DNA of 64,000 bases from a bacterium (GCA_965199855.1 OZ241326.1:2912001-2976000); one strand, 5' to 3'; counted from the stretch's first letter, positions 1-64,000 are shown. A program made the numbers and translations. Notes: generated from the letters alone by a model not told the origin.

Positions 1-1
1 C

Positions 2-478
2 GGGGCGGTCGAGCGGATGGAGCGGCGGCACCGGGGCGCCCGCGCCAACGACGGCCCCCGCCTCGACGTCGACTTGAACGCGGCCTTTCAGGCGACGCCG
101 GCCGTCACCCTCGGCGGACGCGGCGGCTGGAACAGGACGCTGGCGAAGAGTCCCAGCCTCCGGGCGCGAACCCGCAAGATGGGCGGCTTCGCCAGCTTCA
201 GGCTGCCGCCGGTGCTGGGCGTGGCGGGCTTCGGCCTCGCCCTCTCCCACGACGTTCTGCTTACCGCCTACGACGATCCGGGCTATTTTCTGATAAGCCC
301 GAACGCGCGCCGCGACAGGCTCTCGCTCTCCCGGGTGACGATCTTCAACGAGACGCTGGAGATGTTCGGCTTCACGCCCGCCCTCTCCCTGGCGCGCGAG
401 CGGCGCGACACGAACATTCTCGACATATTCGACTACAGCCGCCATCAGGCGGAAATCTCCCTGCGCCGGGTGTTCTGA
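2..478 (+). CDS. C-terminal part of an outer-membrane beta-barrel, probably Slam/DUF560-like; 5' truncated by window edge
   Basis: Frame open from position 2; amphipathic beta strands; ends R-D-T-N-I...FDYSRHQAEISLRRVF with terminal Phe, like DUF560 C-termini. Confidence 0.55.
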   Translation, partial: GAVERMERRHRGARANDGPRLDVDLNAAFQATPAVTLGGRGGWNRTLAKSPSLRARTRKMGGFASFRLPPVLGVAGFGLALSHDVLLTAYDDPGYFLISPNARRDRLSLSRVTIFNETLEMFGFTPALSLARERRDTNILDIFDYSRHQAEISLRRVF

Positions 479-559
479 GCCGCCGGCCGGGAGCGGGAAC
501 GCGGCCGCGCCCCGTCCGAAGACGCCGGGAATACAGGCAGGGGCGGAAGGATTTTGATT

Positions 560-674
560 TCGCGGGGGCGGTTCGGGAACCCGGCGGGGACAGCCGCGGC
601 GGGCTGTCCCTGTGGCCGCGGGGCGCGCGCGTCATCGGCCACCCGCAACGCGGCGCGAATTCGCTGTCCCCTAC
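560..674. repeat. Degenerate REP-like palindromes between convergent genes
   Basis: GGGACAGCC-gcggcg-GGCTGTCCC hairpin (~587-610), GGGGCGGTTCGGGAACC and TGTCCCCTAC resemble the REP types in the 27-36 kb arrays. Confidence 0.45.
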
Positions 675-3013
675 GCGCCCGGCGCTTCCTTCCGCGCCTT
701 CGGCCGCATCAGGAACGCGCCCAGGGCGGGCAGGAGGGCGACGGCGCCGATCATGTTGACGAGGAACATGAAGGAGAGCACCGTCCCCATGTCCGCCTGG
801 AGCTTGAGCGGAGCGAAAATCCACGTCGCCACCCCCGCCGCCAGCGTCAGGCCGGTGAGCGCGACGCCCGCCCCCGCGGTGGAGAGCGTCCGCTCGTAGG
901 CCGCCGCGAAGTCGAGCCCCTCCTCGAGGTGCGCGAGAAGGCGCCCGCAGATGTAGATTCCGTAGTCCACCCCGACGCCCACCCCCAGCGCCACCACCGG
1001 CAGGGTGGAGACCTTGAGCCCGATTTCGAGCGCCGCCATGAGCGCGTAGGCGAGCAGCGAGACCAGGGCGAGGGGGAGGACGATGCAGAGCGTAGCCATC
1101 GCCGAGCGGAACGAGAGCAGGCACAGCAGGACGACGGCGGCATAGACGTAGCCCAGAATCGGGAACTGCGCGGCTTCTATCTCCTCGTTCGTCGCCGCCA
1201 TCACCCCGAGGTTGCCGGCGGCGAGGCGGAAGGCGACCGGCGCGCCGCGCCTCTCCTCCTGAAACGCCTTCACGGCCGCGACGACGCGGCGGATGGTCTC
1301 CGCCCTGCGGTCGGCGGCGTAGATCATGACCGGCATGGCGGAGCAGTCCGCGTTCAGCAGGCCGCTGCTCGTCGGCACGAGGGCGACGGACTGCGCGAGC
1401 GCCCGTCCGTCGCGCGGCAGGACGCGCCACTTGAGGCTGCCCTCGTTCCAGCCGGCGTTGAGATTGCGGACGACGCCGGCGAGCCCGGACACCGAGCGGA
1501 CGCCCGCCACGCCGCGCATCCGCCACTCGAAGTCGCCCAGGACGCGCATCACCTCGTGCTCGACGCAGCCCTGCGGCCTCGTCTCGGCGATCACCGTCAG
1601 CACGTTCACGCCGATGTCGAAGCGCTCGGCGATCACCGCGCTGTCCACGTTGTAAGCGGCGCTCGCGCGCAGCTCCGGCACGCCGGGGCGCTGATCGCCC
1701 ACCCGGACCCGGGGCGCGTAGAGCGCGCCCAGCGCAAGAAGCGCGGCGGCCGCGGCCAATGCCACCGCCGCCGGCCCCCGCCGGGCGAGACGCGCGGCGA
1801 GCCGCCACGGCGCCGCCGGGTGCCGCGCCGGGGCGGGGCTTCGGGCTTCCTCCCCTTCGATGAAGAAGAGCGCGACCGGCAGCAGGCCCAGGTTCGTGAG
1901 GATGATGGCGGCCACGCCGAGGCTCGCGGCCGCGGCGATCTCCTGGATGACGCGCACCTCGATGAGGGCGATGGCCACAAACCCGACGGCGTCGGAGGCG
2001 AGCGCGGCCGTCCCCGGCAGCAGCAGGCGGCGGAAGCTCCTCCGCGCGGCGTCCAGCCCTCCGCCCTCGATCCGGACCGCGCCCACCATCTGCACCCCGT
2101 GGCTCACCCCGATGGCGAACACCAGAAACGGCACGAGGATGGACATGGGATCGACCCCGAAGCCCAGCCCCGCGAGCGCGCCCAGCTGCCAGACCACCGC
2201 GACCAGCGAGCAGCCCAGCAGGAGCGCCGTCAGGCGCAGCGAGCGCGCCCAGACCCAGACGAAGAGGGCGGTGACAGCGACGGCGGCGGCGAAGAACATG
2301 AGCACCCGCGAGGCGCCCGCCGCGATCTCCCCCACCGCCTTGGCGAACCCGATGACGTGCGCCTCCGCCGCCCCGCCCGCCCGAATGTCGCGGCGAATCT
2401 CCTCGAGCACCCGCGCGACGCGCAGATAGTCGAGCCGCTCGCCGGTGCCGGGGTGAAATTCCTGAAGCCTCGCGCTCACGAGCGCGCCCGTGAAGTCGTT
2501 CGCCACCAGACGGCCGACCACGCCCGCCTTAATGACGTTCTCGCGCACCCGGGCGAGGCCGGCCTTCGTCGGCCGAAAGTCCGCCGGCAGCACGTTGCCG
2601 CCGACGATGCCGTCCTCCACCACCTCGGTGAAGCGCACGTTCGGCGTGAGAATCGAATAGACCTGGGCGCGATCCACCCCCGGCAGGAAGAACACCGCGT
2701 CCGTCGCCTTCCGAAGGGCGGCGAAGAACCCGGGCGTGAAGATGTCGCCCTCGCGCGCCACGAGCGCCACCGCCACGCGATCCGCCCCGCCGAACTCGGC
2801 GCGGTGCTCGAGGAAGGCGCGCATGTATTCGTGCTTGAGCGGGACGAGCTTGGAGAAGCCGGCGTCCACCCGCAGCCCCGAGGCCAGCCAGCCCATCGCC
2901 AGCGTGATGAGCGCGAAGGCCGCGAGCGCGGCGCGGCGGCGCGAGAAAAGCGCCCGTTCGAGCCGGAAGGCGACGGAGGACGGCGCGGGGGAGGCGGGAG
3001 AAGCTTCCGGCAT
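671..3013 (-). CDS. RND/MMPL-family transporter permease
   Basis: 780 aa, two repeats of TM + periplasmic loop + TM bundle; AIGVSHGVQM and GVGVDYGIY motifs. Confidence 0.9.
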   Translation of the reverse strand: MPEASPASPAPSSVAFRLERALFSRRRAALAAFALITLAMGWLASGLRVDAGFSKLVPLKHEYMRAFLEHRAEFGGADRVAVALVAREGDIFTPGFFAALRKATDAVFFLPGVDRAQVYSILTPNVRFTEVVEDGIVGGNVLPADFRPTKAGLARVRENVIKAGVVGRLVANDFTGALVSARLQEFHPGTGERLDYLRVARVLEEIRRDIRAGGAAEAHVIGFAKAVGEIAAGASRVLMFFAAAVAVTALFVWVWARSLRLTALLLGCSLVAVVWQLGALAGLGFGVDPMSILVPFLVFAIGVSHGVQMVGAVRIEGGGLDAARRSFRRLLLPGTAALASDAVGFVAIALIEVRVIQEIAAAASLGVAAIILTNLGLLPVALFFIEGEEARSPAPARHPAAPWRLAARLARRGPAAVALAAAAALLALGALYAPRVRVGDQRPGVPELRASAAYNVDSAVIAERFDIGVNVLTVIAETRPQGCVEHEVMRVLGDFEWRMRGVAGVRSVSGLAGVVRNLNAGWNEGSLKWRVLPRDGRALAQSVALVPTSSGLLNADCSAMPVMIYAADRRAETIRRVVAAVKAFQEERRGAPVAFRLAAGNLGVMAATNEEIEAAQFPILGYVYAAVVLLCLLSFRSAMATLCIVLPLALVSLLAYALMAALEIGLKVSTLPVVALGVGVGVDYGIYICGRLLAHLEEGLDFAAAYERTLSTAGAGVALTGLTLAAGVATWIFAPLKLQADMGTVLSFMFLVNMIGAVALLPALGAFLMRPKARKEAPGA

Positions 3014-3022
3014 GGGGAGAGG

Positions 3023-3997
3023 CTACCCCGCCCCCGGCAGGCGCCTGACGCCGAACTCTCCCAGCAGGAGCGCGCCGCCGCCCGGAAGCGGGAGCGCCGT
3101 CGAGACGCCCTGGCGCGAGGCCAGCGGCGGAAACGCGGCGTCGATGGACGCGCTGCGCCCGCCGTCCCGGCTGACGAGCAGGACGCCCTCCAGACCGGTG
3201 ATGAGCAGAAGCCCCGGCCGCATCCGAACGATGGAGGTGAGCGCCGCCTTCGTCCCGATGGGCGTCCGCGTCCAGGTCTCGCCCCCGTCCTCGGAGCGGA
3301 ACAGACGGCCCCGCAGCCCCGCCAGCAACACCCGGTTCTCATCCAGGGCGAGGGCGGCGAACCACGAGCCGGCGTAGGGCGAGGGCATTTTGCGCCAGGT
3401 CTCGCCGCCGTCGTCGCTGCGATAGAGCGCGCCCGCCTCGCCTGCGACGAACAGGCGGCGCGGCCCCGCCGGGGCCAGGGCGTTCAGATGGACGTCCTCG
3501 TCCGCGATCGTTCGCGGCGTCCAGGTGCGGCCGCCGTCCGCGGTGGCGAGAAAATAGCCGTAGGCGCCCACGGCGAAGCCCGCGCGCGCGTCGCGGAACC
3601 ACACGTCGAGCAGGGGGCGATCCTCCCCGGGCGCGTGGTGCGCCGCGCGCCAGCTGGCTCCTCCGTCCTCCGTGCGGAGGATGACCGCCTCGTGGCCGAC
3701 CGCCCAGCCCGCGCGCGCATCGATCATGCGCACCGCCGTCAGAAGGACGCGGACGGGAACGCGGGCGCGCTTCCAGGACGCGCCGCCGTCTGTCGAGAAA
3801 AGCGCGTGGCCGCGCGCGCCGACCGCCACGAGGTGGGAGCCGACCGCCGCGCCGTCCAGCAGCAGGGACTTCGCGGCGAGCCGCGCGCCGCGCGCCTCCC
3901 CGGCCGCCGAGAGGGGCGGCGGGCAGGCCGCCAGAGCGAACAGGAAAAGCAGGAGTCGGGAGCGTCGGGCCGCGGCGCGGGAGGCCGCGCGGATCAT
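3023..3997 (-). CDS. YCF48/BNR (Asp-box) repeat beta-propeller protein, exported
   Basis: Repeated S/T-x-D-G-G-x-S/T-W Asp-boxes; N-terminal signal peptide. Confidence 0.85.
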   Translation of the reverse strand: MIRAASRAAARRSRLLLFLFALAACPPPLSAAGEARGARLAAKSLLLDGAAVGSHLVAVGARGHALFSTDGGASWKRARVPVRVLLTAVRMIDARAGWAVGHEAVILRTEDGGASWRAAHHAPGEDRPLLDVWFRDARAGFAVGAYGYFLATADGGRTWTPRTIADEDVHLNALAPAGPRRLFVAGEAGALYRSDDGGETWRKMPSPYAGSWFAALALDENRVLLAGLRGRLFRSEDGGETWTRTPIGTKAALTSIVRMRPGLLLITGLEGVLLVSRDGGRSASIDAAFPPLASRQGVSTALPLPGGGALLLGEFGVRRLPGAG

Positions 3998-5355
3998 CGC
4001 CTTCCCTGGCGGCGCAGCGCCGCCGGCGTGAAGTCCCGCGGCGTGAGGCCGGGGCTGAAGTCGATCATGGGAAACTCGTTCTTGAGGCCCAGGGCGAGGT
4101 AGCGCCCCGCCTGGACGTCGATGTGCGCCTCGACGGTCGGCGTCGTTATGGACTTCTCGTAATAGTTGATGAGGTGGCCTTCCGAGACGCGCCAGAGCTG
4201 ATCCCGGTTGTCGTAGATGTCCGCGAGCAGAATGTTCCAGGAATCCTCATCCACGTAGAAGCGCCGCCGCTTGTAGATGTGGCGCGCGCCCTCCTTGAGC
4301 GCCGCCTCGACCACCCAGACCCGGTGCAGCTCGTAGCGCAGATGCTTCGGGTTGAGGTGGAGCGGGGTGAGGACGTCGGCGAAGGTGATTTTGTCGCTGT
4401 GCAGCCTGTAGCTGTTGTAGGGAACATACATCTTTCGCTTGCCGAGGAGCCGCCAGTCGTAGCGGTCGAGCGCGCCGTTGAACATGTCGAACTGATCGCT
4501 CGTCCGCAACCCGTCCGAGGCGGTGCCCGGGTTGTCATAGGCGACGTTCGGGGCGCGCCGCACCCGGCGCTGGCCGGGGTTGTAGACCCAGGCGTGGCGT
4601 GGCTCGGCGACCTGGTTCATCGTCTCGTAGGCAAGCAGGATGCTGCCCGCCAGCCGCGCCGGGGCCGTCACGCGCTGGCGGAAGAGAATCATCCGGTTGT
4701 CGAGCTTCTCCTCCGTCATGTCCGGCAGCGAGTAGCGCGCGATGTAGGCGTCCCTGAGCTTGACGAGCGTGTAGTCCCCGCCGCGGGTCACGGCGGCCTG
4801 GCCGATGACGCGCAGGGCGGCCTCGCCCCGGTAGCGCAGCAGGTGGTTCCAGATGACCTCCGCGCCGCTTTTGGGAATCGGGAAGGGAATCCCGATCACG
4901 GCGCCCGTTACGCCGTTTCCCCCGGCGGCGAGCTTCGCGGTGACGGCGACGCGCCGGGTGGCGTCGTAGATGCGCTTCGGGGCGGATGCGCTCCGGCGGG
5001 TCGGATAGATCGGCATCCGGAACGTCGGGTAGAGCTCCAGCATCCTGCGGTGCCCGGCCGACACCCTGTCCTTGTATTTTTCGAGATTGGCGTCGGTGAT
5101 GACGAAGAGCGGCTTGTCCTTCGCGTAGGGATCGGGGTGATGATCGCCCGGCTCGTAGCCCGGCGGCGGCGCGAGAATGCCGCCCTCCCAGGACGGAATG
5201 GCGCCGTCGGCGCTACCCGCGCGCTCCCCTCCCAAGGGGGTCAGGTCGCGCCCGAGGCGGGCGGCCTCCTCGGCGGAAATCGCGGCGGCGGCGCTGGCGA
5301 CGGCGAACGCCCAGGCGAGGACGGCGGCGGCGAGTCTCAGGATGGTGGTTTTCAT
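3994..5355 (-). CDS. DUF1329 family periplasmic protein
   Basis: Signal peptide; LTPLGGERAG...IPSWEGG start, GQRRVRRAP and YELHRVWVVEA motifs; canonical position after DUF1302. Confidence 0.85.
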   Translation of the reverse strand: MKTTILRLAAAVLAWAFAVASAAAAISAEEAARLGRDLTPLGGERAGSADGAIPSWEGGILAPPPGYEPGDHHPDPYAKDKPLFVITDANLEKYKDRVSAGHRRMLELYPTFRMPIYPTRRSASAPKRIYDATRRVAVTAKLAAGGNGVTGAVIGIPFPIPKSGAEVIWNHLLRYRGEAALRVIGQAAVTRGGDYTLVKLRDAYIARYSLPDMTEEKLDNRMILFRQRVTAPARLAGSILLAYETMNQVAEPRHAWVYNPGQRRVRRAPNVAYDNPGTASDGLRTSDQFDMFNGALDRYDWRLLGKRKMYVPYNSYRLHSDKITFADVLTPLHLNPKHLRYELHRVWVVEAALKEGARHIYKRRRFYVDEDSWNILLADIYDNRDQLWRVSEGHLINYYEKSITTPTVEAHIDVQAGRYLALGLKNEFPMIDFSPGLTPRDFTPAALRRQGRR

Positions 5356-5376
5356 GGCTGGTCCGCTCTCATGCTG

Positions 5377-7476
5377 TTAAAACAGGTATTTGATGGTGGC
5401 GGAGACGAAGTCGCGGTCGTTCAGCTGGTTGTATCGGCCCGCCCCGCCGTACATGGTGAAGCTGAAGTCGAACTGCCATCGGTTGAGGTAGCTCGCGCCC
5501 AGCCCGAGGGTGAGGGCGGTGCGATCCTCCAGAAAGGGCCCGCCCGGGCCGGGACTGACGCCCTCCACGTCGTGCTGGAACTGGAGGCGCGGGTAGAGGT
5601 TCACCGCGCCCAGGGCGTTCAGGTAGTCCAGGCGCGCCGCCAGCCGGTAGCCGTAGGAGGTGGCGGTGGCGAACCGGCCCGAAGGCTCCGCCGGGAGGCC
5701 GGCGTGCGCGCCCGCCGCCGTCGCGTGAAAGGGATTCCCGCTGGTGGTCGTGCCCGCCCCCTCCAGGCGCAGCTCGCTCTGATCCGGCATGTCGTGCACG
5801 CGCATGAGCGCGGCCTCGGCGACGAACGCCAGCCCGCTCGCCCCGAGGAGGGGGCCGAAAATCTTCGTGAGGGTTGCCTGCGCCTGGCTCACGTCGCGCT
5901 CGATGTAGCCGCGAATGTAGGCGTCCGGGGCGAAGGAGCCCACCTGGTTCCGGCAATAGAAGCGGAAGACGCTCCGGCACGGCGCGCCGCTCGCCGGGTC
6001 GGCGGCGATGGGGGTGAGCGCGGCGAAGAGGAGCTCCACATCGTCGATTTGCAGGGGCGCGTCCAGGCGGTGGGAGTATTCGCCCTGAAGCGCCCAGCCG
6101 GACGAGCCCAGCTGGGTGCTGAAGCTGAAGCCGAAGAGCTGGAGATCTTCGGGATATTCGAGAAAGTAGCCCGCCGTCTTCACGTAGCGGTCCACGGCGA
6201 GGAGGCCGGCGACGCGGCCGACCTGGGCCTGAACCTGCGAGCGGATAATCTCGGGCGGGGCGCCCGCGGGCGCAACCGCGGCGACCGCCGCGCTGATCGT
6301 CCTCGTGGTGAGGGACGCGGGCGCGGCGACGGCCCCCCCCGCCCGCTGCGCGGCCGCGACCCCCTGCGCCGTTCCCGCGCGCGCGCTGACGATGGGCAGG
6401 CGGCTGTGGTAGTTGACGAAGTAGAAGCCGAACTCGGCGCTGTTGAGGCCCTCGGCGAGGTAGCGCAGCGCGATTCCCCACTGGCCCGAGTCGTCCGGCT
6501 CGCCGTCCCGGACGCGGCGCACGCTCAGGAAGTCGGCGTCGAAGGCCGGCTGCGCCGGCTGGGGAAGCGCGACGCTCCCGAGCGCCGGGTGGGCTACCGA
6601 GAAGCCCTGGAGGTCGGCGTTGATCGCCTGCGTGAGGGCGCCGAACCCGAAGCCCGTGTCGGGGATGGCGCCCCAGCCGAGCACGGCCTTTCTCGCGCCC
6701 GCGCCGGCGAAGTCGCTTGTCGAGAAGTAGCTGCCCGGCGGGTCGATTTCGGTCTTCTTCCACCGCGCCTGATAGAAGCCCTCGACGGAGAGGGCGTCCG
6801 TCAGCGCGGCCGAGGCCGAGACCATCGGCACCGGCACCAGTCCGTCGCGCAGCTCCGCCCCCGGGGTGCGCAACTTGCTCACGTCGAAGGGATTGACGAC
6901 GTTGACGCCGTTCTGGATGAAGGTGCTCTCGCCCCAGCTGAGGACGTGGCTGCCGAGACGCAGCTCCAGAGGAACGCCGCCGAGGCGGAACGCGCCGGTG
7001 AGGTAGAGATCGAGCACGTCCACATCCTTCCCCACCATGCCCTTCGCCCTGGAGTCGAGCGGGGTGCGCTCCCTGTCGTTCCTTTCGTTTTCTAGGTCGT
7101 AGAAGCCGTGGGCGCGGACGAAGGCGCCGAAGTTGCGGTAGTTGAGCTCGAGCTCGCCGGTGAACTTCGAGGCGTTGCTCGCTATGCCGCTGTCGTAGTT
7201 GAGGTCGCCGTCGTCGGCGTTGACGGAGTTCGCCGTCCCGCCGTTGGCCCTGCCGATGAGCCGCTTGTCGCGATCGCCGACGCGCGAGGCGATTCCGTGG
7301 GAGAGCGTGATGTCCAGGCTGCCTTCGAGCTCGCCGTGGCGGAAATCCTCCGCCCCCGCCGGCGGGACGCACAGCGCCAGAGCGAGCGCGCAGGCGAGCA
7401 GGCGAAGCAGGCCGGGGACGGCCGCCGGGGCGTCCTTCCCGAAGGGGACGAGATGGTGGAATCGGGCTGGATACAT
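5377..7476 (-). CDS. DUF1302 family outer-membrane protein
   Basis: NSVNADDGDLNY, SWGESTFIQNG, NYHSRLP, DRDFVSATIKYLF motifs; ATG 7476 with GAAGGAG upstream (ORF-track extension to 8256 is spurious). Confidence 0.85.
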   Translation of the reverse strand: MYPARFHHLVPFGKDAPAAVPGLLRLLACALALALCVPPAGAEDFRHGELEGSLDITLSHGIASRVGDRDKRLIGRANGGTANSVNADDGDLNYDSGIASNASKFTGELELNYRNFGAFVRAHGFYDLENERNDRERTPLDSRAKGMVGKDVDVLDLYLTGAFRLGGVPLELRLGSHVLSWGESTFIQNGVNVVNPFDVSKLRTPGAELRDGLVPVPMVSASAALTDALSVEGFYQARWKKTEIDPPGSYFSTSDFAGAGARKAVLGWGAIPDTGFGFGALTQAINADLQGFSVAHPALGSVALPQPAQPAFDADFLSVRRVRDGEPDDSGQWGIALRYLAEGLNSAEFGFYFVNYHSRLPIVSARAGTAQGVAAAQRAGGAVAAPASLTTRTISAAVAAVAPAGAPPEIIRSQVQAQVGRVAGLLAVDRYVKTAGYFLEYPEDLQLFGFSFSTQLGSSGWALQGEYSHRLDAPLQIDDVELLFAALTPIAADPASGAPCRSVFRFYCRNQVGSFAPDAYIRGYIERDVSQAQATLTKIFGPLLGASGLAFVAEAALMRVHDMPDQSELRLEGAGTTTSGNPFHATAAGAHAGLPAEPSGRFATATSYGYRLAARLDYLNALGAVNLYPRLQFQHDVEGVSPGPGGPFLEDRTALTLGLGASYLNRWQFDFSFTMYGGAGRYNQLNDRDFVSATIKYLF

Positions 7477-7583
7477 GCCGCCATGCTCTCCTTCGACCGG
7501 AACTCTTGAATGGAGACGGACGCGGGCACGAATACGCGAAAACCCCGCGTTCGTCAAGCGGCGGCGGGACGCCTTCGCGCGGG

Positions 7584-8657
7584 TCAGGAGACGCGCTTTC
7601 CGTCGGAATCGAAGAGATAGACGCGCGCCGGGTCGAACGTGACGCCCAGCCGCTCGCCCGCTTTGAAGCGGCCCGAAGCCTCGACGACGGCGATGGTCGG
7701 ACGCTCGGCGCCGTGATCGAAGTAGAGCAGCGTGTCCTTGCCGAGCGGCTCGACGAGCTGAACGTCGCACGAGAAGGCGCCGCCCTCGCCCCCCACCTGC
7801 ACGTGCTCGGGGCGGACGCCCAGGGTGTAGTCCCCCGCGGAGACGCCCGCGTAGGCGTCGGGCAGTCTGAAATCCACCCCCGCGCCGGCGAACGCGGCGG
7901 CGCCGTTGGAGTTCTCCACTTTGCCGGCGATGAGGTTCATCGAGGGGCTTCCGAAGAAGTCCGCCACGAAGTAGCTCACCGGGTCGTTGTAGATGTCGAG
8001 AGGGGTGCCCACCTGCTCGATGACGCCGTCGCGCATCACCACGATGCGATCGGCCAGCGTCATGGCCTCCTCCTGGTCGTGCGTCACATAGACAAAGGTC
8101 TTCTTGAGCTCCTCGTGCAGACGGTCGATCTCGGCGCGCATCTCGCGGCGCAGCTTGGCGTCGAGGCTCGATAGCGGCTCGTCCAGCAGGAAGGCGGCGG
8201 GGTCGGTGATGAGGGTGCGCGCGAGGGCCGCGCGCTGGGCCTCGCCGCCCGAACACTGGGCGGGCAGCTTGTCGAGGAGATGACCGATGCGGACCACGTC
8301 GGCCACCTCGCGCACGCGGCGGCGGCGCGTCTCGGGGTCCACCTTCTTCATGCGCGGGCCGAACTCGATGTTCTGCGCCACCGTCTTGTGGGGAAACAGG
8401 GCGTGCGTCTGGAACACCATGCCCACGCCCCGGTCGCCCGGGTCGACGTCGTTGACGACGCGCCCGTCGATGACGATATCGCCCTCGGTCGGCTCCTCGA
8501 AGCCGGCGACCATGCGCAGCGTGGTCGTCTTCCCGCAGCCCGAGGGGCCGACGATGACGACGAACTCGCCTTCCTCAATGGTGAAGTCGAGGTTCTTGAC
8601 GGCCTCGATGCTCCTGCCGAACACCTTGCGCAGACCCTTCAGTTCGATTCTCGCCAT
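7584..8657 (-). CDS. CUT1 ABC transporter ATP-binding protein (MalK/UgpC-like)
   Basis: Walker A GPSGCGKT, signature-like CSGGEAQR, LLDEP, VTHDQEEA, C-terminal TOBE. Confidence 0.95.
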   Translation of the reverse strand: MARIELKGLRKVFGRSIEAVKNLDFTIEEGEFVVIVGPSGCGKTTTLRMVAGFEEPTEGDIVIDGRVVNDVDPGDRGVGMVFQTHALFPHKTVAQNIEFGPRMKKVDPETRRRRVREVADVVRIGHLLDKLPAQCSGGEAQRAALARTLITDPAAFLLDEPLSSLDAKLRREMRAEIDRLHEELKKTFVYVTHDQEEAMTLADRIVVMRDGVIEQVGTPLDIYNDPVSYFVADFFGSPSMNLIAGKVENSNGAAAFAGAGVDFRLPDAYAGVSAGDYTLGVRPEHVQVGGEGGAFSCDVQLVEPLGKDTLLYFDHGAERPTIAVVEASGRFKAGERLGVTFDPARVYLFDSDGKRVS

Positions 8658-8664
8658 TGCCTTT

Positions 8665-9567
8665 TCACCTCTTCACCATTCCGAAAGTGAAACCCCGCAC
8701 CAGATGCTTTCTGATGAAAATGCCGATGATCATGAGCGGCAGGGTGATGCCCACCGACAGGGCGGCCTGGTGCCCATAGACGCGGCCCTCGTCGGAGCCT
8801 TCATACTTCGCCAGCTGGACGGGCAGGGTCACCACGTCCACCTTCGAGAGCATGAGGGAGAGCAGGTATTCGCTCCACGTCAGAATAAGGATGAACAGGA
8901 ACGTCGCCACGACGCCCGAGCGGATGAGCGGAAAGATGACCTCGCGGATCGCCTGCCACTTGCTCGCCCCCAGAATCTCGGCGGCCTGCTCGATCTCGAC
9001 GGGCACCTCGTCCACGAAGCTCTTCGTCATCCAGACGGAATAGGGCAGCGTCGTGATGAAATAGACGATGATCAGCCCCGTCGCCGTGTCCATCAGGTGA
9101 ATCGCCGAGTAATAGAGGGTGAGGGGCGCCGCCACCACGATGGGCGGGATCATCCGCAGGACGAGGAGCTGGAACATGCGAATTTCGGAGAGTATCCGGT
9201 AGCGCGAGACCCCGTAGGCCAGAATCGAGCCGAAGGCGACCGAAAGCGCGGTGGCGGTGATGGCGATGTAGAGGCTGTTCCACAGCGCCTGCCAGGGCTT
9301 GTTCGCCGAGGCCGACTCGTAGCGCGCGGTCTGCGTTTTCGCCTCGGTGGCGGAGCGGGGGCTCTCCTCCCGGCCCCACACCGCCCTGTAGTTGGCCCAG
9401 GAAGCCTCCTGCGACCAATAGACCGGCGGCCAGGCGTGCCACTCCCAGTCCGGCTTGAACGAGGTCGAGACGATCCAGAATACCGGAAACGCCACGATCA
9501 CCGACCAGACCAGGAGAGCGGCGTAGCGGAACACGTTGAACAGCCTGCCCTTCATCACCCGGTTCAT
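8665..9567 (-). CDS. Carbohydrate-type ABC transporter permease (MalG-like)
   Basis: 6 TM segments, EAA loop EIEQAAEILGAS; ATG 9567 overlaps the upstream stop. Confidence 0.9.
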   Translation of the reverse strand: MNRVMKGRLFNVFRYAALLVWSVIVAFPVFWIVSTSFKPDWEWHAWPPVYWSQEASWANYRAVWGREESPRSATEAKTQTARYESASANKPWQALWNSLYIAITATALSVAFGSILAYGVSRYRILSEIRMFQLLVLRMIPPIVVAAPLTLYYSAIHLMDTATGLIIVYFITTLPYSVWMTKSFVDEVPVEIEQAAEILGASKWQAIREVIFPLIRSGVVATFLFILILTWSEYLLSLMLSKVDVVTLPVQLAKYEGSDEGRVYGHQAALSVGITLPLMIIGIFIRKHLVRGFTFGMVKR

Positions 9568-10532
9568 GCCTGGATCTCCGGCTTCGGCGCGTCGTAGAGG
9601 GTGTCGAGGGCGCGCTTCTCGCGCCTCAGGACGTAGATGGCCGTGAGCACGATGCAAATCATGAGGAGCATGACGATGTAGGACATCGCCGCCCCCTTCG
9701 AGATGTCGAACGACACCCACGTCGTGTGGAAAAGATAGATGGGGATGGTCTCGGTGGCAGTGCCCGGCCCGCCTTGGATGAGGCCCCACGTCTTGGGAAA
9801 CTCCGCCATGGCCTCCAGGAAGCGAAGAATGAGCGCGAGAAAGATGACGGGCCGCAGGAGCGGCAACTGAATCTCGCGGAATATCTGGAGGCGGTTCGCC
9901 CCGAGGATGCGGGCGGCCTCCACGGGCTCGCTCGGCAGAGAGGAGAGGCCCGCCAGCATGATGATGAACACGAAGGGCGTCCAGTTCCACACCTCGAGCA
10001 GGATGATGGTGAAGATGGCGACGTTCGGGTTGGCCAGCCAGGTGAACTTCGAGAGGTCGCCCGGCAGGAAGTAGCTGAGGAACCCGTTGATGGGGCCCTT
10101 CTCATACAGGAGCATGTCGGCGGTGTAGGCGATGACGACGGGCACCGTCAGCATGGGGATGATGAAGAGGATGTAGAAGAACGCCTGCCCCCTGAAGGGG
10201 CGATACATCAGCAGAGCGAGGGCGAAGCCGCAGACGAAGCAGCCGAGCGTCGAGAGGCCCGCGAACAGGAGCGAGCGGCCCATCGCCCGCCAGAAGCGCT
10301 CCTCGCCCAGGACTTCCTGGAACAGCTCCAGCCCCACGAATTCCGCGTCGACCCAGGTGGAGAGATAGACCGTCCAGGAGTGGAACGAAAAATATATCTG
10401 GAGAAGAAAGACGGGTATCAGGAACGCGAACAGAAGGATGAGCGGAGAGAGAACGCTCCATTTGAACGCGCGGACGCCGCGGGCGCGGGCAGAGCGTCTG
10501 CCCTTGGGCTGCGCGAGTGTGGCCGTGGCCAT
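9564..10532 (-). CDS. Carbohydrate-type ABC transporter permease (MalF-like)
   Basis: WNWTPF...LAGLSSLP...EAARILGA EAA motif; GGPGTATET. Confidence 0.9.
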   Translation of the reverse strand: MATATLAQPKGRRSARARGVRAFKWSVLSPLILLFAFLIPVFLLQIYFSFHSWTVYLSTWVDAEFVGLELFQEVLGEERFWRAMGRSLLFAGLSTLGCFVCGFALALLMYRPFRGQAFFYILFIIPMLTVPVVIAYTADMLLYEKGPINGFLSYFLPGDLSKFTWLANPNVAIFTIILLEVWNWTPFVFIIMLAGLSSLPSEPVEAARILGANRLQIFREIQLPLLRPVIFLALILRFLEAMAEFPKTWGLIQGGPGTATETIPIYLFHTTWVSFDISKGAAMSYIVMLLMICIVLTAIYVLRREKRALDTLYDAPKPEIQA

Positions 10533-10683
10533 TCGTGAGGCTCCTGCGCTTGGGTGAGGCGGGGCTCGAAGCCGGGGCTCGTCGGAGTCGGCGGCCGGGG
10601 CGGGCCGTTTCGGCCCGCCCCGGCGCTTGAAGGAGCGTCAGGCTTCCTCCCCGGAGCAGATCCCCGGGGAGGTTCTCGCCGTC

Positions 10684-12135
10684 CTAAGAGGGGGCGTCCA
10701 CCTTCGGCATCATCGCCTTGTAGTAGGGAATCTCCCTCTTGAGCTTGCGTTTGCCGACCTTGCGGATGATCTTGGCCCACTCGCTCTGGATGTCGCCCAT
10801 GACCTTCTTGGCGCCCTTCTTGCGGCCCGCGTAGGCCTCGGAGAGATTGCGGTCGACGACTTCCTTGAACTCCTGGTAGCCGGTCACATACGGCGGCGGC
10901 GCGGTGACGAGGAGGTTGTCCCGCACCGACTTGATGCCCTCCGGCGTATAGACCTTCGTCACCTGCGGATCCGTCATGTGCTTGGGATGCCAGGGGTCGT
11001 GGAAGGTGAACTTCGGATGGCCGACCACTTCGGCGCTGTTCTTGTAGGTGCTCATGTACATCGCCCAGGCGACGGCCTGCTTCTTGCGCGGGCTGTGCCG
11101 GTTGACGACCATGCCCATCACCGGCGCGGAGAAAGCGCGGTGGATGAGCTTGCCGGAGAACTTCGATCCCGGCACCAGGCCGTAGCGCCACATGCCGCGC
11201 GTCTTCGTCTTCGCCGTCGGGCTCTCGATGAGCGCGATGATGCCGTCCCAATACTGGCAGGAGAAGATCTTGCCGTTGCGGATGCGGGGGATCATCTGCG
11301 GGGAGCCCCAGGCGCTCGCCTCGGGATGGGAGACCTGCTTGCGCGCCAGCCAGGTGTCGAAGGCGTATTCGGCCGCCGGCGTGGTGAGCGTCGGGTTGGC
11401 GTCGTCGTCGAACGGGAAGCCGCCCGCGCTGTAGAGATACATCCAGTACCAGAAGCTGCTGTTCGCCTTGTCCCGCAGCCCGCCGAAGCCGTAGAGCTCC
11501 TTGTCGGGACGGTGGAAGTGCTTCATCACCTCGAGCTCGTCCTCCCAGGTGACCGGCCACTTGAGGGGCTTGCCATGCTTGTCGGCGAAGGCCTTGCGCT
11601 CGTCGGGGTTGTCGAAGAGGTCCTTGCGGATGAACTGCGGGCAGACGTTGCCGTCCGTGGGCATGGCGTAGGTCTTGCCCTGGTAGGTCATGAAGGTCTC
11701 GAAGTTGCCCACCATCTGGAGGTCGAAGCCGGCCGCCTTCATGTAGCCGTCGAGCGGCTCGAGCATCCCCGCCGCCGCGAGGGAGGGAATCATCATGGAT
11801 TCCACGTGAAAGATGTCGAACTTGCCCGAGCGCGTGATGGCCTCGGCCATGGCGCGCTGGGGAATCTGGAGGTTGGGGACGTCGCTCACCTTCTCCATCG
11901 AGATGCCGGTGGCCTTCTTGAACTCCCGGTTGAGGTCGGGATAGTTGCGCCAGTAGAGGCCCCACATCATTCCGTTCAGCGCGGCGGCGCCGGCCTTCTT
12001 GCCCGCCTTGATGATTTTCTCCTCCTCGCTGTGCCCGCCGGCGCGCGCCGCGCCCCCGGCGAGAGCGGGGCCCGCGGCCGCCGCAGCCAGCCCGGCTTTC
12101 AGGAGGCTTCTTCGGTTGATTCTCTTCTCGCTCAT
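10684..12135 (-). CDS. ABC extracellular solute-binding protein with Tat signal
   Basis: MSEKRINRRSLLKAGLAAAA twin-arginine signal; family-1 SBP features (YQGKTYAMP, IRKDLF); GGAG-like SD. Confidence 0.85.
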   Translation of the reverse strand: MSEKRINRRSLLKAGLAAAAAGPALAGGAARAGGHSEEEKIIKAGKKAGAAALNGMMWGLYWRNYPDLNREFKKATGISMEKVSDVPNLQIPQRAMAEAITRSGKFDIFHVESMMIPSLAAAGMLEPLDGYMKAAGFDLQMVGNFETFMTYQGKTYAMPTDGNVCPQFIRKDLFDNPDERKAFADKHGKPLKWPVTWEDELEVMKHFHRPDKELYGFGGLRDKANSSFWYWMYLYSAGGFPFDDDANPTLTTPAAEYAFDTWLARKQVSHPEASAWGSPQMIPRIRNGKIFSCQYWDGIIALIESPTAKTKTRGMWRYGLVPGSKFSGKLIHRAFSAPVMGMVVNRHSPRKKQAVAWAMYMSTYKNSAEVVGHPKFTFHDPWHPKHMTDPQVTKVYTPEGIKSVRDNLLVTAPPPYVTGYQEFKEVVDRNLSEAYAGRKKGAKKVMGDIQSEWAKIIRKVGKRKLKREIPYYKAMMPKVDAPS

Positions 12136-12290
12136 CAGGGTGATCCTCCTTCGTGCTTGGGGATTGGCTGACGGGAGAGGCGGGAAGCCCGCCCCCCGCG
12201 GCCCTCCCGAGGGAAGCCGAAAGAAGCGGAGGCTCCGCGCCGCGACCCTCAGCCCGCATATTTCTCGCTCGTGATGCGAAGATGGGCCGC

Positions 12291-12318
12291 ATTGTAGCCA
12301 AGCGGCGATTTTTGTCAA
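12291..12318 (-). promoter_or_regulatory. sigma70-type promoter for ABC operon
   Basis: Minus strand TTGACA-16 nt-TACAAT, ~155 nt upstream of the SBP start. Confidence 0.65.
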
Positions 12319-12403
12319 CAGGGAAGCGGGACGAAAAAAAACCGCGCGAGAAGCCCCGGAGACCGCTGTCGAATCGCTCCCCCGCGGCGAAGAGGCGCGG
12401 ACG

Positions 12404-12441
12404 AAAAAAGCCTCCCTCCCCGGCGGGCCGGGGAGGGAGGC
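12404..12441 (-). terminator. Rho-independent terminator downstream of USP gene
   Basis: 14-bp stem GCCTCCCTCCCCGG/CCGGGGAGGGAGGC followed by T6 on minus strand. Confidence 0.75.
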
Positions 12442-12447
12442 CCGGGC

Positions 12448-12969
12448 TTACGCCTCGCTCGAGGCCTCCTGCGCCGATTCGATTTCCGCCATCTTCGCGG
12501 AGGCCACCTTGTCGCGGAGCAGGAACACCGGACAGGGAGCGCGCCTGAGCACCTGCTCGGAGACGCTGCCGATCAGGAAGCGGCTCACCATGTTGCGCCC
12601 GTGCGTGCCCATGACGATGAGGTCGAAATCCCCTGCCTCGGAGAAGTCGAGAATCTCCTTGGCGGGCTCCCCGAAAATGACCACGGGCTCGATGGGCGCC
12701 TCCGAGTCGATCTCGCGCACCAGGAGCTCCAGGTTGCTCTGCAGTTCGACCCGCGCGTCCTCGAGCAGGCGGCTCGGGGAGATCGACCCCACCAGCTCGG
12801 CGCTGAAGCCTCCGTATTTGGCGCCGAAGTCGGGGTTTCTCGCCACGTGGATGACCGTGACCTCCGCCTGGCGATTCTCCCCGATCTCCGCCGCGACCTT
12901 CAGGACGCCCTTGCTGAGATCCGAGAAATCGACGGGAGCCAGAATCTTTTGGGGATCGTAGATTCTCAT
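12448..12969 (-). CDS. Universal stress protein
   Basis: KILAPVDFS...DLIVMGTHGR...IGSVSEQVLRRAPCPV USP motifs. Confidence 0.95.
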   Translation of the reverse strand: MRIYDPQKILAPVDFSDLSKGVLKVAAEIGENRQAEVTVIHVARNPDFGAKYGGFSAELVGSISPSRLLEDARVELQSNLELLVREIDSEAPIEPVVIFGEPAKEILDFSEAGDFDLIVMGTHGRNMVSRFLIGSVSEQVLRRAPCPVFLLRDKVASAKMAEIESAQEASSEA

Positions 12970-13280
12970 GGCGCTTCCCTCCGCGCGTGAAGAAATGTGA
13001 GGCGCCCGCCCGCGTTCAAAACCCAACAGCGGAGCCTTCGCGGCCCCGCTCTCAAGGGTGGTTCTTCAAATCCCCAGACTGCGCGTCGAGCGGCGGCCGC
13101 CCGAACTCTTTGCGCCGGCTATTCTTTGCCGTCCCCCGGGAGGCCGGCGCCTTGCTCCGGGAGACTAGAAATCATCATCCCGTTCACTCCTCTTCTTCGT
13201 CCTTCATGTCTTCAATATACGCCCTCGCGCGCCGTTTTTCAAGATGTCCCGAGGCGCGGGCGGCGAGGCCCGCATCGCCC

Positions 13281-14264
13281 TCAGTCTATCTCCACCACCA
13301 CGTTCCCGACATTCCCGAAATTCTCCATGAGCTCGTGGGCGGCGGCCGCGTCCTCGAGCGGGAAGCGCGCGCCGATGTGGTGGGTGAGCGCGCCCGCCTC
13401 GCAGGCGGCGTTGATGTCCGCGCAGGCCTTGGAGATGGCGGCATCAGGCATCGAATAGACGAACACCATGCGGATGGCCGTGTTGTTCCCCATCATCTGA
13501 TACCAGGGCAGCGTAGGCTCGGGCGCGCGCGTGGAGCCGTAGGCGGCGATGGTTCCGTTCTCTTTCAGCGCGCGGCGGGTGACCTCGAGGTTCTCGCCGA
13601 AGTCCACCTCGCAGATTCTGTCCACCCCCGCCCCGCCGGTAATCGTCATGACGCGCCCGGCGACGTTCTCCTCCCGGTAGTTCACCACGTGATCCGCGCC
13701 CGCCTCGCGCGCGATGCGCGCCTTCTCCTCGCCGCTCACGGTGGCGATGACCGAGGCACCTCCCCACTTGGCGAGCTGCACCCCGTAGCGGCCCACCGCC
13801 CCCGCCCCGCCGGTAACGAGGACTGTCTCGCCCGCTATCGGCCCATCCAGAAACAGCGCGCGGTGGGCGGTCATTGCGGGAATCGCCAGACACGCGCCTT
13901 GGGCGAAGTCCACCGAATCCGCCAGGGGAACGGCCTGACGCTCCGGCAGGACGATGAACTCCGCCGCCGTGCCGAAGGGGCGCTCCCACTGGCCGTTGAA
14001 CACCCAGACGCGCTCGCCCACGCGGGCGGCGTCCACGCCCTCGCCCACGCTCTCGACTACGCCCGCCCCGTCGGAGTGGGGGATGATTCTCGGCCAGCGC
14101 ATCTCGCCGCGCGAACCCAGGCGCGCCTTGTAGTCCGAGGGGTTCGCGCCCGAGGCGCGCAGGCGCACCCGCACCTCGCCCGCCCCGGGTTCGGGCGTCT
14201 CGATTTCGCCGAATTTCAGAACCTCTCTCGCCGGCCCGTAGGTCTCATGCCAGACAGCGCGCAT
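13281..14264 (-). CDS. NADPH:quinone reductase (MDR / zeta-crystallin family)
   Basis: GANPSD, PHSDGAG, VLVTGGAGAVG. Confidence 0.9.
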   Translation of the reverse strand: MRAVWHETYGPAREVLKFGEIETPEPGAGEVRVRLRASGANPSDYKARLGSRGEMRWPRIIPHSDGAGVVESVGEGVDAARVGERVWVFNGQWERPFGTAAEFIVLPERQAVPLADSVDFAQGACLAIPAMTAHRALFLDGPIAGETVLVTGGAGAVGRYGVQLAKWGGASVIATVSGEEKARIAREAGADHVVNYREENVAGRVMTITGGAGVDRICEVDFGENLEVTRRALKENGTIAAYGSTRAPEPTLPWYQMMGNNTAIRMVFVYSMPDAAISKACADINAACEAGALTHHIGARFPLEDAAAAHELMENFGNVGNVVVEID

Positions 14265-14362
14265 CGCCTCTCCTTGTCTCTATGCGCCCGGACGAATCGT
14301 CAGAGCGTCTTCTTATTCTCAACGGAATGAAAGCGGGGAGCCGGCATCCGGCGAGGATGACT

Positions 14363-15481
14363 TCACGCCGCCGCGCGCTCGCGCTCTATCAACTCCTCCG
14401 CGAGGGGGACGAGGTCGCGCGCGGCGCGCTCGCACTCCTCCACGTGTGGGTAGCCCGAGAGGATGAACTCGTCTATCCCCAGCCGCCAGTAGGCGAGAAG
14501 CGCCTCCGCGATCTGCGCGGGCGTTCCCACGAGGGCGGAGCCGCAGTTCACCCGCACCTGGGAGATGCCGTTCCAGAGGCGCGGGGCCACCCGAAAATCC
14601 TCGAAGGCGCGCGCCTGGGCGGCCGCGCCCACCATGCCGGAGCCGGCGAGGAGCGCGGCGCGCTGGGCCTTCACGGAATCCTCCGCCCGGCTGAGCAGGG
14701 CGCGCGTCTCCTCCCAGGCTTCCGCCTCGGTCTCGCGCATCACCAGATGGGAGCGCACCCCGAAGGCGGGCCGCCGCCCCGCCGCCCCGAAGGAGGCCCG
14801 CGCCCGCTCCAGGTGCTTTTCGGTCTCCTCTATCGGGCCTATCCAGCCGAGATAGACGTCCGACTGCGCCCCCGCCAGTTTGAGCGCGGCCGGCGAGGCG
14901 CCGCCCAGATAGAACTTCGGCCCCTCCCCTGCCGGGCCGGGCGAGCAGTGGACGCCGGCCAGCCGCACGAATTTCCCCTCGAAGCGCACAGGGTCGGGCC
15001 TTTCCCAGAGTTTGCGAATCGCGGCGATGAATTCCTCCGCCCGCTCGTAGCGCGTGTCGTGGTCGATGCGCTCGCCCATCTTCTCGAACTCGCCCTTGAT
15101 GCCGCCGGGCACGACGTTCAAATCCACCCGCCCGTCCGTTATCTGGCTGAGGGTGGCGGCCATCTGCGCGAAAAGGCCGGTATTCACGAACCCCGGCCGA
15201 ACGGCGACCAGAAAGCGGATGCGCTCGCTGCGCGCCGCCAGGGCGCTCACCATCGTCCAGGTCTCCGCCAGGGGCGCGCGCTCGTCGAAAAGCCCGTTGG
15301 CGAAGCGCGTGGGAATCAGCAGGGAGTGGAAGCCGCCCTCCTCCGCCGTCCGCACCACCCGGCTCAGGTATTCATAGGTGGGTGGTCGCTCCGCCCGCGC
15401 CGTGCCGATATGCGCCCCGTCGCCGTCAACCGGGATGAACCAGTCGAAGCGGGGCGCCGGGCGCTCCTGATTCCGCGTCAT
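14363..15481 (-). CDS. LLM-class flavin-dependent monooxygenase (SsuD-like)
   Basis: FDWFIPVDGDG, FLVAVRPG, YLGGAS, ALVGTP, FILSGYPH motifs typical of alkanesulfonate monooxygenases. Confidence 0.85.
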   Translation of the reverse strand: MTRNQERPAPRFDWFIPVDGDGAHIGTARAERPPTYEYLSRVVRTAEEGGFHSLLIPTRFANGLFDERAPLAETWTMVSALAARSERIRFLVAVRPGFVNTGLFAQMAATLSQITDGRVDLNVVPGGIKGEFEKMGERIDHDTRYERAEEFIAAIRKLWERPDPVRFEGKFVRLAGVHCSPGPAGEGPKFYLGGASPAALKLAGAQSDVYLGWIGPIEETEKHLERARASFGAAGRRPAFGVRSHLVMRETEAEAWEETRALLSRAEDSVKAQRAALLAGSGMVGAAAQARAFEDFRVAPRLWNGISQVRVNCGSALVGTPAQIAEALLAYWRLGIDEFILSGYPHVEECERAARDLVPLAEELIERERAAA

Positions 15482-15587
15482 GCCGAAGGCTCCAAAGGCG
15501 GGTCGGGTTCCACGCGCTGCGACTCAGGCATTCTAGGGCAAACGGGCGGCGGAAGGAAGGCGGGAACTGGCCGGTCAGGGAGCGAAA

Positions 15588-15875
15588 ACGGGACGCATAT
15601 ATGCGCCCCCTGCAATCGAACGTCGCCGCCTCCGGCACCAAAGAATATATCGTCCGTAGAGGGCGTTCGTGAACGCCCCGCGCTCTCCGATGCGAACGGC
15701 TCCCGGGAACGGGCGGTTCGAGAACCGCGGGGAGACCCCGAGGAGAAGCCGCCCCTGCGGGGAGGGGCGCGACACCCTCCGCTCTCGTCATTCCGGCGCG
15801 TCCTCTAGCCGGAACCCGGGAGCGGCCTCCGGTCTCTCCCGTTCGTCTGGATCCCGGCTTGCGCCGGAATGACGG
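15588..15875. repeat. REP cluster (GTAG- and CGTC-type), same modules as the 27-36 kb arrays in inverted orientation
   Basis: ~15652-15758 is a diverged reverse complement of 27121-27218; GGGACGCATATATGCGCCCC; CGTCATTCCGGC...GCCGGAATGACG pair at ~15787-15874. Confidence 0.8.
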
Positions 15876-15878
15876 CTC

Positions 15879-16328
15879 TTAGAGAGCGCGACGCTTCACC
15901 AACGAGATGCCGGCTTCGCCCAGACGGTCGGGCGTCATGCGAGAGCGATTTGTTCTGTTCAGACGCTTGGTTTCCTCGGGGGTCAAAAGGACAAGGCGAT
16001 AATGGCGCTTGACGTATTCCGTCAATTCCTCATCGCTTGCGCCGCCATCGATCTTCTCAATCGCGCGGCGCGTGAAAGCCCGGCGCGGCGATACATGCTC
16101 GATCAGAATCTTCTCGCCCCGCTCACGGGCATCAAGGGCCGCGGGTGAAAATTCCGCGTCGGAATAGTTCCGAAGATTGTTGACGTGGCTGAGTCCGGGG
16201 CAATTGAGTCGCTCTCCAAGAATATCCAAAATGCGCTCAGCGCTGTGAATTGCGCCGCCGTTGTCGGTGAAGCCGGCGGAGAGCATCTCGTTTCGCAGCG
16301 ACGCGGCCTTGCGAAGCATCGGGATCAA
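15879..16328 (-). CDS. Hypothetical protein, possible HNH-like fold
   Basis: Lower GC than neighbours; IEHVSP...LVLLTPEETKRLN motif; start uncertain (frame stays open upstream without ATG). Confidence 0.6.
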   Translation of the reverse strand: MIPMLRKAASLRNEMLSAGFTDNGGAIHSAERILDILGERLNCPGLSHVNNLRNYSDAEFSPAALDARERGEKILIEHVSPRRAFTRRAIEKIDGGASDEELTEYVKRHYRLVLLTPEETKRLNRTNRSRMTPDRLGEAGISLVKRRAL

Positions 16329-16568
16329 ATTGTCGGGGGTATATTTCGGTCGCTTGCCTCGCGCGGGCGCCTCCCCGGCGGCGTCCGGCGCGCCGCCGGG
16401 AATGCCGGAAGCGGCTCCTCAAGCGCCCCCTGTCAAGACGGTTTTTTTCGTTCGCCGGCGCGAGTATAGCACGGCGCGGGCGCGCCCCTTGCCGAGGCGC
16501 GTCAAGTGGAGTATCCATGAGAGGGAAATCCCGCGACGAAAGCCAAGCATCACGCGGAGGGCGCGCCC

Positions 16569-17360
16569 TTGGTCGTCATGGCGAACGAGACGAAGCGAAA
16601 ATCCAGCGCGGGAGAGGTCACCCTGGGCGCGGGCGTGCGCATGGCGCGCACGGTGGAGGTGGGTCTGGCGATGCGGGCGGCCGGCTTCGACTGGCTCTTC
16701 ATCGACATGGAGCACGGGCCCTTCGACCTCGAAACGGCGCAGCAGATATCCATCGCCGCCCTGAGCCAGGGCATAACGCCGCTCGTTCGCGTGGCGGACG
16801 CGAGCCTGGGCGCCCGCGTCCTAGACGCCGGCGCGCAGGGAATCGTCCTCCCGCACGTGAACGGCGCGGAGGAGGCGCGGGCGCTTGTCCGCCTCTGCAA
16901 GTTCCCCCCCGAGGGGGAGCGCAGCGCGGGCGGGGGACTCGCCCACACCGGCTTCGAGGCCATGGACCCGGCCGCGCTCCTCAAGGGCGTGAACGACGAG
17001 ACGCTTCTCGTCGCCATGATCGAGACGCCCGAGGCCGGCGAGGAGGCGGACGCCATCGCCGCCGTCCCCGGCATCGACGTTCTCCTTATCGGCACGAACG
17101 ACCTGAGCGCGGGGATGGGCGCCGTCGGCCAGCACGACCACCCGAAAGTCAACAAGGTATATGAGCAGGTGATCGCCGCCTGCCGCAGACGCGGCAAAGT
17201 CGCCGGCATGGGCGGCTCCTACGCGCCCGACATGATAGAGCGCAGAATCCGGGAGGGAATTCGCTTCATTCTCGCGGGCAACGACCTCACCTTCATGAAC
17301 AGCGGCGCGAAGGCGCAGGCGCGCATGATTCGGGAGCGCGCGGACAAAAGCGGCGGATAG
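16569..17360 (+). CDS. HpcH/HpaI aldolase family protein
   Basis: GFDWLFIDMEHG, LDAGAQG, MIET, IGTNDLS. Confidence 0.92.
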   Translation: MVVMANETKRKSSAGEVTLGAGVRMARTVEVGLAMRAAGFDWLFIDMEHGPFDLETAQQISIAALSQGITPLVRVADASLGARVLDAGAQGIVLPHVNGAEEARALVRLCKFPPEGERSAGGGLAHTGFEAMDPAALLKGVNDETLLVAMIETPEAGEEADAIAAVPGIDVLLIGTNDLSAGMGAVGQHDHPKVNKVYEQVIAACRRRGKVAGMGGSYAPDMIERRIREGIRFILAGNDLTFMNSGAKAQARMIRERADKSGG

Positions 17361-17428
17361 CGCCGTTGCGCGCCCGTGCCGACGCGCGGTCGCTCACCGG
17401 ACGCGCTTCCTGAAAACAGGGAGAAAAC

Positions 17429-18274
17429 ATGAAACTGCTGACCTATGAATCGGAAACGGCCCCCCGCGTCGCCATCCTGACGGAGGGCGGCGTGGAGGAC
17501 GTGTCGCCGCGGACGGGCGACGCGGCCGAAGTCATCGCGCGGGGCGGAACCCCCGAGACGAACGGCGCGCCCGTCGCGCTCGAATCGGTCAAACTGCTCG
17601 CGCCGATAGCGGAGCTTCGGCGGCCCGTCGTCGCCGTGGGGCTGAACTACAAGAAGCACGCCGACGAAGGGGCGCGCAAGCACGGCGACCGGAAAGTGGG
17701 GGACTACCCGAAAATTCCGGTGTTCTTCTGCAAGTGGCCGGGCTCCCACAACAGGCCGGACGGGGAGATCATCCATCACCGGAACGTGAACGAGCTGGAC
17801 TACGAATGCGAGCTCGTCATCGTCATCGGAAGGCGGGGAATCGACATCCCCCCCGAGCGGGCGATGGATCACGTCTATGGCTACACCATCATGAACGAGG
17901 TCTCCGCCCGCGACGTCCAGCGCGCCCACGGCCAGTGGTTCAAGGGCAAGGCGCTGGACAGCTTCGGCCCTCTGGGCCCCTGGATCGTCACGAAGGACGA
18001 GGCGGGCGACGCGAACAGCCTCGCCGTGACCACGCGCGTGAACGGCGAGACGCGGCAGTCCTCGAACACGAACGACATGATTTTCGACGTAGCCACCCTC
18101 GTCTCGACGCTCTCCGAAGGCTTCACGCTCCTGCCCGGAGACATGATCGCCACCGGAACGCCCGAGGGCGTGGGCTTCGCCATGGACCCGCCGGGGCTGC
18201 TGAAGCCGGGCGACATGGTCGAGTGCGAGATCGAGAACATCGGGGCGCTCAGGAGCGTCGTCGCCGCCCCGTGA
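17429..18274 (+). CDS. Fumarylacetoacetate hydrolase family protein
   Basis: GLNYKKH, DYECEL, GYTIMNEVSARD, GK..DSFGPLGP, TGTPEGVG. Confidence 0.95.
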   Translation: MKLLTYESETAPRVAILTEGGVEDVSPRTGDAAEVIARGGTPETNGAPVALESVKLLAPIAELRRPVVAVGLNYKKHADEGARKHGDRKVGDYPKIPVFFCKWPGSHNRPDGEIIHHRNVNELDYECELVIVIGRRGIDIPPERAMDHVYGYTIMNEVSARDVQRAHGQWFKGKALDSFGPLGPWIVTKDEAGDANSLAVTTRVNGETRQSSNTNDMIFDVATLVSTLSEGFTLLPGDMIATGTPEGVGFAMDPPGLLKPGDMVECEIENIGALRSVVAAP

Positions 18275-18316
18275 GGAGAGGCGGCCCCGCAAGGCGGAAA
18301 AGACGCGGAGGACGCT

Positions 18317-18826
18317 TCAGGGGGCGGCGGGCCGCATCGTCCGCTTGAGGTAGGGCACGAGGCCGCCCGCGCGCACCATCTCCATGATGTGCTCGGGCAG
18401 CGGCTCGGCCCGGAGAGTCTCTCCCCGGGTGAGGTTCTCCACCCTTCCGGCAATCGGATCGACGCGAAGCCTGTCCCCCCGCCCGATGGAGCCCGCCTCC
18501 GGGCAGATGAGCACGGGCAGGCCGATGCAAAGCGAGTTTCTGAAAAAATTCCTGGCGAACGTAAGGGCGATGACCGCGCCCACGCCCGCGCGCTTGATGC
18601 CGCGCGGCGCCGTCTCCCGGCTCGATCCGCAGCCGAAGTTCCTGCCGCCGACGATCACGTCGCCCGGCTTCACGCTTTTGGGAAAATCGGGGTCGACGCC
18701 CTCCATGGCGTGCGCGCCGAGCTCCTCGTCCGGCAGGCTCGCGTAGGCCGCCGGCATGATGTAGCCGGTGTCCACGTTGTCGCCGAACACCCAGGCGCCG
18801 CCCTCGATGCTCCCCGCCGCGCTCAC
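18317..18826 (-). CDS. 3-isopropylmalate dehydratase / homoaconitase-like small subunit
   Basis: GDNVDTG, NFGCGSSRE, FARNFFRN; GTG overlaps the large-subunit stop. Confidence 0.9.
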   Translation of the reverse strand: MSAAGSIEGGAWVFGDNVDTGYIMPAAYASLPDEELGAHAMEGVDPDFPKSVKPGDVIVGGRNFGCGSSRETAPRGIKRAGVGAVIALTFARNFFRNSLCIGLPVLICPEAGSIGRGDRLRVDPIAGRVENLTRGETLRAEPLPEHIMEMVRAGGLVPYLKRTMRPAAP

Positions 18827-20100
18827 GCGAGGAACTCCCGCGGGTCGGCCACGCGGCCTTTGATCGCGCTCGCCGCCACCGTGGCGGCCGAGGCGAGGTA
18901 GATCGACGCCTCCTGGCTCCCCATGCGTCCCCTGTAGTTGCGGTTGGCCGAGGAGACGCAGACCTCCCCGTCGCCCAGCTGTCCCGGCCCCCTGCCCGCG
19001 CAGATGCCGCACGTCGTGGGCATGAGGACGCCGCCCGCGTCGAGGAGCGTCTGCAACGTTCCCTCCGCCATCGCCCTGCCCAGGATGGCCTTGCTCGCCG
19101 GCGCGATGAGCAGCTGAAGCCCGGCGGCGACGCGCCTGCCTTTCAGAACGGCCGCGGCCGCGCGCAAATCGACGAGCTTCGCCCCCGTGCACGAGCCGAT
19201 GTGCGCGCGGTTCAGGGGGGGCGATTCCGCCTCCTCCACCGGACACACGTTGTCCATGCGGTGGGGACGCGCCACCTGGGGGGAAAGATCGGAGACGTCG
19301 TATTCCCAGGCCGCGGCGTAGGCGGCGTCCGGGTCCGAGCGGACGGCCTCCCACCCCTCCTCCACGCCCGCCTCCTTCAGATACGCCTCCGTCGCCTCGT
19401 CCACGTCCATGATGGCGCTCTTCGCGCTGAACTCGGCCGCCATGTTGGAGAGCGTCATGCGATCCTCCACGGGAAGCGACATGAGCGCCTCGCCCTCGAA
19501 CTGGAGCGTCTTGTATTCCGCCCCGTCCACCTTGAGATCACGGAGCGCGAGAAGCGCCATGTCCTTGCCGTATACGCCTGCGGGAACCGCGCCGTCGAAG
19601 CGAATCCGTATCGTCTCGGGCACGCGGAGCCAGACTTCTCCTTTGGCCAAAACGCCGATGCTCTCCGTCGGCCCGATCGCCACGCCCAGCGCGCCCAGCG
19701 CGCCCGTGTTCGTGGTGTGGCTGTCGGTGCCCGTGACGAGCGCGCCCGGACGCACGAAGCCCTTCTCCGCCATGAGGATGTGGCAGATGCCCTCCGCGTC
19801 GTAGAAGTGGGGAAGCTCCTGCTCGGCCGCCCAGGCGCGCGTGACGTTCAGAACCCGCGCCTGGGAGTCCTGGGTGGGCGGGTTGTGGTGATCCGCCGTG
19901 AGCATGAAGCGATTCTTGTTCCAGATGGGAAGGCCGAGCTCGGCGAAGTCCTTCCCCATGCGGAAGGGCCCCTGGTTGTCGTGCATGAGGTGGGCGTCCA
20001 CCTTCGCCCAGACGATCTCGCCCACGTCCACGCGCTCGCGCCCGCCGGCGCGGGCCAAGATTTTCTGCGCGGCGGTGTCCCCTGCCAAGACGCTCTCCAT
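18823..20100 (-). CDS. 3-isopropylmalate dehydratase / homoaconitase-like large subunit (aconitase family)
   Basis: DSHT, GSCT, CGIC, NRNYRGRMG; short 425-aa type. Confidence 0.9.
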   Translation of the reverse strand: MESVLAGDTAAQKILARAGGRERVDVGEIVWAKVDAHLMHDNQGPFRMGKDFAELGLPIWNKNRFMLTADHHNPPTQDSQARVLNVTRAWAAEQELPHFYDAEGICHILMAEKGFVRPGALVTGTDSHTTNTGALGALGVAIGPTESIGVLAKGEVWLRVPETIRIRFDGAVPAGVYGKDMALLALRDLKVDGAEYKTLQFEGEALMSLPVEDRMTLSNMAAEFSAKSAIMDVDEATEAYLKEAGVEEGWEAVRSDPDAAYAAAWEYDVSDLSPQVARPHRMDNVCPVEEAESPPLNRAHIGSCTGAKLVDLRAAAAVLKGRRVAAGLQLLIAPASKAILGRAMAEGTLQTLLDAGGVLMPTTCGICAGRGPGQLGDGEVCVSSANRNYRGRMGSQEASIYLASAATVAASAIKGRVADPREFLA

Positions 20101-20231
20101 CAGGAGGGGAAACGCGGAGTCGCTCGCTCCCGGCTCCGGGGGGTTCGTTGTGCATCCACAGAGGCGATACTATACTGATTTTGTCGCACAATCCCGAAGG
20201 AGAGGCAAGAGACGGAGGAATCCCGGGCCCG

Positions 20232-20834
20232 ATGTCCGAAGACAGCGAAATCGACCGCAAGACGTTCTTCCGGGAAGGCCCGCTCTCCCTTTTTCGCGCC
20301 TTCATGGAGGGCGCGCGCCCGGAAGAGACCAGGGTGAGCCGTTCGACCCTCGACGGCCCCCTCTTGCGCCCGCCGGGGGCGGCGCCCGAGGCGGATTTTC
20401 TGCGCCTTTGCGAGGGCGGGGCGGAATGCGCGCGCGCCTGCCCGGCCGAGGCCATTCTGATGCTTCCCAGAGAGGACGAGTCGGGCCTGCGCGCCCCCCG
20501 CATCATCCCGGCGGACGCGGCCTGCGTGGTGTGCGACGACCTCGCCTGCATGAAGACCTGCCCCACGGGCGCGCTCAGTCTCATCGCCCGGGAGGAAATT
20601 CGCGTCGGTCTGGCCCGGGTGAACCCCGACGCCTGCTTCGCCTGGAACGGACTGGACGAGGAATGCGACTACTGCGCGGCGCGCTGCCCGATAGGGGAGA
20701 GCGCCATCCGCATCGAGGCGCGGGAGGAGGGCCGGGGTCCCGTGATAGGCGCGGCCTGCGTGGGCTGCGGAAGCTGCGAGCAGCACTGCCCCGAATACCC
20801 GGGCGCGGTGCGCGTGTTCCCCATCCCGTCGTGA
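20232..20834 (+). CDS. Polyferredoxin, NapF/NapG/MauM-like
   Basis: DRKTFF, LRPPGA, FLRLC; multiple Cys clusters incl. CDYCAARCP, CVGCGSCEQHCP. Confidence 0.85.
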   Translation: MSEDSEIDRKTFFREGPLSLFRAFMEGARPEETRVSRSTLDGPLLRPPGAAPEADFLRLCEGGAECARACPAEAILMLPREDESGLRAPRIIPADAACVVCDDLACMKTCPTGALSLIAREEIRVGLARVNPDACFAWNGLDEECDYCAARCPIGESAIRIEAREEGRGPVIGAACVGCGSCEQHCPEYPGAVRVFPIPS

Positions 20835-21256
20835 CGTCCTCCCCAAAGCGCGCGGCGCGCTCCCGCGCGAAAGCCTCCCGGGTGAAAATCCCGGAAAACG
20901 CCTGGCTCCTGCTCTTGGACGGGGAGTGCGGGGCGTGCCGCAGGTGCGCGGCGTGGGTCGCCTCGAAGGACAGAATGAAGCGGATATTTCCCCTCTCCTA
21001 CCAGGAGGCACCCTCCCCGCCCATGACCCCCGAACTGCGCGCTCGGGCGCGGCGGGCGGCGCAGCTCATCGCTCCCGACGGCGAGAGGTTCGAGGCGGGC
21101 CGGGCGTGCGTGGAGACGCTCTCCCTGCTGGGGTGGCGCAGGGCGGCGCGCCTGCTGGGAAGGCCGCCCCTGCTGTGGTGCGTGGAGATCGGCTACTGGT
21201 GCGCGGCGAGAACGCGCCGCTTCTGGGGGCGCGTCCCGCCTCGGCCAAGGCGCTGA
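20831..21256 (+). CDS. DCC1/DUF393-like thiol-disulfide oxidoreductase
   Basis: LLLDGECGAC (DxxCxxC) motif; GTG overlaps the ferredoxin stop. Confidence 0.75.
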   Translation: MTSSPKRAARSRAKASRVKIPENAWLLLLDGECGACRRCAAWVASKDRMKRIFPLSYQEAPSPPMTPELRARARRAAQLIAPDGERFEAGRACVETLSLLGWRRAARLLGRPPLLWCVEIGYWCAARTRRFWGRVPPRPRR

Positions 21257-21341
21257 ATCCCGCAAAACCGCCTCCGGGGCGCCTCGTCCGCGCGGGAGGC
21301 TCCGCCTTCCGGCGAGGGGGAGATGAAGGCGGCGGCGCGCG

Positions 21342-21854
21342 TCAGGAGAATTCCTCTTTCAGGATTTCATGGATGAACCGCTGGACGGCGAGGGGGTAAT
21401 ACCGGATGTCCGGCGTGCGCACCACGGCGGTGTCGGTGGTCTCGAGGCGCGCGAGTTCGTTCAGCACCTTTTCCACCAGAACCTCCGGACTCCATTCGTG
21501 GTGGGTGATTTTCAGGTATTCGTTCTCGATGCTGAAGTTTCCCGAGGCGACGGCCGGGAACGCGAACACCCGCCCGACGAGGTCGGCGTCCATCATCTCG
21601 GAATCCTTGAAAATCTCGCCGAAGGTCTTCTCGGCCTGGGCCGGCGTCCACACCAGCTTGGGGGACACCAGAAGCTTTCCGGATATCTGGACGGAGCCCG
21701 CGTCCTCGCGCGCCTCCGGCCCCAGCACCCGGTAGCCGAGCTCGTGATAGCCCGACACGATGCCCACGTAGGGCCGGCGGACGATGTTGATTTCCCTGAT
21801 CATCCGCTTGTGAAAATCATGCAAATCGCGTTGCATTCCGTCGTCGAACATCAA
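21342..21854 (-). CDS. Hypothetical protein
   Basis: 170-aa ORF with normal composition, GGAG SD; no recognised motif. Confidence 0.7.
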   Translation of the reverse strand: MMFDDGMQRDLHDFHKRMIREINIVRRPYVGIVSGYHELGYRVLGPEAREDAGSVQISGKLLVSPKLVWTPAQAEKTFGEIFKDSEMMDADLVGRVFAFPAVASGNFSIENEYLKITHHEWSPEVLVEKVLNELARLETTDTAVVRTPDIRYYPLAVQRFIHEILKEEFS

Positions 21855-21940
21855 GCGTCTCCAGAAAGCGCGGCCAGGCGAAACCCGGGCGTTGATACCA
21901 GAGGGGGACGCGCCCGGTCAAAGCGCGCCGCCCCGCATTC

Positions 21941-23386
21941 TCACCCTTTCCCCCCGAAATGACCAGCGCGCAGGTCGCCCAGAATCTTCTCCGCGGCGCG
22001 CTCGGCCGACTTCACGCAGTCGGGAATCCCCACGCCCCGAAAAGCGCAACCGCAAAGCGCGAGGCCGGGAGTCGCGCCCACCTCGCTCTCGATGCGCCCG
22101 ACCCTCTCCAGATGGCCCACCTCGTAGCGCGGCAGCGACGCCTCATGGCGATGAAGGCGCATCGCCTCCGGAGCGCCGGAAATTCCCAGCACGGGACGCA
22201 GCTCCGCAATCAGCCTCCCGGTCAGTTCCTCGTCCGTGAGCCGCCAGTGCGGGGCGTCCTCCCCCCCGCCGGCGAAGGCGCGGATGAGCGTCCGCCCTTC
22301 GGGGGCGCGTCCCTCGAATTTCACGCTCGAGAACGAGCACGCCAGAAGCGTCCTGTTCTCGATCGCCGGAACCACGAACCCCATGGCGTCCAGGGGATGC
22401 GCCACCTGCTCCGCCCGATAGCCCAGGCTCAGCGTCGCCAGAGAGCCGCTGGAAACGCTCTCCAACTCGCGGGAAAGGCGCGGCGAGGCGCTCGCCAGCA
22501 TTCGCCCCGCCGCGCGCGGCGGCAGCGCGAGGCAGACCGCGTCCGTCTCCATCTCCTCTCCGTCCTGGAGGCGGACGCGCCAGCCCTTCTCTTTTTTCTC
22601 GATTGATTCCGCCCGGCAGTTCACGCGAATCGAGGCCCCGGCGACGCTCCCCGCAAGGGCGTCCGTCAGCGCGCCCATGCCGGGCGCGAGCGCGGCGAAC
22701 AGGCCGTATCTGGCCCCGCTGGCCGAAGCCTCCGCCCCCTGCGCCCGCATACGCCTCCTGAGTCCCAGGATGAGGCTGCGGTGTTCGCGCTCTATCTCGT
22801 GGAACTGCGGCATGGCGGCCTTCAGGCTCAGCTTCTCCGGATCGGCCGAGTAAACGCCCGCCACCATGGGCTGGGCCATTCTCTCCAGCGCCTCTCGCCC
22901 GAGCCGCCTGCGCACGAAATCGGCCAAGGATTCATCCGCCTCGCTCCTCCCGCGCGGCAAAAGGACGTCCATCGCCATTCGGAGCTTGCCGAGCGGGCTG
23001 AAGACGGGCGTCGTCAGAAACGGACCGATTCGGGAGGGCGCGAGAAGGTAATACCCCTGCGGCACGGGGAGCAGCTTCTCTCCCCGGAGGATGAGGCTGC
23101 GGCGGCGCTGCGGGTTCGTGCCGATGAGCTGCTCCCCAAGCCCCAGCTCCTCGCAGAGCCGGACGCCCTCGGGCTTCGAGGTCAGAAAGCAGTCGGGGCC
23201 CTTCTCCATCAGGAACCCGGCCGCGCGCTCCGTCCCGACCACCCCGCCCAGCCCGGGGGACGCCTCGACGAGCCGGACCTCCAGGGGCGGATTCCCCTCT
23301 CCGGCGGCCCGGAGCAGACGGCGGCAGGCGACCAGCCCCGTCAGCCCGCCGCCGAGCACGGCCACCCGCCCGGCCTTCGGGGTCAA
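21941..23386 (-). CDS. hemY: Protoporphyrinogen/coproporphyrinogen oxidase, HemY type
   Basis: VLGGGLTGL FAD motif, EKGPDCF, GVYSADPEKLS, PRYEVGH, GVGIPDC; TTG overlapping the hemH stop. Confidence 0.9.
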   Translation of the reverse strand: MTPKAGRVAVLGGGLTGLVACRRLLRAAGEGNPPLEVRLVEASPGLGGVVGTERAAGFLMEKGPDCFLTSKPEGVRLCEELGLGEQLIGTNPQRRRSLILRGEKLLPVPQGYYLLAPSRIGPFLTTPVFSPLGKLRMAMDVLLPRGRSEADESLADFVRRRLGREALERMAQPMVAGVYSADPEKLSLKAAMPQFHEIEREHRSLILGLRRRMRAQGAEASASGARYGLFAALAPGMGALTDALAGSVAGASIRVNCRAESIEKKEKGWRVRLQDGEEMETDAVCLALPPRAAGRMLASASPRLSRELESVSSGSLATLSLGYRAEQVAHPLDAMGFVVPAIENRTLLACSFSSVKFEGRAPEGRTLIRAFAGGGEDAPHWRLTDEELTGRLIAELRPVLGISGAPEAMRLHRHEASLPRYEVGHLERVGRIESEVGATPGLALCGCAFRGVGIPDCVKSAERAAEKILGDLRAGHFGGKG

Positions 23387-24351
23387 CGCCCGCTTTCCTT
23401 TGTCTTTTCGAGAATCAGCTCGCGCAGCATGGCGATGAAGGCGGGGTGCGTTCCCACCGTGGGGGCGCGATGGAACCCGAGGCCCGCCTCCCCGGCCGTC
23501 TCCCGCGCCTCGACGTCGAGGTCGAAGAGCACCTCCACGTGATCGCAGAGGAAGCCCACCGGAATCAGGAGGACGGCCCGCGCGCCCTCGGCGGCGGCCT
23601 GCCGGATGAGGTCGTTCACGTCCGGGCCGAGCCAGGCGCCGAGAGGAACGTCGGGACTGCTCTGAAAGCCGACCCGGTGCGCTTCGAGACCCAGGGCGCG
23701 CGCCGCCAGCGCCGCCGTCTCGGCGAATTCCTCCTCGTAGGAGGAGGCCCTGGCCATCGGGACGGGGATGGAATGGGCCGTGAAGATGACGCCTACATCC
23801 TTCATTCCGCCCGCCGCCGGCTGCGGGAGGGCCTCGCGCGCGCGCCCGACGACAGCCTCGATGAAGCCCGGACGCCCATGCCAGGGCGCGTCGAGAAACT
23901 CGACCTCCGGCGCGTCCGCGCCCAGCGCCTCGCGCGCGGCGGAGACGGCGCTCCGGTAGGCCTCCCGGCTGATTTTCGCGCGATGCGGGGCGAGCGCGAC
24001 GCCCACGGCGCGGCGCAGGCCGCGCCGCGACATCTCGGCCAGCGCCTCCCCGACGTAGGGCGTCCAGAAGCGGTGGCCCGCATAGACGGGCAGGCGCGCG
24101 CCCGCCTGCTCGAGCGCCATTTCGAGCGCGCCCGCCTGCTTCTGGGAGAAATGCGCGAACGGGGAGACGCCGCCGAAGCGCCCGTAATGCGCGGCCACCT
24201 CCCGGATGCGCTCGGCGCCTCCCGCCCGCTGGCCGACGATGCCCTCCACGTAGCAATACGCCTCGCCCGGGCATTCCGCGTAGCGAAGGCAGCAGCCCTT
24301 CGTGGGGCCGCCGAAGCCGACGAGGAGAACGGAATCGAACCCTTGGCTCAT
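23383..24351 (-). CDS. hemH: Ferrochelatase
   Basis: GFGGP, GGVSP, FTAHSIP, FQS...WLGPD, GFLCDHVEVLFDLD. Confidence 0.92.
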   Translation of the reverse strand: MSQGFDSVLLVGFGGPTKGCCLRYAECPGEAYCYVEGIVGQRAGGAERIREVAAHYGRFGGVSPFAHFSQKQAGALEMALEQAGARLPVYAGHRFWTPYVGEALAEMSRRGLRRAVGVALAPHRAKISREAYRSAVSAAREALGADAPEVEFLDAPWHGRPGFIEAVVGRAREALPQPAAGGMKDVGVIFTAHSIPVPMARASSYEEEFAETAALAARALGLEAHRVGFQSSPDVPLGAWLGPDVNDLIRQAAAEGARAVLLIPVGFLCDHVEVLFDLDVEARETAGEAGLGFHRAPTVGTHPAFIAMLRELILEKTKESGR

Positions 24352-25433
24352 TCCGCCTCCGCCCGCCATTCGTGAACGAAATCAACCAGCCTCTTCACGC
24401 TGTCCACCGGCGTCCCCGGCAAAACGCCGTGGCCCAGATTGAATATGTGGCCCGGGCGCGCGGCTCCCTGGCGCAGGACGCGATCCGCGCATGCGCGGAT
24501 CCGCTCCGGCGGGGCGAGAAGAACGCAGGGGTCGAGATTCCCCTGCGCCGCCCGCTCGCCCAGACGCTCTCTGGCGGCGGCCATCTCCACGCGGAAATCG
24601 AGGCCCACGACCTCGCCGCCGGCTCCGGCGAAGTCCTCCAGGAACGGCGCGGTTCCCGTCCCGAAGTGGATGACGGGCGCGCCCGCCTCGACGCCCTGAA
24701 TCAGCGCGCGGCTGTGGGGCAGGACGAACTCCCTGTAATCCTCCGGCGAGAGGCAGCCCGCCCAGCTGTCGAAAATCTGAAGCGCCTGCGCGCCCGCGCG
24801 CGCCTGCCCGTTCAGATATTCGGTCAGCCCCCGGACGAGCTTCTCCATCAGCGCGCGCCACGCCCCCGGGTCGGCATACATGAATCTCTTGGTGTTCTCG
24901 AAATGGCGCGAGCCGCCGCCCTCGATCATGTAGGAGGCGAGCGTGAAGGGCGCGCCGCAGAAGCCGATGAGCGGAAGCGCCGGGTTCATCGCCGCCCTCG
25001 TCTCGCGCGCCGCCTCGAACACGAAGGCGAGGCTCTCCCGGGGCCGCGCCTCGCTCAGGCGATCCACGTCCGCGGCCGCGCGAAGCGGGTTGCGGAGAAC
25101 GGGGCCGCCGCTTTCCGGATACTCCAGTTCCATGCCCATGGGCGCGAGGATGAGCAGAATGTCGGAGAACAGGATGGCGGCGTCCGCGCCGATCTCATCG
25201 AGGGCGGTGACGGCGACCTCGGCGGCCAGATGGGGGGCGCGGCAAAGCTCGATGAAGGAGACCTTCTCTCGGAGGGCGCGGTATTGCCGCATGTATCTGC
25301 CCGCCTGGCGCATGAGCCACACGGGCGTCGCCTCGTTGGGCAGCCCCCGGCAGGCGCGCAGGAAGGCGGAATCCTCATACGCGGGCGGCGTCCCCGCGGC
25401 CGCCGGACGCTCCGCCTGCCGATGCGCCGACAT
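24348..25433 (-). CDS. hemE: Uroporphyrinogen decarboxylase
   Basis: PVWLMRQAGRY, AAILFSDIL, GFCGAPFTLASY, FNLGHG. Confidence 0.97.
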   Translation of the reverse strand: MSAHRQAERPAAAGTPPAYEDSAFLRACRGLPNEATPVWLMRQAGRYMRQYRALREKVSFIELCRAPHLAAEVAVTALDEIGADAAILFSDILLILAPMGMELEYPESGGPVLRNPLRAAADVDRLSEARPRESLAFVFEAARETRAAMNPALPLIGFCGAPFTLASYMIEGGGSRHFENTKRFMYADPGAWRALMEKLVRGLTEYLNGQARAGAQALQIFDSWAGCLSPEDYREFVLPHSRALIQGVEAGAPVIHFGTGTAPFLEDFAGAGGEVVGLDFRVEMAAARERLGERAAQGNLDPCVLLAPPERIRACADRVLRQGAARPGHIFNLGHGVLPGTPVDSVKRLVDFVHEWRAEAE

Positions 25434-25681
25434 GAACCCCTCCCGTGAAGCGGCGCGAATCCGGCCGCGCGCCCAAAGCCCCGACGCCTCCTCCCGCCGG
25501 GGCAGTCTAATCCAAAAGAAAAGCCCGCGCATGTCGCGGGCGGCGGCGAGGGGGCGGCTCCGTGGAGCCGCCCGGGCGTCCGGTTGCGCGGGAATGAAGG
25601 AAAGCGCCCCCGGCTGGACGGCCGCTCTCCCGACGGGCTAGGAAAACCCCGCGGTTTCGGGGTAGAATGCCCCGACGCTCC

Positions 25682-25756
25682 GGCGCCATAGCCAAGTGGT
25701 AAGGCAGAGGACTGCAAATCCTTTATTCCCCGGTTCGAATCCGGGTGGCGCCTCCA
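25682..25756 (+). tRNA. tRNA-Cys(GCA)
   Basis: GGCGCCA...TGGCGCC acceptor stem, anticodon loop CTGCAAA, TTCGAAT T-loop, encoded CCA. Confidence 0.97.
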
Positions 25757-25831
25757 GCAGGCCGCGCCGATTCGCGTCCTCCCCGACGGACGGGCGCGGG
25801 CGGCGAAAGCGTCCCCGCTGCTCGCGCCCCC

Positions 25832-26287
25832 TCATCGCCACCACTTTCTTCCGTGCTTTTCAAACCACTCCTCGGCGCGGCGGGCGGCCTCCTCCCGCTG
25901 GGCGGGCGTCATCATTCCGCCGAGCGCGGGGACGGCTTTTCGCGCCAGCAGATTTCCGTTCTCGCCCGCGATCCTGAACCACTGGTGCGCCGCGACGTAG
26001 TCCCGAAGGACGCCCTCCCCCCTGTAATACATCGAGCCCAGCCTGTTCTGCGCGGCGTCGTGTCCCGCCTCCGCCGCCTGGCGGATCCACCGCAGCGCCT
26101 CCTTCTGGTCGCGCTGGACGCCGTATCCCACGGCGTGCATCTCGCCCAGGCGGAACTGCGCCCGCGCGCATCCGGCCTCCGCTCCCTTGAGATACCACCC
26201 CGCCGCCCGCTCGAAGTCCAGGGAGACGTAATCGCAGTAGCAACCGAGGACGAACCACAGCGTGGCCAGAAGACGATCCGCCGTCAC
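25832..26287 (-). CDS. Sel1-repeat protein (possibly N-terminally truncated)
   Basis: Three Sel1 units (AQFRLGEMH..G.GV.RD..EA..W; AQNRLGSMYYRGEGV.RD). Confidence 0.75.
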   Translation of the reverse strand: MTADRLLATLWFVLGCYCDYVSLDFERAAGWYLKGAEAGCARAQFRLGEMHAVGYGVQRDQKEALRWIRQAAEAGHDAAQNRLGSMYYRGEGVLRDYVAAHQWFRIAGENGNLLARKAVPALGGMMTPAQREEAARRAEEWFEKHGRKWWR

Positions 26288-26453
26288 TTCGCGCGCTCTC
26301 CGGTTCCGGGGCTGTTCCGCAGGGCTCCCGACGCGAAATCATACAGCGCGTCGCGCGATGAAGCCAGGGCGCGCGCCTCCCCGCGCGCTTGAAAAGGCGG
26401 CGCGGGTTCTGTATGTCACGAATGCGCCATTATCCATGGGGAGGAGAGAAGCG

Positions 26454-27068
26454 ATGCCGCAGACGACGATAGAATCGAAGGAGCAGCTCCGCGAGCGCTA
26501 CGGGCCGCCGAGCGAGCGGGGCGCCAAAAAGCAGATGTCGAAGCTGGACGAGCACGCGAAGAACTTCATCGCCCTCTCTCCGTTCCTGGTGATCGCCTCG
26601 GCCGCGGCGAGCGGGGCGGACGCCTCCCCCAAGGGAGACCCGCCCGGCTTCGTGAAGGTCATCGACGAGAACACCCTGCTCATCCCGGACAGGCCGGGCA
26701 ACAACCGCGTGGACACCATGGGCAACATCCTGGAGAACAGCCGCGTGGGCCTCCTCTTTCTCGTGCCCGGCATGTGCGAGACGCTGCGCGTGAACGGGCG
26801 GGCGCGCGTCACGACCGACCCCGCCCTCCTCGAGCCGCTCTCGGTGAAGGGCAGGACGCCCGTCTCGGGCGTGATCGTGGACGTGGACGAGGCGTATCTC
26901 CACTGCGGCAAGGCCGTCCTCCGCGCCAGCCTCTGGGATCCGGAGAAGCGCATCGACCGAAAGTCGTTTCCCTCGATGGGGCGGATGCTCGCCGATCAGA
27001 TCGGCGGCTACGACGCCGAGGAGCTCGACCGGGGGATTGAGGAGAGATACCGGACGGGCCTGTATTAG
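26454..27068 (+). CDS. Pyridoxamine 5'-phosphate oxidase-like FMN-binding protein
   Basis: DASPKGDPPGFV, PDRPGNNRVDT, ETLRVNG, YLHCGKA; strong SD GGAGGAG. Confidence 0.9.
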   Translation: MPQTTIESKEQLRERYGPPSERGAKKQMSKLDEHAKNFIALSPFLVIASAAASGADASPKGDPPGFVKVIDENTLLIPDRPGNNRVDTMGNILENSRVGLLFLVPGMCETLRVNGRARVTTDPALLEPLSVKGRTPVSGVIVDVDEAYLHCGKAVLRASLWDPEKRIDRKSFPSMGRMLADQIGGYDAEELDRGIEERYRTGLY

Positions 27069-27114
27069 CGCGCCGCGCCGGCGGGGAGCGGCCGATCAAG
27101 AGCCGCGCCGTTTC

Positions 27115-29295
27115 GTCTTCGCAGGGGCGGCGCCTCTCCGGGGTCGCCCCGCGAACCGCCCGTTTTCAGGAAGGGTTCGCATCGGAGGAGGCGGGGCGTT
27201 CCCGAACGCCCCCTGCGGGATGGCGGCGCGGAGCAAGTGCGGGCGGATGCGCGCAAACGCCGCGGCCTTGCGAAATACCCCCTCCCGGCGCCTCTTTGTT
27301 TCCATAACCATTTTATTTTCAATGACTTGATATTTTTTCCGCGCCCCGAAGGGTCTTGAATTTGTCGAAAAAAGCTGCGAATTTGCGGGATAAGGCCGTG
27401 AATTTGTCTTATTTTGTCGAAAACGGGATCGTTTTCATCATGGCGAGGACGACGCGCGCGCGGCGCGCCTGTGGAACCCGCAATCCGGGGGTTGCGGGAC
27501 GCGCCCCGACGCCGGACGACAACCCCCGGATTCCGCAATCCTCCCTCCGCACCGGAATTGACGACGCGGGAACGGCGCGGGACGAAAAACGCCCTGATCC
27601 ACGCCCACGCCTTCGTCATCATCCGCTTCCCGAAGTCCATGCGTTCGCCGCCTCCCTCTCGCGGCGGATTCTCGCGCGTTCAGGGGAAGGCCCGACAGGC
27701 GCAAATGCGGGCAAATGCGCAATCGATCCCGGCAAGGCGGAGGGATTGGCCCGGCGGGGGTGGTCATAAACCAAACCCCGGATTCCGGCCTTCGCCGGAA
27801 TGACGGCGGAATGAGGACGCGGTGTGGACAACCACAGGGGGTTGTCCCTACGGGATTGAATCGCCGCCGCGTGAATCGCGGCACCCCGCAACGGGGCGCA
27901 AGAATGCGCCCCCTACGGGCGGGTGTGACGGTTTCGTAGGGGCGGTTCGTGAACCGCCCGTTGCGATAATCGATCGCCGCGCGAATTCGTGTCCATTACG
28001 GGCGGCGGCGATTTTGATTTGCGTAGGGGACGCATTCATGCGTCCCGCCCGGCGTTTCGCGGGGATACGGGCTTTATGATTCCGCAGGGACGGCCCCTCC
28101 CCGGGGCCGCTCCACAATTCGCGGGCCGCCCGTTTTGAAGGGAAGACAATCAAAACCCTGGATTCCGGCCTTCGCCGGAATGACGGGATTCCGGGGCGGC
28201 GCGCGGCGGAGGGGAAATCCTCGCCGCCGTCTCGATGTCGTTCCCTGTCAGATCGAAGGGACGCCGGGGTTGGCCTTTCGCCGTCATTCCGAGGGACGCC
28301 GGGGTTGGTTTTTCGCCGTCATTCCGGCGAAGGCCGGAATCCAGAACCGGGGCGCGCGGCGGCGAACGGGCGTTCCCGGCCAATCCATGCGCGGGTTCAT
28401 GGTTTCGTGGGGATGCGGGTTTTATGATTTCGCAGGGGCGGCCCCCTGCGACCGCCCGTCGTCAATGGCGAGGATGGGGTGGGGATATTGTAGGGGCGGT
28501 TCGGGAGCCGCCCGTTTTTTTGACGGCATGGGCCGACAACCCGGCGATTGTCCGTTTGGTCGGCGCGGCGGGTCGTTCACGAACGACCCCTACGGGATGG
28601 TTGCGGATTGACGGGATGAAAATGCGCCGGAGGGGAAATCCTCGCCGTCGTCTCGATGTTGCTCCCTGTCAGATCGAAGGGACGCCGGGGTTGGCCTTTC
28701 GCCGTCATTCCGGCGAAGGCCGGAATCCAGAACCGGGGCGCGCGGCGGTCAACGGATGTTCCCCGCCAATCCATGCGCGGGTTCATGGTTTCGTAGGGGC
28801 GGTTCGCGAGCCGCCCGTTGCGATAATCGATCGTCGCGCGAATTCGTGTCCATTACGGGCGGCGGCGATTTTGATTTGCGTAGGGGACGCATATATGCGT
28901 CCCGCCCGGCGTTTCGCGGGGACGCGGGTTTTATGATTCCGCAGGGGCGGCGCCTCCCCGGGGCCGCCCCACGATTCGTGAACCGCCCGTTTTACAAGGA
29001 AGACAACCAAACCCTGGATTCCGGCCTTCGCCGGAATGACGGCGGAAGGACGCGGGGCGGACAACCACAGGGGTTGTCCCTGCGGCGGGGCGCAAGAATG
29101 CGCCCCCTACGGGCGGGTGTGACGGTTTCGTAGGGGCGGTTCGTGAACCGCCCGTTTTGACGGCATGGGCCGACAATCCGGCGATTGTCCGTTCGGTTGA
29201 CGGCGCGGGTCGTTCCCGAACGACCCCTACGGGATGGTTGCGGATTGACGGGGTGAAAATGCGGCGGAGGACAACCCCCTGTGGTCGTCCCTTGT
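27115..29295. repeat. Left REP mosaic array (GTAG- and CGTC-type palindromes with shuffled spacers)
   Basis: CGTC REP GGATTCCGGCCTTCGCCGGAATGACG at 27780, 28160, 29016 and inverted at 28317, 28703; GTAGGGGCGG-type hairpins at 27936, 28490, 28793, 29130; internal duplication 27936-28185 vs 28793-29041. Confidence 0.92.
27150..27805 (+). repeat. ~650-bp dispersed element, copy 1 (AT-rich core)
   Basis: Colinear, diverged direct repeat of ~34415-35073. Confidence 0.9.
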
Positions 29296-29409
29296 CAAAA
29301 CAGAAGCCCCGGGTTCCGCGATCCCTCCCCCCGCAAGCGAAACGGGCGCGGGGGGCGATCGTCCGGCCCCCGCGCCCGCGGTGGAGAATTCGTCCGTCCG
29401 GCCGGCCGT

Positions 29410-32400
29410 CTAGAAGCGCAGACCCGCGCTCAGGCGGCCGCCGTAGGTCTCATCGTCGGTGCCCGCGCCGGAGGCGAAAACCTCCCCGCCTAGCGTGAGG
29501 CGTCCCCTGCGCCATTTCGCGCCGAGGCCCATCAGCAGGCGGCTCTTCTCGGCTTCCGCGGCGAGCTTGTGGCCGGAGACCTCGACCTCGGTCTCCTCGC
29601 CGCTCAGAACGCTCCCGTAGTCCACCGAGTAGCGCAGGGAGAGCCCGTCCCCTCCCCCGGCGGGAAGCGTCCGCGTCTCCACGACCAGCCCTCCTCCCGC
29701 CGTCACGCGGGTTCCGTCCAGGAGGCGGAAGCTCGCGCCGACCGCGTCCGTGAAGGAGTCGATCGAGACCCCCGAGCGCGAGATCCAGGCCCTCGGCGCG
29801 AGAACGAGCCTTCGGCCAAGAATCGCCAGGCGCACGCCCGCCTCGGCGTCCAGGGTGAGGACGCTCGCGCTCGCCGCGCGCAGCTTGCCGCGCCTCTTCG
29901 AGGAGAGGTCGGCGTCGTATTCCATGAGGGAGAGGCCGCCGCTCACGTACCAGCCCTCTCCGATATTCCAGGAGAGGCCCGCGCCCAGCCCGACGCCCTC
30001 CAGCTCGATCTCCCCCTCGCCGGAGGGCATGGAGGTCTCGGCCGAGCCCTTCCGGTAGCGGACCGAGAGCGAACCGGCGAGGCCCTCCGCCCAGGGGAAG
30101 CGCGCGCGCAGCCCGGCCTCCGCCCCGTAGGCGGAGAAGTCGTAGTCCGCGCCGGCGGCGGACAGGTCCGTCCCGCGGGAGCCCTGCTCCGTCGAAACCC
30201 GCGCCCAGACGGGCGAGCCCGCCGCGGTCGCCTTGGGCTCCCCCCGCGCGCGGCCGCTCTCCATGCGGAGCAGAAGCCCCGGAAGCGACTCATAGACGCC
30301 CGCGCGGGCGCCCAGGGTCTCGATGGAATTCTCCGGGGAGAACGTCCCGTCCGACCCGGCGCGGAGGGTCAGATCCCACGCGCCGTTGACCAGCCGCATC
30401 CCGTCCGCCGCGCGCGCGCCGTTGACGACCATGATCGTCTCGCCGTCTCCGCCCACGATCCTGCCGCCGACGACGTCCCGCAGCCGGCGGCCGTTGAGCT
30501 CGAGGCTGACGCTGAGCGTCCCGTCGCCCCCGCGAATCGCCACGCCGTTCATCCCGCTGATGACGCCCTCGGCGCCGACCGTGACGGCTCCGCCCCCGTC
30601 AAGGCTCACGGCGCCTATCCGCCCGTCCACGCGCACCTGGCTGGCCGCCAGATGAACCTCGCCCGTCACGACTCCGCCCCGGCGGACGGAGACCCGGTGA
30701 TCGCCGCTTCCCGCGCCCACGATGCTCCCGTCCACCGTGCCGGACACCACGGCCGCGAGGTCGCCCAGCGCGCGAATGTCGCCTTCCACCGTCCCGGCTA
30801 TGGCGACGCTCAGGTCGCCGGCCCCGCTCCGGATCGCGTCCCCGTCTCCCTCCACGCCCGTGAGCCGGCCCGTCTTCGCGACCGTCACCGTCCCGCCGCT
30901 CCCCAGCAGGACGCGCCCGACGCGGCCGCGAATCGTCATCGGGGCGGTCGGGTCGTGGACGGTTCCGTTGATCGCGCCGCCCTCCGGAACCGACACGGTC
31001 AGGTCGCCCGCGCCCATCGTCCGGAGGTCGCCGTTCAGCGTTCCCGATACGAGCGCGCGCAGGTCGCCGTCGTCCAGCACGCGGATGTCGCCCGTCACCG
31101 TTCCGGCCACCAGCGCGACCAGGTCGCTCGCCTTCGGCTCGTAGTCATCGGGCGGCTCCGCGGGCGGGGCGGCGCCGCTCCGGATCGCCTCTCCCTCGAC
31201 GCCCGTGAGCCGGCCCGTTTTCGCGACCGTCACCGTCCCGCCGCTCCCCAGCAGGACGCGCCCGACGCGGCCGTGAACCGTCATCGGGGCGGTCGGGTCG
31301 TGGACGGTTCCGGAGATCGAGCCGCCCTCCGGCACCGTCACCGTCAGAGCGCCCCCGCCCGCCGCGCGAACGTCGCCCACGACCGATCCCGACACGTGCG
31401 CGATCAGGTCGCCTCCGCCCAGCGCCTGAAGGTCGCCCACGACCAATCCCGATACGACCGCGCGCAGGTCGCCCGCGCCCATCGTCTGAAGGTCGCCCGC
31501 GACCTCGCCCGATTCCGATATCACCGCGTCCAGGTCGCCGTCGTCCCGCACGCGGATGTCGCCCACGACCAATCCCGCCACTCCCACGGTCAGGCCGCCC
31601 GCGGCCGGCGCGTAGTCCTCGTCCGCATCCGCGGGCGTGGCGACGCCGCTCGCTATCGCGAGGCCCGAATCCGAGGTCACCCTGCCCGTCGCCCCGATCT
31701 CCACGTGGCCGATGACCCTTTGATCCAGGAAGATGGCGGCGTCCACGTCCTTCTGTCCGCCCTCCGTCTCCACCGTCCCGTGGACGATCACGCGGTCGAC
31801 CGAGTCATTCGAGACCTCGAACCCGGGGGTGCGCCTCATGTAGATGCCGACGATGATGGGATGCAGGGCGTCGTTGGAGCCGTCGTTGTTCGTGTCAATC
31901 GGCCGCCAACCGTAGACCCAGCTTGTCTGGATGTAGAAGTTTCCGAGCCCGAACCGCGCCCGGTATTCCGCGTCCGCCCCCGTGTCGATCTCCGCGCGGA
32001 CGGTCGCGCCCTCGCCCACCCGGACCACCCCGGCGGCGTTCGCGCCGCGCGTGTCGACGTGGATGGCGGTCCCCCCCCGGGTGAGGACCTTGCCGGCCGT
32101 CACGTCGACGAGGTTGCCCTCTATCTCCTCCGTATTCAGGTCGTCTCGCTGCGTGCTGGTCAGACCCCAGTGCGTGGGGTAGATGGCGTGGGCGTGCAGG
32201 GTTTCGACGGTGCCGGAAGACGTGATGCGGATGGCGCCCGCCCCGTCATTCAGGGCGCGGATGCCCACGCCCTGTCTCCCGTGAAGCCCCCGGTTCCTCA
32301 CGGCGGCCCTGATCGTTCCGGCCGCGTTGATCATGATGTCTCCGGTCTGGGGGATGAGGTCTCCGTTCCCTTCTGGTCGCGGGTCCCTGGCGTTGTTGGA

Positions 32401-33528
32401 AGAGGCGTTGACGAAGGCCACGACGGCGGGGGTGCCGCCCCCCTCGGTGATGTCGACCAGCGAGCCCTCGGCCAGATTGATCGTGACGCCGCCCTCATCG
32501 GAGCGGTTCACCCCGAAAACGCCGCCCATGCCCGCGCTCCCCGGGAGGTGGCGGACGACGCCCGTGGCGCCCAGCTCGAGGAGAATGTCGCCGCCGCGGC
32601 GGACGCCGCCGCGGCGGACGCCGTCGGCGCCGAGGACGCTGTCGTCGATCGTGTCCTGCACGATCGCCGTGATGGCGCCGGTGGTGTTGGACTGGTAGGC
32701 GGCGTAGCCGCCCACCACGCGATAGTTGACGTTCAGGACGCCGTCGTGCCGCACCGTGAGGTCGCTCCCCGGGCCCGCTTCCGATTCGACGTAGACGCCG
32801 GTGAGGAGGGTCAAAATGCTTTGAAAGCTTGGGTAAGTCCCGCCCCCCCCGGGCGTCCGCTGGAGGTTGATCACCGCGCCCTCCTCGATGTCCAGGGTCT
32901 TGCCGCCGCCCCGCCACAGGACGATGGCCCCGTCGGCCGGCAGTATGTTCATGTTCGCGCCGCCGGTGGCGGTGAACACGACGCCGCGCGGAATCGTGAG
33001 CCTGACGTTGTTGTCCGCGTTGTTGTTCTCCAGGGTCGTGGTCCTGTCCTCGGGGTTCGGGGTGCCGGTCGTGCCGGGCCCCTGGTTGTAGTGGAGGTGC
33101 CGGTAGTCGGCCGCTCCCTCGGCGGCGGCGGTGTCCGCGCAGGAGATCGTGGTGGTGTAGCGCCCGTTCGCGTCCGGCTCGCCGCTCACCGTCTGCGCGG
33201 GCGCGCAGATCGCCGGCGTCTGCGCCCGCGCCGCGCCCGTCAGGAGCGCGAGAAAGAACCCCAGGGCGAGCGCAGCCGCCCGCGCCCTCACGCCGCGCCC
33301 CCGGCGACGGTTACTTGTCGGTGAGTCGGTGAGTCGGTGAGTCGGTGAGTCGGTGAGTCGGTGAGTCGGTGAGTCGGTGAGTCGGTGAGTCGGTGAGTCG
33401 GTGAGTCGGTGAGTCGGTGAGTCGGTGAGTCGGTGAGTCGGTGAGTCGGTGAGTCGGTGAGTCGGTGAGGGCGCAGTATGCCCCGTCACCGACGGGCGGT
33501 CAAGCGTCACAGAGGCGGCCTCGTCCAT
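29410..33528 (-). CDS. Autotransporter (type Va) adhesin-like protein
   Basis: Signal peptide ...LALLTGAARA|Q; Gly/Val/Thr-rich beta-helix-like passenger; C-terminal barrel starting PVWARV and ending LSAGLRF; SD GAGGGAG ~7 nt before ATG 33528. Confidence 0.9.
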   Translation of the reverse strand: MDEAASVTLDRPSVTGHTAPSPTHRLTDSPTHRLTDSPTHRLTDSPTHRLTDSPTHRLTDSPTHRLTDSPTSNRRRGRGVRARAAALALGFFLALLTGAARAQTPAICAPAQTVSGEPDANGRYTTTISCADTAAAEGAADYRHLHYNQGPGTTGTPNPEDRTTTLENNNADNNVRLTIPRGVVFTATGGANMNILPADGAIVLWRGGGKTLDIEEGAVINLQRTPGGGGTYPSFQSILTLLTGVYVESEAGPGSDLTVRHDGVLNVNYRVVGGYAAYQSNTTGAITAIVQDTIDDSVLGADGVRRGGVRRGGDILLELGATGVVRHLPGSAGMGGVFGVNRSDEGGVTINLAEGSLVDITEGGGTPAVVAFVNASSNNARDPRPEGNGDLIPQTGDIMINAAGTIRAAVRNRGLHGRQGVGIRALNDGAGAIRITSSGTVETLHAHAIYPTHWGLTSTQRDDLNTEEIEGNLVDVTAGKVLTRGGTAIHVDTRGANAAGVVRVGEGATVRAEIDTGADAEYRARFGLGNFYIQTSWVYGWRPIDTNNDGSNDALHPIIVGIYMRRTPGFEVSNDSVDRVIVHGTVETEGGQKDVDAAIFLDQRVIGHVEIGATGRVTSDSGLAIASGVATPADADEDYAPAAGGLTVGVAGLVVGDIRVRDDGDLDAVISESGEVAGDLQTMGAGDLRAVVSGLVVGDLQALGGGDLIAHVSGSVVGDVRAAGGGALTVTVPEGGSISGTVHDPTAPMTVHGRVGRVLLGSGGTVTVAKTGRLTGVEGEAIRSGAAPPAEPPDDYEPKASDLVALVAGTVTGDIRVLDDGDLRALVSGTLNGDLRTMGAGDLTVSVPEGGAINGTVHDPTAPMTIRGRVGRVLLGSGGTVTVAKTGRLTGVEGDGDAIRSGAGDLSVAIAGTVEGDIRALGDLAAVVSGTVDGSIVGAGSGDHRVSVRRGGVVTGEVHLAASQVRVDGRIGAVSLDGGGAVTVGAEGVISGMNGVAIRGGDGTLSVSLELNGRRLRDVVGGRIVGGDGETIMVVNGARAADGMRLVNGAWDLTLRAGSDGTFSPENSIETLGARAGVYESLPGLLLRMESGRARGEPKATAAGSPVWARVSTEQGSRGTDLSAAGADYDFSAYGAEAGLRARFPWAEGLAGSLSVRYRKGSAETSMPSGEGEIELEGVGLGAGLSWNIGEGWYVSGGLSLMEYDADLSSKRRGKLRAASASVLTLDAEAGVRLAILGRRLVLAPRAWISRSGVSIDSFTDAVGASFRLLDGTRVTAGGGLVVETRTLPAGGGDGLSLRYSVDYGSVLSGEETEVEVSGHKLAAEAEKSRLLMGLGAKWRRGRLTLGGEVFASGAGTDDETYGGRLSAGLRF
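33317..33468. repeat. Perfect simple sequence repeat (GTCGGTGA)19 inside the 5' coding region of the autotransporter
   Basis: 152 nt = 19 exact 8-mers; encodes (SPTHRLTD)6-SP. Confidence 0.98.
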
Positions 33529-33602
33529 TTCCATTCTCCCTCGCATTCTTCCGCGTCCTCCCGGATTCCTTATCGACAAAACCCGCTATAAATCACCGAT
33601 GA

Positions 33603-33630
33603 ATTATACGTAAGAGCCGTCGGGACGCAA
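33603..33630 (-). promoter_or_regulatory. sigma70-type promoter of the autotransporter
   Basis: Minus strand TTGCGT-16 nt-TATAAT, ~75 nt upstream of ATG 33528. Confidence 0.6.
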
Positions 33631-33694
33631 GAGGAAAACGGAAGACGGCGTGGATGGCGGTTTTCATCCACGGGCGGGGACGCGGGAGTTGCGC

Positions 33695-35935
33695 CTTCGT
33701 AGGGGCGGTTCGTGAACCGCCCGTCGGATGATCGACCGCCGATCGGGTTCCGCCATGAATCAAAACCCCGGATTCCGCAATCCCTCCGCCTTGTCGGAAT
33801 TGACGCCGCGAATGACGGCCGGGAACGCGGGGGCGTGATTTCGTAGGGGCGCGCCCTCCCCGGGGCCGCCCCACGATTCGGGAACCGCCCGTTGGGGGAT
33901 GGTTGCCTATGGATGATGGGCCGTAGGGGCGGCCCCCGCGGCCGCCCGTTGCGAGGAACAACCGCCGCGCGGGTTCCGCCATGATGAATCAAAACCCTGG
34001 ATTCCGGCCTTCGCCGGAATGACGGCGAAAGGCCAACCCCGGCGTCCCTTCGATCCGACAGGGAACAACATCGAGACGGCGGCGAGGATTTCCCCTCCGC
34101 CGCGCGCCGCCCCGGAATCCCGTCATTCCGGCGAAGGCCGGAATCCAGAACCGGGGCGCGCGGCGGCGAACGGGCGTTCCCGGTCAATCCACGCGCGGGT
34201 TCATGGTTTCGTAGGGACAACCCCTCCCCGGCGCCGCCCCGCGATTCGCGAACCGCCCGTTTTCAGGAAGGGTTCGCGCCACAGGCGGCGGGGCGTTCAC
34301 GAACGCCCCCTGCGGGCGAAATGCGCGAGGGACAACCACAGGGGGTTGTCCCTGCGATTCGCGCCGCGTTCGTGGAGGGCGGACGCGATTCGCCTTCGTA
34401 GGGGCGGCTCGCGAGCCGCCCGTTTTGGGGAAGGATTCGCGCCACAGGCGGCGGGGCGTTCACGAACGCCCCCTGCGGGATGGCGGCGCGGAGCGGGGGA
34501 GCAAATGCGGGCGGATGCGCGCAAACGCCGCGGCCTTGCGAAATACCCCCTCCCGGCGCGTCTTTTTCACACAATCCGTTTATTTTCAATGGGTTGATGT
34601 TTTTTTCGCGCTCCGAAGGGTCTTGAATTTGTCGAAAAAAGGCTGTGAATTTGCGGGATAAAGGCGTGAATTTGTCGGATTTTGTCGAAAACGGGATTGT
34701 TTTCATCATGGCGATGGAGGAGCGCGCGCGGCGCGCCTGCGGAAGCCGCAATCCGGGGGTTGTGGGGCGCGCCTTGACGCCGGCGGGAAAATGACGGATT
34801 CCGCAAACCCTCCTCCGCACCGGAATTGACGACGCGGGAACGGCGCGGAGCGAAAAACGCCCTGACGCGCGCCCTCGCCTTCGTCCTCATCCGCTTCCCG
34901 AAGCCCATGCGTTCGCCTCCTCCCTCTCGCGGCGGATTCTCGCGCATTCTCGGGAAAGCCCCATAACCGCAAATGCGGGCAAATGCGCGATCGATTCCGA
35001 CGGGGCGGAGGAATCGTCCCGACGGGGGCGGTCACAAACCAAACCCTGGATTCCGGCCTTCGCCGGAATGACGGGATTCCGGGGCGGCGCGCGGCGGAGG
35101 GGAAATCCTCGTTGCCGTCTCGATGTCGTTCCCTGTCAGATCGAAGGGACGCCGGGGTTGGCCTTTCGCCGTCATTCCGAGGGACGCCGGGGTTGGTTTT
35201 TCGCCGTCATTCCGGCGAAGGCCGGAATCCAGAACCGGGGCGCGCGGCGGCGAACGGGCGTTCCCGGTCAATCCATGCGCGGGTTCCACCCCCGACGCGC
35301 AGGGACAGGTCGCGACCTGTCCCTACGGGATTTTCGCGCGGCGGAGGCGTCCCGGCGAAGGACAACCACAGGGGGTTGTCCCTACGATTGCCGCAATCGC
35401 CGCGCGCGGCGTCGTCGCCCAATCCCGCGGAACGGGGCGCAAGAATGCGCCCCCTACGGGCGGGGGCGGCAACGGTTCCGTAGGGGCGGCGCCTCCCCGG
35501 GGCCGCCCCACAATTCGTGAATCGCCGTTTTGAAGGAAGACGATCAAAACCCCGGATTCCGGCCTTCGCCGGAATGACGGCCGGGGATACCCCCTCCGCG
35601 CGGGTGGTGATTTTTCCTTTGTAGGGGACGCATATATGCGTCCCGCCCGACGTTTCGCGGGGATGCGGGCTTTGTGGTTTCGTAGGGGCGGCGCCTCCCC
35701 GGGGCCGCCCCACAATTCGTGAACCGCCCGTTTTGGAGGAAGACGATCAAAACCCCGGATTCCGGTCTTCGCCGGAATGACGGCCGGGGATTCCCCCTGC
35801 GGCGGGCGATGCGGGTTTCATGGTTTCGCAGGGGCGGCTCGCGAGCCGCCCGCTTTGGCGGCGTGGGCCGACAACCCGGCGATTGTCCGTTCGGTTGGCG
35901 GGGGCGGGTCGTTCACGAACGACCCCTGCGGGATG
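33695..35935. repeat. Right REP mosaic array
   Basis: CGTC REPs at 33999, 35048, 35554, 35757 and inverted at 34121, 35205; GTAG hairpins at 33699, 33843, 34398, 35480, 35621, 35682; 35041-35286 nearly identical to 28153-28398. Confidence 0.92.
34415..35073 (+). repeat. ~650-bp dispersed element, copy 2
   Basis: Colinear with 27150-27805, same orientation. Confidence 0.9.
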
Positions 35936-36048
35936 GGCGTCCGCCGGCGAGCGGATTGCCAAACCGCCCCTCCCTTCTATATCTTGGCGAGAGGGAGCAG
36001 CCTTTCGACGCCGAGCCATTCAAAGCCCGTCGGGGCCCGGGAAGCGGA

Positions 36049-36786
36049 ATGCCCAGCGAAACGGCCTCGACGGCCGCCAGAAGACGAAAAGTCCTGAGGC
36101 TCGCGGACAGGCTGTCCGCCCGCTTCGGGAAGCCCGGGCGCGCCGGGCGCGGCGACCTCCTGGACGCCCTGGTCGAAACCCTCCTCTCGCAAAGCACGAC
36201 CGACCACAACCGGGACATCGCGTTTCGCTCCCTGAAAAAGACCTTCGCCGACTGGGAGGAGGTCGCCGACGCGCCCCAAGGGGAGATCGCCCGGGCGATC
36301 CGCTCCGCCGGGCTGGGGAACCAGAAGGCCGGACGCATCCGGGACTTCCTCAGACGGCTCCGGGAGGACCGGGAGCGGCTCTCCCTGGAATTCCTGCACC
36401 GCGAGCCGGACGACTTCGCCGTGCGGTATCTCACCCGGCACAAGGGCGTCGGCGTCAAAACCGCCTACGTCGCCCTGATGCTGGCCTCGAACCGGGACCT
36501 GTTCGCCATCGACGTCCACATCCACCGAATCATGATCCGGCTGGGCGTCATCGGCGAGAAGACCACCCCCGAGAAATCCCACGCGGAACTGGCGCCTCTC
36601 GTCCCGAAGGGACGCGCCCGCGAACTGCACGTGAACATGCTGCGCTTCGGCCGAACCATCTGCGCCGCCCGAAGCCCCAAATGCGGCGAATGCGACCTGC
36701 GGCGCATGTGCCGCTACTACCGGGAGACGCGCCCGGGGAGGCGCGCGGCCGGAGAGGCGCCCGCTTCCCGAAAGCCCGCCGAATGA
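36049..36786 (+). CDS. nth: Endonuclease III / HhH-GPD DNA glycosylase
   Basis: LLSQSTTD, GVGVKTA HhH, IDVHIHR, C-x6-C-x2-C-x5-C FeS motif. Confidence 0.85.
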   Translation: MPSETASTAARRRKVLRLADRLSARFGKPGRAGRGDLLDALVETLLSQSTTDHNRDIAFRSLKKTFADWEEVADAPQGEIARAIRSAGLGNQKAGRIRDFLRRLREDRERLSLEFLHREPDDFAVRYLTRHKGVGVKTAYVALMLASNRDLFAIDVHIHRIMIRLGVIGEKTTPEKSHAELAPLVPKGRARELHVNMLRFGRTICAARSPKCGECDLRRMCRYYRETRPGRRAAGEAPASRKPAE

Positions 36787-37682
36787 TGAAGTGGGTTCAG
36801 CTGATCGGCCCCGGAGAGACGCTGGCGATCGCCTCCTCCATCACGTTCTCCGTGGCGCAGACCCTTCTCCGGCAAGGGATGCGAAGCGTGTCCCCGCTGG
36901 CAACCGCCCTGATCATCAACGGCGTCGTCAGCCTGGGCGGATTCGCCATATCCCTCGGCAAAGGCACGCTCCTCGCCTCGAAGCCCGAAGCCCTCTTCTG
37001 GTACGCCGCCGTGGGCGTCACCGGCCCGACCATCGGGAGATACTGCTATCTGACGGGCGTCGCCCGCATGGGGCTGAGCCGGACCGTGCCCATATCCTCC
37101 GCGGCGCCCATCTGGGGCACCTTCCTCGCGGTGGCGTTCCTGGGCGAGGCGCCGACGGCGATGGTCGCGCTCGGCACCCTCGGCATCGTCATCGGCGTAT
37201 CCATGCTGGGCGTCCAGGAGGACAAGTCCGAATCCTTCAGGAGCTGGTTCCAGGGGGCGCTGGTGTTCCCGCTCGCCGCCTCGCTCGCCTACGCGGCGGC
37301 GCCCATCTTCGCCAAGCTCGCCTACGCGCATCAGACGACGCCCGGCGTCGGCATGGCGGTATCCTTCGCCACGGCGAACGTCCTCCTTCTCCTCGCCAGG
37401 CCGATCCTGCCCGGCCAGCGGGACATTCGCGGAGACCGAAAAGGCCTCCTGTGGGTGGGAGGCGCGGGCCTCATCGGCGTCTGCAGCTCCTACATGCTCT
37501 GGACGGCCTTCACCATGGCGAGCGTGTCCACCGCCCTGCCCCTGAGCCGAATCGCGCCGATCTGGGTGCTGATTCTGAGCTACTTCTTCCTGGGCAAGCT
37601 CGAAACGATCAACCGCAGGACCGTCATGGCCACGATTTGCGTGGTCGCGGGCGGCGTTCTCATCACGGCCTTCAGGGGCTGA
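36783..37682 (+). CDS. DMT/EamA family transporter
   Basis: ~10 TM helices, two EamA repeats (FLGE/FLGK). Confidence 0.85.
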   Translation: MMKWVQLIGPGETLAIASSITFSVAQTLLRQGMRSVSPLATALIINGVVSLGGFAISLGKGTLLASKPEALFWYAAVGVTGPTIGRYCYLTGVARMGLSRTVPISSAAPIWGTFLAVAFLGEAPTAMVALGTLGIVIGVSMLGVQEDKSESFRSWFQGALVFPLAASLAYAAAPIFAKLAYAHQTTPGVGMAVSFATANVLLLLARPILPGQRDIRGDRKGLLWVGGAGLIGVCSSYMLWTAFTMASVSTALPLSRIAPIWVLILSYFFLGKLETINRRTVMATICVVAGGVLITAFRG

Positions 37683-37713
37683 CCCCACGGCGCCGGGACG
37701 CGCGGCGAACCTC

Positions 37714-38970
37714 CTACCTGCCCGCCGCGGCCTCGGCCACGCGGGGCGAATAGGCGAGATCGTCCACCTGCGGCGGCTCCTCGAGGAAGCCCGCCGCCTT
37801 GAGCGAGAGCACGTCGTTCGTGCCGTCCGAGTGGAGGAAGCTCAGGGCGTCGCGCATGAGCTTCTCCACGGGGTTCTTCCGCATGTATCCCGCCGCCCCC
37901 CAAAGCTCCATCGCCGCCTGGCACACCTGCACGGCGGACTCGGAGGCGAACACCTTGCTCAGCATCGCGTTTTTCCTGTCCATTTCGTCCAGCTGGGTGG
38001 ACCACGCCGCGCGCCACAAATAGGAGCGGGAAGCCTCTATCTTCATCGCCATGCGCGCGAGCCGCGCCTGCTGAATCTGGTGCCCGAACAGGGGCGCGCT
38101 CCCCTGAACCCTGGCGTGCGCGTACTGGAGCGAGAGGTCATACGCCCGCTGCGCGACGCCCAGGACGGTGGCGCCCGCCTGAATGTTGCTGCCGTGCCTG
38201 ATCAGCAGATTCGCGAGCGCGGGCATGGCCTGGCCCTCTTCCCCGATTTGATCCTCCTCGGGAATCTCCACGTCGTGAAACTCCAGCGTGCCGTTCTGAA
38301 CGCAGCGCTGGCCGAGCTTGTCCCACACCTCCGTGACCTCGAACCCCCTGGCGTCCGAGGGCATCAAAAAGGCCGTGAGGCTGTTCGCCAGGGGATTCTT
38401 TCTGTCCGTGCGGGCGACGACCTGATAGATTCTGGCGAGGCCGCCGTTCGAGATGTAGCGCTTGGCGCCGTTCAGCACCCAGCGATCCCCCTTCTTCTCG
38501 GCGTAGGTCTGCATTCCGGCGCCGGGATCCGGATTCGGCAGCACGTTGTCGCTGCCCGCCGTCGGCTCCGTCCAGGCGGTCGCCAGAAGGCATTCCTCAT
38601 CATCCATCAGCTTCGGAAGCCAGCGCTTCCGCTGCTCGTCGTTCGCCATGTTGACGATCGACGTCATGATCTTCCACGTCTGATCGTAGGCCACGGCGAG
38701 CCCCAGGTCCCCATACGCCAGCGCCTCGCCCACGACGGCGCAGGAAAGCACGTCGGCGCCCTCGCCCCCGAACTCCTTCGGGACGGTAAGCGTTCTGAGA
38801 CCCCGCTTCGAGCCCTCCCGGATGACCTCCCAGTTAAAGGATTTCCCGGGATCCTGGATGCGGTCCGCGACCTCGGCGGCGGGTATCATCACCTCGGTGG
38901 CGTATCTTCTCGCAGTCTCCCTGAGCTCCGTCTGCCGCTGCGTGAGCTGGAAATCGACCATCGGTTTCAT
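37714..38970 (-). CDS. Acyl-CoA dehydrogenase family protein
   Basis: TEPTAGSD, LNGAKRYISNG, KLGQR, WGAAGYM...EKLMRDA. Confidence 0.95.
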   Translation of the reverse strand: MKPMVDFQLTQRQTELRETARRYATEVMIPAAEVADRIQDPGKSFNWEVIREGSKRGLRTLTVPKEFGGEGADVLSCAVVGEALAYGDLGLAVAYDQTWKIMTSIVNMANDEQRKRWLPKLMDDEECLLATAWTEPTAGSDNVLPNPDPGAGMQTYAEKKGDRWVLNGAKRYISNGGLARIYQVVARTDRKNPLANSLTAFLMPSDARGFEVTEVWDKLGQRCVQNGTLEFHDVEIPEEDQIGEEGQAMPALANLLIRHGSNIQAGATVLGVAQRAYDLSLQYAHARVQGSAPLFGHQIQQARLARMAMKIEASRSYLWRAAWSTQLDEMDRKNAMLSKVFASESAVQVCQAAMELWGAAGYMRKNPVEKLMRDALSFLHSDGTNDVLSLKAAGFLEEPPQVDDLAYSPRVAEAAAGR

Positions 38971-39051
38971 CCTCCCAAAGAAGGCGCGTCACGCGCCGGG
39001 GAAAAGCCTCGCCCGCGCCCGCTTTTCCCCATGCGCCGAAAGCGGGACGCC

Positions 39052-39450
39052 CTACGAAGCCGGGGGATTCTCGCACAACTCGATGCGGATGTTCCCCGGC
39101 CCCCTGACGTAGGCGATCATCCGCCCGCCGACGCCGAGGCGCGCGGGCTCCATCATGATCTCCGCCCCCCTGCCTCTCAGCCGCTCGACCGCCGCCTCCA
39201 CGTCCGCGACGCCGAACCCGAAATGATCCAGCCCCTGAACCAGCTCCGGCCCCACCGAATCCGGCGTCTCCCCCGGCCTGACGCCGCGCGCGAATATCAT
39301 CAGCCCGCCGATTCGAATCGCCGCGTTGGGCGAGCCCTTGAAGTCCTCGTCATAGCGGACGAGTTCGGCGTCGAACACGTCCTGAAAATACGCGGCGAAC
39401 GACTTCGCGTCCGCGCAGACGTAGTGAACGTGATCAAGGCCGAATTCCAT
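39052..39450 (-). CDS. VOC/glyoxalase family protein
   Basis: LDHVH, LDHFGFGV, GPGNIRIEL. Confidence 0.9.
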   Translation of the reverse strand: MEFGLDHVHYVCADAKSFAAYFQDVFDAELVRYDEDFKGSPNAAIRIGGLMIFARGVRPGETPDSVGPELVQGLDHFGFGVADVEAAVERLRGRGAEIMMEPARLGVGGRMIAYVRGPGNIRIELCENPPAS

Positions 39451-39470
39451 CGCGTCCTCCGGGCGCGGCG

Positions 39471-41177
39471 CTACGGCGCGATGATGACCGGGGAGTCCTC
39501 CGCGTCCGCGCTCTCCGAAGCGCCGCCCCCGGCTTCCTCCTCCGGCGCCTCCCCTTCCTCTCCACGGGACTCCCGGGCCTGGCGAATGATTCGCTCGAGC
39601 ATCAGGTTGATGGAATGCTGAACCATCTCGACGAACAGCGCCGGGGGCTCATCCGCGTCCTTCAGCACCTCATCGGCCAGCGTCAGGCACTCCCGGGCCA
39701 TCGCCTCATCGCCCGCCTGGTGGAAAATATACCCGTTGTCCTCCAGCTGGCCCGAGATGCGCTCCCGCAACGCCCCGTCCTGAAAAATCTCTTTCGCGCC
39801 GTTTTCCACGATTTGCCGCAGCCGCTCCCGCCTTTGCCTCTCGTCCATCGCCACCCGGCTTTCCATCGCCTGCAGGAACTCCTGGAAATGCGGCGCCGCA
39901 CGCTCCTCATCCATCGCCCATCCCCAAAAGGGGCGATGGGCGAACACGGCGCGCGTCTCCATCCTCTCCCCGCCTTCTTCGAGGGCGCGCACCGCCCGGC
40001 GCACCGGGTGCGGCCCCTCCGGGGGAAACGCATCGGGCTCCGCCAGGGGATCGAGCATGAGCTTCGCGCGCGTGAAGCCGTGGGGCAGCGGCGTCTCTCC
40101 CGCTTCGTTCTCGCGCCGGGCGCGCTCAAGAAGCCAAACGGCGTACCCGGCGGGCACCTCGCGCGTCGCCAGGGCGGGGATTTCCGAAACCCGGCGGAAA
40201 ACGCCGCGCAACTCCCTGGCGCTCATCTCCGCATCGGTGAACTCGACGATTCCCCGCCCCCGGCGCAGGCGCGCCTGCGCGAGATACCTGCCGCGAGGAA
40301 CCCTGGAGCGCGCGAGCCACAAAAGCATCTGTCCGCGCCCATCCACCGCGCTCGCCGCCGCGTGAGCGTAATCGGGCCGGCCGGCTCGGTGGGCGCCGCG
40401 CGCGTCCGCGTCGGGCGGCTTTTCAATTTCCACCCCCCCGCTTTTCAGGCGAAACGCCGCCTTGCGGATGAGGGACAGCGCGTCCTTGTCCCCGACCAGC
40501 TTCGAGAGCTTCCGGAGCGCGAGGGCGGCGTCCCGCGTCCCCAGGCGCGCCAGAATCCGAATGAAGTGGGCGGGCGGCGAGACGCCCTCGCCGGACATCG
40601 CTTCCGCCAGCGCAAGCGCGCGCTTCTCCGGAACGCCGTCCGCCCCCTCCAGGCCGTCCCGCAGAGCGGCTTCCGCCAGAAAGGGAGGCAGGCTTTTCAG
40701 CGAAGACGCGAGGGGCTTCGCGGAATCGACGGAGAGGGGGGCGTCCTTCTTCAGTCGGGCGGCGACTTCGCGGGCGACGCCCAGATTCTCCGCGTCCAGG
40801 CCGGCCGGCAGTTTCGCCTCCGGGTCCAGCGCGCGAATGGTCTCCCCCAGCGCGGCGAGGCCCGGAAGCGACCAGCGCATCGTCCGGATCAGGGAAACGA
40901 GCTTCCGCACGACGGACGGATCGCCCAGCTCCCGCAGGGCGAGAAGGGTGGGGACGCGCCCCTCCGGCGCGGTGGAAGACAAGTGGCCCAGGACGCCGGC
41001 GACGCCCGCCGCGCCCATTTCCCGGATTTCATCCAGCAGGGGCGCGGGCGCCATGGCGCCCGGCGGAGCGGGCGAAGTGAAGGACGCCTCCAGGCCGGCC
41101 GCCACGCCCGCCGCGCGGAGCAGGACTTCCTTCGGAAAAGCCTTCTTCGAGGATTTCCGCCTCGGCTTCTTCGCCAA
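39471..41177 (-). CDS. Conserved hypothetical protein (helical, HEAT-like N-terminal half)
   Basis: 568-aa ORF with protein-like composition; TTG start with GGGAGAAGGG upstream; SAVDGRG motif. Confidence 0.65.
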   Translation of the reverse strand: MAKKPRRKSSKKAFPKEVLLRAAGVAAGLEASFTSPAPPGAMAPAPLLDEIREMGAAGVAGVLGHLSSTAPEGRVPTLLALRELGDPSVVRKLVSLIRTMRWSLPGLAALGETIRALDPEAKLPAGLDAENLGVAREVAARLKKDAPLSVDSAKPLASSLKSLPPFLAEAALRDGLEGADGVPEKRALALAEAMSGEGVSPPAHFIRILARLGTRDAALALRKLSKLVGDKDALSLIRKAAFRLKSGGVEIEKPPDADARGAHRAGRPDYAHAAASAVDGRGQMLLWLARSRVPRGRYLAQARLRRGRGIVEFTDAEMSARELRGVFRRVSEIPALATREVPAGYAVWLLERARRENEAGETPLPHGFTRAKLMLDPLAEPDAFPPEGPHPVRRAVRALEEGGERMETRAVFAHRPFWGWAMDEERAAPHFQEFLQAMESRVAMDERQRRERLRQIVENGAKEIFQDGALRERISGQLEDNGYIFHQAGDEAMARECLTLADEVLKDADEPPALFVEMVQHSINLMLERIIRQARESRGEEGEAPEEEAGGGASESADAEDSPVIIAP

Positions 41178-41336
41178 AACCCTTCTCCCGCGAGATGCGC
41201 CCCGGAGCCCGCATCATCAGAGGGCGCGGCGCGTTCTGTCAACACGGCGCGGAAGGCCGCTTCTCCCCCCTTCCGCCTTTGCCAACGCCTGCGGGCGCAT
41301 GACACAATCGCCGACACACGGGTCTTGGGAGAATAC

Positions 41337-42326
41337 GTGAATCTTCGCTTCGTCCACTGCGGCGATTTTCACCTCGGCTGCGATTTCGACTACCTCCCGC
41401 CCTCGAAGGCGGCGGCGCGGCGGGCCGACCTCCGCATGGCGTTTTTTCGCTCCGTTCGAGAAGCGCTCGCGTGGGGGGCGCAGGCGTTCCTCATATCGGG
41501 CGACCTGTTCGACTCGCCCCACCCCGGGGAGCGCGACATCGAGATCGTGGCGAAGAACCTCGCGTGCCTCTCGAAGAGCGGGACGCGCTGCTTCGCCATT
41601 CCGGGCAACCACGACCCGGTGCGCCCGCAGTCCGTTTGGAGCCGGCCCGAAATCGCGGACAACCTCCATCTGCTTCACGCCGATCCCGCCGCCGAATTGG
41701 GCCAGGCGGACATCGCCGAGCTCAATCTCACCGTCGCCGGCATCCCCTGGAGCGAGGCGGACGCCCGCAAGCCGCCCCTGCGGGAAATTCTCACGCGAAA
41801 ACTTCGCCTGAACGACAGGGCCATCCTGCTCCTGCACGGCTCGGAGGCCGCGCTCGCCTCGGAGCATCCCGCGTTCGAGGAGCATCCGTTCCGGGCCGAC
41901 GACCTCGAGCGCCTGCCCTTCGGCTACGCGGCGATAGGCCACTACCACAAGCCTCTGGACGTCGCCCGGTGGAGCGGCGGCGGCGCGTGCTACAGCGGCT
42001 CCCCCGAAGGGTTGCGCTTCAGCGATCACAATCTCGGCGAGCGCTCCATCGTCCTGGGGGAAATCGACGAGAAGGGCGCGCTCATCCGGCTGAAGCGAAA
42101 AGCCGTCAACGCGCGCACCATGAAGGCGCTCTCCTGGTCGGCGGGCGACGGGAGCGCGGCGGACGACTGGTTTCGCGCCATCGACGACATGAAAGGCCCG
42201 GATATTCTCCTGAGAGCGCGCGTGCCGAAGCGGGAGGGCGCGCGGCAAAGGCGGGCGGAAGTTCTCCTCTCCGCCCTGCGCCATGAGTTTTTCCACCTGG
42301 ACGTCGTATGGGAATCGTCTCCGTGA
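41337..42326 (+). CDS. Mre11/SbcD-like metallophosphoesterase nuclease
   Basis: GDFHLG, GDLFD, PGNHD, LLHG, IGHYH, YSGSPEG; GTG start with GGGAG. Confidence 0.88.
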   Translation: MNLRFVHCGDFHLGCDFDYLPPSKAAARRADLRMAFFRSVREALAWGAQAFLISGDLFDSPHPGERDIEIVAKNLACLSKSGTRCFAIPGNHDPVRPQSVWSRPEIADNLHLLHADPAAELGQADIAELNLTVAGIPWSEADARKPPLREILTRKLRLNDRAILLLHGSEAALASEHPAFEEHPFRADDLERLPFGYAAIGHYHKPLDVARWSGGGACYSGSPEGLRFSDHNLGERSIVLGEIDEKGALIRLKRKAVNARTMKALSWSAGDGSAADDWFRAIDDMKGPDILLRARVPKREGARQRRAEVLLSALRHEFFHLDVVWESSP

Positions 42327-43111
42327 GCAGGCCCGTCCGGTGCGACGTGGCTTTCGCCCATCCGGAAATCCCCGCGCGGATCGGGGACGCGCGCCGGGCG
42401 CGCCGGCAAGGGGCGGAGAGCATCGTATGCGTCGTGATGGACGTCCTGAGAGCCACCACGAACATCGCCGTCATCCTGGAGAACGGAGGCTCCGCCGTCC
42501 ATCCATGCGCGTCCGTCGAGGCGGCGCTTGATCTCGCCCGAAAGCTGCGTCTTGAGCGCGGGCCGGAAAACATACTCCTGGGCGGCGAGCGGGACGGCAG
42601 ACCCGTCCCGGGATTCGACGGAGGGAATTCCCCGCTGGAATACGCGAGCCCGAGAATCCGGGGAAAAACGCTCGTGTTCTCCACGAGCAACGGAACCAGG
42701 GCGCTCTTCGCCGCGAAGGACTGCGGAGAGGTATTCACCGCCGCGTTCGTGAACGTCACCGCGGTCGCCGAGCGGGCGGCGTCCGTCCTGCGCCAGGATC
42801 CGGGCCGATCCCTCCTGATCGCCTGCTCGGGCCGGGAAGGCGCCTACTGCGAAGAAGACGCCGTGGGAGCGGGCGTCCTGCTGGGCATTCTGTCCGAGAG
42901 TCTGGAGAACCCGGAGCTTTCCGACGCCGCGCGCGCGGCGCTTCACCTCGCCGGACGCGCCGGGCGGAGCCTGGAGAAAATGCTCTTTCGGAGCTGCTGG
43001 GGAAAGCGCCTGGCCGCCCTGGGCTTCGGAGACGACGTCTCCTTCTGCGCGCAACGGGACATTACGAGCGTCGTTCCGAAACTCGAAGACGGGGCGATAC
43101 GGAGCGCCTAA
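42308..43111 (+). CDS. comB: 2-phosphosulfolactate phosphatase (ComB family)
   Basis: DVLRATT, GGERDG, GNSP, STSNGT, EEDAVGAG; start may be GTG 42323. Confidence 0.88.
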   Translation: MGIVSVSRPVRCDVAFAHPEIPARIGDARRARRQGAESIVCVVMDVLRATTNIAVILENGGSAVHPCASVEAALDLARKLRLERGPENILLGGERDGRPVPGFDGGNSPLEYASPRIRGKTLVFSTSNGTRALFAAKDCGEVFTAAFVNVTAVAERAASVLRQDPGRSLLIACSGREGAYCEEDAVGAGVLLGILSESLENPELSDAARAALHLAGRAGRSLEKMLFRSCWGKRLAALGFGDDVSFCAQRDITSVVPKLEDGAIRSA

Positions 43112-43920
43112 CCCTCGGGCGGCGGCACCAATGCGTCCTCAATCAGCCCCCGCGCCCCGGGAGACTCCGCCCCGGGCCTCAGGTGGAGAAAGAACTCCCG
43201 GTTTCCCTTCGCGCCCGGAATCGCGCTCGGGACGACGCCCCGGGGCGCCAGCCGCATCCGAAGCGCCTCGTCCCAAACGCGAAGGAGGACTTCCCGATGA
43301 AGCGCGGGGTCCCGGACGATTCCCCCCTTTCCGACGCGCCCCCTGCCCGCCTCGAACTGCGGCTTGACGAGAGCGGCTATCTCTCCGCCGCCGCCGAGCA
43401 GCTCGCGAACCGGCGCGAGCACCTTCAGCACGGAGATGAACGAAACGTCCACGGCGCACAAATCCGGCTTTTCCTCTCCCGCCGCGGCCCTGAAAGCTTC
43501 GGGCGTCAAATGTCTGGCGTTCACCCCCTCCAGGAGCGCGACCCTGGGGTCGTTCCTCAACTTCCAGTCAATCAGCCCCCTGCCCACGTCCACCGACGCG
43601 ACCCGGCGGGCGCCGCGCCTGAGCAGCGCGTCGGTGAATCCGCCCGTCGACGCGCCGACGTCCAGGCAGTACCTGCCTCGCGGATGAATTCCGAAGGCGT
43701 CCAGCGCGCCCGCGAGCTTCACGCCCCCCCGGCTCACGTAGGGATGGGCGGCTTCCTTGAGGGAGATGGAGGCGCTCTCTGAAAATGAAGCGCCCGCCTT
43801 CAGGGCGGGCCTGCCGTCAACGCGCACGAGGCCCGCCAGAATCAGGCTCCGCGCGCGCTCCCGGCTCGGCGCCAGAGCGCGCTCAACGACCAGCTTATCA
43901 AGCCTCCGCTTTCCCGCCAT
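43108..43920 (-). CDS. tlyA: TlyA family rRNA methyltransferase
   Basis: S4 RLD start, YVSRGGVKL, DVGASTGGFTD, DVSFIS, KPQFE. Confidence 0.95.
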   Translation of the reverse strand: MAGKRRLDKLVVERALAPSRERARSLILAGLVRVDGRPALKAGASFSESASISLKEAAHPYVSRGGVKLAGALDAFGIHPRGRYCLDVGASTGGFTDALLRRGARRVASVDVGRGLIDWKLRNDPRVALLEGVNARHLTPEAFRAAAGEEKPDLCAVDVSFISVLKVLAPVRELLGGGGEIAALVKPQFEAGRGRVGKGGIVRDPALHREVLLRVWDEALRMRLAPRGVVPSAIPGAKGNREFFLHLRPGAESPGARGLIEDALVPPPEG

Positions 43921-45832
43921 ACGGCTCCAGGTCGGTCAAGCCCGACCCGGCTTCGACGATGCCGCGAGCCGCCTGGGTAATCTCGCCCGGCGTGAGCCCG
44001 CAGTCCTCGCGCTGGAGTTGAGGCGCCCCGTGCTCGATGAAGCGGTCGGGAATGCCCAGAACCTCAACGGGAACGCCTCGAACGCCGCGCGCCGCCAGGA
44101 GCTCCAGAACCCCGGCGCCCATGCCGCCGATGCGCGTCCCCTCCTCGATCGTTACGATGCGCCCGCATCTCCCGGCGAGTTCGAGAACCGCCTCCTCATC
44201 CATCGGCTTCACGAAGCGAAGGTTCAGGACCGAAGCCTGGACGCCGAGCTCCGCCAGCTGCCCGGCGGACTCCATCGCCAGCCCGACCATGGGGCCCAGG
44301 GCGATGAGCGCCACGTCGCCGCCCTCCCGGAGCAGCTCCGCCTTCCCGACGGGAAGCGCCTCGATGCGCTCGGCCATCGTCACCCCCTCGCCGGAGCCGC
44401 GCGCGAAGCGCACCGCCGCCGGCCCGGGATGCTCAACGGCGGTCAGAACCATCTTCCGCAGTTCGTCCTCGTCCTTCGGGGACATGATGACCATGTTCGG
44501 CAGGCACCGAAGATAGGCCAGGTCGTAGGCGCCCTGGTGGGTGGGGCCGTCGTCGCCCACGAGACCGGCGCGGTCCAGCGCGAAGGCGACCGGCACCTTC
44601 GTGAGGCAGACGTCGTGAATGATCTGGTCGTAGGCGCGCTGCAGAAACGTGCTGTAGATGGCGACGACGGGCTTCATTCCCTGAAGCGCCAGGCCCGCGG
44701 CGAACGTCACCGCGTGCTGTTCGCACATCCCCACGTCGAAGCACCGCTCCGGCAGCGCCTTTTGATAGTTCACGAGGGCCGTTCCCTCGAGCATGGCCGC
44801 CGAGATGGCCACTACCTTTTCGTCCTTCTCGCTGAGTTCGATCATGGCGTCGGCAAAGACCCTGGAATAGCCGGGAGGCCCCGGCGTCTTCTTGTGAAAG
44901 GCGCCGGACTCGGGGTCGAACTTCGTCACGCCGTGATAGGTGATGGGCTCCGCCTCGCTGTAGGGATACCCGTGCCCCTTGCGGGTAACGACGTGAACGA
45001 GATTCGGCCCCTCCAGGTTTTTCACGTTTCTGAGGGTGGGAATCAGCAGGTCCAGCCTGTGGCCGTCCACCGGGCCGATGTATCGAAAGCCCAGCTCCTC
45101 GAACAGGATGCCCGGCGCGATGATGTTTTTCAGGGATTCCTCCACCCTGTCCATGAGCGTGACGGCATGTCCGCCCACCAGGGGAAGGTGGCCGATTATC
45201 TTCTGAACCTCATCGCGCACCCTGCGCGCCCGGTTCGCCCACTCGCCCGTCATGATTCGCGCCAGATAGGAGCACATGGCGCCCACGTTGTGCGAAATGC
45301 CCATCTTGTTGTCGTTGAGAATGACGGTGAGGCTCCGCTTTACGTCGCCGGCGTTGTTGAGCGCTTCCATCGCCATGCCGGCGGTCAGGCTCCCGTCCCC
45401 GATGACGGCGACGACCTCGAAGTCCCCGCCCGAGAGATCCCGCGCCGTCGCCATTCCCAGCGCCGCGGATATGGAGGTGCCTCCATGCGCCACGTTCAGA
45501 TGGTCGTATTCGCTCTCGCGCCTGTCCGGAAAGCCGGCGATTCCTCCCCATTGCCTCAGCGTGTGAAACCGATCCCGGCGGCCCGTCAGTATCTTGTGCG
45601 CATACGCCTGATGGCCGACGTCCCAGATCAGCTTGTCCTTCGGCGTCTCATACAGGTAATGAAGCGCGACGACGAGCTCCGCGGCGCCCAGGGAGGCGCC
45701 GAGGTGTCCGCCCGTGTTGGAGGTCACCTGAATGATCACGTCGCGGAGCTCGTCCGCGACCTGGGGAAGGTGGTCCTCCGGCAGTTTTCTCAAATCCGCC
45801 GGACTGTCGATGCGATCCAGCAGTTCACCCAT
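43898..45832 (-). CDS. dxs: 1-deoxy-D-xylulose-5-phosphate synthase
   Basis: GGHLGASLG, WDVGHQAY, GDGSLTAG, YSTFLQRAYDQ, DRAGLVGDDGPTH. Confidence 0.98.
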   Translation of the reverse strand: MGELLDRIDSPADLRKLPEDHLPQVADELRDVIIQVTSNTGGHLGASLGAAELVVALHYLYETPKDKLIWDVGHQAYAHKILTGRRDRFHTLRQWGGIAGFPDRRESEYDHLNVAHGGTSISAALGMATARDLSGGDFEVVAVIGDGSLTAGMAMEALNNAGDVKRSLTVILNDNKMGISHNVGAMCSYLARIMTGEWANRARRVRDEVQKIIGHLPLVGGHAVTLMDRVEESLKNIIAPGILFEELGFRYIGPVDGHRLDLLIPTLRNVKNLEGPNLVHVVTRKGHGYPYSEAEPITYHGVTKFDPESGAFHKKTPGPPGYSRVFADAMIELSEKDEKVVAISAAMLEGTALVNYQKALPERCFDVGMCEQHAVTFAAGLALQGMKPVVAIYSTFLQRAYDQIIHDVCLTKVPVAFALDRAGLVGDDGPTHQGAYDLAYLRCLPNMVIMSPKDEDELRKMVLTAVEHPGPAAVRFARGSGEGVTMAERIEALPVGKAELLREGGDVALIALGPMVGLAMESAGQLAELGVQASVLNLRFVKPMDEEAVLELAGRCGRIVTIEEGTRIGGMGAGVLELLAARGVRGVPVEVLGIPDRFIEHGAPQLQREDCGLTPGEITQAARGIVEAGSGLTDLEPYGGKAEA

Positions 45833-45946
45833 GCCGTCTCTCGCCAGGGAGGAACATGACGAAGCCCCTTTCGCCGCAGGACGAGGGCGTCCTCGATTCT
45901 CGGGCTCCGGCCTCCCGCGAAGCCTGACGCGAATTGTAACAAACCC

Positions 45947-46864
45947 TCAGAATCTTCGCAAGACGACAAATCGCGCCAGGGAGGCCAGGGCGGGCGCCCG
46001 GTTCGGGAAGACGTCAAGCGCCTCCAGCGCCTCCTCGCAGGCGGAGCGCGCCAGCCGCTTCGACGCCTCCAGCCCGTGCAGGGCGAGATAGGTCGCCTTG
46101 TTCGAGCCCTCGTCCGAGCCGGTGGGCTTTCCCATGAGCGCCGCGTCGCCCTCCGCGTCCAGGATGTCGTCCACGATTTGAAACGCCAGACCGATTTTTT
46201 CGCCATAGACGCCCAGCGCCTCCATCCGCGCCTCGCCGCCGCCGCCGAGCAGCCCCCCCAGGCGGACGGAAGCCCTCAGAAGCGCGCCCGTCTTCCTCCG
46301 GTGAATCTCCTCCAGGCGCGCCGCCTCCCGAACCCGGCCGTTGGCGCGAATATCGAGAAGCTGCCCCCCCACCATGCCCGCCGCGCCCGCCGCCTCGGCG
46401 AGCACCCGAATCGCCTCCAGGCGCCGCTCGGAGGAAATTCTCTCTCCCATCTCCCGGTTCGCCATCAGCTCGAAGGCCAGCGCCTGCAGGCCGTCGCCCG
46501 CGAGAATCGCCGCCGCCTCTCCATAGACCCTGTGATTCGTGGGGACGCCCCGTCTGAGGTCATCGTCGTCCATCGCGGGCAAATCGTCATGGATCAGCGA
46601 ATAGGAATGAACGCACTCGAGGGCGCACGCGGCGGGCAGGACGGCTTCGGGGTTCCCGCCCACGGCCTCGCACGCGGCCACGCAGAGAACCGGGCGCAGG
46701 CGCTTGCCCCCCGCGAAAAGGCTGTAGCGCATGGCCTCGAACATCTCGGGCGGCTCGGACGCCGCCGGAACGAGCCTGTCGAGCTCCTCCTCGACCCGCT
46801 TCGCCCAGCCGCCCAGGTAGGCCTCCGCGTCGACGCCGTCCGGCCGATCGGCCTCACCCATCAT
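45947..46864 (-). CDS. ispA: Farnesyl diphosphate synthase (polyprenyl synthetase)
   Basis: GGKRLRP, HSYSLIHDDLPAMDDDDLRRG, FQIVDDILD; exact start uncertain (46861-46879). Confidence 0.95.
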   Translation of the reverse strand: MMGEADRPDGVDAEAYLGGWAKRVEEELDRLVPAASEPPEMFEAMRYSLFAGGKRLRPVLCVAACEAVGGNPEAVLPAACALECVHSYSLIHDDLPAMDDDDLRRGVPTNHRVYGEAAAILAGDGLQALAFELMANREMGERISSERRLEAIRVLAEAAGAAGMVGGQLLDIRANGRVREAARLEEIHRRKTGALLRASVRLGGLLGGGGEARMEALGVYGEKIGLAFQIVDDILDAEGDAALMGKPTGSDEGSNKATYLALHGLEASKRLARSACEEALEALDVFPNRAPALASLARFVVLRRF

Positions 46865-47123
46865 CTTCATCGTCTTCAAAGGGCCGCAAAGAGAAGGCTT
46901 CTTCCGACTCCTCCACCAGTTCCTTCACTTTTTTCTGCGCCGCCTCCAGCTGCCCGCGGCTGTAGCGGAAGAGCCTCACCCCCTCCTCATACAGCGAAAC
47001 GGCCTCTTCCAGGGACGGCTCGCCCCCCTCGAGCTCCTCCACGATGGCTTCCAGACGCTCCAGGGCGGCCTCGAAGCTCTTCGGCTCCGCGTCGGATTTC
47101 GCGGGTTCATTCGCGGCGCTCAT
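46854..47123 (-). CDS. xseB: Exodeoxyribonuclease VII small subunit
   Basis: FEAALERLEAIVEELE...LEEAVSLYEEG. Confidence 0.95.
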   Translation of the reverse strand: MSAANEPAKSDAEPKSFEAALERLEAIVEELEGGEPSLEEAVSLYEEGVRLFRYSRGQLEAAQKKVKELVEESEEAFSLRPFEDDEDDG

Positions 47124-48520
47124 GCGCGCTCTCCTTCGGGCAGGACTTTTTCCACGCGGCAGGACAGTCCGCCTTCCGACAGGCGAAGCCGGATGGATTC
47201 CCTCTCCTTCACGCATCCGGCGCTTTTGATGATGGCGCCGTCGCGCTCTCTGTAGGCCAGGCTGTACCCCCGCGCCAGAACGGCGAGCGGAGACACCAGT
47301 TCGAGCCGTCCCGCGGCGGCGGCGAGCGCGTCCATCCCGCGCTCCATGAACAGCGCGCGCGCCGAACGCAGGCGCTTCGCGCCCTCCGCCAGCCTGAGCA
47401 TGGAAGCCCCGACCTTCTCCCCCGGCGACGCGGCCCGCAGCCTCGGGGCCATCGCGCCCAGGCGCGCCCGCCTCATTCGTCCCTGGTGTCGGGCTTCCCT
47501 GACCACGCGCTCATGGAGGACGTCCACGCGCTGGGCGAGTATCTCGAGGGGGGCTTCCGGCCGCCTGAACGCGGGCTCCTCAAGCAGGCGGGCGAATCCG
47601 GCTTCGAGCGATTTCATCCGCTCCGCCGTCGCCCGGCGCGCCCTTCCCAGCAGGTCGCCCGCGTCCCGGGCGGCGCCCTGCCAGCCTCTGGCCGCGCGCT
47701 CCGCCGCCGCGGTGGGCGTCGCCGCCGCCTCATCGGCCGCCGGGTCGCTGAGGGAGGCGTCAACCTCGTGCCCCACCGCCGAGATGATCGGCGCCGCGCA
47801 CCCGGCGACGGCCCGAACCACCTCCTCCTCGCTGAACGCCCGCAAGTCCTCCCGGCTTCCCCCGCCCCGGCCCATGATGATGAGATCCGCGGGACGCCCC
47901 ATGGCGGCGAGCCCCTCGTCCGCCCTGCGAATCGCCGCCGCGACGGAGGACGCGGCGCCCTCCCCCTGCACCGGCGTGTGGACGAGGAGGAGCTCGACAA
48001 TCGGCGCGCGCTCCCGGAAAACCCGCAGCATGTCCCCGAGAGCGGCGCCCTCCCTGCTCGTCACCAGCGCCACGCGCCGGGGGCGCCCGGGTATCTCCCG
48101 CTTTCGTTCGGGCGCGAAGAGGCCCTCTTTCTCCAGCCGTTCACGCAGCTGGCGAAAAGCGACCTCAAGCGCGCCCTCTCCCAAAGGCTCCATCGAAAGC
48201 GCCGATATCTGAAAGCGGCCGTCCTTCTCATAGAGCGTCACCCGGCAGCGGATCATCACGCGCATCCCCGCTTCCGGCTCGAAGCGCAGAAACCGCCTGC
48301 GGCCCGAAAACATCACGGCGCTTACCCTGGAGGCGGCGTCCTTCAGGTCGAAATAGGAATGCCCCGACGGATAGGTGCGCCAGGAGGAAATTTCCCCCTC
48401 GACCAGAACCTCGCCGAGCTCTCCCTCCAGCAGCGCCTTCGCGCGCGCGTTGAGCTGCGAGACGGTGAGCATCGCAGGCGCCGCCCGGGGCGCGCCGCCG
48501 CCCAGAAGATCCACGTTCAT
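47120..48520 (-). CDS. xseA: Exodeoxyribonuclease VII large subunit
   Basis: TVSQLN, GEIS, SGHSYFDLKD, RGGGSREDL, SAVGHE, TPTAAAE. Confidence 0.95.
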   Translation of the reverse strand: MNVDLLGGGAPRAAPAMLTVSQLNARAKALLEGELGEVLVEGEISSWRTYPSGHSYFDLKDAASRVSAVMFSGRRRFLRFEPEAGMRVMIRCRVTLYEKDGRFQISALSMEPLGEGALEVAFRQLRERLEKEGLFAPERKREIPGRPRRVALVTSREGAALGDMLRVFRERAPIVELLLVHTPVQGEGAASSVAAAIRRADEGLAAMGRPADLIIMGRGGGSREDLRAFSEEEVVRAVAGCAAPIISAVGHEVDASLSDPAADEAAATPTAAAERAARGWQGAARDAGDLLGRARRATAERMKSLEAGFARLLEEPAFRRPEAPLEILAQRVDVLHERVVREARHQGRMRRARLGAMAPRLRAASPGEKVGASMLRLAEGAKRLRSARALFMERGMDALAAAAGRLELVSPLAVLARGYSLAYRERDGAIIKSAGCVKERESIRLRLSEGGLSCRVEKVLPEGERA

Positions 48521-49413
48521 CCCGCCTCCCCCCGCCGGCTCCGCGTTCGGTCCTCCCGCGAGCGAAGGGCGTAGGCGCGCACCGTGTTCCGCATCAGCAT
48601 GGCGACCGTCATCGGCCCCACGCCGCCCGGCACCGGCGTGATGGCGGACGCCTTCTCGCGCAAGGGATCGAAATCGCAATCGCCGACCAGCTCCCCGTCC
48701 ACCCGGCTGATGCCGACGTCCACCACGACCGCCCCCGGCCGAATCATGTCCGCGGTCAGGAATTTGGGCCTTCCCAGAGCGGCCACGACGATATCGGCCT
48801 CCCTCGTGACGGCGGAAACATCCCGGGTCCTGGAATGGCACGCCGTCACCGTCGCGTTCTCATGCAGCATCAGAATGGACAGGGGAAGCCCCACGATCTT
48901 GCTGCGTCCGATGACGACGGCTCTTTTCCCTTCCAGGCCGACGCCGTAGAACTTCAGAATCTCAAGCACGCCGGCGGGCGTGCAGGGCTTGAGAGCGCCC
49001 TGCCTGAGCGCCAGCTTCCCGAAGTTTTCCGGATGAAACACGTCGGCGTCCTTCCCGGGAGACACCGCCCGCAGGATTTCCTCCTCGCCCAAGCCTCCGG
49101 GAAGCGGCAGCTGCACCAGTATCCCGTCCACTCTTTCGTCATGGTTCAATTCTTCGATGAGCGAGAGGAGAGCCTCCTGGCTCGCATTCCCGTCCAGACG
49201 ATGATCGAAGGTTTCGATGCCGAGCTTCAGGGCGGCGCGCCCCTTGATGCGGACATATACCTGGGAGGCGGGGTCTTCTCCCACGAGAACGACGGCGAGG
49301 CCCGGGGGCCTGCCCATCCGGGGAAGCAGCGCGGCGATGGAGGCGCGCAACTCCTCCATCGCCTTCTCCGCCGCGGGTTTGCCTTTCAGGAGCAAGGCCG
49401 GCGCCATCTTCAT
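48517..49413 (-). CDS. folD: Methylenetetrahydrofolate dehydrogenase/cyclohydrolase
   Basis: GILVQLPLP, PCTPAG, GRSKIVG, TPVPGGVGPMT. Confidence 0.97.
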   Translation of the reverse strand: MKMAPALLLKGKPAAEKAMEELRASIAALLPRMGRPPGLAVVLVGEDPASQVYVRIKGRAALKLGIETFDHRLDGNASQEALLSLIEELNHDERVDGILVQLPLPGGLGEEEILRAVSPGKDADVFHPENFGKLALRQGALKPCTPAGVLEILKFYGVGLEGKRAVVIGRSKIVGLPLSILMLHENATVTACHSRTRDVSAVTREADIVVAALGRPKFLTADMIRPGAVVVDVGISRVDGELVGDCDFDPLREKASAITPVPGGVGPMTVAMLMRNTVRAYALRSREDRTRSRRGEAG

Positions 49414-49459
49414 CCTTCGCCGTCGGGAACGCCAGAGGCGGCTCTGTCGCGCCTGGCCG

Positions 49460-50431
49460 CTAGACCACGATTTTTCCGTCTTCGATGATCAGCTGCTCAT
49501 CCGCCCACGCGGTGGGATTGTCGAAAATCATGTCGATGTGGAGCGGGGCGTCAACGACGCCCCCGATGCTCCCGCTGTCGCCCACCGCCATGTGGCAGGT
49601 GCCCCACGTTTTCTTCGCCTCCCGCATCGTCTCCCGGGGCCGGCAGGCCGGATTCGTGCCAATCGCGAATTCGGCCACGTTCTTCGCCAAATCCCCGCTT
49701 TCCTCCAGCAGCGCCCAGAAGCGGTCGGCGGCGGCGCTTCCCGTGATGGACGCCGCCTTTCCGTCCCTGATCTCGATGCGCATGGGCTCGGTGACGAATC
49801 CCAGGTCCTTTCGCTCAATGGAAAAGGGGTTCACCATCACGCCGTTGGCCGTTCCCTCCAGGGGGCTCATCGCCGCCTCGCCGTCGGGACACGCCGCGAA
49901 TTCCCCGGGGCCTCTCGCCACGCCGACGAGGGGAAAGCAGGTTCTCCCCTCCAGGGAGAAGCGCATGTCGCACCCCTCCGGGGTGGTGAACCGGCCCGAT
50001 TTGGCTTCCGTGTATATGTCGGAGATTTTTCGGGTTACGCGCGCCACCTCGTCATAGTCCGCCAGGGCGCCGCCCGCCACCATCATGTCCTCGCGCCATC
50101 CCCACATGTCCAGAACGCGGGCGCCCCGCCTGAGCGCGCTTCTGGCCGTCTCGGTGTGAATCGTGGCGAAGCTGGTCTGGAGAATCGCTACGTCGGAGGC
50201 CGCCATCGCCGCCCCCACGTGAGGCGGCGGGTCTATCCCGCCGTTCAGATGCGGGGGCATGTGCATGACGGAGAGCCTCGCGCCGGCGGCGCTCAAGGCG
50301 TGCGCGAGCGCCTCGGTGATGGAAGCGGGACGATCCGAATCCGTGACGAGGAGCGCCAGCTCGCCCTCCTTCACGTCGAGAACCTGCTCCACGATTCGCC
50401 TCGCGGTAGGCGCCATGTTGAACTTCGTCAT
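49460..50431 (-). CDS. M29-like (thermophilic metalloprotease) aminopeptidase homolog
   Basis: PDGEA, AEFAIGTNP, GTCHMAVG, HID motifs. Confidence 0.75.
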   Translation of the reverse strand: MTKFNMAPTARRIVEQVLDVKEGELALLVTDSDRPASITEALAHALSAAGARLSVMHMPPHLNGGIDPPPHVGAAMAASDVAILQTSFATIHTETARSALRRGARVLDMWGWREDMMVAGGALADYDEVARVTRKISDIYTEAKSGRFTTPEGCDMRFSLEGRTCFPLVGVARGPGEFAACPDGEAAMSPLEGTANGVMVNPFSIERKDLGFVTEPMRIEIRDGKAASITGSAAADRFWALLEESGDLAKNVAEFAIGTNPACRPRETMREAKKTWGTCHMAVGDSGSIGGVVDAPLHIDMIFDNPTAWADEQLIIEDGKIVV

Positions 50432-51099
50432 TCCGTCTCCTCCGCGCGTCGAGGGGCAGGCCGAAGGGGACGCCGCCCCGAACGCAAGTGAAAGCCTCCC
50501 CCGGATTCATCGCATTATATGGGCCGATGCGGCGCGCCCGCAAGAGCGCGGCTTCGCGCGCGGGAGCCGGCCGCGGCGCGGCGCCTCCCCGGGTTGCGAG
50601 AGCGGGGGATTCCCCCTGAAAACCGGGGCGGACGGCGCCCGGGAGACGGGCGCTTCCCCCGGAATCGCGCCCCGGAAACGCTCCACGGAAACGCTCCACG
50701 GAGGAGCCTCGCGCGCATTTGCCCGCAACTGCCCGCATCTGCGGCTTCGGGAGGCGGCCGGGGCGGGTTATATTCCCGATGCGGCGGAAGTGCGCCCCCG
50801 GGGGGAGGGAAAGCGGGCGAACCGGGGGCCGGGCGGGATGGTCAAAGGGATCTCCAAGGGGTGGAAAAAGGCCGGAAAACAGCTCCCTATTTGTCTGTAT
50901 CGGCCTTGAATTTGCCGGATTTTGCAGAAATTCGCCTGTTTTCTCCGGGCGGCGGCATCTCCCGCGCGCCCCGGCCGTCGCCGCCTCGGGAAACCCCCGG
51001 AACGAAGGACGCTTTCGGGCGCGCTGTGCTATCATGGACGAGCGAGGCGGGGGAGCCGCGCGCTTCCCCGATTTTCCCCGAAGCGGAGCCCGACGCGAC

Positions 51100-51792
51100 A
51101 TGAACGCCCTCTCCCGCACCCTCGGCCGCGCCCTCCGGCTGATCCGCAAGGACGTCGCCGCCGTCATGGAGCGCGACCCCGCCTGCAGATCGAAGGCGGA
51201 GGTGATTCTCTGCTACCCCGGGTTTCACGCCGTCTGCCTGCACCGGGCGGCGCACTTCCTCTGGAGGAGGCGCTTCCCGCTCGCCGCGCGCTGGCTGAGC
51301 CACTGCGGCCGCTTCCTCACCGGGGTCGAAATCCATCCGGGCGCCCGAATCGGCGAGGGTATCTTCATCGACCACGGCATGGGGGTCGTCGTCGGGGAGA
51401 CGGCGCGGATCGGGAAGAACTGCACCCTCTATCAGGGGGTGACCCTGGGCGGCGTGAGCCTCAGGAAGGAGAAGAGGCACCCCACGCTGGAGGACGGCGT
51501 GGTCGTCGGCGCGGGCGCGCAGGTGCTGGGGCCGCGCGTCATCGGCGCGGGCAGCCGCGTCGGCGCGAGTTCGGTCGTCATCTCCGACGTGCCCCCCGGC
51601 TGTACGGTCGTGGGCGTCCCCGCCCGCGTCGTCCATCGGGAGGGCGAGGGAAGGGCGGAGGCGCCCTCCTTCGAGCACCACGAGCTGCCCGATCCGGTGG
51701 AGGCGGCCATTCAGGCCCTGCATCAGCGCATCGCGGCCCTCGAAAGCGAGCGGGCGCGGGCGCCGGCCGCGGGAAGGGCGGAGGCGCCATGA
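51100..51792 (+). CDS. cysE: Serine O-acetyltransferase
   Basis: [37 protein letters not shown]. Confidence 0.95.
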
Positions 51793-52961
51793 ACGCCATC
51801 TACATGGACCACAACGCGACCACGCCGGCCCGCCCGGAAGTCCTGGCCGCGATGCGGCCCTATCTCGCCGCGAAATTCGGAAACCCGAACAGCGTCCACC
51901 GATACGGGCGCGAAGCCAGGGCCGCGGTCGAAGACGCGCGGGAGCGCGCGGCGGCGCTCATCGGCGCGGAGGACAGCGAGGAGATCTTCTTCACCTCGGG
52001 CGGAACGGAGAGCGACAACTGGGCACTTCGGGGCGTCGTTTCTGCCGAGGGCGCCGCCGGGAGCCACATCGTCGCCACCCAGGTCGAGCACGAGGCCGTC
52101 CTCGCCGCGTGCCGGACGCTGGAGGCGGAGGGGGCGGAGGTCACCCGCCTGAAGCCCGACGGGGAGGGGCGCGTCTCGGCGGACGACGTGGCCGCGGCGA
52201 TTCGCCCGAACACGAAGCTCGTCTCCGTCATGTGGGGCAACAACGAGGTCGGCGTTCTTCAGCCGATCCACGAAATCGGCGCCGTCTGCCGGGAGCGCGG
52301 GGTCCCGCTCCACACCGACGCCGTCCAGGCACTCGGCAAGGAGGCCATCGACGTTCAGCGGGCGGGCGTGTCCCTGCTCTCCGCCAGCGGCCACAAGATA
52401 AACGGCTGCAAGGGCGCGGGGTTTCTCTACGTCAAAAGGGGAGTCAGGCTCGACCCTCTCGTCCTGGGCGGCGGGCAGGAGCGGAATCTGCGATCCGGCA
52501 CGGAAAACGTGGCCGGCATCGTCGCCATGGGAGAGGCGTGCCGCATAGCGAAGGAGGAGCGCCCGCAGTTCTCGGAGCGTCTTCGCGCCCTGAGGGATCG
52601 CCTGGAGAGCGAGGTCTGCGAGCGCGTTCCCGACGTGCTGGTCAACGGCGATCCGGAGCGCAGGCTTCCCGGAACCTCGAACCTCGGGTTCCTCGGCGCG
52701 GAGGGCGAAACCCTCCTGATTCGCCTCGATCTGGAGGGCATCGCCGTGAGCACCGGCGCCGCGTGCAGCTCGGGCTCCCCGGAGCCCAGCCACGTTCTGC
52801 TGGCGATGGGCCTCCCCAGGGAGGCCGTTCAGGGATCGGTGCGGTTCAGCCTCGGACTCGGAAACTCGGACGAGGACATCGACCGCCTGCTCGAAGTCCT
52901 GCCGGAGGCCGTCGGCAAGGTCCGCGAGATGGCGCCCGGCCCGAAGCCGGCGGGAGCGTGA
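51789..52961 (+). CDS. iscS: Cysteine desulfurase (IscS/NifS type)
   Basis: [33 protein letters not shown]. Confidence 0.93.
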
Positions 52962-53365
52962 GGAGCGCCTTGGCGCCGAGAGACGACTACCACTACAGCG
53001 AGACCGCGCTCGCCCACATAGCGAATCCGCGCAACGTGGGCGTCATCGAGGACGCGGACGCCGAGGGAAGCGGAGCGAACCCCGTCTGCGGCGACGAGGT
53101 GACGCTCTATCTGAAATTCGAGGACGGCGTCGTCTCGGAGGCGAAGATGAAAATCCTGGGCTGCGGGGCGATCACCGCGGCGATGAGCTCGCTGACGGAG
53201 CTGGCGCGCGGCAGGACGGCCGGGGAGCTCGGGCGCATCACGGCGGAGGAGATCGCCGAAAGCGTGGGCGGGCTTCCCTCCCACAAGCGCCACTGCGCCG
53301 CCCTCGCCCGGCGCGTGCTCCAGAACGCCCTCAAATCCGGGGGCGCGGCCCGGCGCCTCCCGTGA
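52958..53365 (+). CDS. iscU: Fe-S cluster scaffold, IscU/NifU N-terminal type
   Basis: NPRNVG, NPVCGD, GCGA, KRHCA; start GTG 52958 or TTG 52970. Confidence 0.88.
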   Translation: MRSALAPRDDYHYSETALAHIANPRNVGVIEDADAEGSGANPVCGDEVTLYLKFEDGVVSEAKMKILGCGAITAAMSSLTELARGRTAGELGRITAEEIAESVGGLPSHKRHCAALARRVLQNALKSGGAARRLP

Positions 53366-53823
53366 GATCGCCCCGGCAGGTGAAAGTCCTGAAGCTCGAG
53401 GGGTTCAGGGGCTGGGGGTTGCGCGACGGGGAGCGCGCCACGCCCGGGCGCATCGGCCTCCTCCAGGCCCGCCTGCTCAAAATCTGCGGGAGCCTTCCCC
53501 GAACGGGCCCCGCCTTCGGCCTCGACCACGGAGAGAAGGGCTACGAGGCCTGCTGGAGGGCGCCCATGGAGCTGCCCGCCCCAGCGGAGCTCCATGAAGC
53601 GGCCGCGCCGGGCGGATGGTATGCCGCGGCGGCCCACCATGGCGGCTACGACGCGATGGGCGACGCCCTGGCGGACGTCCTCGCCCGATGGCTGCCCCAC
53701 AGCGGCTTCGGGCGAGCGGAAGGCCCCGTGGTGTATCTCTACCTGACCGACCCCCGGGAAGCGGCGGAGGCCGACCTCCGGACCGAAATCCGCGTTCCCG
53801 TCGTCCCCGACCCGATTGAATGA
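53362..53823 (+). CDS. GyrI-like small-molecule-binding domain protein
   Basis: GGWYAAAAHHGGY...WLPHSG...YLTDP...LRTEIRVPV. Confidence 0.7.
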   Translation: MRSPRQVKVLKLEGFRGWGLRDGERATPGRIGLLQARLLKICGSLPRTGPAFGLDHGEKGYEACWRAPMELPAPAELHEAAAPGGWYAAAAHHGGYDAMGDALADVLARWLPHSGFGRAEGPVVYLYLTDPREAAEADLRTEIRVPVVPDPIE

Positions 53824-53984
53824 TCGCCTTCATGGACGGCGGCGTTTCCCCGCAGCCCGGAGAGGGGAGGCGGCGCGGCGGCCCACGCCTGGCCGTCGGC
53901 CGTCATGGACGGCGCGAAAGCGGGGCCCGGGCGCGACGGAGGGGCGTTGCGCGCCGTCCCGCCCGCTCCCGACTGTTCAGGCTT

Positions 53985-54311
53985 CTATTTTTTGGACTCG
54001 ACCGGGGGAGGGAGCCTCAGCAGGATAATTTCAAACTTCCTGTCGAACTTTTCGTCCAGCCGCTTTATGTCTTTTCGCACTTCTTTTAGTTCCGCCTTCA
54101 GTTCTTTTTTCACCTCCTCGATTTTCTCCACGACAACGTCTATGCGCCCGTCCATTCTTTTGACTTCAGAGGCGAGCCGAACCCTGACCGGAGCGACCTG
54201 GGCGACAACCACGCTTTCCGTCCAGGCGTAGATTCCGCTCCCGGCGGCTATCAGAAACAGCCCGAACGTCCAGAAGCCCGCGTGTTCCTTTATCCAGGCG
54301 ATTGTTTTCAA
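53985..54311 (-). CDS. Small membrane-anchored coiled-coil hypothetical protein
   Basis: One TM helix followed by heptad-like K/E-rich segment; locally low GC. Confidence 0.6.
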   Translation of the reverse strand: MKTIAWIKEHAGFWTFGLFLIAAGSGIYAWTESVVVAQVAPVRVRLASEVKRMDGRIDVVVEKIEEVKKELKAELKEVRKDIKRLDEKFDRKFEIILLRLPPPVESKK

Positions 54312-54466
54312 TTTCAGACTCCTTCTCCAGCCCCTCGCCCATGGAATATACGGCCTTCCGCCTTATGGAGCAAGAGAGGGCGATTCCCGAAAGAAGCGGG
54401 AGGGAGAAGCGCGGTCGGCGCCCGACAAGCCGCTTCCCCGCCCCTTGTCTCGAGCGAGCCGGCCCC

Positions 54467-57406
54467 TCACGCCTTCGTGATTCGGCACAGCAGGCTTTTC
54501 AGATTCGTCTGATCCGACACCGGGTCCCTCTGCGCGCCGTCCGTCAGGAAGTTCACGGAGCGCCAGGGGTGGTAGGGCTGGCGCTCGCCCCAGCCGATGG
54601 GGATGAACACCGAATCCTCCCGGATGCCCGCGCTCACCCAGGCCATCGCCTCGATGGCGCCGCGCGCCGTCTCGACCCTCACCCTCTCGCCGTCCCCGAT
54701 TCCGAGCGCCTCCGCCTTTCGGGGGTGCAGCTGGCAGTAGAGGTCCGGCCACATCTCCTGCGCCTGCCAGAAATAGTGCGTCCAGCTGTGGAAATGGGGC
54801 GCGGGCGGACGGCCCGTTATCAGCGTCGCCTCGAAGCCCCTGCGGCGCAGCTCCTCGCCCGGGCTCGACTCGTCCGGCTGAACGATGCGGGCGGCGCGCG
54901 AGCCGGTCGGCGCTTTGCTGAAGGGCGAGAGAACCTCCAGGTCGTCGTCCTCGCGCTCGTATTCGAGATGGGGCAGCCGCCATGCGTTCTCCCTCTCGCC
55001 GTAGAACTCCGGCAGCGCGGAGAGGCCGACCCGCGCGAATTTCTCCTCCAGCGCCTCCGTCCAGAACTCGAGCCGCCCGCTCGGGGTGGGGAAGCGCCTG
55101 CCCTCGGGCTGGCCCGCGGCCGTCGTCCCCTCGAGATAGAGCGTCTCCTGCTCGGGGGCGTCCTCGCTCGCCACGGGAAAGCGCACCCAGCGGTAAGGAA
55201 CCGAGTGGAGCCTCTTCTGCGTCACCCCCCGCAGAAAGTCGTTGTCGATGCACATCTCGTCCCAGAACTTTCCGGGATCCTTGTATTCCTCCTTCATCAC
55301 GTCGCCGAAGCCCAGGCGCCTGCCGAGCTCCGTCCATATCCACCCGTCGGGCTTGGCCTCCCCCGGCGGGTCGATCATCTTGTCTATCCACACGATCCGC
55401 CTGTCGTCGTTCGTGCGGCCGGGCTCCCCCTTCTCGATGCCCCCCGCCGCGGGCAGCACGTAGTCCGCGAAGGCCGAGGTCTCGTTCTGGAACAGCTCGA
55501 CGTGGACGATGAGGTCGAGCGCCCGGAAGGCCGCGCGCGCCTCCTCCTGGCCCGGCCACTGCGCCATGGGGTTGTTGCACGCGATGAGGCCCCGGAGGGG
55601 ATACGGCTTCCCCTCGCGCATGGCGTCCAGCCAGCCGGCCGGGCTTCTGCGGACCATCGGCCGCCGAATCTTCGCCCTTCTCTCCTCCGGGGCGTCGGCG
55701 GCGATGGGCGGCCCCGCCGTCATGTTCACGTAGGCACCTCCCCTGCGGCCCCAGTTTCCCGTTATGGCGGCCACGAACATCAGCGCCCGGTTGGCCTGAA
55801 CCGAATTGGAGTGCTGGTTGACGCCCCGGCTCGCGAAGATGACGCAGCCCTCCGCGCGGGCGACCTCCTCCGCCAGCGCGCGGATTTCTCCCGCGGCTAT
55901 CCCCGTCACGCCCTCCGCCCAGTCGGGCGAATACCCCTTCGAGAAGAGGAAGTCGCGCCAGCGCTCCCAGCCGAGAACCCACGCCTCGCAAAACGCCCGG
56001 TCGTGCAGATCCTCCGAGAGGACGTGGTGCGCCATGGCCAGCCCCAGCGCCATGTCGGTGCCCGGGCGGATGGCGAGCCACTTGTCCGCCCTGCTCGCCG
56101 TCGCGGTGCATCGGGGGTCCACCACCACCATCCTCGCGCCGCTGCGGATGCGCCAGTCGTTCACCTTGCCGAAATAGACCGGGCGCGTCTCGGCCTGGTT
56201 GTCCCCGACGTAGAGATACATCCGCGCGCTGCCGATATCCCCGGGCGTGTAGCTGTTTCCGCCGCCGTTGATCCCCTGCGTCACCTCGTAGGCGACCACC
56301 TTGCCCGCCGCGCAGAAGGGGTCCGTCCCCTGGAGGTTGGGGGTTCCCCACATCTGGCTGAACAGCCGCGCGTAGCCCTTCTGGGTGATGAGCCCCGTGC
56401 GGGTTCCCACGAAGAGCGCGAGCGCCTCCGGCCCCCACCGCTCCCTGAGCGCCATGAGCTTCCGCGCTATCTCGTCGAGCGCCTGCTCCCAGCCGACGCG
56501 CTCGAACTCGCCCGCGCCGCGGCGGCCGACCCGCTTGAGGGGATGGAGCAGGCGATGCTCGCTGTGGTGCATCTGAAGCGCGAACTGCGCCTTGGGGCAG
56601 ATCTTCCCGCCCAGGACGGGGTCCTCCTCGTTTCCCGTCACGTTGATGAGCCTCTCGCCCTGGAAGTGAAACTTCGCGCTACAGCAGTTGAAGCAGAAGG
56701 CGCAGCCCCCGGGGACGACCCTGTCCGCCTTGAGGGTCTCCTTCTCGCGCCCGTAGGGAAACCGCGCGCCGCGTCCCTCGAACGCGGCGGCCGCGGAGGG
56801 GGCGTCCGCGAAGCGGGGACGCCCGGAGGGAGGCGCCCCGCCTTCCTCCTTCGCGCCGCCCGGCCGCTCGATTCTTTCCAGATAGATCGTCTGCGGCTTC
56901 AGGAGAAAATGATCGTGATCCCGAAGGCGGCGCCCCTCTCCCTCCGCCTTCGCCAGAAGCGCCTCCCGCTCCCCGAAGGAGATGGCGAAGCCCGGGCAGA
57001 CTTCGGCGCAGGCGGGCGTCCGCCCCTCCTCGCGCCTTTCGGGGCACAGGTCGCACTTCACCGCGTGGTGCCCTTTGGCGTCGTAGCCCATCGCGCTGTA
57101 GGGACACGCCAGGACGCACTCCCCGCAGCCCGTGCAGAGCGCCTCGTCCACCGCCACGACGCCGGTGTCCGCGTCCTTCGATATCGCCTTGGGGTGGACG
57201 GGACAGGCGCGCAGGCAGGCGGGCCGCTCGCAGTGCTGGCAGGTGAGGGTGAGGAAGTCGGGCGCGCCCGTGGAGGCGTCGCCCAGCCAGACCACCTTGT
57301 TGCGGTATTCGCCGGGCCCCAGCCGGTGCTCCTGCTTGCAGGCCGCCTCGCAGCTCTTGCAGCCGAAGCACCGCTCCAGATCCACCATCAGCGCCAGCTG
57401 GCTCAA
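54467..57406 (-). CDS. Molybdopterin (Mo/W-bisPGD) oxidoreductase with fused N-terminal four-cluster ferredoxin
   Basis: N-terminal DmsB/NrfC-like 16-Cys pattern; FS0 CAFCFNCC...CPK; RLLHPLKR, ADYVLPA; C-terminal dinucleotide-binding domain; TTG start with GAGGAG. Confidence 0.92.
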   Translation of the reverse strand: MSQLALMVDLERCFGCKSCEAACKQEHRLGPGEYRNKVVWLGDASTGAPDFLTLTCQHCERPACLRACPVHPKAISKDADTGVVAVDEALCTGCGECVLACPYSAMGYDAKGHHAVKCDLCPERREEGRTPACAEVCPGFAISFGEREALLAKAEGEGRRLRDHDHFLLKPQTIYLERIERPGGAKEEGGAPPSGRPRFADAPSAAAAFEGRGARFPYGREKETLKADRVVPGGCAFCFNCCSAKFHFQGERLINVTGNEEDPVLGGKICPKAQFALQMHHSEHRLLHPLKRVGRRGAGEFERVGWEQALDEIARKLMALRERWGPEALALFVGTRTGLITQKGYARLFSQMWGTPNLQGTDPFCAAGKVVAYEVTQGINGGGNSYTPGDIGSARMYLYVGDNQAETRPVYFGKVNDWRIRSGARMVVVDPRCTATASRADKWLAIRPGTDMALGLAMAHHVLSEDLHDRAFCEAWVLGWERWRDFLFSKGYSPDWAEGVTGIAAGEIRALAEEVARAEGCVIFASRGVNQHSNSVQANRALMFVAAITGNWGRRGGAYVNMTAGPPIAADAPEERRAKIRRPMVRRSPAGWLDAMREGKPYPLRGLIACNNPMAQWPGQEEARAAFRALDLIVHVELFQNETSAFADYVLPAAGGIEKGEPGRTNDDRRIVWIDKMIDPPGEAKPDGWIWTELGRRLGFGDVMKEEYKDPGKFWDEMCIDNDFLRGVTQKRLHSVPYRWVRFPVASEDAPEQETLYLEGTTAAGQPEGRRFPTPSGRLEFWTEALEEKFARVGLSALPEFYGERENAWRLPHLEYEREDDDLEVLSPFSKAPTGSRAARIVQPDESSPGEELRRRGFEATLITGRPPAPHFHSWTHYFWQAQEMWPDLYCQLHPRKAEALGIGDGERVRVETARGAIEAMAWVSAGIREDSVFIPIGWGERQPYHPWRSVNFLTDGAQRDPVSDQTNLKSLLCRITKA

Positions 57407-57431
57407 GAGTCTCTCCTCAAGGGCGCGCGGA

Positions 57432-58211
57432 CTACCACTTCGCCAGATGCCACCAGTATATCTCTCCCCCGCCGGAGACGTAGCCCGCGAAAAAGGTGAC
57501 GGCGACGACGTGCGCCGCCATTCCGAGAATGAAGAGAACCGCCAGCGCGACGTGCGCCAGCCGCCAGCGCGCCTGGAGGAGGGAGGCGCGCGAGCGTCCC
57601 CCCAGCAGCGCCCTCTCCCGCGCGGCGAGCCGCGCGTAGGAGAACGCGAGGCGGGGCCTGGCGAGCCAGTGCCCGAGCGTGGGGGAGAAAACGCCCTCGC
57701 TCGCTCCCGGCTCCAGCCTGGACAGGAGGGCTTCCTTCTCCCGAATCAGGCGCGCCACGCGCTCGCGGCCGGCCGCGTCCGGCGGAGAAGAGGAGAAGGA
57801 GTCCTCCCGCGCGGCGAAGGCCGCCGCCATGCCCCTTGCGCCGCGGACGCGCGCCCATACGCCCAGAATCACCAAGAGCAGCAGCGCGGCGAGCAGCAGC
57901 GCCGGCGCGTAGCGGAGGAGCCCGCCCGAGTGGATCGCCGCCAGCGCGCCGCCCAGGGTGGCCGTCACCACGTGGGCGGAGAACCAGCCGAGGGGCGAGC
58001 CGCCCCGGCCCGTGCGCTTGACGAGCACGAAGACCAGGGAGACGCACAGGAGGAGGGCGCCGGCGGCGCCGCACAGATACAGCGTCGGGGAGCCCGGCAG
58101 GCGCCACTCGGGCGGCAGCTCGCCGCGGAAGGCGAAGAAGGTGACCAGGGCGACCGCCGCCGCGAAGAGGAGGTAGGCGAGGAGCCTGTCGCCGATGTCG
58201 AGCCGCCGCAT
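57432..58211 (-). CDS. Integral membrane protein, ferric-reductase/cytochrome b-like
   Basis: ~5 TM helices with two H-x13-H pairs. Confidence 0.7.
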   Translation of the reverse strand: MRRLDIGDRLLAYLLFAAAVALVTFFAFRGELPPEWRLPGSPTLYLCGAAGALLLCVSLVFVLVKRTGRGGSPLGWFSAHVVTATLGGALAAIHSGGLLRYAPALLLAALLLLVILGVWARVRGARGMAAAFAAREDSFSSSPPDAAGRERVARLIREKEALLSRLEPGASEGVFSPTLGHWLARPRLAFSYARLAARERALLGGRSRASLLQARWRLAHVALAVLFILGMAAHVVAVTFFAGYVSGGGEIYWWHLAKW

Positions 58212-58216
58212 GGGGA

Positions 58217-58696
58217 TCAGGGAAATTCGATTTTGACGACGTCCACGATCTCGAAATTCCTCACCCCGCCCGGCAGCCGCACCGCGACCGCGTCGCCGGG
58301 CTCCTTCTGCATGATTCCGCGCGCGAGCGGCGCGCTGAAGGAGATGACCCCGTTGGGGAGGTCGCTCTCCTCCTCGCCCAGGATCTCGTAGGTGATCTCC
58401 TCGTCCCTGTCCAGATCGTGGAGGGTGACCCGCGTGCCGATGGTCACCTTCTCGCCCGAGACGGGGAGCTCCTCTATCAGGCTCGCCTCCCGAATCTTGT
58501 CCATGATGCGGCTCACCTCGTTCTTCAGGTTGCCCTGCAGCTCGATGGCCGCCTCCCATTCGGCGTTCTCGCTCAAATCGCCCAGGCTCGCCGCGCGGCC
58601 GATCTCCCGCGCCACCTCGCCCTTGAGGCGGCGCTGGATTTCCTCGACCCTCTGCCTCAGGGACTCGAGGCTCGTCCTCGTGATGTAATACGGCAT
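58217..58696 (-). CDS. greA: Transcription elongation factor GreA
   Basis: GDLSENAEW, ISFSAPLAR. Confidence 0.9.
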   Translation of the reverse strand: MPYYITRTSLESLRQRVEEIQRRLKGEVAREIGRAASLGDLSENAEWEAAIELQGNLKNEVSRIMDKIREASLIEELPVSGEKVTIGTRVTLHDLDRDEEITYEILGEEESDLPNGVISFSAPLARGIMQKEPGDAVAVRLPGGVRNFEIVDVVKIEFP

Positions 58697-58715
58697 GTCT
58701 CCCTCGCCGCGCGCG

Positions 58716-59633
58716 TCAGGCGCCCCGCGGCGCTCCCGCCTTCAGCCGCTCCCGAAAGTCATACCCCGTCTCCTCCACGAACGCCTCCATCAGCCGCCGC
58801 GTGACGGGCCCCGGAACGGGCGCGGCCGGCCGGAAGCCGTCTATCTCGCGCACCGGCATGGCGCATATCGCGCTGGAGGTGATGAAATACTCGTCCGCCT
58901 GCGCCAGATCGTAGGTCGTGATGCCCCTTTCCTCCAGCGGAATCCCCAGGCGCGCGGCCAGCTCGAACACCGCAAGGCGGGTCACCCCCTGCAGCACGTT
59001 CCCCTCGGGCGGCGTCCACAGGGCGCCGTCCCTCACCATGAAGAAGTTGGCGACCGAGTTCTCCGCCACGCGGCCGTAAATGTCGAGCATCAGGGAGAGG
59101 GCGCCCGAGGCCGCCGCGTCCAGCTCCGCGAGAATCTGGTTCATCTTGCTCGTCACCTTCGCCCGCGTCTCCACGCACTCGGGCGGGTTGCGCCGCGTGG
59201 GCGTTATCGCCAGGCGCGCGCCGCGAAGGTAGCGCTCGGCGAAGGCGGCCACGTCCACCGGCCGCCAGAAGATGAACACCGAGGCGGGCCCCGCCGCCCC
59301 CGCCGCCATGGAGGGATCGTCCATCCCGCGCGTAACCCAGTGGCCGACGCGGTACATCGCGCCCTCCTCCAGGCGGCGAAGGTTCGCCTCCAGCGCGGCG
59401 AGGGTGGCGCGCCGCATCTCCTCCCTGTCGAGGCCGGCGTCGATGCGGACGTACCTGAGCGAGCGGTAGAGGCGCGCCAGATGATCGTCGAGCCGATACA
59501 GCTTGCCCGAGAAGCAGGGCGTGACCTCATACACCCCGTCTCCCCAGAGGAAGCCGCGGTCGAAGGGCGAGACCATGGCGGCGCTCTCCTCGATGATCTC
59601 GCCGTTGAGATAGACGAAGCGATCACCCGGCAT
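58716..59633 (-). CDS. Aminotransferase class IV (branched-chain/D-amino acid type)
   Basis: DRGFLWGDGVYE, HLARL, LQGVTR. Confidence 0.92.
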   Translation of the reverse strand: MPGDRFVYLNGEIIEESAAMVSPFDRGFLWGDGVYEVTPCFSGKLYRLDDHLARLYRSLRYVRIDAGLDREEMRRATLAALEANLRRLEEGAMYRVGHWVTRGMDDPSMAAGAAGPASVFIFWRPVDVAAFAERYLRGARLAITPTRRNPPECVETRAKVTSKMNQILAELDAAASGALSLMLDIYGRVAENSVANFFMVRDGALWTPPEGNVLQGVTRLAVFELAARLGIPLEERGITTYDLAQADEYFITSSAICAMPVREIDGFRPAAPVPGPVTRRLMEAFVEETGYDFRERLKAGAPRGA

Positions 59634-59842
59634 CGGGCGGCGTCCTCCACGCGCGTCAGCAGCAAAGAAAAGCGGGCCCGAAGCGTCGGGCGCGTGAGAA
59701 GCGAAGCGTCATTCTACATCCGCCCATCCTACGGGGAAAAGCCCGCCGGGGGAAGCCCGCCCGTCGGGATTCCGGGGGCGTCCCGCCGCATCCGCCGGCT
59801 CCGGCCGTGACCGGAGCGTCCCGGGGGAGGGCGCCGGGGCGG

Positions 59843-61435
59843 CTATTTCCGCCTTCCCCAGCCGCCGCCGCCGGGCGTCTCGAAGCGCACCCTGTCCCCG
59901 CGCCTCGCCCGGACGCGCGCCTTGCCGGGGAAGCGCCGCTTTTTGCCCCCGCGAATGAGCAGGTTCCTGCCCTTCATGCCCGGCTCGCCTCCCGCGAGGG
60001 GCCAGGGCGCCGTCTCGCGCCTCTCCGTCATGAACGAGACGGCGGCGTCGCCGAGCAGCTCGATTTCCCGGACGATGCCGTCGCCGCCCCGATGCGCGCC
60101 CCGGCCGCCGCTGCCCCGCCGGACGGCGTAGCGGCTCACCCGAAATGGATAGGCGTGCTCGAGCGCCTCGATCGGGGTGTTCAGCGTGTTGGTCAGGTGG
60201 GTGTGAATCGCGTCCTCGCCCGCGCCCCACGGCCCCGCGCCCATGCCGCCGCCCGTGGTCTCGTAGTAGGCGTATGGACGCCCCAGCCGGGGGCCGGGCC
60301 GGTGGTCGACGCCCCCTATCGTGAGGTTGTTCATCGTCCCGCAGGAGGCGGCGGGCACCCTGTCCGGGCGCGCCCGGGCGAGCGCGCCCAGAATCGCGTC
60401 CACCATCCGCTGGCTCGTCTCCACGTTGCCGCCGGCGACGGCGGCGGGAAACTCCGCGTTCACGACCGTGCCCGAGGGCGCGATCACCTCGATGGGCGCC
60501 ATGCACCCCGCGTTGTTCGGAATGTCGTAGGGCACCAGGCACCGCACGGCGTAGTAGGCCGCCGTGCGCGCGATGGACTCCACCGCGTTGACGCTGCCCC
60601 GCGTCTGCGGGGCGGAGCCCGAGTAGTCCACGCGCATCCTGGCGCCGCGGACGGCGATTTCCACCCGTATCGGAACGGGGCCGCTGCCGAAGCCGTCGTC
60701 GTCCATGAAGTCCTCGAAGCGGTAGCGCCCGTCGGGAATCTCCCGAATCGCCGCCTTCGTCAGGCGCTCGGCGTATCTCTGAAGCTCCACGGTGTAGCGC
60801 AGCGTCTCGGCGAGGCCGTGGCGCTCGACGATCTCCAGAAGGCGCCGCTCGCCCACGCGGTTGGCCGCGATTTGCGCGGCGATGTCCCCCCTGCGCTCCT
60901 CGGGCGTGCGCACGTTCGAGAGGATGAGGGCGAGGACGTCCTCCTGCGTCTCGCCCCGGCGGACGAGCCTCACCGGGGGAATCACCACCCCGTCCTGGAA
61001 TATCTCCGTCGTGATGCTCATCGAGCCGGGGGCGATGCCGCCCACGTCCGCGTGGTGCGCCCGGTTGGCGACGTAGTAGATCAGCTCCTCCCCGCCCCGC
61101 CTCCGGACGTGGACGGGCGATATCATCGTGATGTCCGGCAGGTGGTTTCCCCCGTGGAAGGGGTCGTTCAGCGCGACCACGTCGCCCGGCTCCAGCGTCA
61201 TGCGCTCGATGACGTATTCCACGGACATCGGCATGGAGCCCAGGTGCGCGGGCAGGTGCGCCGCCTGCGCCGCCATGCGCCCCCCGGCGTCGAAGACGGC
61301 GCACGAGTAGTCCTTCCTCTCCTTGATGTTGGGAGAGAAGGAGGAGCGGCACAGCGCCACGCCCATCTCCTCGGAGGCGGCGAACAGCAGGCTGCGAAAC
61401 ACCTCGAGGAGTATCGGGTCGCATCGTTCGGCCAT
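59843..61435 (-). CDS. Hydantoinase B / oxoprolinase family subunit
   Basis: SPNIKERKDYSCA, HLPAHLGSM, NDPFHGGNHLPD, HHADVGG, TPGGGGWG. Confidence 0.95.
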   Translation of the reverse strand: MAERCDPILLEVFRSLLFAASEEMGVALCRSSFSPNIKERKDYSCAVFDAGGRMAAQAAHLPAHLGSMPMSVEYVIERMTLEPGDVVALNDPFHGGNHLPDITMISPVHVRRRGGEELIYYVANRAHHADVGGIAPGSMSITTEIFQDGVVIPPVRLVRRGETQEDVLALILSNVRTPEERRGDIAAQIAANRVGERRLLEIVERHGLAETLRYTVELQRYAERLTKAAIREIPDGRYRFEDFMDDDGFGSGPVPIRVEIAVRGARMRVDYSGSAPQTRGSVNAVESIARTAAYYAVRCLVPYDIPNNAGCMAPIEVIAPSGTVVNAEFPAAVAGGNVETSQRMVDAILGALARARPDRVPAASCGTMNNLTIGGVDHRPGPRLGRPYAYYETTGGGMGAGPWGAGEDAIHTHLTNTLNTPIEALEHAYPFRVSRYAVRRGSGGRGAHRGGDGIVREIELLGDAAVSFMTERRETAPWPLAGGEPGMKGRNLLIRGGKKRRFPGKARVRARRGDRVRFETPGGGGWGRRK

Positions 61436-61446
61436 CGCGCGCCCCC

Positions 61447-63462
61447 TCAGCCCGGATTCTTCAGGACGAGATTGCCCCAGTCGTCCACCCGGCACTCCCA
61501 GCCCGGCGGGACGACCGTCGTCGCGCTGAACTCGCACGCGAGGGCGGGGCCCCTGAAGCGGCTTCCGCGCGGGAGCGCCTCCCGCTCGTACACCGCGCCC
61601 TCGACTTCCCTGCCGCCAAACACCATGCGCCGCCTCCCCGCGAGCGCGCGGGAGGCGCTTCCGCGCGCCCCGGCGAGCCTCCGCGCGGGCGGACGCTCGA
61701 CCTCTCCCACGGCCCGCGCCCTGAGCGTCACGATCTCGACGCCGCCGCCGGGGTTCGAGACGCCGAAGCGCTCCTCGTGCGCCTCATCGAACGCCTCCCT
61801 CATGCGCCTGCGGACGTCCGCGCCCGCCCCGGGCCGGTAGGGAAGCGTCAGCTCGTAGGATTGTCCGAGATAGCGCATGTCCATGGAAAGCGAAAAGGCG
61901 GGATTCGGGAATCCCTCGAGCCTCAAGTCGCGGCGTCCCTGCCTTCGCAGGGGGGCGAAGGCCCGCTCCAGCGCCCTTCCGCCCGCCTCCTCCAGGGGCA
62001 GCAGCGCCGTTCTGGCGTAGTCCTTCGCCACGTCCGCGGTCAGCATTCCCCGCGCGGAGAGAATGCCCGGGGCGTCGGGAACCACGACGCGCGGGATTCC
62101 GAGCAGCTCCGCCAGCGCGCAGGCGTGCATCGCGCCCGCGCCCCCGAAGGAGACGAGGGCGAACTTCCGCGGGTCGCGCCCGCGCTCCACGCTGATGAGG
62201 CGAACGGCGCGCGCCATGCGCTGGTTCGCCACGCGGACGACGCCCTCCGCCGCCCGCCGGACGTCGAGGCGCAGGCTCCGCGCCAGCCGCGCGGCGCCGG
62301 CGCGCGCCGCCTTCTCGTCGAGGCGCATTCCGCCGCCCAGGAACCGCTCGGGGTCGAGGCGGCCGAGGAGCAGGTTCGCGTCCGTGACGGTGAACCGGCT
62401 CCCCCTGCCGTAGCACATCGGCCCCGGGTCCGCCCCCGCGCTCTGGGGGCCGACCGCGAGCGCGCCGCCCGGATCGACGCGGGCGATGGAGCCGCCGCCC
62501 GCCCCCACCGTGTGGATGTCGATGAGGGGAATCCGAATCGGACAGCCGGCCACCTCGGCCTCCGAGGTGAAGCCGACGCCGCCCTGGAGCAGGGACACGT
62601 CCGTGCTCGTCCCGCCCATGTCGAAGGCGATGGCGTTCTCGAACCCCGCCGTCCGCGCCGCCTCGCGCGCGCCCACGACGCCGCCGGCGGGGCCGGACAG
62701 AATCGTCCGTATGGCCTCCTCGCCCGCCGTCGCGCTCGAGATGACGCCCCCGTTGCTCTGCATGATCCGCAGCCGCCCCGAGTCGAGGCGCGCCTCCAGA
62801 TCCTTCAGATACCTGCTCATCATCGGGGAGACGTAGGCGTTCACGCACGCCGCGCTCATCCGCTCGTATTCGCGGAACTCGGGAAGCACCCGGCTGGACA
62901 TCGACACGTGAACGCCGCCGCGCCGCGCGGCGTCCGCCACCATCCTCTCATGGGAGGGATTCGCGTAGGAGTGCAGGAGGCAGACGGCGACGGACTCGAC
63001 CTTCGCCCGCTTCAGCTTCTCCGCGAGCGCCCGGAGGGAGGAGCGGCTGAGGGGGACTATCTCGCGGCCCTTCTCGTCCAGGCGCTCCTCCACCCCCATC
63101 CGGAGGCTTCTCGGCACCAGCGCGGGCGGCCTGCGATAGGCCAGATTGTAGAGCTCCCCTCGGTTCTGGCGGCCGATTTCGATTACGTCCTCGAAGCCGG
63201 CCGTCGTCACGAGGGCGGTTCTCGCCCCCCGGCGGGTGAGCAGGGCGTTCGTCGCCACGGTGGAGCCGTGGGTGACGTCCGGGGCGAGGCCGCGCCCCTC
63301 CAGAACCTCCTCCAGCCCCCGGAGGATGGCGCGGGCGGGCGCGTCGGGCGTGGAGGGCACCTTGTGAATCCGCGCCTCCTCGCCGTCGAAGGAGATGAAG
63401 TCGGTGAAGGTGCCCCCCGTGTCCACGCCGACCCGGAGCGCCGCGCCGCGCGCGGGCATCAT
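61447..63462 (-). CDS. Hydantoinase A / oxoprolinase family subunit (ATP-dependent)
   Basis: GVDTGGTFTD, SGPAGG, DMGGTSTD, GAGGGS, SAGADPGP. Confidence 0.95.
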   Translation of the reverse strand: MMPARGAALRVGVDTGGTFTDFISFDGEEARIHKVPSTPDAPARAILRGLEEVLEGRGLAPDVTHGSTVATNALLTRRGARTALVTTAGFEDVIEIGRQNRGELYNLAYRRPPALVPRSLRMGVEERLDEKGREIVPLSRSSLRALAEKLKRAKVESVAVCLLHSYANPSHERMVADAARRGGVHVSMSSRVLPEFREYERMSAACVNAYVSPMMSRYLKDLEARLDSGRLRIMQSNGGVISSATAGEEAIRTILSGPAGGVVGAREAARTAGFENAIAFDMGGTSTDVSLLQGGVGFTSEAEVAGCPIRIPLIDIHTVGAGGGSIARVDPGGALAVGPQSAGADPGPMCYGRGSRFTVTDANLLLGRLDPERFLGGGMRLDEKAARAGAARLARSLRLDVRRAAEGVVRVANQRMARAVRLISVERGRDPRKFALVSFGGAGAMHACALAELLGIPRVVVPDAPGILSARGMLTADVAKDYARTALLPLEEAGGRALERAFAPLRRQGRRDLRLEGFPNPAFSLSMDMRYLGQSYELTLPYRPGAGADVRRRMREAFDEAHEERFGVSNPGGGVEIVTLRARAVGEVERPPARRLAGARGSASRALAGRRRMVFGGREVEGAVYEREALPRGSRFRGPALACEFSATTVVPPGWECRVDDWGNLVLKNPG

Positions 63463-64000
63463 CGCCTCCTGCGGGGCCAGGCTTCCGGGTTCAGCAGGTC
63501 GGGGGGGCGCCTGCCGAGCAGCCAGGCCCGCGCGTTCCGCGCCGCCCGCGCCGAAACCGCCCTGCGGCCCAGGTCGGTGTTCGTCCCCAGGTGCGGCAGC
63601 ATGACGACGTTCCGCATCCGCAGGAGCTCGGGGCGCGGCTCGGGCTCGCGCTCGAACACGTCCAGTCCCGCGCCGCCGAGACGGCCCGAGCGCAGGGCGT
63701 CCGCGAGGGCGCGCTCGTCCAGCACGCCCCCCCGGGACGTATTGACGATCACGGCGCCCTTCTTCATGCGGGCGAACTCCCCGGCGCCGATGAGATGGCG
63801 CGTCTCCTCGTTGAGGGCTACGTGCGCGCTCAGGAAGTCCGCCTCGCGCAGCAGCGCGCGAAACGGGCGGTAGGAGACGCCGAGCGCCTTCTCCGCCGAC
63901 GGGCTCCTTCTCCTCCGGCTCCAGTATCGGACCTTCATGCCGAACGCGCCCGCCATGCGCGCCACCGCGCCGCCGATGCGCCCCAGCCCGACGACGCCCA
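63459..64000 (-). CDS. D-isomer-specific 2-hydroxyacid dehydrogenase (glyoxylate reductase-like), 5' truncated by window edge
   Basis: GVVGLGRIG, NTSRGG, LDVFERE, LPHLG. Confidence 0.92.
   Translation of the reverse strand, partial: GVVGLGRIGGAVARMAGAFGMKVRYWSRRRRSPSAEKALGVSYRPFRALLREADFLSAHVALNEETRHLIGAGEFARMKKGAVIVNTSRGGVLDERALADALRSGRLGGAGLDVFEREPEPRPELLRMRNVVMLPHLGTNTDLGRRAVSARAARNARAWLLGRRPPDLLNPEAWPRRRR

Follow-up and report, generated by a model that had tools for sequence, protein, structure and literature searches.

Organization of the Locus

The window analysed here, i.e., the whole stretch of DNA with a length of 64 kb, belongs to a bacterial genome of 3.04 Mb (G000), the relatives of which are MAGs labelled Nitrospinota. 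Sponge metagenomes contain DNA of this genome. It encodes ComEC and DprA, both of which are widespread proteins. G000 and its closest congener, G001, consist of one contig apiece and have a completeness of 99–100%.

In the window, a single autotransporter (AT) gene, AT17, lies between two arrays of hairpin repeats (Table 1). The flavoprotein gene on the left closes a conserved hemY-hemE-PPOX block, the order of which is kept in 21 of 31 related loci. The glycosylase gene on the right opens a block that is collinear with G001, where window positions 35719–46879 correspond to 403002–413827.

Table 1. Features of the AT17 locus, with positions counted from the first nucleotide of the window.
Feature	Position	Strand	Basis
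PPOX-type FMN flavoprotein, left flank gene	26262..27068	+	TIGR04025 (E 3.6e-77); PF01243
Left mosaic array, 2.34 kb, non-coding, 17 REP/hairpin units	27069..29409	.	Repeat mapping
M_A left copy, dispersed non-coding element of ~540 bp	27223..27765	+	Copy mapping, alignment, conservation profile
187-bp unit between two inverted NTS-like R3 hairpins	28158..28344	.	Repeat mapping
AT17, autotransporter gene; 1389 aa if read from the start farthest upstream	29410..33579	-	PF03797, TIGR01414
Octanucleotide tract, GTCGGTGA on the + strand, 19.1 copies	33317..33469	-	Tandem-repeat detection
Right mosaic array, ~2.36 kb, non-coding, 18 REP/hairpin units	33580..35936	.	Repeat mapping
R3-bounded unit, inverted copy of 28158–28302 (145 nt, 96%)	33997..34148	.	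Longest exact inverted match 81 bp
M_A right copy with bounding hairpins	34415..35073	+	Direct repeat of 27150–27805 (87%), 7.27 kb apart
Direct copy of 28146–28398 (98%)	35034..35286	+	Longest exact match 154 bp
HhH-GPD DNA glycosylase (nth-like), right flank gene	36100..36786	+	PF00730; NF053634 and TIGR01083 below cut-off

The Autotransporter Gene and Its Repeat Tract

The C-terminal 306 residues of AT17 match PF03797 (E 5.1e-16) and TIGR01414 (E 7.2e-12), and the β-barrel is coded by positions 29410–30330. AT17 thus has the C-terminal 12-stranded β-barrel translocator domain that characterizes type Va autotransporters. Taken as a whole, the protein has no Pfam match at E ≤ 0.001, and the passenger matches no Pfam family. 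The nearest Atlas clusters are BigA/pertactin-like (0.85) and serve as leads only.

The octanucleotide tract of AT17 sits between an upstream SD-ATG and a signal-peptide-like segment, RARAAALALGFFLALLTGAARA, and is by this position a candidate phase-variation switch. With 19.1 copies of an 8-nt unit, which is not divisible by three, at the 5′ end of the gene, it has the form of a simple-sequence contingency locus. Such tracts are a common property of the ATs in this genome: 13 of the 14 tracts with units of 4–9 nt and at least five copies are at AT 5′ ends, and 7- or 8-nt tracts occur in 12 of the 17 ATs. The tracts comprise 12–58 copies; the difference between paralogues (12–36 copies) is not a variation within one locus.

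Simple-sequence contingency loci include phase-variable genes for autotransporters and adhesins in Neisseria and Haemophilus. The tracts described here are similar in being long, in their place at the 5′ end of genes for surface proteins, and in a unit length not divisible by three. In contrast, their units comprise 7–8 nt and not the usual 1–5 nt, and the AT tract is upstream of the putative signal peptide. The long tracts at the AT 5′ ends would probably switch single genes on and off, be it at translation or at transcription.

Anatomy of the Flanking Arrays

Both arrays appear to be non-coding, as none of the ten array ORFs of 137–233 aa matches Pfam at E ≤ 0.01 and Rfam gives no match at E ≤ 1 over 26500–36500. 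The left array, the fifth-largest repeat array of the genome, comprises units of the classes R1–R8 in both orientations. The right array, which is the third-largest, is built from the modules of the left one in a different order. In both, REPs of + and − orientation are interleaved with recurring linkers, which is the arrangement that defines BIMEs.

The first-pass annotation had described shared modules in shuffled order, 11 copies of a CGTC palindrome, here termed R3, and a scarcity of such repeats in the rest of the window, and all three descriptions are borne out. The six module pairs are 87–98.8% identical. The closest pair, 28153–28398 and 35041–35286, agrees at 243 of 246 positions (98.8%). 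The identity is 88.3% for 28023–28185 and 35621–35782, and 87.1% for 27150–27805 and 34415–35073. The module at 28490–28600 is 87.4% identical to each of 29130–29235 and 35828–35935, which are 87.0% identical to one another. For comparison, 200 random pairs of 160-bp segments from the window have a mean identity of 57.9% and a maximum of 64.4%. At up to three mismatches, R3 occurs 11 times within 27000–36100 (27780, 28160, 28316, 28702, 29016, 33999, 34120, 35048, 35204, 35554, and 35757) and a single time in the rest of the window, at 15849. The two arrays contain 46 of the 49 REP-motif matches in the window.

The 187-bp unit of the left array has R3 arms of 29 nt that are 100% complementary and 129 nt apart, and is part of a 253-bp module common to both arrays. 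The R3-bounded unit of the right array and its left partner (28158–28302) bracket the AT gene. The left and right copies of the 253-bp module (98%) are far closer to each other than to the other genomic copies (maximum ~93%), which indicates a recent local exchange. On either side of AT17, there are exact repeats in direct orientation (154 and 71 bp) and in inverted orientation (81 and 59 bp).

The M_A element is present in 18 copies in the genome and was not found in G001. It has an A+T-rich core with iterated motifs of ~22 bp, and TRF gives a 22-bp period in the right copy. Substitutions across the copies show no codon periodicity. Around AT17, the element forms a direct repeat with an identity of 87% over 676 bp.

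Hairpin Types and Candidate Enzyme Genes

NTS-like hairpin: R3 (CGTCATTCCGGCGAAGGCCGGAATCCAG) is close to the 28-nt consensus of the Neisseria transformation sequence (NTS), CGTCATTCCCGCGMAVGCGGGAATCYRG. Of the 28 positions 26 agree, and the two mismatches represent one compensatory change of a C-G to a G-C pair. The comparison with Neisseria NIMEs and dRS3 that was drawn from the window was therefore apt, R3 being the Neisseria NTS consensus but for this base pair. R3 also fully matches the published SRM pattern, which has 129 matches in the genome against 18 in a reversed-genome control. Judged by its sequence, R3 is NTS-like and not an NTS.

GIY-YIG gene: One GIY-YIG gene in the genome has R3 on both sides, within ~45 bp of the start and 5 bp of the stop. 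It codes for a single-domain protein of 95 aa (PF01541, 70.8 bits), and it has a combination expected of Ssn systems, namely a single GIY-YIG domain in fewer than 150 aa and the motif in the 5′ and 3′ regions. Its best PDB match is a UPF0213 GIY-YIG protein at an E value of only 3.6e-4. These features suggest that the gene is SsnA-like. According to the study by Chenal et al. (Nat Commun 2025, PMC11893778), NTS/SRM hairpins are the target type of the SsnA GIY-YIG single-strand nucleases, the Ssn system of Neisseria restricts NTS-bearing transforming ssDNA, and NTS-ssnA-NTS is discussed as resembling an insertion sequence. The architecture found here, with a hairpin on both sides of the GIY-YIG gene, is as described in that study, and in this genome, too, hairpins surround particular genes. 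A difference lies in G001, the closest relative, which retains the AT-REP pattern with hardly any R3.

RAYT-like gene: The kind of REP found here is handled by REP-associated tyrosine transposases (RAYT) of the Y1/HUH type. The sole RAYT-like ORF of the genome (182 aa, G000:2896300-2896848) matches PF01797 above the cut-off (34.6 bits) and NF047646 below it (71.8 bits, E 5.2e-20, cut-off 80). R1 REPs are located ~180 bp upstream and ~95 bp downstream, and one is inside the ORF. The GTAG-headed imperfect palindromes of this genome, like those of REP/BIME-RAYT systems, are extragenic, occur in hundreds of copies, and form clusters of alternating orientation; the one RAYT-like ORF, with REPs on either side, is a candidate for the transposase of such a system. 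They differ in their extreme concentration, with about half of all copies next to a single gene family in 3% of the genome, in the presence of seven or more stem classes for one RAYT-like gene, and in the REP inside the ORF of that gene.

Association of Arrays with Autotransporters across the Genome

The genome has 17 genes that match PF03797, and arrays are found within 3 kb of all 17. REP hairpins are present in 30 of 33 AT-adjacent gaps versus 71 of 1,480 other gaps, counts that are approximate, the gene calls being made with a crude GC3 filter. Their density is 6.41 per kb in AT-adjacent gaps and 0.28 per kb in the others, a 23-fold difference. Eight of the ten arrays of at least 2 kb adjoin an AT. 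The 3-kb flanks of the ATs represent 3.1% of the genome, and hold 26,789 of 89,693 repeat-k-mer bases and 215 of the 429 generic GTAG-head hairpins. Each REP class has 48–67% of its copies in these flanks (R3, 52/106; R1, 66/131). The classes R1, R2, and R4–R8 comprise 46–131 copies each in the genome. The 429 GTAG/GCAG-head hairpins, only four of which are within AT ORFs, have the character of REPs.

This mapping confirms the enrichment of the modules beside AT genes that the window had suggested, and it removes the special status given to the locus, which is one of 17 similar AT loci. The proposed tie to surface genes stands as an enrichment, but not as an exclusive relation: arrays are also present beside ordinary genes such as those for Lhr helicase, Mrp antiporter, DctM, TruD, and others, and are thus not specific to surface genes. 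The array content is different at every AT locus.

G001 also has 17 ATs with linked REPs, although of other classes. Its AT loci hold 173 hairpins over 313 kb and the controls 4 over 360 kb, and the genome contains only five R3 copies. No ssnA homologue was found in it with the G000 gene as query. Since G001 keeps the pattern with few R3 copies and without an ssnA match or M_A, neither R3/Ssn nor M_A is needed for it. Among the congeners, R3 counts vary from 0 to 269 and do not follow the AT number; G010 has 269 R3 copies and four ATs. The REP class make-up turns over fast between G000 and G001.

Rearrangement and Turnover between Genomes

A synteny break relative to G000 is found at 14 of the 17 AT genes of G001 and at none of 20 control regions of 18 kb. 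When placed on G000, 12 of the 14 left and 10 of the 14 right endpoints of the breaks have an AT or an array of at least 600 bp next to them; the breakpoints are mapped at gene resolution and could fall in AT genes instead of arrays. Breakpoints are also located at "empty" G000 arrays without an AT (265359, 836915, 749425, and 2737828), which implicates the arrays instead of the AT genes.

The first-pass annotation had called for a comparison of the PPOX-nth interval among relatives, and the outcome is in its favour: the interval is absent from every relative examined, and the AT loci are the synteny breakpoints between G000 and G001. In all four relatives examined, the orthologue of G000 752431–754542 comes after PPOX. 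In four of five further congeners, the orthologue of G000 961430 and then that of 836120 precede nth and no AT is present there; in G001, an AT separates these two orthologues. Judged by gene order, the junctions between PPOX and the array and between the array and nth are derived and specific to this lineage. Three G001 ATs lie where G000 has two genes side by side, and REP-like hairpins remain in two of these G000 gaps.

The AT genes themselves are mosaic. AT7 and AT14 have 2,214 bp in common at 99.95%, across the edge between gene and flank, and AT9 and AT15 have 3,165 bp in common at 92%. AT17 shares no DNA segment of at least 400 bp at 85% identity or more with another AT. The 17 G001 ATs have a median best-hit identity of 47.8%, compared to 87.1% for 117 flanking ORFs. 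As far as genome comparison reveals, recombination has taken place at the AT/array loci on an evolutionary timescale.

Comparison with Neisseria NIMEs

In the published account (PMC1797815), neisserial intergenic mosaic elements (NIMEs) comprise dRS3 inverted repeats that flank families of RS spacers, and the arrays, which differ from genome to genome, are put forward as substrates of recombination. The loci described here resemble NIMEs in having long intergenic arrays of short hairpins separated by spacer families of ~50–250 bp. They are also alike in clustering near surface-protein genes and in the unusual divergence of the flanked genes from one genome to another. The hairpin core is ATTCCG-N8-CGGAAT, similar to ATTCCC-N8-GGGAAT in dRS3; it is one position per arm off the 20-bp dRS3 (ATTCCCNNNNNNNNGGGAAT) that bounds RS elements. 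The arrays are bounded by unrelated GTAG REPs as well. Other differences are the phylum, the relatives being labelled Nitrospinota, the mixture of the arrays with GTAG-headed REPs and the 540-bp element, and the flanked genes, which form one paralogous autotransporter family with octanucleotide tracts. Chromosome-scale synteny breaks also map to the arrays, besides allele divergence. The locus works like a NIME, and is not a member of the NIMEs.

Proposed Model

The AT loci with their mosaic arrays are probably NIME-like plasticity zones, in which array homology recombines AT segments. The AT genes are embedded in non-coding arrays of three components: GTAG/GCAG-headed REPs of at least seven classes, of the kind handled by RAYT; the 28-nt NTS-like hairpin, of the type targeted by the SsnA single-strand nuclease; and spacer modules including the 540-bp non-coding element. 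Either side of each AT, and many loci besides, have copies of these modules, and the arrays thus offer scattered stretches of homology in direct and inverted orientation. In this model, homologous recombination between arrays would invert, translocate, delete, and convert AT-bearing segments. It may run through the arrays by means of RecA or the hairpin enzymes, may continue within populations as excision, inversion, or amplification, although no recombination junction within a population was seen in the Logan contigs of four runs, which break at the array edges, and could be useful for variation of the cell surface, which the arrays would then be "for".

A more far-reaching version is conceivable but doubtful. 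In it, RAYT and the SsnA-like nuclease would seed and maintain the arrays around 17 tract-gated ATs as a NIME-like system that arose outside Neisseria, in a sponge-associated bacterium of the Nitrospinota lineage. The arrays would actively drive inversion, exchange, and loss of cassettes, and the symbiont would combine on/off switching with repertoire shuffling toward an invertebrate host without adaptive immunity.

To our knowledge, NIMEs have been a peculiarity of Neisseria for 25 years, and the case for their role in varying surface genes still relies on comparing genomes. The genome described here has a NIME-type architecture in an unrelated uncultured lineage, together with an NTS-like hairpin and an SsnA-type gene. 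Its arrays coincide with nearly all sampled chromosome rearrangements between G000 and G001, both closed genomes, and are tied to one large autotransporter family. It thus offers an independent natural replicate for two questions, namely whether hairpin-repeat arrays promote recombination at surface-protein genes, and whether the make-up of such arrays is influenced by RAYT and Ssn enzymes. A further implication is that adhesin-like proteins variable in phase and repertoire are a feature of a sponge symbiosis. A full-text literature search, with the topic judged by title and abstract, gave no link between Nitrospin* and autotransporters in the sense used here, and a full-text search gave no link of REPs, autotransporters, and rearrangement outside known pathogens.

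Alternative Explanations

A neutral accumulation of REPs is unlikely. The elements would be tolerated near recently duplicated, monocistronic, and weakly constrained ATs, with new REPs inserting beside older ones; the arrays would have no role and the rearrangements would be coincident. Such a process fits the 71 other gaps with REPs, beside housekeeping genes, the fast turnover of REP classes between G000 and G001, and the congener R3 counts that do not track the AT number. It does not agree with the 23-fold higher REP density per kb of gap beside ATs, the breakpoints at "empty" AT-less arrays, and the 253-bp pair that is closer than any other copies.

It is quite improbable that an AT and its arrays move as a unit, e.g., as a circle excised between the two M_A copies or the two 253-bp copies, which are direct repeats, or through RAYT/Ssn acting on the hairpins, with re-insertion elsewhere. 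The three G001 ATs between G000-adjacent genes, the direct repeats that bracket AT17 (M_A and the exact 154 bp), and the likening of NTS-ssnA-NTS to an insertion sequence in the published discussion (PMC11893778) are in line with a mobile cassette. However, neither defined ends nor target duplications were seen, the array content varies from locus to locus, and M_A is absent in G001. The REP remnants at "empty" G000 sites fit deletion equally.

Very improbably, the role of the arrays could be mainly regulatory: as terminators, insulators, or stabilisers of mRNA, they would shield the phase-variable ATs from their neighbours. Enterobacterial REP/BIME elements affect mRNA stability and termination, and arrays are present at both ends of nearly every AT. 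Arrays of 2–3 kb with 17–28 hairpins, however, far exceed the needs of termination, and this function leaves the synteny breaks unexplained.

Mis-joins in a repeat-rich metagenome assembly could also give duplicated modules and an odd neighbourhood. Logan contigs from four runs of four studies end at 27136–27179 and resume at 29247–29363, no contig in these runs bridges the arrays, and at the listed contig joints the shorter side comprises only 21–34 letters, inside repeats. The chance of an assembly artefact is nevertheless negligible, given that G000 and G001 are nearly complete single contigs, that the pattern is present at 17 loci in each of these two independently assembled genomes, and that array k-mers reach ~15–100 times the flank depth in all four runs, as expected of real multi-copy repeats.

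Arrays and autotransporter genes across the genome

The window (G000:C1:2912001-2976000), with a G+C content of about 64-76%, belongs to the source genome G000, one contig of 3,043,534 bp. A PF03797 search identifies 17 autotransporter genes in G000 (AT1-AT17), and these have an N-terminal leader and the C-terminal third in common. When the array modules are mapped genome-wide, a check proposed in the first-pass annotation, they are enriched beside autotransporters, and all 17 of these genes have repeat-dense arrays no more than 3 kb away. The 3-kb flanks represent 3.1% of the genome and contain 26,789 of the 89,693 genomic bases that belong to 16-mers present at least 5 times. The density of such bases is 0.281 in these flanks versus 0.0195 in the remaining genome. 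They also hold 215 of the 429 generic GTAG-head hairpins, and 48-67% of every motif class. By gap counts based on a crude GC3 gene caller, at least one repeat unit is present in 30 of 33 autotransporter-adjacent gaps (247 units, 6.41/kb) and in 71 of 1,480 other gaps (231 units, 0.28/kb).

An autotransporter gene is adjoined by eight of the ten arrays of at least 2 kb, and by 27 of the 44 of at least 1 kb. The association is strong yet not exclusive, because the remaining large arrays adjoin ordinary genes, including those for Lhr helicase, Mrp antiporter, DctM and TruD. The locus between the PPOX and nth genes was thus only in part rightly singled out as a surface-variation site: the enrichment of arrays at autotransporters stands, but the locus is one of 17, its arrays rank third and fifth in size in G000, and arrays also occur beside ordinary genes. 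The k-mer array at G000 979772-981500, beside a Cas1 gene (PF01867), is probably of the CRISPR and not the REP kind. The array list probably includes insertion sequences as well. Since the k-mer list is therefore not confined to REP arrays, counts by motif are the cleaner measure.

The AT17 locus

Coordinates of the AT17 locus and of related features (window positions unless marked G000)
Feature	Position	Strand	Size	Remark
PPOX-type flavoprotein gene	26262-27068	+		left flank of locus
Left array	27069-29409		2.34 kb	without credible genes
AT17 ORF	29410-33579	-	1389 aa	sole large ORF between PPOX and nth
Right array	33580-35936		~2.36 kb	without credible genes
HhH-GPD glycosylase gene (nth)	about 36100-36786	+		right flank of locus
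M_A element	27223-27765; copy near 34415-35073		540 bp	largest spacer module
AT-linked tandem tracts	33317-33469; G000 310217, 1067132, 1185893, 1186579, 1782368, 1986533, 2141818, 2194250, 2441703, 2475376, 2697195, 2882654			first entry is the AT17 tract
RAYT-like ORF	G000 2896300-2896848 (L044 1165-1713)		182 aa	~15 kb before window
SsnA-like GIY-YIG gene	G000 2869304-2869588 (L101 1441-1728)		95 aa	~43 kb before window

The autotransporter beta-domain is recognised in the C-terminal 306 residues of AT17 (PF03797, E 5.1e-16; TIGR01414). This score came from the C-terminal part alone, and the full-length protein has no Pfam match at 1e-3. The passenger is without a Pfam family. Its nearest neighbours in an Atlas search are BigA/pertactin-like, with scores of at most 0.85, and these are leads only. 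None of ten array ORFs has a Pfam match, and an Rfam search of 26500-36500 gives none at E<=1.

The modules reported as shared between the left and right arrays are real. All the named pairs align at 87.0-98.8% identity, while random 160-bp window pairs have a mean of 57.9% and a maximum of 64.4%. The same units occur in both arrays in differing order and orientation, in line with the shuffling described. The CGTC palindrome (R3) has, as was counted, 11 copies at the locus, with one elsewhere in the window.

Between hemE and PPOX lies a 151-aa ORF (25832-26287, -). The corresponding position in one relative, L015 (5664-9693), has about 10 tandem paralogous matches to it, with 35-51% identity.

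Rearrangement between relatives

The AT/array loci are sites of rearrangement, at gene-level resolution, between G000 and its closest congener, G001. A break was scored where the nearest flanking orthologues (at least 60% identity) are further apart in G000 than in G001 by more than 15 kb. Such a break is spanned by 14 of the 17 G001 autotransporters, and by none of 20 control 18-kb regions away from autotransporters. As two of the 14 breaks fall within a single interval and a further one depends on an ORF mapping into an array, a conservative count is about 12/16. The endpoints lie beside a G000 autotransporter or an array of at least 600 bp in 12/14 cases on the left and 10/14 on the right, and include 'empty' G000 arrays at 265359, 749425, 836915 and 2737828. 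Six further breaks occur in autotransporter-neighbouring flanks, each of them adjoining a G000 autotransporter or array on one side or both. Three G001 autotransporters are located between genes that lie next to each other in G000. REP-like hairpins remain in two of the corresponding G000 gaps, at about 2126590-2126897 and 1497459-1497757. GTAG-head hairpins in G001 number 173 in 313 kb of autotransporter loci versus 4 in 360 kb of controls.

The PPOX-nth interval was expected to vary among relatives, and the gene orders on its two sides agree with this. The related loci are from MAGs, some labelled Nitrospinota or Nitrospinaceae. The hemY-hemE-PPOX block is kept in 21 of 31 related loci, and none of the 31, some of which end soon after PPOX, has an autotransporter, nth or EamA homologue downstream of PPOX. 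The orthologue of G000 752431-754542 comes after PPOX in all four relatives (of the 31) examined in detail. On the other side, window 35719-46879 is collinear with G001. Orthologues of G000 961430 and then 836120 precede nth, with no autotransporter between them, in four of five further congeners (G002, G010, G012 and G004), and this arrangement was not detected in the fifth, G007. In G001 an autotransporter lies between these two orthologues. It is a different paralogue, 44-52% identical, and opposite to AT17 in orientation relative to nth. From these gene orders, both junctions of the locus are derived in the G000 lineage.

The locus is also present in runs labelled sponge metagenome, and the runs listed with it include no RNA data set. 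Contigs in the runs X6 and X10 cover PPOX and the autotransporter gene with differences of a few per cent. Logan contigs from four runs in four studies end at 27136-27179 and 29247-29363. Joints at the array edges have 21-34 letters on the shorter side, within repeats, and were left out of the analysis as unreliable.

G001 has 17 autotransporters, and eleven other congeners have 0-8. Genome size is about 3.0-3.1 Mb in G000, G001 and G008, and 3.7-4.6 Mb in the other ten congeners. Only G000 and G001 have 17 autotransporters, and G008 has none.

Sequence exchange and tandem tracts

Exact repeats lie to both sides of AT17: direct ones of 154 and 71 bp, and inverted ones of 81 and 59 bp. Left and right copies of a 253-bp module are 98% identical, against at most about 93% for its other copies in the genome, which argues for recent duplication or conversion within the locus. 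AT7 and AT14 have 2,214 bp in common at 99.95% (G000 1784494-1786707 and 2476114-2478327), comprising the gene's 3' portion plus about 350 bp of flanking DNA. This segment represents a recent duplication or gene conversion. AT14 encodes just 866 aa. AT9 and AT15 match over 3,165 bp at 92%, and AT8 and AT12 over 704 bp at 96.6%. The 17 G001 autotransporters have a median best-hit identity of 47.8% to any G000 protein (range 40-80%), compared with 87.1% for 117 flanking ORFs.

Tandem tracts with units of 4-9 nt and at least 5 copies are located at autotransporter 5' ends in 13 of 14 cases. Of the 13, eleven have octanucleotide units in 12-36 copies and two have the heptanucleotide unit CGCAGAC, in 34 and 58 copies, upstream of AT10 and AT6. 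The unit CCGACTCA occurs in nine. The AT17 tract lies between an SD-ATG and a signal-peptide-like segment, so it may switch translation or may act on the leader.

REP hairpins and the M_A element

The GTAG/GCAG-headed hairpins are grouped into the classes R1, R2 and R4-R8, with 46-131 copies per class in G000, and their anatomy is that of REPs. Both an HLH motif and, at the C-terminus, a Y region are present in the sole RAYT-like ORF of G000. The ORF scores 34.6 bits with PF01797, and with NF047646 it has E 5.2e-20, under the curated cut-off. R1 REPs are present on either side of it. One more, GTAGGGGCGGTTCGGGAACCGCCCG, falls inside the ORF, with the HLH motif on one side and the tyrosine region on the other, and has the in-frame translation ...VRRGGSGTAR... 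The sub-threshold NCBIfam score may be due to this internal REP, which may alternatively be an inactivating insertion.

M_A has 18 copies in G000 at 77-91% identity. An SD-ATG and open frame (MDFGKR...) persist in 14 of them, across in-frame indels. M_A was rejected as a gene, since no codon position stands out in its substitutions, which are evenly distributed over all three, its C-termini differ from one frame to another, and Pfam gives no match. Lacking codon periodicity, it is treated as non-coding. Its AT-rich core (27300-27445; 34590-34700) contains three iteron-like, GAATTTG-containing motifs about 22 bp apart, and TRF reports period 22 at 34624-34680. The core columns are 90-100% conserved over the 18 copies, and the core looks like a candidate protein-binding or promoter region.

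The R3 hairpin and the SsnA-like gene

R3, CGTCATTCCGGCGAAGGCCGGAATCCAG, has 106 copies in G000 at up to 3 mismatches. PMC11893778 describes NTS, CGTCATTCCCGCGMAVGCGGGAATCYRG, as an extended form of dRS3 (ATTCCC-N8-GGGAAT), and SsnA as a 94-aa GIY-YIG nuclease that cleaves NTS as single-stranded DNA. R3 and this NTS consensus agree at 26 of 28 positions, and the remaining two make up a single compensatory stem pair. R3 also fits the degenerate SRM pattern of the paper, with 129 matches in G000 versus 18 in a reversed-genome control. G000 has a single small single-domain GIY-YIG gene (PF01541, 70.8 bits). One R3 hairpin precedes its start by about 45 bp and another follows its stop after 5 bp, matching the NTS-ssnA-NTS layout described in the paper. 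A PDB sequence search with the protein gives just a weak UPF0213 match. Judged by sequence, the R3 component agrees with the sequence and gene-context criteria for SRM/Ssn pairs set out in PMC11893778, and the SsnA-like gene is a candidate nuclease. SsnA-like homologues were found in 5 of 12 congeners, each with at least 99 R3 copies, and the seven that gave none have 0-103 copies.

R3/Ssn as a necessary cause of the association with autotransporters is rejected. The G001 genome shows the same autotransporter-REP pattern with 5 R3 copies and no ssnA homologue found with the G000 query. Its autotransporter loci (313 kb) have GTAG-head hairpins and neither R3 nor M_A. The link between autotransporters and REPs thus predates the R3/Ssn component and does not depend on it. 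G000 carries ComEC and DprA, which are too widespread to indicate competence.

Proposed mechanism and comparison with Neisseria

On the most economical reading, the arrays supply dispersed homology for recombination. Recombination at the arrays would invert, translocate, delete and convert autotransporter-bearing segments, and the repeat tracts would add switching gene by gene. Full-text searches found no published account of such a system in Nitrospin*, with topic judged by title and abstract, and no published link of REPs, autotransporters and rearrangement outside known pathogens. The likeness to Neisseria intergenic mosaic elements (NIMEs) drawn in the first-pass annotation holds in part. 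In its mode of action the G000 system would resemble NIMEs as outlined in PMC1797815. It differs from them in that its hairpin departs from the defining dRS3 sequence at one position in each arm, and in that its arrays are a mixture with RAYT-type REPs.
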